In this document: positions 1-42,078 of the stretch, piece by piece
Layout of the letters: each line of letters starts with the position of its first letter
Position numbering within the stretch: position 1 is the stretch's first letter
Assembly (NCBI GenBank): GCA_947177465.1
Contig: CAMWUP010000001.1
Coordinates: forward strand, 1 to 42,078
Reading direction: 5' to 3'
Source of the DNA: an uncultured Lachnospiraceae bacterium
GTDB taxonomy: Bacteria; Bacillota; Clostridia; Lachnospirales; Lachnospiraceae
Length of the DNA: 42,078 nt
Made by a program: the position numbers and the translations under genes
Notes under the pieces: generated by a model
What the model was told of the DNA's origin: nothing
The model's database searches: none
The model's input: only the letters and a program-made list of their open reading frames with translations

Positions 1-94
1 CCGGCTCCACACGTTCAAAAAATTCTTCAATCCACGCAGTATTCAAGGCAACAAAATCCTGTGCATCTCGGCGGTCATAATCTATTATCTCCAT
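1..94 (-). CDS. 5' part of a probable GNAT acetyltransferase (runs off the window), divergent from LysR
   Basis: Minus strand reads MEIIDYDRRDAQDFVALNTAWIEEFFERVEP from ATG at 94 with AAGGAGG RBS; resembles GNAT N-termini. Confidence 0.6.
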   Translation of the reverse strand, partial: MEIIDYDRRDAQDFVALNTAWIEEFFERVEP

Positions 95-245
95 GGTAAT
101 ACCTCCTTCATATACAGTTTCATTTGCTGTCGTGTGACGGGAGAGGAGAGTACTTGTTTTTCCTTTTGTTTTAGTATATACTTTGATTTGATATTAGTAA
201 AATAAAAATATCTAATAGAAATATAAGAAAAAGTGAAGTGATGTC

Positions 246-1115
246 ATGAAACGTTACCTGGCACTCCGAAAAATAGTAGAAATGGGAAGCTTTTCGAGGG
301 CGGCCGAAGCTCTGGGGTATACCCAGTCGGCGTTAAGTCAGATGATTGCATCGTTAGAAGAGGAATTGGCAATCAAATTGTTGAACCGTTTTCGGACAGG
401 CACACAGTTGACCTTGGAAGGAGAAAAGCTATATCCCTATATTGAGCAGACGATTAACGATTACTTTTTTATGCAGGAAAAAGTGAAGGAAATCCGCGGA
501 CTGGACACGGGAGTCATCCGCATGGGGACATTGGCAAGTATCTCGGCGCACTGGCTGCCCCGGATATTGAAGGGGTTTCAGGAGATATACCCGGGGGTGG
601 AGTTTGTGATACATCAGGGGGACTACACATCCATTCAAAATTGGATTAAAACAGGAGCAGTGGATTTCGGGTTTGTCAATCCCGCTGCCGTCAACGGTCT
701 AAAGACGGTTGTGTTAAAGAAAGGAATTATGCTCGCGGTTCTGCCCGAGGACCATAAGCTTGCCCAAAAGGAAACGGTTTCGCTGCAGGATATGGCAGAC
801 GAGCCCTTTATCCTTTTGGAGGAAGGACATTATTATGAACCTTTGGAGGCGTTTTCGCTGATTGGCAGGCGGCCTGATATAAAGTATACCATACATGACG
901 ATTATGCGGTTATGACTATGGTGGAAGCAGGATTGGGAATCAGCATGCTGGCTGAACTGGTGCTGCACCGGACAAATTACAGGATTGCCCTGCGGAAGAC
1001 GGACCCGTCAGTTTACCGGACTATCGCAATCGGGTACAAGGACAGCCGGAGTCTTCCGATTGCCTGCAGGCGGTTTATCGAGTATCTGCAGGCGCACCTA
1101 TCGGAATTGCCATGA
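246..1115 (+). CDS. LysR-family transcriptional regulator
   Basis: N-terminal GSFSRAAEALGYTQSALSQMIASLEEEL HTH; MVEAGLGIS motif; 289 aa. Confidence 0.95.
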   Translation: MKRYLALRKIVEMGSFSRAAEALGYTQSALSQMIASLEEELAIKLLNRFRTGTQLTLEGEKLYPYIEQTINDYFFMQEKVKEIRGLDTGVIRMGTLASISAHWLPRILKGFQEIYPGVEFVIHQGDYTSIQNWIKTGAVDFGFVNPAAVNGLKTVVLKKGIMLAVLPEDHKLAQKETVSLQDMADEPFILLEEGHYYEPLEAFSLIGRRPDIKYTIHDDYAVMTMVEAGLGISMLAELVLHRTNYRIALRKTDPSVYRTIAIGYKDSRSLPIACRRFIEYLQAHLSELP

Positions 1116-1147
1116 AATCTACTCATGACGGAAACGGAGATAGCAAT

Positions 1148-1675
1148 ATGCATATTGAAACACAGAGAATTCTTATTCGGGATTTTAGGCTAGAGGATGC
1201 TGCGGATTTATACGAAATTCTCGGCGACAGTGAAACTATGGCGCACTGCGAGCCGCCATACAGCTTTGAAAAAACCAAGAACTTTCTGGCTGAATTCTGC
1301 ATCGGCAGAAAGGGCGCGTTTGCAGCCGTTCATAAAGAAAGCGGTAAAGTCGTCGGCTATATCCTCTTTCACTCTGTAGAGGAAGCGATTTACGAAATCG
1401 GCTGGTTTTTTAATAAACAATATTGGGGAAAGGGCTACGCCTGCGAATCCTGCTCTCAGGTGATGGCATATGCCTTTGGAGAACTGCACGCCCACAAAAT
1501 CTTTGCCGAATCAACAGACACCGCCAAATCCGTCCCCCTAATGCAAAAACTCGGCATGAAGCCAGAAGGGATTCAACGCAGCCACACAAGAGACAATGAC
1601 GGGAACTGGGCAGACCTGTACCTTTACGGCTTACTGAAAGAAGAATTGTCTTGTGAAAAAAATATCATAAAATGA
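1148..1675 (+). CDS. GNAT N-acetyltransferase, RimJ/RimL type
   Basis: IETQRILIR, EIGWFFNKQYWGKGYA, KLGMKPEG; start moved to MHIETQR behind GGAGA. Confidence 0.9.
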   Translation: MHIETQRILIRDFRLEDAADLYEILGDSETMAHCEPPYSFEKTKNFLAEFCIGRKGAFAAVHKESGKVVGYILFHSVEEAIYEIGWFFNKQYWGKGYACESCSQVMAYAFGELHAHKIFAESTDTAKSVPLMQKLGMKPEGIQRSHTRDNDGNWADLYLYGLLKEELSCEKNIIK

Positions 1676-1729
1676 TTGAAAATCATATGGAAATGGATTA
1701 AAATAGAGGAAATGTTAGGAGGTAGATTC

Positions 1730-2704
1730 ATGGCAGACCAGGTAAAGACAATAGCTGTACTGACAAGCGGAGGCGATGCGCCCGGCATGAACGCTGCAAT
1801 CCGTGCGGTAGTGCGTACGGCGATTGCCAGAGGATTAAAGGTAAAAGGCATTGAAAGAGGCTATATGGGGCTCTTGAATGAAGAAATCATAGATATGGAA
1901 ACTCATAACGTTTCTGACATTATCCAGAAGGGCGGAACGATTCTGGGAACGGCAAGGTGTCCTGAATTCAAATTTCCCGATGTACAGCAGAAGGGTGCTG
2001 ATATCTGCAAAAAGCACGGAATTGACGGTCTGGTGGTGATTGGCGGAGACGGTTCCTATCGCGGCGCGCAGGCGCTGGCAAGGCTGGGCATCAATGCAAT
2101 CGGTCTTCCGGGCACGATAGATTTGGATATTGCATGTACCGATTATACCATCGGTTTTGATACGGCTATCAACACCGCTATGGAAGCGATTGATAAGGTG
2201 CGTGATACTTCTTCCTCCCATGAGCGCTGCAGCGTGATTGAGGTTATGGGACGCCACGCAGGTTATATCGCGCTGTGGTGCGGTATTGCGAATGGTGCAG
2301 AGGATATTCTGCTCCCTGAAAATTACGATTATAACGAGCAGGCGATTATCAATAATATTATCGAAAAGCGTAAGATGGGCAAGAAGCATCATATTATCAT
2401 CAATGCAGAGGGCATTGGACACTCCAATTCCATGGCAAAGAGAATTGAGGCGGCAACCGGCATTGAGACTCGTGCCACGATTCTGGGGCACATGCAGCGC
2501 GGCGGCAGTCCGACCTGTAAGGACCGCTACTATGCCTCCATTATGGGTGCATATGCGGTAGACCTCCTGATGGAGGGCAAGACCAAGCGCGTGGTGGGCT
2601 ACAGACACGGAGAGTTTACGGATTTCGATATTGAAGAGGCGCTTTCCATGACCAAGAATATTCCGGAATATTCATTTGAAATCAGCAAATTGCTGGCAAA
2701 ATAG
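1730..2704 (+). CDS. pfkA: 6-phosphofructokinase
   Basis: TSGGDAPGMN, GGDGS, PGTIDLD, EVMGR, GHMQRGG; AGGAGG RBS before ATG 1730. Confidence 0.97.
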   Translation: MADQVKTIAVLTSGGDAPGMNAAIRAVVRTAIARGLKVKGIERGYMGLLNEEIIDMETHNVSDIIQKGGTILGTARCPEFKFPDVQQKGADICKKHGIDGLVVIGGDGSYRGAQALARLGINAIGLPGTIDLDIACTDYTIGFDTAINTAMEAIDKVRDTSSSHERCSVIEVMGRHAGYIALWCGIANGAEDILLPENYDYNEQAIINNIIEKRKMGKKHHIIINAEGIGHSNSMAKRIEAATGIETRATILGHMQRGGSPTCKDRYYASIMGAYAVDLLMEGKTKRVVGYRHGEFTDFDIEEALSMTKNIPEYSFEISKLLAK

Positions 2705-2851
2705 CCGTTTGCCAATCAATAACAGATAGACAAGGATAAAAGACAGAGTCCCGGCAGCCCGCAGAAGGGTTTACCGGGGCTTTTGATAATCAGAAGCATG
2801 GGACATATCGCGGGAGGTGACCTGCGTATGCGGAAAGGCAGTGAATCGGAT

Positions 2852-3661
2852 ATGATAACAAGTACGGCAAATCAGAGGGTGAAGCAGCTTGTGCAGTGGC
2901 AGTCTGATGCAAAGGCAAGGCGGCGTGACGGCGTGTTTGTGGCAGAGGGCATAAAAATGCTGGAGGAAGCGCCTGCGGATATGATTCGTGAAATATATCT
3001 TACGGAAGAATTGGAAAAAAGACTGCAAAGTAGTAAAAACGAAAAAGAACAGGCGCTGTTTTATAAAATCTGTCAGAGCGGCTATGAAACGTTTTCTTCG
3101 GAGGTGATGAAGAAGGCGGCTGATACCAAAACGCCGCAGGGTGTGCTTGCTGTGCTGGAAAGGCCAGCCTACGAAAAGGAAGAGCTGCTTGCCGTAAGAG
3201 ATGGTTTTTTTCTTGTAGTAGAGGGTTTGCAGGACCCCGGCAATCTGGGGACGATAATCAGAACCGGAGAGGGTGCCGGTGTGAATGGCATTTTTTTGTC
3301 GAAAAGCACCGTGGATATCTATAATCCCAAGACAATCCGCTCTACCATGGGCTCTATCTACAGAGTACCTTTTTTATATGTTGAAAGTCTTACAGATTTG
3401 CTGCGGGAAATGAAAGAAAAAGAAATTGCCGTTTATGCGGCGCACTTAGAGGGAGAAGCTTATTACGACAGCTTTTCCTTTCAGAAGGGATGCGCTTTCC
3501 TGATTGGAAATGAGGGAAAGGGCCTTTGCAGAGAAATTGCGGACGCGGCGGATTTTTATTTGAAAATACCCATGGAGGGAAACGTAGAATCCTTAAATGC
3601 CGCAGTTGCGGCGGCACTGTTGCTGTATGAGGTGCACAGACAAAGGAAAGGAAGGTGCTGA
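2852..3661 (+). CDS. TrmH/SpoU family RNA methyltransferase
   Basis: QDPGNLGTIIRT, IGNEGKG, ESLNAAVA SPOUT motifs; start MITSTAN. Confidence 0.93.
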   Translation: MITSTANQRVKQLVQWQSDAKARRRDGVFVAEGIKMLEEAPADMIREIYLTEELEKRLQSSKNEKEQALFYKICQSGYETFSSEVMKKAADTKTPQGVLAVLERPAYEKEELLAVRDGFFLVVEGLQDPGNLGTIIRTGEGAGVNGIFLSKSTVDIYNPKTIRSTMGSIYRVPFLYVESLTDLLREMKEKEIAVYAAHLEGEAYYDSFSFQKGCAFLIGNEGKGLCREIADAADFYLKIPMEGNVESLNAAVAAALLLYEVHRQRKGRC

Positions 3662-3662
3662 A

Positions 3663-4457
3663 TTGAAAATCGGATTTATCGGACTTGGGAATATGGCAGG
3701 AGCAATGATTGGCGGTATGCTGAAAAGGAAGCTGGTGGAGCCTGACGAGATTATCGGTTCTGCTAAAACGCAGGCAACGCTTAAGCGCAGCAGGGAAACC
3801 TATGGCATAGAGGTATCGGACGACAATGCTGTGGTGGCAGCCGCCGCAGATATCCTCTTTTTGGCTGTAAAACCGGTGTTTTTTTCGGAGGTGATTGCGG
3901 AAATTAAAGCGGCAGTCAGACCGCAGACCATAGTAATCAGCATTGCGGCGGGAAAGACGATGGCATGGATTGAGGAGGCTTTCGGGCGGGAAATAAAATT
4001 GATACGCTGTATGCCGAATACGCCGGCGCTTGTGCTGGAGGGCTGTACTGCTTTTGTGCGGGGCGGGCTGGTTTCGGATGCGGAGATGGAAGCAGCAGAA
4101 AGGCTGCTGTCCGCATTTGGGACGGTATGGGAGGTTCCCGAGCGTATGATGGACGCGGTAGTTGGCGTGAGCGGAAGCTCACCGGCATATGTATTTATGT
4201 TTATTGAGGCGATGGCGGATGCGGCGGTGCTGGCAGGACTGCCGCGAAAACAGGCGTACGCCATGGCTGCGCAGTCCGTGCTCGGCAGCGCAAAAATGGT
4301 GCTGGAAACCGGCATGCATCCGGCTGAGCTGAAGGATATGGTGTGTTCCCCGGGCGGCACCACCATTGAGGCGGTAAAGGCGCTTGAGGAAGGCGGCATG
4401 CGTGCTGCGGTCATGGACGCCATGCAAGCGTGCATCGAAAAATCGAGGAGCCTGTAG
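3663..4457 (+). CDS. proC: Pyrroline-5-carboxylate reductase
   Basis: IGFIGLGNMA, RCMPNTP, SGSSPAY, VCSPGGTT; TTG start. Confidence 0.95.
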   Translation: MKIGFIGLGNMAGAMIGGMLKRKLVEPDEIIGSAKTQATLKRSRETYGIEVSDDNAVVAAAADILFLAVKPVFFSEVIAEIKAAVRPQTIVISIAAGKTMAWIEEAFGREIKLIRCMPNTPALVLEGCTAFVRGGLVSDAEMEAAERLLSAFGTVWEVPERMMDAVVGVSGSSPAYVFMFIEAMADAAVLAGLPRKQAYAMAAQSVLGSAKMVLETGMHPAELKDMVCSPGGTTIEAVKALEEGGMRAAVMDAMQACIEKSRSL

Positions 4458-4497
4458 TTGCGCAAAGTATGAAAAATTGAATGAAAAATCCCAAAAC

Positions 4498-4526
4498 TTG
4501 ACAAAATTTAAATCCTCTGTTATCAT
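4498..4526 (+). promoter_or_regulatory. Sigma-A-like promoter
   Basis: TTGACA-17 bp-TATCAT with TG extension. Confidence 0.6.
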
Positions 4527-4532
4527 TACTTT

Positions 4533-4589
4533 TGTAATAAATGTAATAAAATTGTAATAAATGTAATGAAATCGGTATATTCTTATAAT
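4533..4589 (+). promoter_or_regulatory. WalR-like direct-repeat boxes and a second -10
   Basis: TGTAAT at 4533, 4542, 4553, 4562; TGTAAT-N5-TGTAAT at 4542-4558; TATAAT at 4584. Confidence 0.6.
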
Positions 4590-4633
4590 AATCAGGACAC
4601 ACTGATATCAATTTGCATTTGGAGGTAAAGAAA

Positions 4634-5713
4634 ATGGCAAGAGGCAGAAGGCTGCCTGCATTGTTTACTGCACTGGTTATAGCGGCGGTGTTTTTTTACA
4701 ATACAGGCATGATTGCGGAAGCTGGCAGCGTGAAAAATTACCTGAACGATTTTAACGGAGGGGCATCGGCGATTTTAGACCCGGGTGCAACGAACGCATC
4801 AGAGATCATAAATGCCAGGGCGCAGGAGTGGAATATAGATTTGACTGCTACGGAAAAGGAAGAAGAATCCACACTGGTTATGGCCAATGTCAGCAACGCA
4901 TTAAATGTCCGCACAGAGCCGAATACGGAAGCGGAGAAGGTCGGAAAGCTGTATAAAGACTGCGGCGGCACTATTTTGGAGAGAGAAAATGGCTGGACAT
5001 TGCTTCAGTCGGGAGATGTCATAGGCTGGGCAAGCGACGAGTATCTTTTATTTGGAGAGGAAGCAGAGGAGCTTGCAGCCAGTGTCGGCGTGACGGTTGC
5101 GCACATCGACGACGGGCTGAAGGTAAGAAAAGAGCCCAGTCTGGAGGCGGATGTATACGGCGTACTGCCCAAGGGAGATGCGGTCGAAGTGCTTTATGTC
5201 GGCGAGGACGGCTGGGCATGTATCGACTATGAAGGCTCGGACGGATATGTTTCCACGGATTATATTACAATCGAGTTTAAGCTTGATGCAGGCGAAACCA
5301 TGGAGGCAATCAAGGAGCGTGAAGCGGCGGAGGCGGAGGCCAAACGTCATGTAAACTATGGCGCATACACCACCGATGCAGACACTACCCTGCTTCTGGC
5401 AGCACTGATTCAGTGCGAGGCAGGCGGCGAGTCCTACGAGGGACAGCTTGCGGTAGGTGCGGTTGTCATGAACCGTGTGCGGAGCGCTGCATATCCTGAT
5501 ACGATTCACGGCGTTATCTATGCTTCGGGACAGTTTACGCCCGCGCAGAGCGGCAAGGTCAACAGAGTGCTGGAATCCGGAAGAATCAGTCAGAGCTGCA
5601 TTGACGCGGCAACGGAGGCGATTTCAGGCGTATCCAACGTGGGAGACTTGACGCATTTCAGGCGTAATAACGGGCGCGAAGGACTTGTAATCGGCAATCA
5701 TGTATTCTATTAA
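4634..5713 (+). CDS. Secreted cell wall hydrolase, two SH3b domains plus SleB/Hydrolase_2 domain
   Basis: Signal peptide; LNVRTEP and LKVRKEP SH3b repeats; EAGGE..GQLAVGAVVMNR..YPDTI..GQF..IGNHVF. Confidence 0.92.
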   Translation: MARGRRLPALFTALVIAAVFFYNTGMIAEAGSVKNYLNDFNGGASAILDPGATNASEIINARAQEWNIDLTATEKEEESTLVMANVSNALNVRTEPNTEAEKVGKLYKDCGGTILERENGWTLLQSGDVIGWASDEYLLFGEEAEELAASVGVTVAHIDDGLKVRKEPSLEADVYGVLPKGDAVEVLYVGEDGWACIDYEGSDGYVSTDYITIEFKLDAGETMEAIKEREAAEAEAKRHVNYGAYTTDADTTLLLAALIQCEAGGESYEGQLAVGAVVMNRVRSAAYPDTIHGVIYASGQFTPAQSGKVNRVLESGRISQSCIDAATEAISGVSNVGDLTHFRRNNGREGLVIGNHVFY

Positions 5714-5716
5714 AGC

Positions 5717-5747
5717 AAAGGGGACGGCACGGCGCCGTCCCCCTTTT
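5717..5747 (+). terminator. Intrinsic terminator
   Basis: GGGGACGGC/GCCGTCCCC stem followed by CTTTT. Confidence 0.8.
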
Positions 5748-5871
5748 ATCGTGCGGGAATCACGATTATAATTTTGGATATAATGCAAATAAAATGGTTG
5801 CCGCGCGAGGAGAGCTGTAGTAAGATAGGGGTAGATAAAAAGAAAAAGGTTTTAAGAAAGGGGGCAGTAAG

Positions 5872-6324
5872 ATGTCAGACCTATTGGATAATATGTTGTT
5901 TGTATGGCTGGTGCTTTTGATTGCGTTTATTGTCATTGAGCTTGCAACCATGGGATTGACCACCATCTGGTTTGCGGGAGGCGCCCTGCTTGCGGCAATA
6001 GCGGCGGTGCTGCATGCGCCTTTGGTGATACAGGTTGCCTTGTTCCTGATAGTTTCCATACTTCTGCTGTTCTTTACCCGCCCGATAGCGGTCAGGTATT
6101 TTAATAAGGATCGTATTAAGACGAATGTGGAGAGTATGGTGGGCAGACAGGCGATTGTCATCAGTGAGATTGACAATTTGGAAGGAATCGGACAGGTAAC
6201 GGTGAGCGGTCAGGAGTGGACGGCCCGAAGCATGGACGAGGGTCAGAAAATAGCAGTCGGCACAGTGGTACTGGTGCGTGCGATTAGCGGCGTAAAACTG
6301 ATTGTGGAGCCCAGACAAATGTAA
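5872..6324 (+). CDS. NfeD-family membrane protein
   Basis: Hydrophobic N-half, GQVTVSGQEWTARS OB-fold; upstream of SPFH gene. Confidence 0.9.
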   Translation: MSDLLDNMLFVWLVLLIAFIVIELATMGLTTIWFAGGALLAAIAAVLHAPLVIQVALFLIVSILLLFFTRPIAVRYFNKDRIKTNVESMVGRQAIVISEIDNLEGIGQVTVSGQEWTARSMDEGQKIAVGTVVLVRAISGVKLIVEPRQM

Positions 6325-6393
6325 AAAGGAAAGATAACTGCAGGAGCTTCGTCCTGGAGTTACGGAATAAAAGAAAGAGAGGAAATAAAACAA

Positions 6394-7311
6394 ATGGAAT
6401 GGATTATCATTATTCTGATTGCGCTGCTTTTGGTGATACTGATTTCCTGTATCAAGATTGTACCGCAGGCACAGGCGTATGTGGTAGAACGTCTTGGCGC
6501 ATATCAGGGAACATGGTCAGTAGGTCTCCATATTAAGGTGCCCTTTCTTGACAGAGTTGCCAGAAGAGTAAACTTAAAGGAGCAGGTTGCGGATTTTCCG
6601 CCCCAGCCGGTTATCACAAAGGATAACGTAACCATGAGAATAGATACGGTGGTGTTTTATCAGATAACAGACCCCAGACTCTTTACTTATGGTGTGGAAA
6701 ATCCCATGATGGCAATTGAAAACCTGACGGCGACCACCCTGCGTAACATCATCGGTGAGCTGGAGCTGGATCAGACCCTTACTTCCCGCGAGACCATCAA
6801 CACCAAGATGCGCGCAGCACTGGATATTGCGACTGACCCCTGGGGCATCAAGGTAAACCGCGTAGAGCTTAAGAATATCATTCCTCCTGCAGAGATTCAG
6901 AATGCGATGGAGAGACAGATGAAGGCAGAGCGCGAAAGACGTGAGGCTGTAACAAGGGCAGAAGGCGAAAAGAAAGCCAATATTCTGGTAGCAGAAGGTG
7001 AAAAGGCATCTGCAATCCTGCGTGCCGAGGCTGAGAAGCAGTCTGCAATCCTGCGCGCTGAGGCTGAAAAGGAAAAGATGATTCGTGAGGCAGAAGGTGA
7101 AGCAGAGGCTATCTTAAAGGTACAGCAGGCAAATGCAGACGGTATCAAGATGCTGAAGGAGGCAGGCGCTGACGAAGCGGTGCTCAAGATTAAGAGCCTT
7201 GAAGCATTTGAGAAGGCCGCCGACGGCAAAGCAACCAAGATACTGCTTCCTGCAGACCTGCAGGGCATTGCATCCCTGGCGACTGCATTCAGGGAAGTAA
7301 GCGATAAATAA
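6394..7311 (+). CDS. SPFH/stomatin-like (QmcA-type) protein
   Basis: VITKDNV, TLRNIIG, PWGIKVNRVE, QMKAERERR coiled coil. Confidence 0.95.
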   Translation: MEWIIIILIALLLVILISCIKIVPQAQAYVVERLGAYQGTWSVGLHIKVPFLDRVARRVNLKEQVADFPPQPVITKDNVTMRIDTVVFYQITDPRLFTYGVENPMMAIENLTATTLRNIIGELELDQTLTSRETINTKMRAALDIATDPWGIKVNRVELKNIIPPAEIQNAMERQMKAERERREAVTRAEGEKKANILVAEGEKASAILRAEAEKQSAILRAEAEKEKMIREAEGEAEAILKVQQANADGIKMLKEAGADEAVLKIKSLEAFEKAADGKATKILLPADLQGIASLATAFREVSDK

Positions 7312-7350
7312 ACCCGCACGGACGAAAAAGGGTTGTCACAGTATATTATT

Positions 7351-7386
7351 CACTCGGAGTCTGCAAGTGCAGATTCCGAGTGTTTA
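7351..7386 (+). terminator. Long hairpin, probable terminator
   Basis: CACTCGGAGTCTGCA-AG-TGCAGATTCCGAGTG followed by TTTAT. Confidence 0.55.
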
Positions 7387-7421
7387 TGTAATTTCATGTG
7401 GAAAAGGAAAGGAGAAAAGTT

Positions 7422-8429
7422 ATGAACTTAAAAGGACGTGATTTATTAAAGCTGTTGGATTTTACACCGGAAGAGATTGAATATTTGATAAAGCTGGCGG
7501 CGGAGCTGAAGGAGAATAAGAAGAGCGGCAAGCCCTTAAGCCCCAGGACACAGCCGCTGTTAGATACGCTTGACAGAAAGCATATAGCGCTTATCTTTGA
7601 AAAGACAAGCACACGTACGCGTTGTGCCTTTGAGGTGGCGGCGCGTGATCTGGGCATAGCGACTACATATCTTGGACCGACCGATTCCCAGGTAGGCAAA
7701 AAGGAGAGCATAGCTGATACTGCGCGGGTGCTTGCCGGTATGTATGACGGTATCGAATACCGTGGTTTTGGACAGGATATTGTGGAGGAGCTTGCCGAAT
7801 ATGCAAATGTTCCGGTATGGAACGGACTTACCAACGAATACCATCCCACTCAGATGCTGGCGGATTTGCTGACCATCAAGGAGCATTTCGGGCGTCTGAA
7901 GGGGATTAAGCTGACCTACATGGGGGATGCACGTTACAATATGGGCAATTCCCTGATGGTGGCATGTGCAAAGATGGGCATGCATTATACCGCATGTACA
8001 GCAAAAGCGTATTTCCCTGATGAAAAACTGGTGGAGGAGTGTGAGACGATTGCACAGAAAACCGGCGCCAGCATTACCCTGACAGAGGATGTGGACGCAG
8101 GCACAAAGGACGCGGATGTGATATATACGGATGTCTGGGTTTCCATGGGTGAGCCGGACGAGGTGTGGGAGGAACGTATCAAAGCGCTCACGCCCTACAA
8201 GGTAGACAGAAAGGTTATGAGCAATGCGAAAAAACGGGCAATTTTTATGCACTGTCTGCCGGCGTTCCATGATTTAAAGACAACCACCGGAAAAGAGATG
8301 GGAGAAAAGTTTGACATCACGGAGATGGAGGTAACGGACGAAGTGTTTGAGTCTGCACAGTCCGTTGTGTTTGAAGAGGCAGAAAACCGTATGCACACCA
8401 TCAAGGCGGTTATGGCGGCGACGTTGTAA
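7422..8429 (+). CDS. argF: Ornithine carbamoyltransferase
   Basis: [31 protein letters not shown]. Confidence 0.95.
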
Positions 8430-8454
8430 GAATTAGAGGATAAAGGGTATAGCT

Positions 8455-9435
8455 ATGAAAGCGGAAATACTTTCGTTTCTCAGAAAAACGGACGATTACA
8501 TTTCGGGACAGGAACTATGCGAGCGCTTTGGCGTGACGCGGGCGGCGGTCTGGAAGGTGATAAAGAGCTTGCAGCAGGAGGGATATGGGATTGAGGCGGT
8601 CACGGGAAGAGGCTACCGCCTGATTTCCCTGCCTGATATTTTTACTGCGGAGGAGCTGGAGAGCCGGATGTGCACCGAATGGGCGGGCAGAAAGCTTGTT
8701 TTTTATGAGAGCACGGGCTCGACCAACATACAGGCAAAGCTTCTGGCGGAAGAGGGTGCGCCCTCAGGGACGCTTGTAGTTGCGGAGCAGCAGACGCAAG
8801 GGCGCGGCAGGCGCGGCAGGACGTGGGCGTCTCCGGCAGGCAGAAACCTTTATTTCACCTTGCTTTTAAAGCCGGATTTTGTGCCGGACAAGGCTTCCAT
8901 GCTGACATTGGTGATGGCGATTGCAGTACAGAGCGCCATCACGGAGGTCTGCGGTATAAAGACCGGAATTAAATGGCCCAACGACATTGTGGTAAATGGA
9001 AAAAAGGTGACAGGAATCCTCACGGAAATGAGCGTGCAGGGGGAGTATATCCAGCATGTTGTTATCGGCGTGGGCATCAATGTCAAGGAGCAGGAATTTA
9101 TTCCGGAACTGGAAGGGAAAGCAGCGTCTCTGGAACAAGAGTTGGGCAGACAGGTTTCGCGGGCGGCTCTGTTAGAAAAAATCATGGAATTTTTTGAGGC
9201 AGACTATGCCCTTTTTACCCAAAAACAGAATTTGTCACTGTTGATGGAGGCGTACAATGCAGCGCTGGTCAACTGTGGCAGGGAAGTGCGTGTGCTTGAC
9301 CCGGCGGGCGAATATACGGGGATGGCGCAGGGCATCAACGAAAAGGGAGAGCTTTGTGTCAAAACCGCGGATGGAAAAGTGAAAAAGGTGTATGCCGGTG
9401 AGGTATCGGTAAGGGGTGTTTACGGGTATGTGTAA
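8455..9435 (+). CDS. birA: Bifunctional biotin ligase/repressor
   Basis: N-terminal HTH, GRGRRGRTW, KWPND, KVTGIL. Confidence 0.96.
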   Translation: MKAEILSFLRKTDDYISGQELCERFGVTRAAVWKVIKSLQQEGYGIEAVTGRGYRLISLPDIFTAEELESRMCTEWAGRKLVFYESTGSTNIQAKLLAEEGAPSGTLVVAEQQTQGRGRRGRTWASPAGRNLYFTLLLKPDFVPDKASMLTLVMAIAVQSAITEVCGIKTGIKWPNDIVVNGKKVTGILTEMSVQGEYIQHVVIGVGINVKEQEFIPELEGKAASLEQELGRQVSRAALLEKIMEFFEADYALFTQKQNLSLLMEAYNAALVNCGREVRVLDPAGEYTGMAQGINEKGELCVKTADGKVKKVYAGEVSVRGVYGYV

Positions 9436-9796
9436 AAAAGAAGAAACCGGCAAAATGGTGCTCTGCGGGGCGAGCGCTTATGAGATGAAGTATTATTTTA
9501 ACGAGGCCTTTAACGGACTTCCCGATTCCGTGAAGGAGGAACTGCATATTCTCTGTGTGCTGTTTACGGAGGAGGTTGGCGGTGTTTTCACGATTGCCTT
9601 TGAAGAGGATGGCAATGTGGTGCTCACAACCGATGCGGATGACGATGATATTTATTATGACGAAATCAGCAGCGGTCTGATGGTATCGCAAATCAGAAAC
9701 AAAAGACAAGAGCTGTTTGAGAGTCTGAGCCTGTATTACAGGGTATTTGTGCTTCATGAGAAGTACGAGGAGCTGTTTTGCGGCGTTGAAGAGTGA
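9428..9796 (+). CDS. Conserved hypothetical protein (DUF6145-like)
   Basis: VLCGASAYE.KYYFN..F..LP..VK.EL..LCVLFTEEVGG; located between birA and coaX. Confidence 0.7.
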   Translation: MCKKEETGKMVLCGASAYEMKYYFNEAFNGLPDSVKEELHILCVLFTEEVGGVFTIAFEEDGNVVLTTDADDDDIYYDEISSGLMVSQIRNKRQELFESLSLYYRVFVLHEKYEELFCGVEE

Positions 9797-9857
9797 CGCC
9801 GGAAATTTCTGAATATCACAAAATGGTTAGTGCTGCCCGGGCAGCGTGGAGGAAAAA

Positions 9858-10637
9858 ATGATTCTGGCAATAGATGTGGGAAATACAAATATCACCTGCG
9901 GCGTCTACGACGGGGAGACGCTTTCGGCAACATTCCGTATTACAACCAAGTTTCCGAGAACCTCGGATGAATACGGGATTACGCTGGCAGAGATGATGCG
10001 GATGAAGGGGATTGGCACGGAGCAAATCGAGGGCACGATTGTTGCCAGCGTGGTACCCGATGTAATGCATTCGCTGACAGGCGCGATTGTGCGGTATATG
10101 GGAAGCACGCCGCTGATTGTGGGACCGGGCGTCAAAACAGGCATCCGCGTCGTGACGGAGAATCCCCGTGCAATTGGCGCAGACCGTATTGTAGATGCGG
10201 TGGCTGCCTATGAAAAATACGGCGGACCGGCGTTGGTACTTGATTTCGGAACAGCGACCACCTATGATTTGGTGGGCAGGGACGGCAGCTTTGAGGCGGG
10301 AATCACAGCGCCCGGCGTCAGAATCAGCGCGGAGGCGATGTGGGAGCGGACGGCAATGCTTTCCAAGATAGAAATCAAGAAGCCGAAGTCCATCCTGGCG
10401 CAGGAGACCATCAGCAGTATGCAGGCAGGTCTTTTTTACGGGCAGATTGGACAGACGGAGTACATCATCAAGCGGGTGCGCGAGGAAAGCGGCTATGCGG
10501 ATTTGAAGGTGATTGCAACCGGCGGTTTGGGAAGGATTATATCGGACGAGACGGACAGCATTGATGTTTATGACAGCGCCCTTACGCTGGACGGACTGCG
10601 GATTATTTATGAGAAGAACAGGAAACAGGAGCATTGA
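9858..10637 (+). CDS. coaX: Type III pantothenate kinase
   Basis: [23 protein letters not shown]. Confidence 0.95.
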
Positions 10638-11614
10638 CGGATAAATTAAAAATCGGCAGCGCTAAGCTGTCTTCTCCGGTCATACTGGCGCCTATGGCGG
10701 GTGTGACCGATTTGCCGTTCAGACTGCTCTGCAAGGAGCAGGGCGCAGGGCTTCTCTGCATGGAGATGGTGAGCGCAAAGGCAATTTATTACAACAGCAA
10801 AAATACGGAAGCGCTGATGGAAATCCGCGAGGAGGAGCGTCCGGTATCGCTCCAGTTGTTTGGTTCTGATGCGGATATTATGGCGGAAATGGCAAAGCGG
10901 ATAGAGGAGCGTCCTTTTGATATACTGGATATCAATATGGGCTGTCCGGTTCCCAAGGTGGTAAACAATGGAGAAGGCTCTGCACTGATGAAAAATCCTG
11001 CATTGGTGGAAGAAATTGTGCGCAAGGTGGCAGGAGCCATTAAAAAGCCGGTGACAGTCAAAATCAGAAAAGGCTTTGACGATGCGCACTGTAATGCGGT
11101 GGAAATTGCCAGGATTGCAGAGAGTGCGGGCGCGGCGGCAGTCGCTGTCCACGGCAGAACGAGGGAACAGTATTATACCGGAAGAGCCGATTGGGACTGC
11201 ATCCGTGCGGTGAAAGAGGCTGTGCGGATACCGGTGATTGGGAACGGTGACGTGGTGGATGCGGCTTCGGCGAAGGCACTTTTGGAAAAAACGGGATGCG
11301 ACGGCGTTATGGTGGGCAGAGGCGCACAGGGTAATCCGTGGATATTTCGTGAAATCACCATGTTTCTGGAAACGGGAAAGATTCCCCCGAAGCCGACATC
11401 TGCTGAGGTGCGTCGGGTTGTGGAACGCCACGCTGCGCTGCAGCTTGCCGTCAAAGGCGAGTATACAGGCGTCAGGGAAATGCGTAAGCATTTAGCATGG
11501 TACACGACAGGATATCCCAATTCAGCACGTTTCAGGCAGCAGATAAACAGTATGGAGTCTATGGATGACTTATTAAGAAGTCTTGACCAAATTTTTTTGG
11601 GAAAAGCTGATTGA
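10634..11614 (+). CDS. dusB: tRNA dihydrouridine synthase
   Basis: [32 protein letters not shown]. Confidence 0.95.
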
Positions 11615-11682
11615 ACCAAAACTTCCCTAGTATAAAGCGGCGGACGGCAGCATATCTTCAAAGAGAAGGACGAACCGGAGCA

Positions 11683-12402
11683 ATGGCCTTGGAAGAGATG
11701 ACTGTCGTTTATTTTGTGATGGACAAAGGGGGAACCGGCAAGAGAAAACGCCGCGGAAGCTGGCAGTACAGGATAGAAAGCAGAGAAAAATGCGGCAGAG
11801 ACGGCAGTGTCCGTCTATACAGGGTCTGTCTGCCGGTATACAGCTACAAGAAGAAGCCGTGGAAGGAAAAGGACAGAAGTGAGTATATTCGGGGAATCGA
11901 AGTGCCTTCAGAGGGAAGAAATGTCTGCTATTTTTATGATGAGGAAGCAAAGGTATTTCTCGGCAGGAAAGAAGAGCCGCTGTCATTGGAAGGCCTGCTT
12001 TTTTTGATATGGTACAGGCAGATTGTATTTGATTCTCTTATTATTTTGCAGGACAGAGAATTGGAAACGGAAGAGCTTCTGGAAAAATATGTACGGGATA
12101 CCCGTTATATCGGCGTTGTCACAAGCAGCGGGGAAGCGCTTTCGGAAGCAAAAGAGGAGCTCTTGGAGGAATACGGTTTTTTGCTGGATATTTCCACCGA
12201 CTTTACCGGACTGCACATACCGGCAAAGGGAAGTGTGCTGATTGTGGCGGGAGAGGAACTGTATGGGCTTACACCGCTGCAGCTTCCCGGGGGCGCTGTA
12301 TTTGTCAGCACAGTGGTGTCGGGGGCGGCAAAAAGGCTGTGCGCAAGAGCAAAGGAAGTCCGCTATGCTGATATGAAGTGCATTTTGCAGGATGTCTTGT
12401 AA
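11683..12402 (+). CDS. Hypothetical protein
   Basis: Co-oriented ORF filling the dusB-greA gap; no motif recognised; start uncertain. Confidence 0.6.
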
Positions 12403-12419
12403 GACAAGAAGCAATTATC

Positions 12420-12448
12420 TTGACACCCTGTTTAAAATTCAGTATAAT
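12420..12448 (+). promoter_or_regulatory. Consensus sigma-A promoter for greA-lysS
   Basis: TTGACA-17 bp-TATAAT exact match. Confidence 0.85.
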
Positions 12449-12538
12449 ACGGAAGATAATCTAGGTATCGTCAGTCGTTTGACCAAAGATAACCGGATAT
12501 TAAAAGGAAAAATTGTGTATAAAAGGAAGGCGCATACC

Positions 12539-13021
12539 ATGGAATCAAAGAAAAATATTTTAACCTATGAAGGCTTGAGAAAATATGAGGATGAGCTGCA
12601 TGAACTGAAGGTTGTCAAACGTCAGGAGGTTGCGCAGAAAATCAAGGAAGCCAGGGAGCAGGGCGACTTGTCGGAGAATGCGGAATATGATGCGGCAAAG
12701 GATGAGCAGCGCGATATAGAGGCTCGTATTGAGGAACTGGAGAAAATCCTGAAAAACGCGGAAGTAATTGTGGAAGACGAGGTAGATTTGGACAAAATCA
12801 ACATTGGCTGCCGTGTAAAGATTTTGGATTTGGAGTATAGTGACGAGCTGGAGTATAAAATTGTAGGCTCCACAGAAGCAAACAGCTTAAAGGGCAAGAT
12901 TTCCAACGAAAGCCCTGTGGGAAAGGCGCTGATTGGCGCAAAGCTTGGCGATGTTGTGGAGGTAGAGACACAGGCAGGCATTTTAAAGTACAAGGTACTG
13001 GAAATCCAGCGCTCTAACTAA
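12539..13021 (+). CDS. greA: Transcription elongation factor GreA
   Basis: [26 protein letters not shown]. Confidence 0.97.
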
Positions 13022-13089
13022 AAGCATTTTCAACCGTAGTGTCAGGAGCGTTCATTGGGAAAGCCTGACAGGAAAGGCGTGGTATAAAA

Positions 13090-14613
13090 GTGGCAGATAC
13101 ACAGAACAGAGAAAATCAGAATAACGAGGCGGACAGCCGCCGACAGGAGCAGGACATTAACCAGCTTTTAAAGGTAAGGCGGGAAAAGCTTGCGGCACTG
13201 CAGGAGGCGGGCAAGGACCCGTTCCTTATTACAAAATATGACGTAACCCATCATAGTATGGATATTAAGAATCATTTTGAAGAGCTGGAAGGCAAAACAG
13301 TCAGCATAGCCGGACGTATCATGCAAAAGCGTGTTATGGGAAAGGCTTCCTTCTGCAATGTACAGGACTTGCAGGGCAACATCCAGTCCTATGTGGCAAG
13401 GGACAGCATAGGGGAAGAGCCTTATGCAGATTTCAAAAAGTATGATGTGGGTGATATCGTGGGCATCACGGGTGAGGTGTTTAAGACCAAAACCGGTGAG
13501 ATTTCCGTTCACGCGGCAAAAGTGCTGCTGATGGGAAAGAGTCTGCAGATTCTGCCGGAAAAGTTCCACGGACTGACCAACACGGACATCCGTTACAGAC
13601 AGCGTTACACCGACTTGATTATGAATCCTGATGTGAAGGATACTTTTATCAAGCGCAGTAAAATTATCAGCACGATTCGCCGCTATTTGGACGACCAGGG
13701 CTTTATGGAGGTAGAAACGCCGATGCTGGTCTCCAATGCAGGAGGTGCGGCGGCAAGACCCTTTCAGACGCATTACAATGCGCTGGACGAGGATGTGAAG
13801 CTTCGTATCTCATTGGAGTTACCCTTGAAGAGGCTGATTGTAGGCGGAATGGAGCGGGTTTACGAGATTGGGCGCGTTTTCAGAAACGAAGGACTGGATA
13901 CCCGCCACAATCCTGAATTTACGCTGATGGAGCTGTATCAGGCGTATACGGACTATCAGGGTATGATGGATTTAACCGAGAATATGTTCCGCTATGTGGC
14001 GCAGGAGGTGTGCGGCACTACCACGGTTCCTTACGCGGAGGAAATGATTGATTTAGGCAGACCGTTTGAAAGGCTTACCATGGTGGAAGCGGTTAGGAAA
14101 TATGCAGGCGTTGATTTTGACGCGATTGCGGACACGGAAGCGGCAAAGAAAATTGCGGACGAAAAAGGCGTTCATTACGAAGCACGCCATAAAAAGGGCG
14201 ATATTTTGAATCTCTTTTTTGAGGAGTTTGTAGAGGAGCATTTGGTTCAGCCTACCTTTGTGATGGACCATCCGGTAGAGATTTCTCCGCTCACCAAGAG
14301 GAAGCCGGACAAGCCGGACTATGTGGAGCGTTTTGAGCTCTTTATCTACGGCAGGGAAATGTGCAACGCCTACTCCGAGCTGAACGACCCCATCGACCAG
14401 AGGGAGCGTTTCAAAGCGCAGGAAGCGGCTCTCGCCGCAGGCGATGAGGAAGCCAACACCACGGACGAGGATTTCATGAACGCCCTCGAAATCGGTATGC
14501 CACCCACCGGCGGCATCGGCTATGGTATCGACAGACTGGTTATGCTGCTCACTAATTCACCGGCTATCAGGGATGTGCTGTTGTTCCCCACGATGAAGTC
14601 ACTTGATAAATAA
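13090..14613 (+). CDS. lysS: Lysine--tRNA ligase (class II)
   Basis: [31 protein letters not shown]. Confidence 0.98.
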
Positions 14614-14621
14614 TTTCATTT

Positions 14622-14660
14622 AAGACCTTGAGAGGACAACACCTTTCAAGGTCTTTTTTT
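14622..14660 (+). terminator. lysS intrinsic terminator
   Basis: AAGACCTTGAGAGG/CCTTTCAAGGTCTT stem plus T run. Confidence 0.85.
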
Positions 14661-14792
14661 GCGTTGTACGATGTATCCGGTCGCAAACTACAAGTTCTCC
14701 CTGATTTCCAATATAATATAATTGCAAAAGAGGTCAAGGATTTATTATGAATAGTTAAGGCTCGTTCAAAGGGCGAGAACTGCCCTATATGC

Positions 14793-14912
14793 TTAGAAAC
14801 CGGGGTTATCCGGCGTGTGCATTACCGGGTAGTTAATGTTGGTATCCTCTATGCGAATCCAGCCCGCTAAATCTCTGTTCTGCGGGTACAGCTCGGCAAA
14901 CTCCGGCAGCAA
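14793..14912 (-). pseudogene. Internal fragment of a class B sortase
   Basis: Reads LLPEFAELYPQNRDLAGWIRIEDTNINYPVMHTPDNPGF*, matching SrtB N.D..GWI.I..T.INYPV; no start codon or catalytic C-terminus. Confidence 0.7.
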
Positions 14913-14936
14913 GCGAGCGTTTCTATATCTTTGATT

Positions 14937-16148
14937 TTAATATTCAGAGCTGAGCAGGAAATCCGCTATGTGCATTGTCTTAATGCCCTCATAGTTTCCG
15001 CCTGCAAATTCATCTGCCCTGAGTACATATTTGGGATAATTGTCGTGTATTTCAAGCAAACGGTTGTATTCCCGTTTTCCGGTCTTTTCGGAGTTTATCT
15101 CCTGCGTAACCTGAACATAAATCTTTTCATTTTGTCTCGTTGCTACAAAGTCGATTTCTCCGTCATTTGTTTTGCCGATATGAACGGTGTATCTTCTGCG
15201 GCAAAGCTCCAAGTACACAATGTTTTCAAAGCTTGCGGCAACGCTGTCGGCATTATAGCCGAGAACGCTATACCGCAGAGCGTTATCTGCAAGATAAAAC
15301 TTCTCCTGAGTTTTCAGAATTTCTTTACCCTGCAAATCGTACCGTGAACAGCGATGGAGCAGATACGCTTTTTCCAATTTTTCGAGATAGCTATACACCG
15401 TCTCGTTATCCAATGTCCTGTGCTCCGATTTCAGGTAATCCGAAATCGACTTTGCGGAAAATGTGTTGCCGACATTTTGGAAGGTGTATTTGACTACCCG
15501 CTCCAACTGGTCTATTTTCCTGACTTGATTCCGTTTCACAATGTCGGAGAAAATGGTTGAGTTATAAATATCACGGACAATCGTGTAAATCTCATCCTGC
15601 GAATACTTTTGCAAATGCGTTGCAGGGAAACCGCCCAACCGAACATAATCTGCAAGTTCCGTTCTCGGATTGCCAACCGTATCATATTTTTCCTTAAACA
15701 TCAGATATTCTGAAAAGGACAGGGTAAAGATACGGAAAGCAATATATCTTCCGGTCAAGTAAGTGGAAATTTCTGAGGACATCATACGGGAATTAGAACC
15801 CGTCACATACAAGTCCACATCAAAATCTGAAACCAAAGAGTTTACAACCTTTTCCCATCCCTTGATTTCCTGAATCTCATCAAGAAACAGATAGGTTTTT
15901 CCGTCAGGTGAAAGCCGCTCTTTCAGGTGAGCGTACATCTGCTTTGCTGTCATATCCTCGTATTCCATCGAATCATAGCGGCAGCTTACAATACGGTCTG
16001 CGGGAATGTTCCACTCCGTTTGCAGCTTTTCCATAATCATTTTGAGTATCGTAGACTTTCCGCAACGGCGAACTCCGGTCAGTACCTTTACAAAGGGAGT
16101 GTCTACATAAGTCATTATCTTATCTACATACATAGGTCTGTAAATCAT
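14937..16148 (-). CDS. AAA+ ATPase (AAA_14 plus DUF4143 type)
   Basis: GVRRCGKS Walker A, FLDEIQ Walker B, TGSNS, GGFP, EIDFV..YVQV C-terminus; GAGGTGG RBS. Confidence 0.9.
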   Translation of the reverse strand: MIYRPMYVDKIMTYVDTPFVKVLTGVRRCGKSTILKMIMEKLQTEWNIPADRIVSCRYDSMEYEDMTAKQMYAHLKERLSPDGKTYLFLDEIQEIKGWEKVVNSLVSDFDVDLYVTGSNSRMMSSEISTYLTGRYIAFRIFTLSFSEYLMFKEKYDTVGNPRTELADYVRLGGFPATHLQKYSQDEIYTIVRDIYNSTIFSDIVKRNQVRKIDQLERVVKYTFQNVGNTFSAKSISDYLKSEHRTLDNETVYSYLEKLEKAYLLHRCSRYDLQGKEILKTQEKFYLADNALRYSVLGYNADSVAASFENIVYLELCRRRYTVHIGKTNDGEIDFVATRQNEKIYVQVTQEINSEKTGKREYNRLLEIHDNYPKYVLRADEFAGGNYEGIKTMHIADFLLSSEY

Positions 16149-16172
16149 GATGACCACCTCCGTCTGTAAAGT

Positions 16173-16227
16173 AGTATATCGCAAAATTCACAAAAAATCA
16201 ATTGACTTTGCGGTTACAAACCGCAAA
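16173..16227 (-). promoter_or_regulatory. Promoter and upstream palindrome for the AAA ATPase gene
   Basis: Minus strand TTGATT-17-TATACT (16201-16173); TTTGCGGT-N5-ACCGCAAA at 16207-16227. Confidence 0.5.
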
Positions 16228-16335
16228 ACTTTGTGCTCTTCGGGAACTTATTTGCAAATGGTACAAGGCTTGAACCTACCTGAATTAACCCGTGGTTTAC
16301 TCAAATACCTTTTTGCTTCATTTGTTTGATTTTGA

Positions 16336-16364
16336 TTGAAAGACGAAATGTTTTATAGTATGAT
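16336..16364 (+). promoter_or_regulatory. Sigma-A-like promoter for the small-gene array
   Basis: TTGAAA-17 bp-TATGAT. Confidence 0.45.
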
Positions 16365-16412
16365 TAATTATCTGATTTGTGAAACCGAATAACAGATACT
16401 CATAGGGTGGAA

Positions 16413-16574
16413 ATGATGGTAAGAAATAATATCAAAGTTGATGTAAAAGTAAAATGTATTGAAAGCAGAACGACACAAAAGCAGGATGGTGTTGTGAACC
16501 ACACTTTTGTACGGGTTATGGAAGCTTTGGGATACGACATTGAGTTGCATTATGTGAAGAGGGAGGATTCCTGA
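16413..16574 (+). pseudogene. 53-aa small XRE-like regulator, apparently internally deleted
   Basis: MMVRNNIKVDVKVKCIESRTTQKQDGVVNHTFVRVMEALGYDIELHYVKREDS; below the ORF-track cutoff; HTH core seems missing after TTQ. Confidence 0.55.
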
Positions 16575-16577
16575 TAG

Positions 16578-17045
16578 GTGGATCTGAGGTATTTGAGATT
16601 AGATGAGAATGAGCTGTTAAAGGATTTTCTGTATGAGGCGATATTCATTCCGGAAGGTGTGGAACCGCCTGCAAGAGAAATCATAGAGCAGCCGGAACTG
16701 AAACTTTATTATGAAGAGTTTGGAACTGGCAAGGCGGACTATTGTATTGTTGCGGATGATGATGGAAAAGTGATTGGTGCTGTCTGGACAAGGATCATGA
16801 ATGATTACGGTCATGTGGATGATGAAACGCCGTCATTCGCCATATCGCTTTACAAGGAATATCGGGGACAGGGCATTGGAACAAAGTTAATGGAACAGAT
16901 GTTGGCTCTTCTGAAAGAAAAAGGTTATAAGAGGGCGTCACTGGCGGTACAGAAAGCCAACTACGCTGTAAAGATGTATAAGAATGTCGGGTTCAAGACT
17001 GTAGATGAAAATGACGAAGAATATATTATGATGTGTGAATTATGA
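16578..17045 (+). CDS. GNAT N-acetyltransferase
   Basis: EYRGQGIGT acetyl-CoA motif, N.A..MY..VGF. Confidence 0.92.
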   Translation: MDLRYLRLDENELLKDFLYEAIFIPEGVEPPAREIIEQPELKLYYEEFGTGKADYCIVADDDGKVIGAVWTRIMNDYGHVDDETPSFAISLYKEYRGQGIGTKLMEQMLALLKEKGYKRASLAVQKANYAVKMYKNVGFKTVDENDEEYIMMCEL

Positions 17046-17284
17046 GCAATGTTTTGATTGAGAATATAGAAAAAGTACATACCACGGAGATGGGAGTCGA
17101 CCGGATCAGGAAGAATCTTGGTCTGGGCGATATTGATGTTGTAGCGTGGTGTCAGACAAAGATCCGGGATAAAGAAGCTGCTATAACCAGACAGGGGAAG
17201 AACTGGTATGTCAGGATAGATGGCTGTGAGATTACGGTGAACGCAAACAGTTATACGATTATCACGGCTCACAAGAATAAATAG
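17042..17284 (+). CDS. DUF3781-like small protein
   Basis: HTTEMG..RI.KNL, GKNWY, ITVNA.SYTIITAH. Confidence 0.75.
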   Translation: MSNVLIENIEKVHTTEMGVDRIRKNLGLGDIDVVAWCQTKIRDKEAAITRQGKNWYVRIDGCEITVNANSYTIITAHKNK

Positions 17285-17495
17285 AATCCATGGGAACGGA
17301 TCAGTCTGAATGATTATGAAAATCATATGAGTCTTGATTCGGTAAATCAACTCCAAACGCTGAATTCAATCATGAAGAGGCAGTTTGAAACTTATCCTGT
17401 CGAATCAGTCATTATTCTTGGAATCGCTGGTGGGAATGGTTTAGAACATATTAGAAAAGAGAAATACAGGAAGGTGTATGGCTTAAATATAAATG
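17285..17495 (+). pseudogene. N-terminal fragment of a class I SAM methyltransferase
   Basis: NPWERISLNDYENHM...ILGIAGGNGLEHI..VYGLNIN (motif I) then breaks off; right boundary approximate. Confidence 0.55.
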
Positions 17496-17569
17496 TGGAA
17501 CCAAATGGAAAGGCGTTGGTGAGGCTGGATTTTGAGTATAGAGAAAGTAAAAGTATGGGAGGCAATGCG

Positions 17570-18019
17570 GTGATAAGCTACCAAAGACTTACAGAAAATG
17601 AATTGGATACATTTATTCAGATGCGCATCCGCCAACTCCGTGAGGAAGGAGCAAAGGAGGATATTGACCTTGTTCCAGCGTTGCAGGATTATTATAAGCG
17701 ACATATGGCCGAGGGCACATTTGTATCTTGGCTGGCAATGGACGGAGAGAAGATAGTTGGTACCAGTGGGATGTCATTTGTGGAAAAACCGCCTTATTTT
17801 GGATGCCCAAGTGGAAAAATGGGGCTTCTGTCAAGTATGTTCACTGATTCGGAATATCGCCGCAGGGGGATAGCAAAGGAACTGCTTTCAAGGGTAGTTG
17901 ATGAAGCGAAAGCCTATGGGTGCGGTACAGTTCAGATCACAGCATCTGATATGGGCGTTCTTCTGTATACGGATTTTGGTTTCGTAAAGAACGGTAATTT
18001 TATGCAGTATAAGCTTTAA
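17570..18019 (+). CDS. GNAT N-acetyltransferase
   Basis: Own GGAGG RBS and GTG; EYRRRGIA motif; LYTDFGF. Confidence 0.85.
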   Translation: MISYQRLTENELDTFIQMRIRQLREEGAKEDIDLVPALQDYYKRHMAEGTFVSWLAMDGEKIVGTSGMSFVEKPPYFGCPSGKMGLLSSMFTDSEYRRRGIAKELLSRVVDEAKAYGCGTVQITASDMGVLLYTDFGFVKNGNFMQYKL

Positions 18020-18133
18020 CGAGGTAAAGTCGTATATTGGTAATTGTACAAGCGGACTTGCGCAAATGAAAGGGGTAACTTATGTTGAACAATAGCAATG
18101 AATATAAAGAGGCGCTTAAGGAGGCGGTAAATA

Positions 18134-19216
18134 ATGAAATATTTAGATATAAGAAATCAAAAAATAATAGCTGCTGTTATAGAAAAAGCAAATAGAGTAT
18201 GTCCGGATTCCCTTGCTCTGATTGGAATATATGGTTCTTTTGCAACAGAGGATTTTCATGAAAAGTCGGATTTAGATTTGCTTATTTTGATTAACGATGA
18301 AAAAGGCTGGCAATTAGGTTGTGCTTTTATACAAGATGATTTAGAAGTTGGTCATGATATTTATTGTACTACATGGGAAGAATTGCAGAAGGACTCTCTT
18401 TACCATAATCCCAATATTTCAAAACTTATGGATTCTAAAATTGTATATTGTACAGACGAGAAATACCTGAAGAAATTAGAATCATTGCGGAAAAAAGTAA
18501 ATGATAATTTAGCGTCGCCTTTTTCAAGAAAAGATTATATTAAGGCAGAAAATATGATGAAAGAGGCAGAACATTGTTATTTGTTGGCAATGATTACAGA
18601 AGATATGACTGATCTTTGGGTACAGTCAGGATATGCTGTTTATTATATTGAAAATGCAATTGCAATGCTCAACAAAAAGTATTTTCGCTATGGAACGAAG
18701 CGCATTTATGAAGAGCTGGAGTTAATGGAAAGTAAGCCTCAAAAACTTTGTGAAATGATAGAGAGTGTGCTATCTGCAAATTCTGCTGAACAGGTTAAAA
18801 AACATTTAACTGTGCTGATACAAGAAACCTTGCGTGTGTTCAAAAAAGTAGAGACAACAATTTTTGTTCAGAAGAAACCTGCAATGGCTGATTCCATCAG
18901 CGGCACTTACGAGGAAATGTTTTCAAATTGGCGAAACAAAATGTTTGTTGCAGCCGATAAGGATAATAGACATCTTGCGTTTATGAGTATGATTAGCTTG
19001 AATGCAATGATTTCTGATGTGGGCGATGAAGTAGAAATTGCCGATTATGACGTATTTGGTGGTTATAATTCACAAAATTTGGAAAAAACAGCTCAGGCGT
19101 GTGATGATTTATTAAAAGAATATTTGAAAGAATATGAAAAAGTAAATCTACAAGTGAAGCGATATCAAGACATAGATGCGTTTATCAGACAGTATTTAGG
19201 CGAGGTAGAAATTTAG
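18134..19216 (+). CDS. Pol-beta superfamily nucleotidyltransferase with helical C-terminal domain
   Basis: IGIYGSFA....KSDLDLLI (GS..DxD) motif. Confidence 0.8.
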   Translation: MKYLDIRNQKIIAAVIEKANRVCPDSLALIGIYGSFATEDFHEKSDLDLLILINDEKGWQLGCAFIQDDLEVGHDIYCTTWEELQKDSLYHNPNISKLMDSKIVYCTDEKYLKKLESLRKKVNDNLASPFSRKDYIKAENMMKEAEHCYLLAMITEDMTDLWVQSGYAVYYIENAIAMLNKKYFRYGTKRIYEELELMESKPQKLCEMIESVLSANSAEQVKKHLTVLIQETLRVFKKVETTIFVQKKPAMADSISGTYEEMFSNWRNKMFVAADKDNRHLAFMSMISLNAMISDVGDEVEIADYDVFGGYNSQNLEKTAQACDDLLKEYLKEYEKVNLQVKRYQDIDAFIRQYLGEVEI

Positions 19217-19243
19217 GGAAACGCTGATTAAAGCGTTTCCTTA
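19214..19243. terminator. Hairpin, possible terminator
   Basis: TAGGGAAACGCT/AGCGTTTCCTTA stem at the gene stop. Confidence 0.5.
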
Positions 19244-19494
19244 GAATTGGTTTTACCAGAATAGCACGAGAAGAATGCATGAGAAAATATAATTTATCAG
19301 CAGAAAGTAGAAAGCGAATTGTTTACAAAAAAGAATGAAAGCCGGTAAGGATTTAGGAAGGGGAGAAGTCTTTATCTATCTGCCCGGGGAAATGTTCTTC
19401 AATCTGCTCCTCAATGCGGAAAGCCTTATCTAAGGGGCGGTAAATGATAAACATTGCCAGAAACAGTATATACCAGACGCCCAAAACCGGTACA

Positions 19495-20376
19495 AATCAG
19501 TCGGCACTGTACGGCACCTCATGGGAACTGCCTATTATCCTGCCCGTCACAAACGAGGCCGGCACGATAACGAAATATTTCTTCTCCATCTCTCCGGCTC
19601 CAGCCAGCATTGCCGATAATAAAGTATATTACTGGGTGGGAGATTTCGATTTGGAGACCGGAAAATTTACGCCGGACGAGGGTTTTGAGGGAGAACCGCA
19701 TATGTTGGATTACGGCGCTAATGTGTTTACTGGTCCCAGTTGTCTTGTGGACCCCGTCAGCGGCAATATCTATATGTTCAGTATTATGCAGGACCAGCGT
19801 GGAGCGGCAGAGCAGGGTGCTTCGGGATGGGCGCATACGGCAGGCATCGCCAGAAGAATCTGGCTGAATGATGAAGGAACCGACCTTATGATGGCGCCTA
19901 TTGAGGCGCTGCACAGCCTTGAGAAAGAGGTTCTCATCAATGAGACAAATCTTACCCTTGAAGCTGCAAACAGCCTGCTTGCAAATATTGATGAAGATAT
20001 GCTGTATATTAAGCTTACTGTAGATATAAGCGAGGCGGCGGAGTTTGGCATCAGTCTGAAGCAGGGAGGCAAATGGGATGCCACCACCTACACCTATAAT
20101 GTAGCCGGCGAAACAATACAAGGGCGTACGGAGAACAAGGGCGAAGGCGCCGGTGTCAGCACTGTCAGCGGTGCTTTGCCGAATGAGGATGGCACAATTT
20201 CTATAGAGATATATGTTGACCGTTCGCTGGTTGAGGCGTTTTTTAATGATTACAAGGCAATCAGTATCCGCGCTTATACTGATGACCCCGATTCCCACGC
20301 GATGAATCTGTTTACAGAGGGAAATGTGACGATAGAGAGTCTCTATGTGGCAGTTATGGGGTCTATTTATGAATAA
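19495..20376 (+). pseudogene. 5'-truncated GH32 (beta-fructosidase/fructanase) C-terminal part
   Basis: WELP variant of the EC motif, DYG, IYVDRSLVEAF beta-sandwich; NDPN and RDP motifs absent; left boundary approximate. Confidence 0.75.
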
Positions 20377-20388
20377 AACAAGTTTATT

Positions 20389-20419
20389 GCCTGATGGGAC
20401 GGAAACGGTTCCATCGGGC
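20389..20419. other. Intergenic hairpin between the GH32 genes
   Basis: GCCTGATGGGAC/GTTCCATCGGGC stem, no T tail. Confidence 0.45.
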
Positions 20420-20432
20420 TCTGGAGGTAAAA

Positions 20433-21929
20433 ATGACGAGTCAGACATTGCGGGAAGCAAGAAAACATGAAGAGATGATGGAAGTCCACATTGCCCCTAA
20501 GGACAGACCGGCCTTCCATCTTTCGCCCAGAGTGGGTTGGATGAATGACCCAAATGGATTTTCTTATTATAAAGGAGAGTATCACCTGTTTTATCAGTAT
20601 CACCCTTATGATTCTTTCTGGGGGCCCATGCACTGGGGGCACGCGGTGAGCAAGGACCTTCTGCACTGGGAATATCTGCCGGCAGCTTTGGCACCGGATA
20701 TGCCTTATGATAAGGATGGCTGTTTCTCAGGAAGTGCGGTTACGCTTTCGGATGGCTCCCAGCTGCTGCTTTACACCGGTGTGATGAAAGAACCGCAGGC
20801 GGACGGAAGCTTTCGGGATGTCCAGACACAATGCGTTGCGATAGGCGATGGCAGGGATTATGAAAAAGCTTTGGATAATCCGGTGCTGACGGAAAAGGAC
20901 TTGCCGGAAGGCGGCAGCAGGTATGATTTCCGCGACCCCAAGGTATGGCTGGGAGAAGATGGCGTTTATTATTGCGTGGTTGGCAACTGTACGGAGAATC
21001 ATGACGGACAGATTTTGTTATACAGCAGTGCGGACGGACTTCATTGGAAATATGAAAGTATACTGGCAAAAAATAACGGAAGATTTGGAAGAATGTGGGA
21101 GTGTCCGGATTTCTTTGCATTAGATGGAAAACGGGTTGTTTTGACCAGTCCTCAGGATATGCTGCCGGAAGGCTTTGAATATCATAATGGAAATGGAACG
21201 TTATGCCTGATAGGGGATTTTGACAAGAACAAGAAGACATTTTCGGAGGAATATAATCAGGCGGTGGACTACGGGATTGACTTCTATGCACCGCAGACAA
21301 TACTGGCGCCGGATGGCAGGCGTATTATGATTGGCTGGATGCAGAACTGGGATACCTGCAATATGCGTAATCAGCCAAAAAGCTGGTTTGGGCAGATGTC
21401 TCTTCCCAGAGAATTGTCTATAAAGAACGGAAGACTATACCAGAGTCCAGTCAGGGAACTTGACGAACTCAGGTGCAATAAGGTGGAGCATAAAGATGTT
21501 TTGGTAAATGGTCTTGTCAGACTAAAGGGAGTAGAGGGAAGGCTGGTCGATATGGAGCTTCAGATACGCCCCGTCGATAAGGCGCAGATGTTTCAAAAAT
21601 TTGCCGTGCGCTTTGCGCAGGATGAAATTCATCATACAGCCATCAGCTTCCGCCCTATGGAGTCCATATTAAAAGTGGACCGTAAGTTCTCAGGCTCCAG
21701 AAGAGCGATTATTCATCAGAGACGAAGCATGATAAATCATGAAGAAGGAAAGCTGAAGCTGCGGGTCATCTTAGACCGTCTCAGCGTAGAGGTTTTCGTG
21801 AACGATGGGGAGCAGGTGATGACTGCAACCATTGATACGCCGCAGGATGCCGGAGGGATATCATTTTTTGCTGATGGAAACGTAATGGTTGACGTGGTAA
21901 AATATGATATAAAAGATATTGACAGATAG
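20433..21929 (+). CDS. GH32 beta-fructofuranosidase / sucrose-6-phosphate hydrolase
   Basis: WMNDPNG, WGHAVS, FRDPKV, WECPD, FYAPQT; GGAGG RBS. Confidence 0.95.
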   Translation: MTSQTLREARKHEEMMEVHIAPKDRPAFHLSPRVGWMNDPNGFSYYKGEYHLFYQYHPYDSFWGPMHWGHAVSKDLLHWEYLPAALAPDMPYDKDGCFSGSAVTLSDGSQLLLYTGVMKEPQADGSFRDVQTQCVAIGDGRDYEKALDNPVLTEKDLPEGGSRYDFRDPKVWLGEDGVYYCVVGNCTENHDGQILLYSSADGLHWKYESILAKNNGRFGRMWECPDFFALDGKRVVLTSPQDMLPEGFEYHNGNGTLCLIGDFDKNKKTFSEEYNQAVDYGIDFYAPQTILAPDGRRIMIGWMQNWDTCNMRNQPKSWFGQMSLPRELSIKNGRLYQSPVRELDELRCNKVEHKDVLVNGLVRLKGVEGRLVDMELQIRPVDKAQMFQKFAVRFAQDEIHHTAISFRPMESILKVDRKFSGSRRAIIHQRRSMINHEEGKLKLRVILDRLSVEVFVNDGEQVMTATIDTPQDAGGISFFADGNVMVDVVKYDIKDIDR

Positions 21930-21981
21930 CGATATCATGCGGGAAGTCATATGGCATAATGGATGAACGAAAGGAGCGGGT

Positions 21982-22941
21982 ATGAAAACAGTAGATGTGA
22001 CCGCGTTGGGCGAATTACTGATTGATTTTACGGAAAACGGAGTGAGCGGGCAGGGAAATCCCCTGTTTGAGGCAAACCCGGGAGGAGCGCCCTGCAATGT
22101 GCTGGCGATGTTGTCGCGAATGGGACATAAAACTGCCTTTATTGGAAAGGTTGGCAGGGATTTTTTTGGAGAACAGTTAAAAAATGCCATTGAAGAGCTG
22201 GGAATCAATGCGGATTATCTGCAGATGGATGAGAAGGTGCATACTACATTGGCGTTTGTGCACACTTTTCCGGATGGAGACAGGGATTTTTCTTTTTATC
22301 GGGAGCCGGGCGCGGATATGATGCTGACAGAAGGGGAGGTACCAGAAGAGCTTCTTGCGAATACAAAGATTTTTCATTTTGGAACTCTCTCGATGACCCA
22401 TGAAGGGGTACGCAGGGCGACGAAAAAAGCGGTAGCGCTGGCAAAGCAGTCCGGTGCATTGATTTCCTTTGACCCTAATTTGAGACCGCCTCTCTGGAAA
22501 AATCTGGAGGAAGCCAAAATGCAGGTGCTTTACGGGCTGGAGCATTGCCACATCTTAAAAATTTCCGACAATGAGATTCAGTGGCTGACAGGAAAGGAGG
22601 ATTATACCGCGGGGGTGAACTGGATTTATGACCGGTTTTGCACGCCGTTAGTTTTAGTGTCAATGGGTAAGGAAGGGAGTCGAGCTTATTATCAGGGCAG
22701 AATGGTGGAGGTGAAGCCGTATCTTCGGGAGAATACCATTGAGACTACAGGCGCGGGAGATACTTTCTGCGGGTGTGTTCTGCATTATATTGTGGAACAT
22801 GGACTGCAGGATTTGACGGACAGGGACTTGACGGAAATGCTGGATTTTGCCAACTGCGCAGCTTCCATTATTACCACGAGAAAAGGCGCCCTGCGGGTGA
22901 TGCCTGCCAAAGAAGAAATCGATGGAGCGAGGAAGCGCTGA
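21982..22941 (+). CDS. PfkB-family sugar kinase, probable fructokinase
   Basis: GGAPCNV, FDPNLR, ETTGAGDTF; adjacent to GH32. Confidence 0.9.
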   Translation: MKTVDVTALGELLIDFTENGVSGQGNPLFEANPGGAPCNVLAMLSRMGHKTAFIGKVGRDFFGEQLKNAIEELGINADYLQMDEKVHTTLAFVHTFPDGDRDFSFYREPGADMMLTEGEVPEELLANTKIFHFGTLSMTHEGVRRATKKAVALAKQSGALISFDPNLRPPLWKNLEEAKMQVLYGLEHCHILKISDNEIQWLTGKEDYTAGVNWIYDRFCTPLVLVSMGKEGSRAYYQGRMVEVKPYLRENTIETTGAGDTFCGCVLHYIVEHGLQDLTDRDLTEMLDFANCAASIITTRKGALRVMPAKEEIDGARKR

Positions 22942-22945
22942 GCCG

Positions 22946-23055
22946 TAAGAAAATCCTAAGAAATTCGTAAAAAAATTTCGCTATAAAACCGAGCAATACC
23001 TTAATAAACGACGCTTTTGATTTTGGTACAATAATAGTGCAAAAATCAAAAGCGT
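22946..23055 (+). promoter_or_regulatory. 11-bp-period direct repeats and a long inverted repeat upstream of the CofE-like gene
   Basis: TAAGAAA at 22946 and 22957, TAAAAAA at 22968; ACGCTTTTGATTTT...AAAATCAAAAGCGT at 23011-23055 around TACAAT. Confidence 0.5.
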
Positions 23056-23090
23056 TTTTGTTTTGTCCAAAAACGTACAGAAAGGAAAAT

Positions 23091-23825
23091 ATGTTTATGA
23101 AAGATATTACGGTTTGTATGCCAAACGAGGGAAAGAGCCTTGAGATAGAGACACGGGATTACGGCAGGGTTATAAGGTATCCGGTAAAAACGCATGTTGT
23201 GATGTGCGGGGAAGATATATTTGCGCTGATGGACAGGTATGTGATGGGAAGGGTGAAAAGCGATGACTATGTGTTTATCAGCGAGAAGGTCATTGCGATT
23301 TGCCAGGGGCGGGCATATGACATCGATGAGCTGAAGCCCAGGCGGCTGGCAAAGCTTCTGAGCCGGTTTGTTTATCAGTCGCCTTATGGCATCGGGCTTG
23401 GCTCTCCGTGGACGATGGAGCTTGCGATCAGAGACGTGGGCATTGTCAGAATATTGTTTGCGGCATTTTGTTCCGCCATTACAAAGCCGTTTGGCATGCG
23501 GGGCGTCTTTTACAAAATTGCCGGTATGAAGGCGCGTGCAATCGACGGTCCATGCGACTGCACCATTCCGCCCTACAACCATTTTGCAAAAATGGCGCCT
23601 GCGAAGCCCAATCAGGTTGCCGAATCACTTTCTCAGTATATCGGCTGCGGGGTAGTGATTATCGACGCAAATGACCTCAACGTGGAAGTGCTGGGAAAAA
23701 GCAGCAGGAATATCAGCGACAGCTTTTGCAGGCAGGCGTTTCATGATAATCCGCTTGGGCAGTCGGCGCAGTCAACGCCGATTGCGGTGGTGCGTCGGCT
23801 TGACTGTACTGATACTTTAGAATGA
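23091..23825 (+). CDS. F420-0:gamma-glutamyl ligase (CofE)-like protein
   Basis: PVKTHVV..D....ISEKVIAICQGR, AIDGP, VIIDAND, NPLGQ..Q.TPIAVVR. Confidence 0.75.
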   Translation: MFMKDITVCMPNEGKSLEIETRDYGRVIRYPVKTHVVMCGEDIFALMDRYVMGRVKSDDYVFISEKVIAICQGRAYDIDELKPRRLAKLLSRFVYQSPYGIGLGSPWTMELAIRDVGIVRILFAAFCSAITKPFGMRGVFYKIAGMKARAIDGPCDCTIPPYNHFAKMAPAKPNQVAESLSQYIGCGVVIIDANDLNVEVLGKSSRNISDSFCRQAFHDNPLGQSAQSTPIAVVRRLDCTDTLE

Positions 23826-23859
23826 AAGCCGACAGCTCTGAATTCACTGTCGGCTTTCA
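23823..23859. terminator. Hairpin terminator
   Basis: Perfect 13-bp stem TGAAAGCCGACAG/CTGTCGGCTTTCA. Confidence 0.7.
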
Positions 23860-23870
23860 AAGGGGACCCG

Positions 23871-23997
23871 CTCCTTCATAGCTCTCAGGGGTCCCGGCAT
23901 ACACCAAAAGCGCTTGTAGAATTCTGCGAATCAGTTCATGTGACGCAAAGCATGAGCAAAACAGGATACCCGTCTGACAACGCGCCGATGGGGAGAT
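23871..23997 (+). mobile_element. IS3-family transposase remnant (integrase core fragment)
   Basis: Reads LLHSSQGSRHTPKALVEFCESVHVTQSMSKTGYPSDNAPMG, a degenerate HSDQGSQY...QSMS..G.P.DNA..E. Confidence 0.8.
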
Positions 23998-24063
23998 CTA
24001 TGGTCAAATCGACCAAAATAATCCTAGATAAAACTTCAAAAACTGTTATATTTTTTTGATAAT

Positions 24064-24094
24064 AATTGACAAGCTACTTGTCAATTGATACAAT
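24064..24094 (+). promoter_or_regulatory. Island promoter with overlapping operator palindrome
   Basis: TTGACA(24066)-17-TACAAT(24089); perfect AATTGACAAG-CTA-CTTGTCAATT at 24064-24086. Confidence 0.75.
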
Positions 24095-24110
24095 ACAAGA
24101 TAGATAAAAT

Positions 24111-24168
24111 ACTAAAATAAACTAAAATAAGCGTTATGAAAAATATAGCTTGAAGATATAGCTTGAAG
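24111..24168. repeat. Two short tandem duplications
   Basis: ACTAAAATAA x2 (24111-24130); ATATAGCTTGAAG x2 (24143-24168). Confidence 0.85.
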
Positions 24169-24271
24169 AAGTCTTTCACAAACCAAATTTAGCAGGAAAG
24201 TAGGTTTGAGTAGGCAAACGATATCTTCTATCAAAAGAGGTAGTGTGAATCTGTCGTGGAATAACTACTTA
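24167..24271 (+). pseudogene. Decayed XRE/Cro-C1 HTH regulator
   Basis: Reads RSLSQTKFSRKVGLSRQTISSIKRGSVNLSWNNYL; in-frame TGA immediately upstream, no usable start. Confidence 0.7.
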
Positions 24272-24281
24272 GGAGGACATT

Positions 24282-26933
24282 ATGAAGTACAACGGATTGA
24301 ATGATAGCGAAGTAAAGGCTTCAAGAGAGAAATATGGAATCAATGCGATTCCGGATTCGGAGCCTACTACGTTTTGGGAGGCTTTTAAAGAAACCTTTGA
24401 GGATCCGATGATAAAGATTCTTTTAGTAATTGCAGCGATTATGATAGGAATGTTTTTGATTGGATATGCAGAAATATATGAGCCGGCAGGAACAATAGTT
24501 GCGGTATTGATTGTTGCATTTGTATCTGCAAAAACAAGTGTTGCAAGTGATACAAAGTATCGTGAATTAAAATATAGTAATAAGAAAGATACATGTAAAG
24601 TGTATAGAAACGGATTGGTTACTGTCATCGAGGTTGACGATGTTGTTGTTGGCGACAAGGTGCTGTTGCAATCTGGAGATAAAATACCGGCTGATGGTAT
24701 TTTGGTTGATGGCGACTTGCGTGTGGATAATTCTGCATTGAATGGTGAAGCAGAAGAATGTAAGAAGCATGCAGCAGTTGGCGAAGTAGAATTAGCAGAT
24801 GAAATAACAGGAGACACTTTTGTTGATAAACATTCTTTGTTTAGAGGAGCAGTTGTGTTTGACGGCGAAGGTATCTTGGATGTTAGAAAAGTTGGTTTAA
24901 TGACAATGATGGGAAAAATGGCAGAGGAAATGCAGAATGATGAGCCGGATTCCCCGTTGAAGGTTAAATTAAGTAAATTAGCAGGACAGATTTCGACATT
25001 TGGATATATCGGGGCGGTTGTTATTGCAATTTTGTATATGATATTCTTTGTAGTTAATGCCGGTGGAATATCGGAATATATGGCAACAGGCTGGACAACT
25101 ATTTTAAAAGATTTAGTTGAAGCGGTTTCATTAGCGATTGTAATTATTGTATGTGCAGTTCCGGAAGGATTGCCATTGATGATTTCTCTGGTTCTTATGC
25201 AGAATACAAGCAAGATGTTAGATCATAATGTATTAGTAAGGAAAGCTGAAGGTATAGAAACAGCAGGTTCGCTTAATATATTGTTTAGTGATAAGACCGG
25301 TACAATTACCAAAGGAATGTTAGAGGTGGTTGAATTCTTCACAGCTGAAGGAGATACTGTTCCTTTTTCCCAGTTGAGAGATCATGGAAAAGTAAAAGGA
25401 TTGTTAGATTTAGCAATTGGCAAAAATACAGCTTCAATGTATGACGGAGAACATAAGGTGATTGGCGGTAATGCTACGGATCAGGCATTAATGAAGTTTA
25501 TTGGTGAAGATACATATTCTATGTTGGCATCAAATAAAGATTTGGCAGTTAATATGTCACAAGGATTCAATTCTGCAAATAAGTTTAGCCAGGCTGAAAT
25601 AAAGAGTTTAGGAAAAACATTCTATAAGGGTGCGCCGGAAAAATTTTTGGCTATAGCTAAACGGGCACTTGATAAAGATGGCAATGTGATTGACTTGAAT
25701 TATGATGAATTGAATAACAAGATTAATGAATTGGCTTCAAGAGCAATGCGAGTATTAGCTTTCGGATACTCCGAAAGAGATTTAGTGGAAAATGAAATCA
25801 ATGATGATGTTGTAATCATTGGTTTGGTAGCAATTAGGGATGATGTAAGACCTGAAGCTAAGGATGCAATCAAAGAGGTTCAGGAAGCTGGTATTCAGGT
25901 AGTGATGATTACCGGCGACAGATTGGAAACAGCGATTTCGATTGCAACTGATGCAGGTTTGATTAAGTCAAGCAAGGATAAGGCATTAACGTCGGCTCAG
26001 TTGAATGAAATGAGCGATGATGAAATCAAAGAAATTGTAAGAGATATTAGAGTTATTGCAAGAGCTTTGCCCACAGATAAATCAAGGATGGTAAGAATTT
26101 GTCAGGAAATGAACTTAGTTGTAGGTATGACCGGAGACGGTGTTAATGACTCTCCTGCGTTGAAGAGAGCTGATGTAGGTTTTGCTATGGGTAGTGGAAC
26201 TGAAGCTGCAAAAGAGGCAGGCGAAATTGTTGTTCTTGATGATAATTTCAAATCAATTAAAGATGCAATTTGGTATGGCCGTACGATTTATCACAACATT
26301 TTGAAGTTTTGTAAGTTCCAGCTCGTGATAAATGTGGCGGCGGTAGTGGTAAGTGCAATCGCACCGTTCTTTGGTGTGGAAGAGCCTTTGAAAGTAACGC
26401 ATTTACTTTTTGTAAATCTTGTTATGGATGGCTTGGGAGCTATTATGCTGGGTAATGAACCTGCACTTGAGAAGTATATGAAGGAAGCGCCGAGAAGAAG
26501 GGATGAGAGCATTGTAAGTAAGAAAATGATGGCTCAGATCGTAACAATGGGATTTTGGCTGACAATCTTAAGTTTTGCATTCTTAAAAATGCCATTCTTT
26601 AATAACTTCTTTGATACAGAAGAACAAAAGCTTACTGCTTATTTCGTATTATTCATTGTTAGCGCATTATTTAATGGATTTAATGTTAGGGACGACGGAT
26701 TTGGAATATTTAAGGGATTGAATGAAAATACCGGTTTCTTGAAAGTATTCTTTACAATTATCTTAGTTCAGTCGTTGATAGTAAATGCTGGTTTAGTGCC
26801 TTTTCTTGGTTGGCTCGGTAAGATGTTTGGCTGTGTGCCATTTGGTATTGCAGGCTGGGGCATGGTAGTTCTTCTTGCAGTTACTATGATACCGATAGAT
26901 ATCTTGAGAAAAATGGTAGTAAAAAGCAAATAA
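24282..26933 (+). CDS. Calcium-translocating P-type ATPase (PMCA-like, type II)
   Basis: VPEGLPL, DKTGT, KGAPE, MITGD, TGDGVND, VNLVMD. Confidence 0.93.
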   Translation: MKYNGLNDSEVKASREKYGINAIPDSEPTTFWEAFKETFEDPMIKILLVIAAIMIGMFLIGYAEIYEPAGTIVAVLIVAFVSAKTSVASDTKYRELKYSNKKDTCKVYRNGLVTVIEVDDVVVGDKVLLQSGDKIPADGILVDGDLRVDNSALNGEAEECKKHAAVGEVELADEITGDTFVDKHSLFRGAVVFDGEGILDVRKVGLMTMMGKMAEEMQNDEPDSPLKVKLSKLAGQISTFGYIGAVVIAILYMIFFVVNAGGISEYMATGWTTILKDLVEAVSLAIVIIVCAVPEGLPLMISLVLMQNTSKMLDHNVLVRKAEGIETAGSLNILFSDKTGTITKGMLEVVEFFTAEGDTVPFSQLRDHGKVKGLLDLAIGKNTASMYDGEHKVIGGNATDQALMKFIGEDTYSMLASNKDLAVNMSQGFNSANKFSQAEIKSLGKTFYKGAPEKFLAIAKRALDKDGNVIDLNYDELNNKINELASRAMRVLAFGYSERDLVENEINDDVVIIGLVAIRDDVRPEAKDAIKEVQEAGIQVVMITGDRLETAISIATDAGLIKSSKDKALTSAQLNEMSDDEIKEIVRDIRVIARALPTDKSRMVRICQEMNLVVGMTGDGVNDSPALKRADVGFAMGSGTEAAKEAGEIVVLDDNFKSIKDAIWYGRTIYHNILKFCKFQLVINVAAVVVSAIAPFFGVEEPLKVTHLLFVNLVMDGLGAIMLGNEPALEKYMKEAPRRRDESIVSKKMMAQIVTMGFWLTILSFAFLKMPFFNNFFDTEEQKLTAYFVLFIVSALFNGFNVRDDGFGIFKGLNENTGFLKVFFTIILVQSLIVNAGLVPFLGWLGKMFGCVPFGIAGWGMVVLLAVTMIPIDILRKMVVKSK

Positions 26934-27049
26934 GATACAGATTGAACCGTGTAAGTTCAATTTGAATTACAACAATATGGCAGCGTTAATTGCAAGAGCG
27001 CTGTTAATAACGGATGTATATCATTATTTTACTAAAGGAGGAAGCAGTT

Positions 27050-27670
27050 ATGGGAATTAATCTGCAAAAAGGACAAAAAATTGATTTAACAAAGAATGGT
27101 GGAACCGGATTGAGACAAGTGATGGTAGGTCTTGGCTGGGATGAAGCGCCTCGTTCAGGTGGCGGATTTTTGGGGGGATTGTTTGGTTCGCAGCCACAGC
27201 CTATTGATTGTGATGCATCTGTAATTTTATGTGGAGCTAATGGAAGAATTGTATCAGGTGATGCTTCACAGTGTTGTGTATATTTTGGTAATTTGAGACA
27301 TTCTAGTGGAGCTATTGTGCATCAAGGTGATAACTTGACCGGAGCCGGCGAAGGAGATGATGAGCAGATCATGGTTAATTTGCAGAAAGTCCCATCAAAT
27401 ATAGATAAAATGGTATTTGTTGTTAACATTTACGATGGTCATGCTCGTAACCAGCATTTTGGAATGATTAGAAATGCATTTATCAGATTGGTTGATATGG
27501 ATAGCAGAACAGAGATTTGCAGATTCAATCTTTCTGAGAACTACAATAATATGACTGGTCTTGTTGTAGGCGAGATTTACAGAAAGAATGGAGAATGGAA
27601 ATTTAATGCAGTTGGACAGCCTGTTCAGGAAGCAAGTAGGTTAGAATCATTAATTCAATTATACAGATAG
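27050..27670 (+). CDS. TerD-family protein (TerZ/YceC-like)
   Basis: INLQKGQ, VGLGWD, GDNLTGAGEGDDE, GEWKFNAVG. Confidence 0.93.
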   Translation: MGINLQKGQKIDLTKNGGTGLRQVMVGLGWDEAPRSGGGFLGGLFGSQPQPIDCDASVILCGANGRIVSGDASQCCVYFGNLRHSSGAIVHQGDNLTGAGEGDDEQIMVNLQKVPSNIDKMVFVVNIYDGHARNQHFGMIRNAFIRLVDMDSRTEICRFNLSENYNNMTGLVVGEIYRKNGEWKFNAVGQPVQEASRLESLIQLYR

Positions 27671-27682
27671 GAGGAGTTTATT

Positions 27683-28267
27683 ATGGCAATTAGTTTAACA
27701 AAAGGACAGAGAGTTTCATTAGACAGTTCTATGAAGTTAGCATTGGTAGGTCTCGGCTGGGATACGAACAGATATGACGGTGGACATGATTTCGACCTTG
27801 ATGCATCAGCGTTTTTATTAGGTGAAAACGGAAAACTTATGCGAGATGAAGACTTTGTTTTCTATAATAATCTCAATGGCAGAGATGGTGCAGTTGTTCA
27901 TACTGGTGATAATACAACCGGTGCTGGAGACGGCGATGATGAAGTTATTTATATTGACTTTACCAAAATTCCTAATGATGTAAAGAAAATTGCTATCGTT
28001 GTCACAATACATGATGCAGAGGCTCGCAGACAGAACTTTGGTCAAGTGTCAAATGCTTATATCAGAATTGCTAAGAGATCAGATGAATTTGATGAAGTTG
28101 GTGAACCGGTTCTTAAGTTTGACCTTGAAGAAGAATTCTCTATTGAGACAGCACTTGTTGTTGCTGAAATATATGAGAAGAATGGCGAGTGGAAGTTTAA
28201 TGCTGTGGCTGCTGGATATCAGGGCGGTTTAGAAGCAATTATTCGCTCATTCGGTGGAAACGTATAA
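27683..28267 (+). CDS. terD: TerD-family protein
   Basis: GLGWD, FDLDASAF, FVFYNN, GDNTTGAGDGDDE, QNFGQV. Confidence 0.92.
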   Translation: MAISLTKGQRVSLDSSMKLALVGLGWDTNRYDGGHDFDLDASAFLLGENGKLMRDEDFVFYNNLNGRDGAVVHTGDNTTGAGDGDDEVIYIDFTKIPNDVKKIAIVVTIHDAEARRQNFGQVSNAYIRIAKRSDEFDEVGEPVLKFDLEEEFSIETALVVAEIYEKNGEWKFNAVAAGYQGGLEAIIRSFGGNV

Positions 28268-28297
28268 TTTGTTTTTACTGGAAAAGGGGTGAATTAG

Positions 28298-29596
28298 TTG
28301 AAAGAGTTTTCTAGAGGACAAAGAATTAGAGTGGCTTCCGGTGGGGAACTTGAAGTTCTTCAAAAGCTTGGTGAAGGTGGTCAAGGCGTTGTTTATAAAG
28401 TTACCTATAATGGTAAAGAGTTAGCTCTTAAATGGTACTTTGGTAATAAATTGAATGACGCTGACAGATTCTATCGTAATATTCAAAACAATATCAAGAA
28501 GGGAGCGCCGACAAGTGCATTTCTGTGGCCCTTGGAAATAACAGAGTATTTTGAAGGCAGCTTTGGCTACTTGATGGAACTACGTCCGCCGGAATATAAA
28601 GATTTTTCGTTGTTTTTATTAGCGAGAGCAAGATTTGCCAGTATTTCAGCTGTAGTTAATGCTGCTTTGAGTATCACTAATGGATTTAGAGAATTACATA
28701 ATTCGGGATTTAGCTACCAGGATTTGAATGATGGTAACTTTTTCGTAAATCCAAAAACAGGAGACGTGTTGATTTGTGATAATGATAATGTTGCCGAGTA
28801 TGGTGATGCATTAGGTATAGCAGGAAAATGTAGATACATGGCACCGGAAGTAGTTATGGGAAAAAAGAAACCGGATGTCCACACTGATAGATTTTCGTTG
28901 GCAGTTGTATTGTACTTGCTTCTGTTCTTAAATCATCCATTAGAAGGAAAAAGAACAATGTGTCCGTGTCTGACTGAGGAATTGGAGAGAAAGTTTTATG
29001 GAACAGAGCCAGTATTTGTTTGGGATCCGGCTAATGATACCAATAGACCAGTTCGAGGCGTTCATGTTAATGAAATCAAATTTTGGCCGATATATCCAAA
29101 ATTTGTAAGAGATACGTTTGAAGAAGCGTTCAGTAATGCTGCAATGGTGGGAGCGGATACGCAACATCGAGTAACTGAGAAAAAATGGCAGGAAGTATTT
29201 ACTGCCTTGCGTGATTGTTTAGCTATATGCACCTGTGGCGGAGAAACTTTCATTGATGTGAAAGAATCATCTTGCAAATGTATTAACTGCGGCAAAGAAA
29301 TCCAAAGACCAATGGTAATGAAGGTAAAAAAATATCATGTTGTAATGCAGCCACAGAAGAAGATATATGCGTGTCATGCAGTACATGATAGTGATGAGTT
29401 TAGAGAAGTTAAAGGTGAGGTTATCGCAAGTAGACAAGATCCTTCACTTGTAGGATTGAAGAACAATTCGGATAATAGTTGGACTGCTATTCTTCCGAAT
29501 GGAACGACTAAAACATATACAAATGGTCAGGTAATTAAACTTGGCAGAGGATTGAAGATTAATTTCGGCAATAGTAATGAAGCAGAAATTTATTAA
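28298..29596 (+). CDS. Ser/Thr protein kinase (TerY-P triad type) with C-terminal Zn ribbon
   Basis: GEGGQG, ALK, YQDLNDGN, DNDN, YMAPE, DRFSL; CTC...CINC. Confidence 0.9.
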   Translation: MKEFSRGQRIRVASGGELEVLQKLGEGGQGVVYKVTYNGKELALKWYFGNKLNDADRFYRNIQNNIKKGAPTSAFLWPLEITEYFEGSFGYLMELRPPEYKDFSLFLLARARFASISAVVNAALSITNGFRELHNSGFSYQDLNDGNFFVNPKTGDVLICDNDNVAEYGDALGIAGKCRYMAPEVVMGKKKPDVHTDRFSLAVVLYLLLFLNHPLEGKRTMCPCLTEELERKFYGTEPVFVWDPANDTNRPVRGVHVNEIKFWPIYPKFVRDTFEEAFSNAAMVGADTQHRVTEKKWQEVFTALRDCLAICTCGGETFIDVKESSCKCINCGKEIQRPMVMKVKKYHVVMQPQKKIYACHAVHDSDEFREVKGEVIASRQDPSLVGLKNNSDNSWTAILPNGTTKTYTNGQVIKLGRGLKINFGNSNEAEIY

Positions 29597-29615
29597 AAGA
29601 AAGTGAGGTTTACGG

Positions 29616-30371
29616 ATGGGTTTATACGATGAAGTAGTAGAAGTACCTAGAAGAACGATGGTATTGTTCTTTGTGGTTGATACGTCAGGTAGTATGACTG
29701 GTGCAAAGATAGGAACTGTTAATTCAGCAATCGAAGAAATTATACCGGAATTAAAAGATATTTCAGAATCTAATGCAGATGCGCAGATTAAGGTAGCAAC
29801 ATTAGTATTTTCTACAGGGGCACATTGGGTAGATAGTGCTCCGGTTGCCGCTGAAAATTTCAGATGGAATTATTTAGATGCAAATGGTGTAACTGACTTG
29901 GGAGAAGCATGCATGCAGTTGAATGAAAAATTATCAAGAAACGCATTCATGAGTGATGCAACTGGTTCTTTTGCTCCGGCTATTTTCTTGATGTCAGATG
30001 GCGAACCAACTGATAATTACAAGTATGGATTAGAAAAATTAAAACAGAATAATTGGTTTAAAAAAGCAATCAAAGTTGCAGTTGCAATTGGTGATGATGC
30101 AAATAAGACAGTATTAGCAGATTTCACAGGTAACATTGAAGCAGTAATTACTGTACATACGCCAGAAGCACTCAAGAAATGGATTCAGTTCGTAAGCGTT
30201 CGTGCATCAGAAATTGGAAGTAAGAGTTCAAATGCAGGAACTGGTTCAAGCGATGCCGGTTCAGAAATAGTAAGTAAGCAAGATGAGTTTATTAAAGAAA
30301 TTAAGACTCAGACAGAAACAGCGGAAGCTGCTGAGTGGGATTCCTTTGATGATGATGGTATGGTTTGGTAA
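29616..30371 (+). CDS. terY: TerY-like vWA domain protein
   Basis: DTSGS MIDAS, GVTDLGEA, SDGEPTD, AVAIG. Confidence 0.88.
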   Translation: MGLYDEVVEVPRRTMVLFFVVDTSGSMTGAKIGTVNSAIEEIIPELKDISESNADAQIKVATLVFSTGAHWVDSAPVAAENFRWNYLDANGVTDLGEACMQLNEKLSRNAFMSDATGSFAPAIFLMSDGEPTDNYKYGLEKLKQNNWFKKAIKVAVAIGDDANKTVLADFTGNIEAVITVHTPEALKKWIQFVSVRASEIGSKSSNAGTGSSDAGSEIVSKQDEFIKEIKTQTETAEAAEWDSFDDDGMVW

Positions 30372-30385
30372 AGGAGGGAATTGCT

Positions 30386-31738
30386 ATGAATGCAAAATCC
30401 TTCAATTTATCAGTTCAGGGAGCCAGTCACATCAAGAAAAACAAAGAATGTCAAGATGCGTCAAGAAGTTATAGTGATGAAAATATAGCACTTGCCATAG
30501 TTTGTGATGGACATGGCGGCGATGATTATATGCGTAGCGCAGTTGGGTCAATGTGTGCTTGCAGCGCGGCTGAAAGAAATATAAAGAGTTTTTTGGAGAA
30601 CACAAGCAAAGAGGCTTTCTTTGCAGGTCCGGAAAAATTACTGAATAATTTAGAAGCTAGCATTATAAATGTGTGGAATCAATTAATATATGCACACTAT
30701 GAGAAGAATCCTTTTTCAGAGTCAGAATTAAGCGGAATATCGGAAAAGGCCAGAAAGAAGTATGTAGAAGATGAACGTATTGAAAGTGCATATGGTACTA
30801 CACTGATTGCTGCAGCTATGACACATGAGTATTGGTTTGGTATTCACATCGGCGATGGAAAGTGCGTTGCAGTAAATCAGGAAGGTAAGTTCGTACAACC
30901 GATACCTTGGGATCAAAAATGTTTTTTAAATGCAACTACGTCAATTTGCGATTCTGATGCTTTAAGCAGCTTTAGGCACTTTTATTCTGAAAAGTTGCCC
31001 GTTGCTGTTTTTGTTGGTTCAGATGGTATAGATGATTGTTTTAGTAATAATGAGCAATTGCATAATTTGTATAAGACAATTCTGTATTCATTTGGGACAT
31101 CTGAATTTAAAGAAGCGTTAGATGGATTGAAAGATTATTTGCCACGCTTGTCTGCCAAAGGCAGTGGAGATGATGTCTCTATTGCAGCTGTGTTGGATTT
31201 TGATTTAGTTCCAGAACTGGAAGTAGTAAAAGAATTTGATCGAGATAAAGAAAAAGCACGTGTTGAAGAAAAAGCGCGTAAAGAAGCAGAGAAGAATGAA
31301 GCAGAAAAAAGAAGAGTAGAGCAAGAGCATGCACAATTCCAACGAGAAAATAATTTTCGGGGAAAAACCGAAAATAAGCCGAAGTTTTGTACTGAGTGCG
31401 GTGCTAAACTCTCGGAGGGGAATAAGTTTTGTAGTGAGTGTGGCGCAAAAATTGTACCAGTTGCCGGAAAGGTTGAACCAAACAATGGTAATAGACAGAT
31501 ACAATTATTTCCTATAAAGCGTTATCAGAGTGAAAATACTACGGAAACTGTAGAAGGTACTCAGGTAGTAGAAGATAAGTCTGCGGATGTTAATAATTTG
31601 AATACAGACAAAAATGCCATAGCGGATGAAAATGTGAATAGTGAACAGCAAGAAGAATCTTGTGTAGAAACTAGTAGCATAGAAGATGACCTTGTTTCTA
31701 AGGAAATTACGGATGATGTTCAAACTTTTGGACAATGA
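30386..31738 (+). CDS. PP2C-family phosphatase with coiled coil, double Zn ribbon and acidic tail
   Basis: CQDA, CDGHGG, GTTL, IGDG, SDG, DDVS; FCTECGAK..FCSECGAK. Confidence 0.9.
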   Translation: MNAKSFNLSVQGASHIKKNKECQDASRSYSDENIALAIVCDGHGGDDYMRSAVGSMCACSAAERNIKSFLENTSKEAFFAGPEKLLNNLEASIINVWNQLIYAHYEKNPFSESELSGISEKARKKYVEDERIESAYGTTLIAAAMTHEYWFGIHIGDGKCVAVNQEGKFVQPIPWDQKCFLNATTSICDSDALSSFRHFYSEKLPVAVFVGSDGIDDCFSNNEQLHNLYKTILYSFGTSEFKEALDGLKDYLPRLSAKGSGDDVSIAAVLDFDLVPELEVVKEFDRDKEKARVEEKARKEAEKNEAEKRRVEQEHAQFQRENNFRGKTENKPKFCTECGAKLSEGNKFCSECGAKIVPVAGKVEPNNGNRQIQLFPIKRYQSENTTETVEGTQVVEDKSADVNNLNTDKNAIADENVNSEQQEESCVETSSIEDDLVSKEITDDVQTFGQ

Positions 31739-31820
31739 AGAGACGGTAACTGAAGTAGAAAATTCGGAAAATAAGGTTGTCGGAATTTTGGCAGAAGAAA
31801 TAATTCAAGAAACACAGAAA

Positions 31821-31855
31821 GCAGATATATCTATTTCGATATATCTGCATTTTTT
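31821..31855 (+). terminator. Intrinsic terminator-like hairpin inside the island
   Basis: GCAGATATATC-TATTTC-GATATATCTGC followed by ATTTTTT. Confidence 0.65.
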
Positions 31856-31870
31856 GATATGGTGAAAATT

Positions 31871-33445
31871 ATGAGATGCCCAAAATGCGGAAAAGAGCGT
31901 AATGAATCAAACTCCATTGCCAATCATGCATATATATGTCCATCTTGCGGCGACAGTTTTAGCGGGGCTGGAAACGATAGAGAAGATATAAAAGAGATAA
32001 TTAAAAAACTAGTAGAACAATATGGAGTTGAAGTTTTAGAAAATATTAATAGGATGAATGCGTTGTTAATGGATTATGCGCCGCATTCTGACAAGGAAAG
32101 AAAATTAGTAGTAATGGTTATGCGGGAAGGAATTGTTACTCAGTTAATGAAAGCTGCTGATGAAAATGAAAATATTCAAAAGCTAAAAATAAATAGATGC
32201 GTAAATCAACTGGTAGAAAGTATTTGGATTACTGAAACTGCTGCAAAATATGCAGTATCAGTTTTAGCAACTGCAATAGGTATAAAATTTGGTGTTGATA
32301 TCAATGACCAGGCAGTTGAAGAACAGCATGATTTGGCGGGAAAAGTATCAAATAGCACTGAGAAAATACTGACAAAAGAGGATAGAGTTACCTCAGAAGA
32401 CGCAATTCAGTATGCATTAAAGGATAGCGCTGCCATTGGATATAAAGCGTTTGCGGCAAATTCGAGTATTAAGCATTTGGTATTGCCAAAGAATGTTAGA
32501 GCTGTATATCCCAAAGCATTTTTGAATTGTATTAATCTGAGCAGTATTACATTACCAAGAGAGATAAAGAGTATAGGAATATGTGCTTTTGAAGGATGCA
32601 GCTCTCTTACGAAAATAGAAATTGCTGATGGTCAATATTATAGAGTGATAGAAGGCGTATTGATTGACAAGATTAATAAAAAAGCATTGAGAGTTGAAAA
32701 TGACGCCAGCAAAGAAAAAGTAAATATAGTTAATGGTGTATTAACGATATGCAAGAAAGCTTTCGACCGTTGTCCGGTAAAATGCATAGGTATTCCAACA
32801 TCGGTTGAATACATAGAAGAAAATGCTTTCTTTTTGACACAAAATTTAGAAAGGTTCGAAGTAGATTCAAAGAACACAAATTTTAAGGTATATGACGGTG
32901 TTTTGCATAATAGAGCTGCTTCGATACTTGTAAAGTATCCGCAGGGAAAGAAAGATATTGGTTATTATTTGGAAGATACTGTGAAAGAAATCGGAATGCA
33001 GGCATTTAGCTGCGCACAAAACATTCAAACAATTACATTTAACAGTTCTTTAAAAATAGTGGGAAATAGGGCGTTTGAATATTGCACCAATATAGAAAAT
33101 ATAATGTTGCCAGGAAATGTAGAAATTATAGGCGATAGAGCATTTCAATATTGTGAAAAAATGCGAAGTGTAATGTTGTCTGTAAATATTCAGGAAATAG
33201 GCGATTCTGCATTTTACAATTGTATCTCATTAGAAACTATCAGTATTCCAAAGAATGTTAGAAAGATTGGCAATTTGGCATTTACCAATTGCAATAAATT
33301 GAAAACGATAACAGTACAAGAAAATATAGCGTTTGTGGGTGATGGAGCTTTTGCCGGTTGCGAAGGTGTTGTGATATTAATAAAAAATAATCCCTATATG
33401 GAAACGTATTGTCGTTCCAGAGGAATTAAATTTACCAATATATAA
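31871..33445 (+). CDS. Zn ribbon + helical domain + BspA-type leucine-rich repeat protein
   Basis: CPKC..CPSC N-terminus; repeated I.LP..V..IG..AF..C..L units; no signal peptide or TM seen. Confidence 0.88.
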   Translation: MRCPKCGKERNESNSIANHAYICPSCGDSFSGAGNDREDIKEIIKKLVEQYGVEVLENINRMNALLMDYAPHSDKERKLVVMVMREGIVTQLMKAADENENIQKLKINRCVNQLVESIWITETAAKYAVSVLATAIGIKFGVDINDQAVEEQHDLAGKVSNSTEKILTKEDRVTSEDAIQYALKDSAAIGYKAFAANSSIKHLVLPKNVRAVYPKAFLNCINLSSITLPREIKSIGICAFEGCSSLTKIEIADGQYYRVIEGVLIDKINKKALRVENDASKEKVNIVNGVLTICKKAFDRCPVKCIGIPTSVEYIEENAFFLTQNLERFEVDSKNTNFKVYDGVLHNRAASILVKYPQGKKDIGYYLEDTVKEIGMQAFSCAQNIQTITFNSSLKIVGNRAFEYCTNIENIMLPGNVEIIGDRAFQYCEKMRSVMLSVNIQEIGDSAFYNCISLETISIPKNVRKIGNLAFTNCNKLKTITVQENIAFVGDGAFAGCEGVVILIKNNPYMETYCRSRGIKFTNI

Positions 33446-33544
33446 GAAATGTTCTCAATCGAGAGTCAATCAGGGATTCAGCAGGAGTTTATCAAGGTTT
33501 ATTGCTACTGGAAATGGATAAACGAAATGGGAGTGTGAGGTAAT

Positions 33545-34615
33545 TTGAAAAACGAGAGATATTACTATGGGATAATGTCAATGGAAGAGAAGAAAGCATA
33601 TAAAATGGTGTATGATGGGTTGAAAATGCGCGCTTTTAACATTGTAGTATCGTTATACCTTCGCCCTGAACAAGTGCAGGAAATATATCTTAAAGTGCTG
33701 TACGACAATCCATTATTTTTTTATATTAACCAAACAGTTATTAAAATGACCGGAGAACCGGGATATTGGATTCTGTTACCGGAGTATTTGTTTGCAAATA
33801 GAGAGATAACGACGATTACAAATGATATTCATAGGATTGTTAATAAAGTTGCTGTGAAAGCACAAACAATGCGTTCAAATGAATTTAGACTCGAAAAATA
33901 CTTACATGATACCGTAGTAAAAAGCGTAGCGTATGATTACGATGCATTGAAAAAGACAGATTGTTTTAACGCACATTCCATAGTGGGTGCATTTCTGGAA
34001 AATAAAGCAGTATGCGAAGGGATTGCAAAAGCGTTTAAACTGTTATGCAATGAGTTTGGAATAAAGTGTATTGTTGTGTTGGGGAAAGTAAATAAAGAAG
34101 GAGATTTTAGTGGCGACGATTACCATGCATGGAATTTAGTTAAGATTGGTAATGAGTCATATCATGTAGATGTTACATGGGATAATTTATATGATACAGA
34201 TATTCGTCATATTAGTTACGATTATTTTAACGTAACGACGAAGGATATTCTATTGGATCATCAGCCCCTTGAGGATAATCTTCCAATATGTAATTCTACG
34301 AGGCTGAATTACTTTTATAGCACAAAGAGCTTTGTGAGTACATACTCGGAATTGGTGGAATTAATATTTACCCGCTTTAATGCGAAGGAGATAATGTTTC
34401 GGGCAAGTAAAGATAAAGGTGAATTTCAGTTGGCGGATGAATTGAAAGAGAAAACGGTTACAGCATTAATGCATGTAATGTTCACAAAAGGTAATATTAA
34501 GCCTTTTGCATTGATGTTTAATGAAATACATAACATCGCTAAAATTGTATTTGTGCCTAAAGAGAAGATGAAAATAGATTTGGTTAAACATAATATTCCT
34601 TTGCAAGGAACATAA
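33545..34615 (+). CDS. Transglutaminase-like (papain-fold) protein
   Basis: AVCEGIAKAF (Cys), HAWNLV (His), VDVTWD (Asp). Confidence 0.88.
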   Translation: MKNERYYYGIMSMEEKKAYKMVYDGLKMRAFNIVVSLYLRPEQVQEIYLKVLYDNPLFFYINQTVIKMTGEPGYWILLPEYLFANREITTITNDIHRIVNKVAVKAQTMRSNEFRLEKYLHDTVVKSVAYDYDALKKTDCFNAHSIVGAFLENKAVCEGIAKAFKLLCNEFGIKCIVVLGKVNKEGDFSGDDYHAWNLVKIGNESYHVDVTWDNLYDTDIRHISYDYFNVTTKDILLDHQPLEDNLPICNSTRLNYFYSTKSFVSTYSELVELIFTRFNAKEIMFRASKDKGEFQLADELKEKTVTALMHVMFTKGNIKPFALMFNEIHNIAKIVFVPKEKMKIDLVKHNIPLQGT

Positions 34616-34659
34616 GATTGCTGCGATTGATTGGAATGGCAAGAAGGAGAAGATAAATA

Positions 34660-35412
34660 ATGTATACATGGTTCACAGATTTAGATAATACATTGATTTA
34701 TTCTCATAGAACCTCGTTTACCCAAAAAAAAGTACTTGTAGAGTATTTGAGAGGAAAAGAGCAAAGTTATATGACACAAAAGACTTATAACTTTATGTGT
34801 GGTAACAACATTCAGTTTATTCCTATAACGACAAGGAGTGTAGAACAATATAAAAGACTGTTCGTATTTGGGAAAGAAATTAAGGTTAGACATGCACTGG
34901 TCTGTAATGGGGCTGTTTTATTGGAAGATGGAAATCCTGACGAAGAATGGACTAACGAAACGAAGGTGATTGCGCAAGAAGGAATCCATGCTGTATCAAA
35001 GATTCAAAAGGATTTATCTGAATATAACGTCACTAATGTTGAAGGGATAATGCTGTATTTCAAAACGGATAAACCAATAGAAGCTGCAAATATACTTCGC
35101 AGCAAATATGCGGAACAGAAAGTATACATAGGATTTGATAAGAGAAAGGTATATATTGTGCCTTCTGAAATGAATAAAGGAAGTGCAGTACATCGTTATT
35201 GCAATAGATATGGAATAACTAAAACGGTTTCGTCTGGCGACAGTGAATTTGATATATCCATGCTTGAAGCTACAAACGTATGTATGTGTCCCAACACTTT
35301 ATTGGGCCGATTATGTTCAGATTCAAAGAAATATGCAATGGGAGATAATCAAATCATTTCAGATGATATATGCGAGCGATTAAAGATTATTATTGAGGAG
35401 AACAAATTATGA
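34660..35412 (+). CDS. HAD-superfamily phosphatase (Ter-associated)
   Basis: DLDNTLIYS, TTRS, NG, NKG, GDSEFDISML. Confidence 0.9.
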   Translation: MYTWFTDLDNTLIYSHRTSFTQKKVLVEYLRGKEQSYMTQKTYNFMCGNNIQFIPITTRSVEQYKRLFVFGKEIKVRHALVCNGAVLLEDGNPDEEWTNETKVIAQEGIHAVSKIQKDLSEYNVTNVEGIMLYFKTDKPIEAANILRSKYAEQKVYIGFDKRKVYIVPSEMNKGSAVHRYCNRYGITKTVSSGDSEFDISMLEATNVCMCPNTLLGRLCSDSKKYAMGDNQIISDDICERLKIIIEENKL

Positions 35413-36374
35413 ACTTAAAAAAAGAATGCTATGAGGTAGGGGCTTTGCTCTACGCCCCTGCGTTAAATGATACTGTTGTAAAATCAATTGTGAATGAAAA
35501 ATTCGGTAATAAATATTCAATGGCATTTTGTTTGGAAGATACAGTATCGGATGCTGCAGTAGATGCTGCAGAAAGGCAATTAGTTGATACATTAAGACAG
35601 ATACACTGTGCTTGTAAGACGAAAGAGTTCTATTTGCCTATGATATTTATCAGAGTGAGAGAGCCGGAACAAATACTTAGACTAATGAACATGTTGAATG
35701 ATTCAACGGAGATTTTGACGGGATTTATATTTCCTAAGTATTCATTGGACAATGCTAAGAGTTACAACGATATTATGAAAAATATTAATATGTCCAGTGA
35801 TAGAGTGTATTATATGATGCCTATTTTAGAGAGTAAGGATATTATTGACTATGCTACAAGAAAAGAAATATTACTTCAGATTAAAGAGCATGTTGACGAG
35901 GTAAAAGAATATGTTCTTAACGTTAGAGTCGGTGGTAATGATTTCAGTAATGAATTTGCAGCCAGAAGGCATTACGATCAAAGTATATATGATATAAAAC
36001 CAATTGCTAATCTGCTGGGAGATATCCTGACTGTATTTTATAGGGAATACATTCTGTCAGGACCGGTATGGGAATTCTTTTCCAGTGATAACAATGAATG
36101 GAAAGAAGGTTTAATTAAGGAATTAGCTTTAGACAGATTAAATGGTTTTGTGGGAAAAACAGTTATACATCCAAAACAAATTGCGGTTGTTAATGAAGCA
36201 CTTAAAGTATCTCGAAAGGATTATGAGGATGCCAAAGCGATTATGAATTGGGATGATAAAAATTCTATGTGTGTGTCAAAAAGCTTTGGCGGAGAGCGAA
36301 TGAATGAATTGAAGACACATGGAAACTGGGCGGCAAAAACACTTATATTGGCAGAAGTATATGGAATAAACTAA
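35409..36374 (+). CDS. HpcH/HpaI aldolase / citrate-lyase-like C-C bond lyase (Ter-associated)
   Basis: GALLYAPA, CLEDTV, FIRVR, MPILES, RVGGND, GKTVIHPKQ, MNELKTH.NWA. Confidence 0.9.
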   Translation: MNLKKECYEVGALLYAPALNDTVVKSIVNEKFGNKYSMAFCLEDTVSDAAVDAAERQLVDTLRQIHCACKTKEFYLPMIFIRVREPEQILRLMNMLNDSTEILTGFIFPKYSLDNAKSYNDIMKNINMSSDRVYYMMPILESKDIIDYATRKEILLQIKEHVDEVKEYVLNVRVGGNDFSNEFAARRHYDQSIYDIKPIANLLGDILTVFYREYILSGPVWEFFSSDNNEWKEGLIKELALDRLNGFVGKTVIHPKQIAVVNEALKVSRKDYEDAKAIMNWDDKNSMCVSKSFGGERMNELKTHGNWAAKTLILAEVYGIN

Positions 36375-36392
36375 TAGAAATGAGAGTGTGTG

Positions 36393-37523
36393 ATGTTTGA
36401 GATTGAGCAACTAGTAAATTTGGCAAAGAGAGAAAACAATTCAAAAAGGTCATATCTTTATGTGAATCCTTTACAAGGAAAACATATTCCTGTGAATCCT
36501 TGTCACACAAAAGAAATGTGTAAAGCCCTTGCTGGTGAAGTGGCAAAACGATATTCAAAAGAAAAACTGTTTATTATAGGATTTGCTGAAACTGCGACAG
36601 CAATAGCAGCGTATGTTGCAAGTTTTTTGGATAACGCTGTGTACATCGAAAATACAACTAGAGAGAAAGAAATAGAGGGTGAAGAATACCTGTATTTTAC
36701 TGAATCACATAGTCATGCTACGGAACAAAAAATAGATGCAAAATGGTTTGACGACTATCTATTTATGGTTGATAGAATTGTGTTTGTGGAAGATGAGGTA
36801 ACTACAGGAAATACGATTTGTAAATTGATAGCAGAGATTAAATCTAAATTTCCGAAGAAAAAAATATGTTACTCGATTGCCGCTATATTAAACAGCATGT
36901 CAAATAAAAGGGTTCGGGAGTTATATAGCGAGGGTATAGATTGCTTTTTCCTCAGAAAGATATCATTTGAATATAAAGCAGAAACGATTAATGCATATGA
37001 AGATAAAGATGCATGTATGCAAAGTTGCCTTGAAGATTCATATAATAATTTATTTAATATAAATAAAGTTGTTGGAGGAGTAAATCCAAGAAAAACGTGC
37101 AAAGTTGACGACTTTATTATGCGAACAAATCATTTCTGCACATATATATATGAGAAAGAATTTAAAAATAATATATTTGATGAAATCTTGGTAGTTGGAA
37201 CGGAGGAGTTTATGTATCCGGCGATTGAACTGGCAGGATATTTACAGGAAAGAAGGGTGTGTAAAGAGATAAGAACACATTCTACAACTCGAAGTCCGAT
37301 TATGGCATTTAGTAATGAAGAGTATCCGCTGCACAATCGTCACAAACTTATAAGCGTGTATGACGATGCGCGTGTAACATATATATATAATTTGAAGAAA
37401 TATGATAAGGTGATAATTGTGACAGATTCAGAGCTGACATCGTATAAAGGTTTAAGAAGTCTGATGTCGGCTTTGGAGAAGGTAGGAAATAACGATATCT
37501 CTGTATATCAATGGAGCGTTTAA
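36393..37523 (+). CDS. Phosphoribosyltransferase with TRSP domain (Ter-associated)
   Basis: GKHIP, IGFAETATA, HSHATEQ, VEDEVTTGNT, GTEEFMYP, TTRSPI. Confidence 0.9.
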   Translation: MFEIEQLVNLAKRENNSKRSYLYVNPLQGKHIPVNPCHTKEMCKALAGEVAKRYSKEKLFIIGFAETATAIAAYVASFLDNAVYIENTTREKEIEGEEYLYFTESHSHATEQKIDAKWFDDYLFMVDRIVFVEDEVTTGNTICKLIAEIKSKFPKKKICYSIAAILNSMSNKRVRELYSEGIDCFFLRKISFEYKAETINAYEDKDACMQSCLEDSYNNLFNINKVVGGVNPRKTCKVDDFIMRTNHFCTYIYEKEFKNNIFDEILVVGTEEFMYPAIELAGYLQERRVCKEIRTHSTTRSPIMAFSNEEYPLHNRHKLISVYDDARVTYIYNLKKYDKVIIVTDSELTSYKGLRSLMSALEKVGNNDISVYQWSV

Positions 37524-37524
37524 A

Positions 37525-38574
37525 ATGAGAAGTACATATAACGAAGAGGATGTAACTTTACTACTAAAGGATATATCCGGTTTGGTTGAGCCGTTAGAAG
37601 CCAAAGAACGGGAGAAGTTAATACAAGCAGGAACTCATTATTGTGAGATGTTGCCGATGGAATATAAGCCATCAGAGAAGTACATAGAAATATACAACAA
37701 AGGGTTAAGTATATTTGCCCAATCTACTGCTGATGCAGTAGCAAGGGTTGCTGAGGATATATATAGGAACAAAGGGCAGAAGGTTGCAATAATCTCGCTT
37801 GCAAGGGCAGGAACATCAATAGGAGTGCTGATTAAGCGTTATCTGAGAAACAAATATAATATTGACGTTGCTCATTATTCTATTTCGATTATTAGAAATA
37901 GAGGCATTGATAAAAATGCAATGAATTACATATTAGAGAGACATTCTGGTACAGATTTGCAATTTGTAGATGGATGGGTGGGGAAGGGAGCTATCTTTAA
38001 TGAATTAGTAAATGCTTTGAAAGATTTTCCAAATGTGGATAGTTCTCTTGCGGTTTTGGCAGATCCTGCTAAAGTTACTGCTTTGTGCGGAACACATGAA
38101 GATATACTTATTCCAAGTTCATGCCTGAATAGTACCATTTCTGGATTGATAAGCAGAACCTTTTTAAGAAAAGATATTATAGAAGAAACAGATTTTCATG
38201 GAGCAGCTTTCTATTCAGAATTGCGTAACGAAGATAGAACATATGAGTTTATTGGTATGATAGAAAAGTGTTTCAAATATGATTTGGTTAGTATTGAGCA
38301 TACTGTTGATAAAAGTGGAATTAATGAAGTTGAAAGACTTAAGAATATATATCATATTATCAACGTGAATTTAATAAAACCAGGGATTGGTGAAACAACA
38401 AGAGTATTGTTACGAAGAGTTCCGTCGAAGGTATTAATTGCCGAGGACTATAAAGATTCCATTGAGTTAGAGCATATTATTCAACTTGCAAAAGAGAAGG
38501 AGGTTGATATAGAGTATGGTCGACTGAATAGCTATAAATGTTGTGGAATAATTAAAGACTTAGCAGATGCGTAG
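37525..38574 (+). CDS. StiP-like PRTase-fold protein with PELOTA RNA-binding domain
   Basis: HYCEMLP.EY, SLARAGT.IG, FVDGW.GKG, LIPS..LNST.SGL.SR, KPGIGETTRVLLRRVP. Confidence 0.88.
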   Translation: MRSTYNEEDVTLLLKDISGLVEPLEAKEREKLIQAGTHYCEMLPMEYKPSEKYIEIYNKGLSIFAQSTADAVARVAEDIYRNKGQKVAIISLARAGTSIGVLIKRYLRNKYNIDVAHYSISIIRNRGIDKNAMNYILERHSGTDLQFVDGWVGKGAIFNELVNALKDFPNVDSSLAVLADPAKVTALCGTHEDILIPSSCLNSTISGLISRTFLRKDIIEETDFHGAAFYSELRNEDRTYEFIGMIEKCFKYDLVSIEHTVDKSGINEVERLKNIYHIINVNLIKPGIGETTRVLLRRVPSKVLIAEDYKDSIELEHIIQLAKEKEVDIEYGRLNSYKCCGIIKDLADA

Positions 38575-38590
38575 GAGGTAATGATAATAA

Positions 38591-38842
38591 ATGAAGTTTA
38601 GTATTGTAAAGAATGATAAGAGTACATATTGGGATGAGGTAATATTAGGGTTAATGTCCTTCGGCGGTTTGGCGATTGGAATTATGTTGATTATATTAAA
38701 GCCAAGTTTTTGGGTTATTGACTCAAGTTTATTTGTTGTGTTTGGAGTACTGATAGCAATGTTGGGATTTATGTTTGCGCCATGTTTCATATATAGACTT
38801 TTGACTAATGATAAAAAGAATTCGAATAAGAAATCTTCATAA
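38591..38842 (+). CDS. Small two-TM membrane protein
   Basis: Two hydrophobic stretches, basic tail, AGGAGG RBS. Confidence 0.75.
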   Translation: MKFSIVKNDKSTYWDEVILGLMSFGGLAIGIMLIILKPSFWVIDSSLFVVFGVLIAMLGFMFAPCFIYRLLTNDKKNSNKKSS

Positions 38843-38850
38843 TGGAAAGG

Positions 38851-38888
38851 TGGGAGAGCACCAACACCATCCGGTCAGTGCTCTTCCA
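38851..38888. terminator. Hairpin between convergent operons
   Basis: TGGGAGAGCAC/GTGCTCTTCCA stem, long loop. Confidence 0.4.
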
Positions 38889-38936
38889 AGTTAAATACAT
38901 CTTCAACCAGTAGATTAAACCGGCAGAATGAAACTG

Positions 38937-39725
38937 CTACTTTAAAAGCGTCTCGTATTTAAAATGTGACATTGACTGTTTCAACAGCAGTACGGCAAGG
39001 AGAGCGCATACAATGCCGAGGGCAAGCAGAATCCCTGCGTTTATCAGCAAAACGCCGGTAAACTGTCCTACCAGCAGCATAATAATGGGAAATATGAGGA
39101 AAACAGCGCCCTGCTGCGCGTCCTCTACGCTCTGTGCCTTGGCGGAGGCTTTGACAATCAGTGTGATGGCAATCAGTGAAATGGCAGGTGCGACCAACAC
39201 CAGGACGAGCAGCCATTTGGCGTCCGGCAGAAGAAAGAAGCCTGCCAGAAGACAGATTTCTGTTTCCAGTACGACGAACATTACGACGAAGGAAATGGCG
39301 GAGACAAGCATACTGAGCAGGAAAGCCGCCAGTACCTTGGCACGGAAAATTTGTTTTAAGGACAAAGGGCAGTATAAGAGCGTTTCCAGCGTCTTTTTTT
39401 CTTTTTCCCCCACAAAGGAACATGCTGCCATAACCGATGCCGCCATGATGGGAATCATCATGAAAAATATAGGCAGTATGTTGTTTAATACGAGGCGAAG
39501 TATGCTTTCGGAAGAAGCTTCCGCCTGCTCCGGCAGAGGAAGCATGGCAAGTAGTTTTTGAAAGTCGGCAGCTTCCGCCGGGGCAAAACGGACTATAAGA
39601 ATAAACATAGTGGGAATGAAGACTGTCAGAACGATGGGAACGACCAGCAGAATGGCAAACATCCGTCGATTAGAGATGATTCCCAGTATATCCTTTTTGA
39701 TAATGGCAGTTATTTGATTTTTCAC
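38937..39725 (-). CDS. ABC-2 type transporter permease
   Basis: Multiple TM segments; SFVGEKEKKTLETLLYCP. Confidence 0.92.
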   Translation of the reverse strand: MKNQITAIIKKDILGIISNRRMFAILLVVPIVLTVFIPTMFILIVRFAPAEAADFQKLLAMLPLPEQAEASSESILRLVLNNILPIFFMMIPIMAASVMAACSFVGEKEKKTLETLLYCPLSLKQIFRAKVLAAFLLSMLVSAISFVVMFVVLETEICLLAGFFLLPDAKWLLVLVLVAPAISLIAITLIVKASAKAQSVEDAQQGAVFLIFPIIMLLVGQFTGVLLINAGILLALGIVCALLAVLLLKQSMSHFKYETLLK

Positions 39726-39787
39726 TTTTTACCTCCTTGCGTGCTTTGGCACGCATACGAATCAATATTAGGAAATTTATTTCCGGC

Positions 39788-40714
39788 TTATGCTTCTTTG
39801 TCCGCTTCGGGGGACTTAAAGCTTTCAGTAAGGGTAAAATAAATATCTTCCAGAGACGGCAATTCGGCGGAAATGTGATAAATTTGCCCCCCTGCGTCGG
39901 TGATTTTGCGGACGAACTGCGGAATTTCCTCCTCAGAATTGATTGGGAGTTTGAAGGTAAGGTCGTCTGTCTGTTGGCAGACAAGATCGGCAGGAAGGTT
40001 TTTGGCCTTTAGTTTCATTGTCATGCCGGAGCATATTCTGCAGCGCAGCGCATCGAGTGTTCCTTCTGCAAGAAGCCGTCCCTGCGCCATAAGACCATAG
40101 CGGGTGCAGACCTCTTGTGCATAACGGAGCTGATGGGTGCAGAGAAAAACGGTGATGCCGTTTTCGGCAGCCAGACGACGTATCATGGAATGGACATTCT
40201 GCGCACTTTCCGGATCAAGACCGGATGTGGGTTCGTCTAAAAACAGAATCTGTGGACGATGAATCAAAGCGCGTGCAAGAGAAAGGCGCTGCCGCATACC
40301 GGTTGAATAGGCGGCAAGCTTCTTGTCTTTTGCGTCGGTAAGCTCCAGCTGTCTTAATAGCTCCAGACCGTATTTCTCACTGTCAGTCTTGCTGAGTCCG
40401 AATACGGAGCCGTAAAATACAAGGTTCTGGATGCCGGTCAGGTTATCATACATCTGTGCATGTTCCGTGACGACACCGGCGAGGGCGTGCACTTTTTCCG
40501 GATTTTGGGAAGGGTCAATTCCAAATACGCTTAAAGCGCCTTCTGTGGGGGATAACATGCCGTTGAGCAGTTTTACGGTGGTGGTTTTGCCTGCTCCGTT
40601 GGGACCTAAAAAGCCGAACACTTCGCCCTGCGACAGGCTTAAGGTTACGGAATCGACGGCTTTTTTGCCGCCGGTATAGATTTTGGATAAAGTATTCAAG
40701 GTGACTGCATTCAT
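39788..40714 (-). CDS. ABC transporter ATP-binding protein
   Basis: GPNGAGKTT, YSTGMRQR, LFLDEPTSGLD. Confidence 0.95.
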   Translation of the reverse strand: MNAVTLNTLSKIYTGGKKAVDSVTLSLSQGEVFGFLGPNGAGKTTTVKLLNGMLSPTEGALSVFGIDPSQNPEKVHALAGVVTEHAQMYDNLTGIQNLVFYGSVFGLSKTDSEKYGLELLRQLELTDAKDKKLAAYSTGMRQRLSLARALIHRPQILFLDEPTSGLDPESAQNVHSMIRRLAAENGITVFLCTHQLRYAQEVCTRYGLMAQGRLLAEGTLDALRCRICSGMTMKLKAKNLPADLVCQQTDDLTFKLPINSEEEIPQFVRKITDAGGQIYHISAELPSLEDIYFTLTESFKSPEADKEA

Positions 40715-40737
40715 AATAATCTCCTTTTTACAACGAT

Positions 40738-41850
40738 TTATCGAGAGCCGTTTCTAAGCCGGCGAAGGATAGTCTGGAATTGCGCATGATTTGCAAAAGG
40801 GGCAAAAACGGGGTTGTCTGCAATGGAATCTATCATGCTTTTTCGGACGATGGATTCATCTCTGGGCAAATCGCTTCCCAGAGCAAGGTTATCCTCCAGC
40901 CAGCCGTCGAGAAGATTGAAATAGGAATCCCCATGAAGCTTCAGCGGATAAATATCGGACAAAACCAGTTCAGTGTAGCGCTCCAACATGACAAACGTCT
41001 GTTCTTCATTTCCCTGCTTTGCAAATTCCTGCGCAAGGTAAATGTATGCCGACAACAAAATGCTGGGATGCAGAGTTTTCAATTCAAAGATTTCCGCAGT
41101 GGCAAGTATGCGCCTGTGGGATTCTTTAAAGGAAGCAGTATCCTCTCCGCACAGCCCCATATAAGGGAGCATCAGATTAATCAAAGAGAGGAGGGACTGG
41201 TAAATACCTGCCTGCAGCGTACGCTTTGCCTCTGTCAGATTTCCTTTCATCTGAAAAGCAGACGCTAGCAGCGGCTCCGGCGACATCGTAAGCGCTGTAT
41301 GCGTGGAGAGCAGTGAGAGAACCTCGTCGCTTCGTCCAAGCTGAACCAGACAGAAAGCTTTCATGTTCATCGCCTGTGTCTGTAATATGACATCCTGACT
41401 TTCCTCTCTGACGCGGATAAAAAGCTCGATAGCTTCTTCTAGTGTATGGGAAAACGCTTCGGGCGAGCCTGCCAGCATGGAATGGTTCACATAGAGACTG
41501 CCAATCTGAAACAGAAGCGGAGCGCAGGCAAAGTATTTCATTACAATTTCACGGCAATGCCCCATAACCTCTTCAAAAGGTTTTTCAGAAAAATCACGGC
41601 ATAGCTGCCGGTAAAGGCGGCGGATATCCTTCTTTGTCATCTGCGGCTCATAGCCAATCAAATCGTCGATGCTGATATTAAAAAAAGTGGCAAGCCGTGG
41701 CAGTAGCGTAATATCGGGATAGGTGGTGCCGGTTTCCCATTTGGAGACGGAAGCCTTGGAAACGCCCATGTATTCCGCCAGTGCTTCCTGCGTGATGCCA
41801 CGTTTGCGGCGGTTTTTGATTAGATTTGCCCCAATGTTTAGTTCCTTCAT
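40738..41850 (-). CDS. XRE-family transcriptional regulator with TPR-like C-terminus
   Basis: TQEALAEYMGVSKASVSKWETG..PDI. Confidence 0.9.
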   Translation of the reverse strand: MKELNIGANLIKNRRKRGITQEALAEYMGVSKASVSKWETGTTYPDITLLPRLATFFNISIDDLIGYEPQMTKKDIRRLYRQLCRDFSEKPFEEVMGHCREIVMKYFACAPLLFQIGSLYVNHSMLAGSPEAFSHTLEEAIELFIRVREESQDVILQTQAMNMKAFCLVQLGRSDEVLSLLSTHTALTMSPEPLLASAFQMKGNLTEAKRTLQAGIYQSLLSLINLMLPYMGLCGEDTASFKESHRRILATAEIFELKTLHPSILLSAYIYLAQEFAKQGNEEQTFVMLERYTELVLSDIYPLKLHGDSYFNLLDGWLEDNLALGSDLPRDESIVRKSMIDSIADNPVFAPFANHAQFQTILRRLRNGSR

Positions 41851-41939
41851 GATAATACTCCGTTTTTTGTTTTGGCAGGTATAAAGTCAATGAGAAAAGT
41901 ATTTACGCCTGCCCTGTGAGATTTTGTATGTATGGTAGT

Positions 41940-41968
41940 ATTATAAATTTTGGGCATGGATATTACAA
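41940..41968 (-). promoter_or_regulatory. Sigma-A-like promoter for the XRE-ABC operon
   Basis: Minus strand TTGTAA-17-TATAAT. Confidence 0.5.
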
Positions 41969-42078
41969 TGGATTAAAAAGCAATAAAAGTTGAAAAAGTT
42001 GCAAGATGGGAACTCTAAAGAGAAGCTAGGGTAAAGTTTTTGTAGGAAAAAGAATAGAAGAAATAGGAAAGCACCTTT

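Follow-up and report, generated by a model that had tools for sequence, protein, structure and literature searches.

A hybrid Ter-type island from a Lachnospiraceae bacterium, with predicted docking of a helical domain of its LRR protein on the metal site of a TerY-like vWA protein

Background

Bacterial Ter stress-response systems are recognised by a recurring set of features, comprising TerD, TerC, TerB or TelA/YceG, a biosynthetic module and an ATP-grasp enzyme, and by their association with tolerance to tellurite, colicins and phage. Among the closest described relatives of the locus reported here is the TerY-P triad of Anantharaman, Iyer and Aravind (2012), which, as portrayed in the excerpts of PMC11090510 and PMC4978471, shares with our locus its three components (vWA protein, PP2C phosphatase and kinase) and the zinc ribbon of the kinase; relatives of our locus add the TerY-C and WXG/FtsK genes that have also been published for the triad. 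So far as those excerpts go, our locus differs in its gene order, kinase-vWA-PP2C, and in that a repeat protein bearing a helical domain (HD) is nearly always added and a transglutaminase often. The stand-alone anti-phage TerY-P system of Gao et al. (2020), as cited in the excerpt of PMC11090510, likewise holds vWA, PP2C and kinase in one operon, its kinase ending in an OB fold where ours, compared by sequence, terminates with a zinc ribbon together with a beta-rich domain. With the effector-associated domains (EADs) and the GAP1-N2 kinase/PP2C/vWA neighbourhoods of Kaur et al. (2020), in the part of PMC7159879 consulted, the loci described here have in common a small helical domain carried on variable repeat or surface domains in several copies per locus, together with a kinase-zinc ribbon-beta-rich domain protein, a PP2C and a stand-alone vWA. 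They differ from the EAD systems of that excerpt in that our island has no GTPase or MoxR core, no Pfam match to HD, no HD seen on a core protein, and a predicted coupling that is heterotypic and runs through a MIDAS.

We report the computational analysis of an island in the genome of an uncultured Lachnospiraceae bacterium, within a window that is the whole 42,078-nucleotide stretch of DNA studied (contig C1). The genome is 72.85% complete, and the named genomes nearest to it come from the gut and are of Lachnospiraceae and Ruminococcus type. We read the island as a hybrid in which an LRR protein is predicted to dock, through HD, on the metal site of the vWA protein and is likely the sensor of a kinase-phosphatase switch, a reading to which we assign a probability of about 0.55. 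In the literature covered, no description of the island architecture or of an HD-TerY contact was found, though Anantharaman 2012 and Gao 2020 may already record some of the links, and the part of PMC12839542 consulted makes no mention of TerY, PP2C or transglutaminase.

Results and Discussion

Extent and composition of the island

ORF calling on the window confirmed the thirteen co-oriented + strand genes of the first-pass annotation (24282-38842; Table 1), and a GC check agreed with its remark that they are AT-richer than their flanks: GC content is 0.359 over 24000-38860, against 0.471 and 0.469 (about 0.47) on the two sides and 0.465 in the whole genome, where 4 of the 281 windows of 5 kb fall below 0.37. 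The adjoining IS3 scar is likewise present, though its rve match is weak (E 0.022, below cut-off), and no attachment-like repeats were found at the island ends. The gene-family calls of that annotation were also borne out by Pfam/NCBIfam, which assign a PMCA-type Ca2+ ATPase, two TerD proteins, a Ser/Thr kinase, a vWA protein, a PP2C with zinc ribbon, LRR_5, Transglut_core, HAD, C-C_Bond_Lyase, PRTase_2-TRSP and StiP-PELOTA_1 and leave the 83-residue ORF without a family. Catalytic residues are intact in the kinase, the vWA MIDAS, the PP2C and the transglutaminase. PADLOC returned generic kinase and PRTase matches only, a result to be read with the fact that it also missed the canonical plasmid TerY control. 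Parts of the island are contained in four gut DNA runs, in which no single piece spans it, and no RNA run was listed as containing it.

Table 1. Features of the island and its left edge (window coordinates, 5' to 3')
Feature	Position	Strand	Remarks
IS3-like integrase-core remnant at left GC boundary	23856..23972	+	weak rve match E 0.022, below cut-off; frame read
Putative sigma70-type extended -10 promoter-like site upstream of pump	24066..24094	+	11/12 consensus; best site of scan; total number of sites no greater than in shuffled controls
PMCA-type Ca2+ P-type ATPase, 883 aa	24282..26933	+	DKTGT and PEGL motifs; TIGR01517 537.6 bits, cut-off 507
TerD paralog 1, likely start 27050	27014..27670	+	PF02342 E 9e-69; ribosome-binding site ahead of 27050
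TerD paralog 2	27683..28267	+	PF02342 E 9e-74; PDB 2KXT E 1e-62; acidic GDNxTGxGDGDDE loop retained
Ser/Thr kinase, zinc ribbon, beta-rich C-terminal domain	28298..29596	+	K45, D142, N147, D161 intact
TerY-like vWA protein	29616..30371	+	complete MIDAS (D22, S24, S26, T93, D128); predicted HD-binding site
PP2C phosphatase carrying a coiled segment and a zinc ribbon, start probably at 30386	30365..31738	+	catalytic aspartates invariant
Conserved terminator-like hairpin between PP2C and LRR genes	31821..31848	+	13 aligned copies; both-side changes in 6/13 pairs
Zinc ribbon-HD-BspA-type LRR protein, 528 aa, start probably at 31871, cytosolic by prediction	31859..33445	+
HD, ~105 aa, seven helices (aa 40-142); near-invariant Asp72 at 32072-32074	31976..32284	+
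Transglutaminase-fold cysteine enzyme, 356 aa	33545..34615	+	C157, H194, D209 invariant in 35 homologues; PDB 9CRN E 2e-24
HAD phosphatase	34660..35412	+	Pfam/NCBIfam
TIM-barrel C-C bond lyase	35409..36374	+	PF15617 E 7e-102
PRTase_2-TRSP	36390..37523	+	Pfam
StiP-family domain with PELOTA_1	37525..38574	+	Pfam
Two-membrane-helix protein, 83 aa	38591..38842	+	no family; homologues 49-54% identical, same place in loci L021 and L022

The terminator-like hairpin has no Rfam match. It was considered as a site of cassette recombination, an idea dropped on finding one copy per locus only, and it separates the LRR gene from the triad, an arrangement that counts against the mechanism proposed below.

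Two modules that usually occur apart

Judged by sequence, the island belongs to the TerY-P triad family, as each of the three components that define it is present: the vWA with its MIDAS, the PP2C and the kinase-zinc ribbon protein; the vWA is 32% identical to plasmid TerY and has the metal site in the form D22-x-S24-x-S26, T93, D128. The beta-rich C-terminal domain of the kinase has no significant sequence match in Pfam or the PDB, and neither the FHA nor the OB fold, both of which were considered, could be assigned to it on these grounds. A family search for TerY_C in the window genome was blank, as were its controls, and tblastn with the TerY-C of a relative also found nothing.

With the kinase as seed, matches were found in 15 of 400 genomes of the family and in 1 of the 398 other genomes of the class that were scored (2 more were unscored). 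Amongst the 17 kinase loci of these 16 genomes, a vWA gene accompanies the kinase in 17, PP2C in 16, HD in 15 and the transglutaminase in 12, one of these last lying some 38 kb off, beyond an inserted conjugative element, and being connected to its locus through contigs of matching length. TerD is present in only 3 of the 17. In a quick kinase tree (locus L179 omitted as a duplicate of L020, together with four second-copy or fused kinases) the TerD-linked kinases fall in one clade of 15 rows, 13 linked to TerD and 2 not, which is consistent with a single fusion followed by spread between families.

The other half of the island is ordinary for the family. The Ter-system features that it holds are the TerD paralogs and the HAD/C-C lyase/PRTase-TRSP/PELOTA-fused module, and its Ca2+ pump is up to 80% identical to the pumps of TelA/YceG-type Ter loci. 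The C-C lyase is found in 40 of the 400 family genomes, 4 of which also hold an island-type kinase, with both genes in one locus only in G743. Of the 41 remaining lyase matches, G743 being left out, we read 20 that were picked for the length of their contigs: TerD is present in 16, the Ca2+ pump in 12, TelA-like and YceG-like genes in 14 each and ATP-grasp in 2, and none of the 20 has HD, kinase, vWA, PP2C or transglutaminase. A Ca2+ pump, TerD and nucleoside-like enzymes are thus the ordinary Ter locus of this family, TelA and YceG normally following TerD. With this common locus (Ca2+ pump, two to four TerD genes, TelA, YceG and biosynthetic genes) the island shares pump, TerD paralogs, C-C lyase, PRTase-TRSP, StiP-PELOTA and HAD; it differs in that TelA, YceG and YceG-trypsin are absent, the HD/TerY-P cassette stands after TerD, and all genes are co-oriented. 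The cassette occupies the slot where TelA and YceG usually stand.

The first-pass annotation had stated that TerB, TerC, YceG and TelA are absent from the window, and this now extends to the window genome, at its 72.85% completeness, and to three relatives with the same island type that are 97-99% complete: TerC (PF03741) gave no match in these four genomes, and TerB, TelA and YceG gave none above cut-off, with positive controls in both cases. One sub-threshold TerB match, containing a stop, was seen in G452. The island is a Ter-type locus in which TerC, TerB and TelA are wanting. A Ter-type ATP-grasp is also missing from it; of 27 close loci that carry HAD or lyase, 24 have such a gene, as do only 2 of the 20 TelA-type loci, and the nearest match in the same genome is 24% identical and lies inside a polysaccharide cluster. 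We rejected the absent ATP-grasp as a sign of decay, given its presence in only 2/20 TelA-type loci within the stretch read.

The island is, then, a hybrid of an ordinary pump/TerD locus and a kinase-vWA-PP2C-LRR cassette, modules that also occur apart; in other places the cassette follows BREX, neighbours Esx-like toxin genes or stands by itself. The halves mostly occur separately, so that a single integrated pathway of thirteen genes is not borne out; a pump beside TerD is commonplace in the family (12/20 sampled loci). The window represents a compact form, without the TerY-C, AIM24, ATP-grasp and Esx-like genes of many relatives, an absence on which the first-pass annotation did not remark; in fuller relatives the first three of these are accompanied by a zinc peptidase and by an FtsK/EssC-WXG block whose toxin-like domains vary.

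Within the cassette the association of HD with the kinase is strong: across the 400 family genomes the kinase is found in 15, HD in 13 and both in 12 (Fisher p 2e-19, a value overstated by the non-independence of kin), and the thirteenth HD genome, G476, has a truncated HD copy behind brxL, with no vWA match. In a second family HD is present in 22 of 250 genomes; of the 23 HD loci read there, one of them a second locus in the centre genome, the kinase is present in 20 and vWA with PP2C in 17, counts that are not independent as these cassettes are largely one lineage, with kinases of 67% median identity. Three of the six second-family loci without vWA are contigs of under 5 kb, and the genomes of the other three hold a close vWA elsewhere. 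In G113 a vWA gene stands with two HD genes, no kinase or PP2C being present in the 20 kb read; G113 also has one orphan HD gene. This vWA-HD-HD locus and the vWA genes found elsewhere in the three long-locus genomes suggest that HD follows vWA; the orphan gene of G113, the truncated HD of G476 and the loci L238 and L241 described below count against the docking reading. Elsewhere, a Prevotella plasmid has two HD genes near a TerY-C-kinase-vWA-PP2C block and a Planctomycetia MAG has one HD, while the 30 kb read around the terY block of a Klebsiella plasmid gave no HD match.

The transglutaminase-fold enzyme, which from its fold is probably a protease or deamidase, is an optional member of the cassette, present in 12/17 kinase loci and 3/23 second-family loci; no paper associated with its PDB match, 9CRN, was found. 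Using it as seed we collected 133 loci (80 from genomes and 53 from metagenomes), of which 52, forming 28 clusters at 90%, are at least 50% identical. A flank of 3 kb or more is available for 39 of these closer loci, every one of which holds a further island or accessory gene; HD is found in 16 of the 18 dereplicated clusters whose upstream sequence reaches 3 kb or more, an Esx-like block filling the 10 kb read in the other two. Amongst the distant homologues with flank, the triad stands beside 5 of 70, the same 5 having HD, and nine stretches from same-genus genomes around homologues of 27-37% identity hold no island genes nearby; because of these nine and the 65/70 without triad, we do not regard the wider transglutaminase family as Ter-linked. 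It had been proposed that the LRR and transglutaminase genes join the Ter modules in one locus. Their recurrent linkage to TerY-P genes, which persists at kinase identities as low as about 40% and extends to the Planctomycetia MAG, upholds that part of the proposal which an absence of such linkage would have refuted; the other part is revised, the two genes belonging to the kinase-vWA-PP2C cassette and not to the TerD core.

A helical domain and its predicted docking site

The new element of the island is HD, an uncatalogued domain of about 105 residues, by sequence, at the N-terminus of the LRR protein, which has the architecture zinc ribbon, HD, LRR; the first two parts had been missed by the first-pass annotation. 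As that annotation held, the LRR protein and the transglutaminase are predicted to be cytosolic, their N-termini having neither signal nor membrane helix by hydropathy. HD (residues 40-142) is predicted to form seven helices (pLDDT 91.6). There was no Pfam match across 23 members and no Foldseek match at E 0.001, the best VIA hit being a designed repeat protein (Z 7.7 over 56 residues, rmsd 1.3), and an Atlas search with a homologue as query returned only unnamed clusters, the best at 0.91. Death-like and EAD identities were considered, with no match from Pfam or Foldseek for either.

The HD profile recovers 4,623 protein clusters at E 0.001 and 655 at 1e-10. In the 105 that were scanned for partner domains, out of 150 HD proteins listed, HD is mostly N-terminal to LRR_5, Sel1, DUF6273, RCC1, MORN, Lcl_C, SH3, solute-binding, YARHG and other domains, and many have no family; none of the 105 carries a kinase, vWA, PP2C or transglutaminase domain, and no core gene in the loci read carries HD. 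Many HD proteins also have membrane helices and surface domains. HD probably links interchangeable sensors to the kinase-phosphatase switch.

An aspartate is the sole invariant column of the HD alignment, an observation that preceded any modelling of complexes; it suggested a MIDAS ligand, and a complex of vWA, HD and Mg was therefore chosen for modelling. The model scored 0.80, against 0.38 for the best control; the control that retained HD still scored 0.38. The mark for docking is reached by 116 of 157 solved complexes against 2 of 215 mismatched pairs, a calibration that is only approximate here, the input having included a Mg ion and alignments of our own; one pair was modelled. Contact agreement between runs was 100% and the partner pLDDT was at least 88. 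In the model Asp35 of HD (Asp72 of the LRR protein) contacts S24, G25, S26 and T93 of the vWA; the same position is Asp in 155 of 158 domains, and the interface columns of HD are better conserved than the rest (0.55 vs 0.35, p 0.014). The model thus supports binding in which Asp72 is predicted to complete the vWA MIDAS. In known MIDAS-ligand pairs, such as those of the integrin I domains, an acidic side chain of the partner completes the metal site, and this binding mode is well solved and common amongst solved vWA complexes; the docking pass may reflect likeness to such complexes. Set beside the integrin I domain pairs, HD would differ in being a dedicated cytosolic docking domain common to a repertoire of receptors.

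Proposed mechanism and its alternatives

In the hybrid-island reading the LRR would bind a cytosolic stress or invader ligand, docking of HD on the vWA would shift the balance between kinase and PP2C, the pump and TerD would set the divalent-metal level that gates this docking, and the outputs would be the transglutaminase-fold enzyme and the nucleoside-like pathway. Other hosts would swap the sensor, HD being fused there to Sel1, MORN, RCC1, DUF6273 or membrane-anchored surface domains. The layout of an LRR sensor and a kinase/phosphatase switch that was suggested in the first annotation fits the linkage and the intact motifs. Most HD cassettes have neither TerD nor pump, and the 23 second-family loci have no TerD, BrxL or EssC match within the stretches read, so that neither calcium gating nor defence is general to the cassette. 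A stronger form of the proposal, which we regard as possible but less likely than not, makes HD the missing input of TerY-P: its Asp would enter the TerY metal site, modular cytosolic LRR or Sel1 proteins and membrane receptors would share one switch, and pump and TerD would gate the contact, giving a calcium-controlled receptor kinase system resembling innate immunity.

A possible but not favoured alternative, compatible with the docking, is that the island acts mainly against phage, as a TerY-P system: a phage protein would be recognised by the LRR, the kinase would be triggered, and infection would be halted by the transglutaminase-fold enzyme or the small molecule. HD-LRR-kinase-vWA-PP2C-transglutaminase relatives lie directly after BREX brxL in 4 of the 17 kinase loci, as does the HD remnant of G476; the BREX-linked kinases, however, belong to a different clade from the island kinase in the quick tree, and BrxL is found in 0/23 second-family loci. 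In the excerpt of PMC11090510, which cites Gao 2020, stand-alone anti-phage activity is reported for TerY-P-like modules whose kinase has an OB fold, but the kinase tail of the island could not be assigned to that fold from its sequence. HD-SF1 helicase fusions in two loci, a vWA-TIR fusion in another and the patchy distribution of the kinase (1/398 class and 15/400 family genomes) are further contextual hints of defence, against which no defence gene was recognised beside the island within 13090-41850.

It is unlikely that HD is an adaptor for the kinase, the phosphatase or other HD copies, in the manner of EADs, and not for the vWA. A small, all-helical domain that is fused to variable domains, is multi-copy and is sometimes tandem would suit such a role, and the second-family HD-LRR gene stands directly before the kinase; at two loci (L238 and L241) TerY-C, kinase and an HD-Sel1 protein are encoded together and no vWA gene adjoins them. 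Yet no core component was seen fused to HD, the window genome has a single HD copy, the vWA model passes with the invariant Asp placed in the MIDAS, and the vWA-HD-HD locus has no kinase. Judged by fusion, with no HD seen on its core proteins, the island is not an EAD system, though it would work like an adaptor-coupled receptor system.

We give a similarly low weight to the proposal that the cassette controls the export of Esx/type-VII-like toxins or general cell-surface signalling, the window being a reduced copy from which the export genes were lost. Many relatives have, between their LRR and transglutaminase genes, an FtsK/EssC-like ATPase, WXG-like proteins and a variable set of domains of the deamidase, ADP-ribosyltransferase or HNH type, the ATPase being present in 15 of the 43 loci read, and the membrane helices and surface domains of many HD proteins would accord with this role; TerY-P with WXG/FtsK is already published in the part of PMC4978471 consulted. 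Such genes are, however, absent from many complete loci (L020, L025-L029, L105, L125 and L128) and from all 23 second-family loci, and although contigs C93 and C252 of the window genome bear some, the EssC there shows only 37% identity and a GC content like that of the host.

That this is an ordinary metal/tellurite tolerance locus with the LRR and transglutaminase genes as passengers is highly improbable: 9 of the 13 genes represent families with a long-standing connection to Ter loci, and the combination of pump, TerD and lyase is common in the family, but TerC, TerB and TelA were not found in the four genomes and the idea is largely refuted by the linkage counts, the triad being kept beside both genes over the range of kinase identity given above and into the Planctomycetia MAG, and flanked by HD genes on the Prevotella plasmid.

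Conclusions

On the hybrid-island reading, two modules that usually occur apart are joined, the HD cassette standing behind the pump and TerD genes, and the replacement of TelA and YceG by the HD cassette suggests that modules are interchangeable at a single slot of the Ter locus. According to the part of PMC12880540 consulted, gut jumbo phages encode terD genes that are highly transcribed and a Ca2+ pump of a related class, which hints that this axis is relevant in infection and is not evidence on the island itself. For the partner of TerY and the signal input of TerY-P, the literature covered offers only a hypothesised metal-sensing switch, where the island offers a named candidate partner and a single residue. 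If the predicted contact is true, HD would mark thousands of unannotated receptor-like proteins, and one coupling rule would tie together the Ter, BREX-linked and Esx-linked cassettes.

Neighbourhoods of the related cassettes

The cassette of HD-LRR (HD, a seven-helix domain of about 105 residues), kinase, vWA, PP2C and transglutaminase genes lies directly 3' of the BREX gene brxL in L186, L187, L189, L191 and L213, the last of which retains only a truncated HD gene. A conjugative element directly 3' of PP2C parts the kinase-vWA-PP2C triad from its downstream genes in L180 and L214. Related cassettes also include HD-SF1 helicase fusions, a vWA-TIR fusion and a gene of radical-SAM type that matches the viperin profile weakly. 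In L226 the kinase and phosphatase are absent from the 20 kb that hold the vWA and HD genes. A conserved protein of about 170 residues, which has no Pfam match and no homologue in the window, recurs in Ter-, BREX- and Prevotella-type HD cassettes.

In the common Ter locus of the family, YceG is fused to trypsin in L266 and 10 similar loci; a rhomboid gene is additional in five of the 20 Ter loci sampled.

EssC/WXG-like genes outside the window, and further features within it

Away from the window, two contigs of its genome carry an EssC-like ATPase, WXG-like genes and the linked membrane protein, at a host-like GC of 0.478. In L021, L100, L115 and L181 the FtsK/EssC ATPase is accompanied by small, probable immunity genes and by WXG-like proteins whose variable domains are of deamidase, ADP-ribosyltransferase or HNH-like type. 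Within the window there is a second, milder low-GC patch (14937-19216), and the intact 511-aa GH32 gene is directly preceded by a 310-aa GH32 gene that lacks the N-terminal part.

Coordinates of the features discussed (L, related locus; C, contig of the window's genome, G000)
Feature	Location
AAA_14/DUF4143, two GNAT and nucleotidyltransferase-domain genes	window 14937-19216
GH32 pair	window 19444-21929
Hairpin after PP2C	window 31821-31848
EssC-like ATPase, WXG-like genes, linked membrane protein	C93:3283-7639; C252:1143-4124
FtsK/EssC ATPase, WXG-like proteins	L021:892-6023; L100:1623-6914; L115:1520-7619; L181:862-5933
TerY-like vWA, radical-SAM-like fragment, HD-Sel1, HD-LRR	L226:6859-10847
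HD-SF1 helicase, vWA-TIR, radical-SAM genes	L191:10325-13852; L189:1874-3556; L217:4647-6434; L192:17368-18447
Conserved ~170-aa protein	L021:7706-8221
YceG-trypsin fusion	L266:9055-10503

A conserved hairpin after PP2C

Conserved in position across at least 13 related loci, the hairpin following PP2C varies in its loop and shows compensatory changes, with 97.6% of cells paired, a value equalled by none of 500 shuffles, although such a control can be beaten by related sequences. Immediately 5' of several copies, part of the left arm recurs as a direct repeat. The element is a candidate terminator, processing site or operator.
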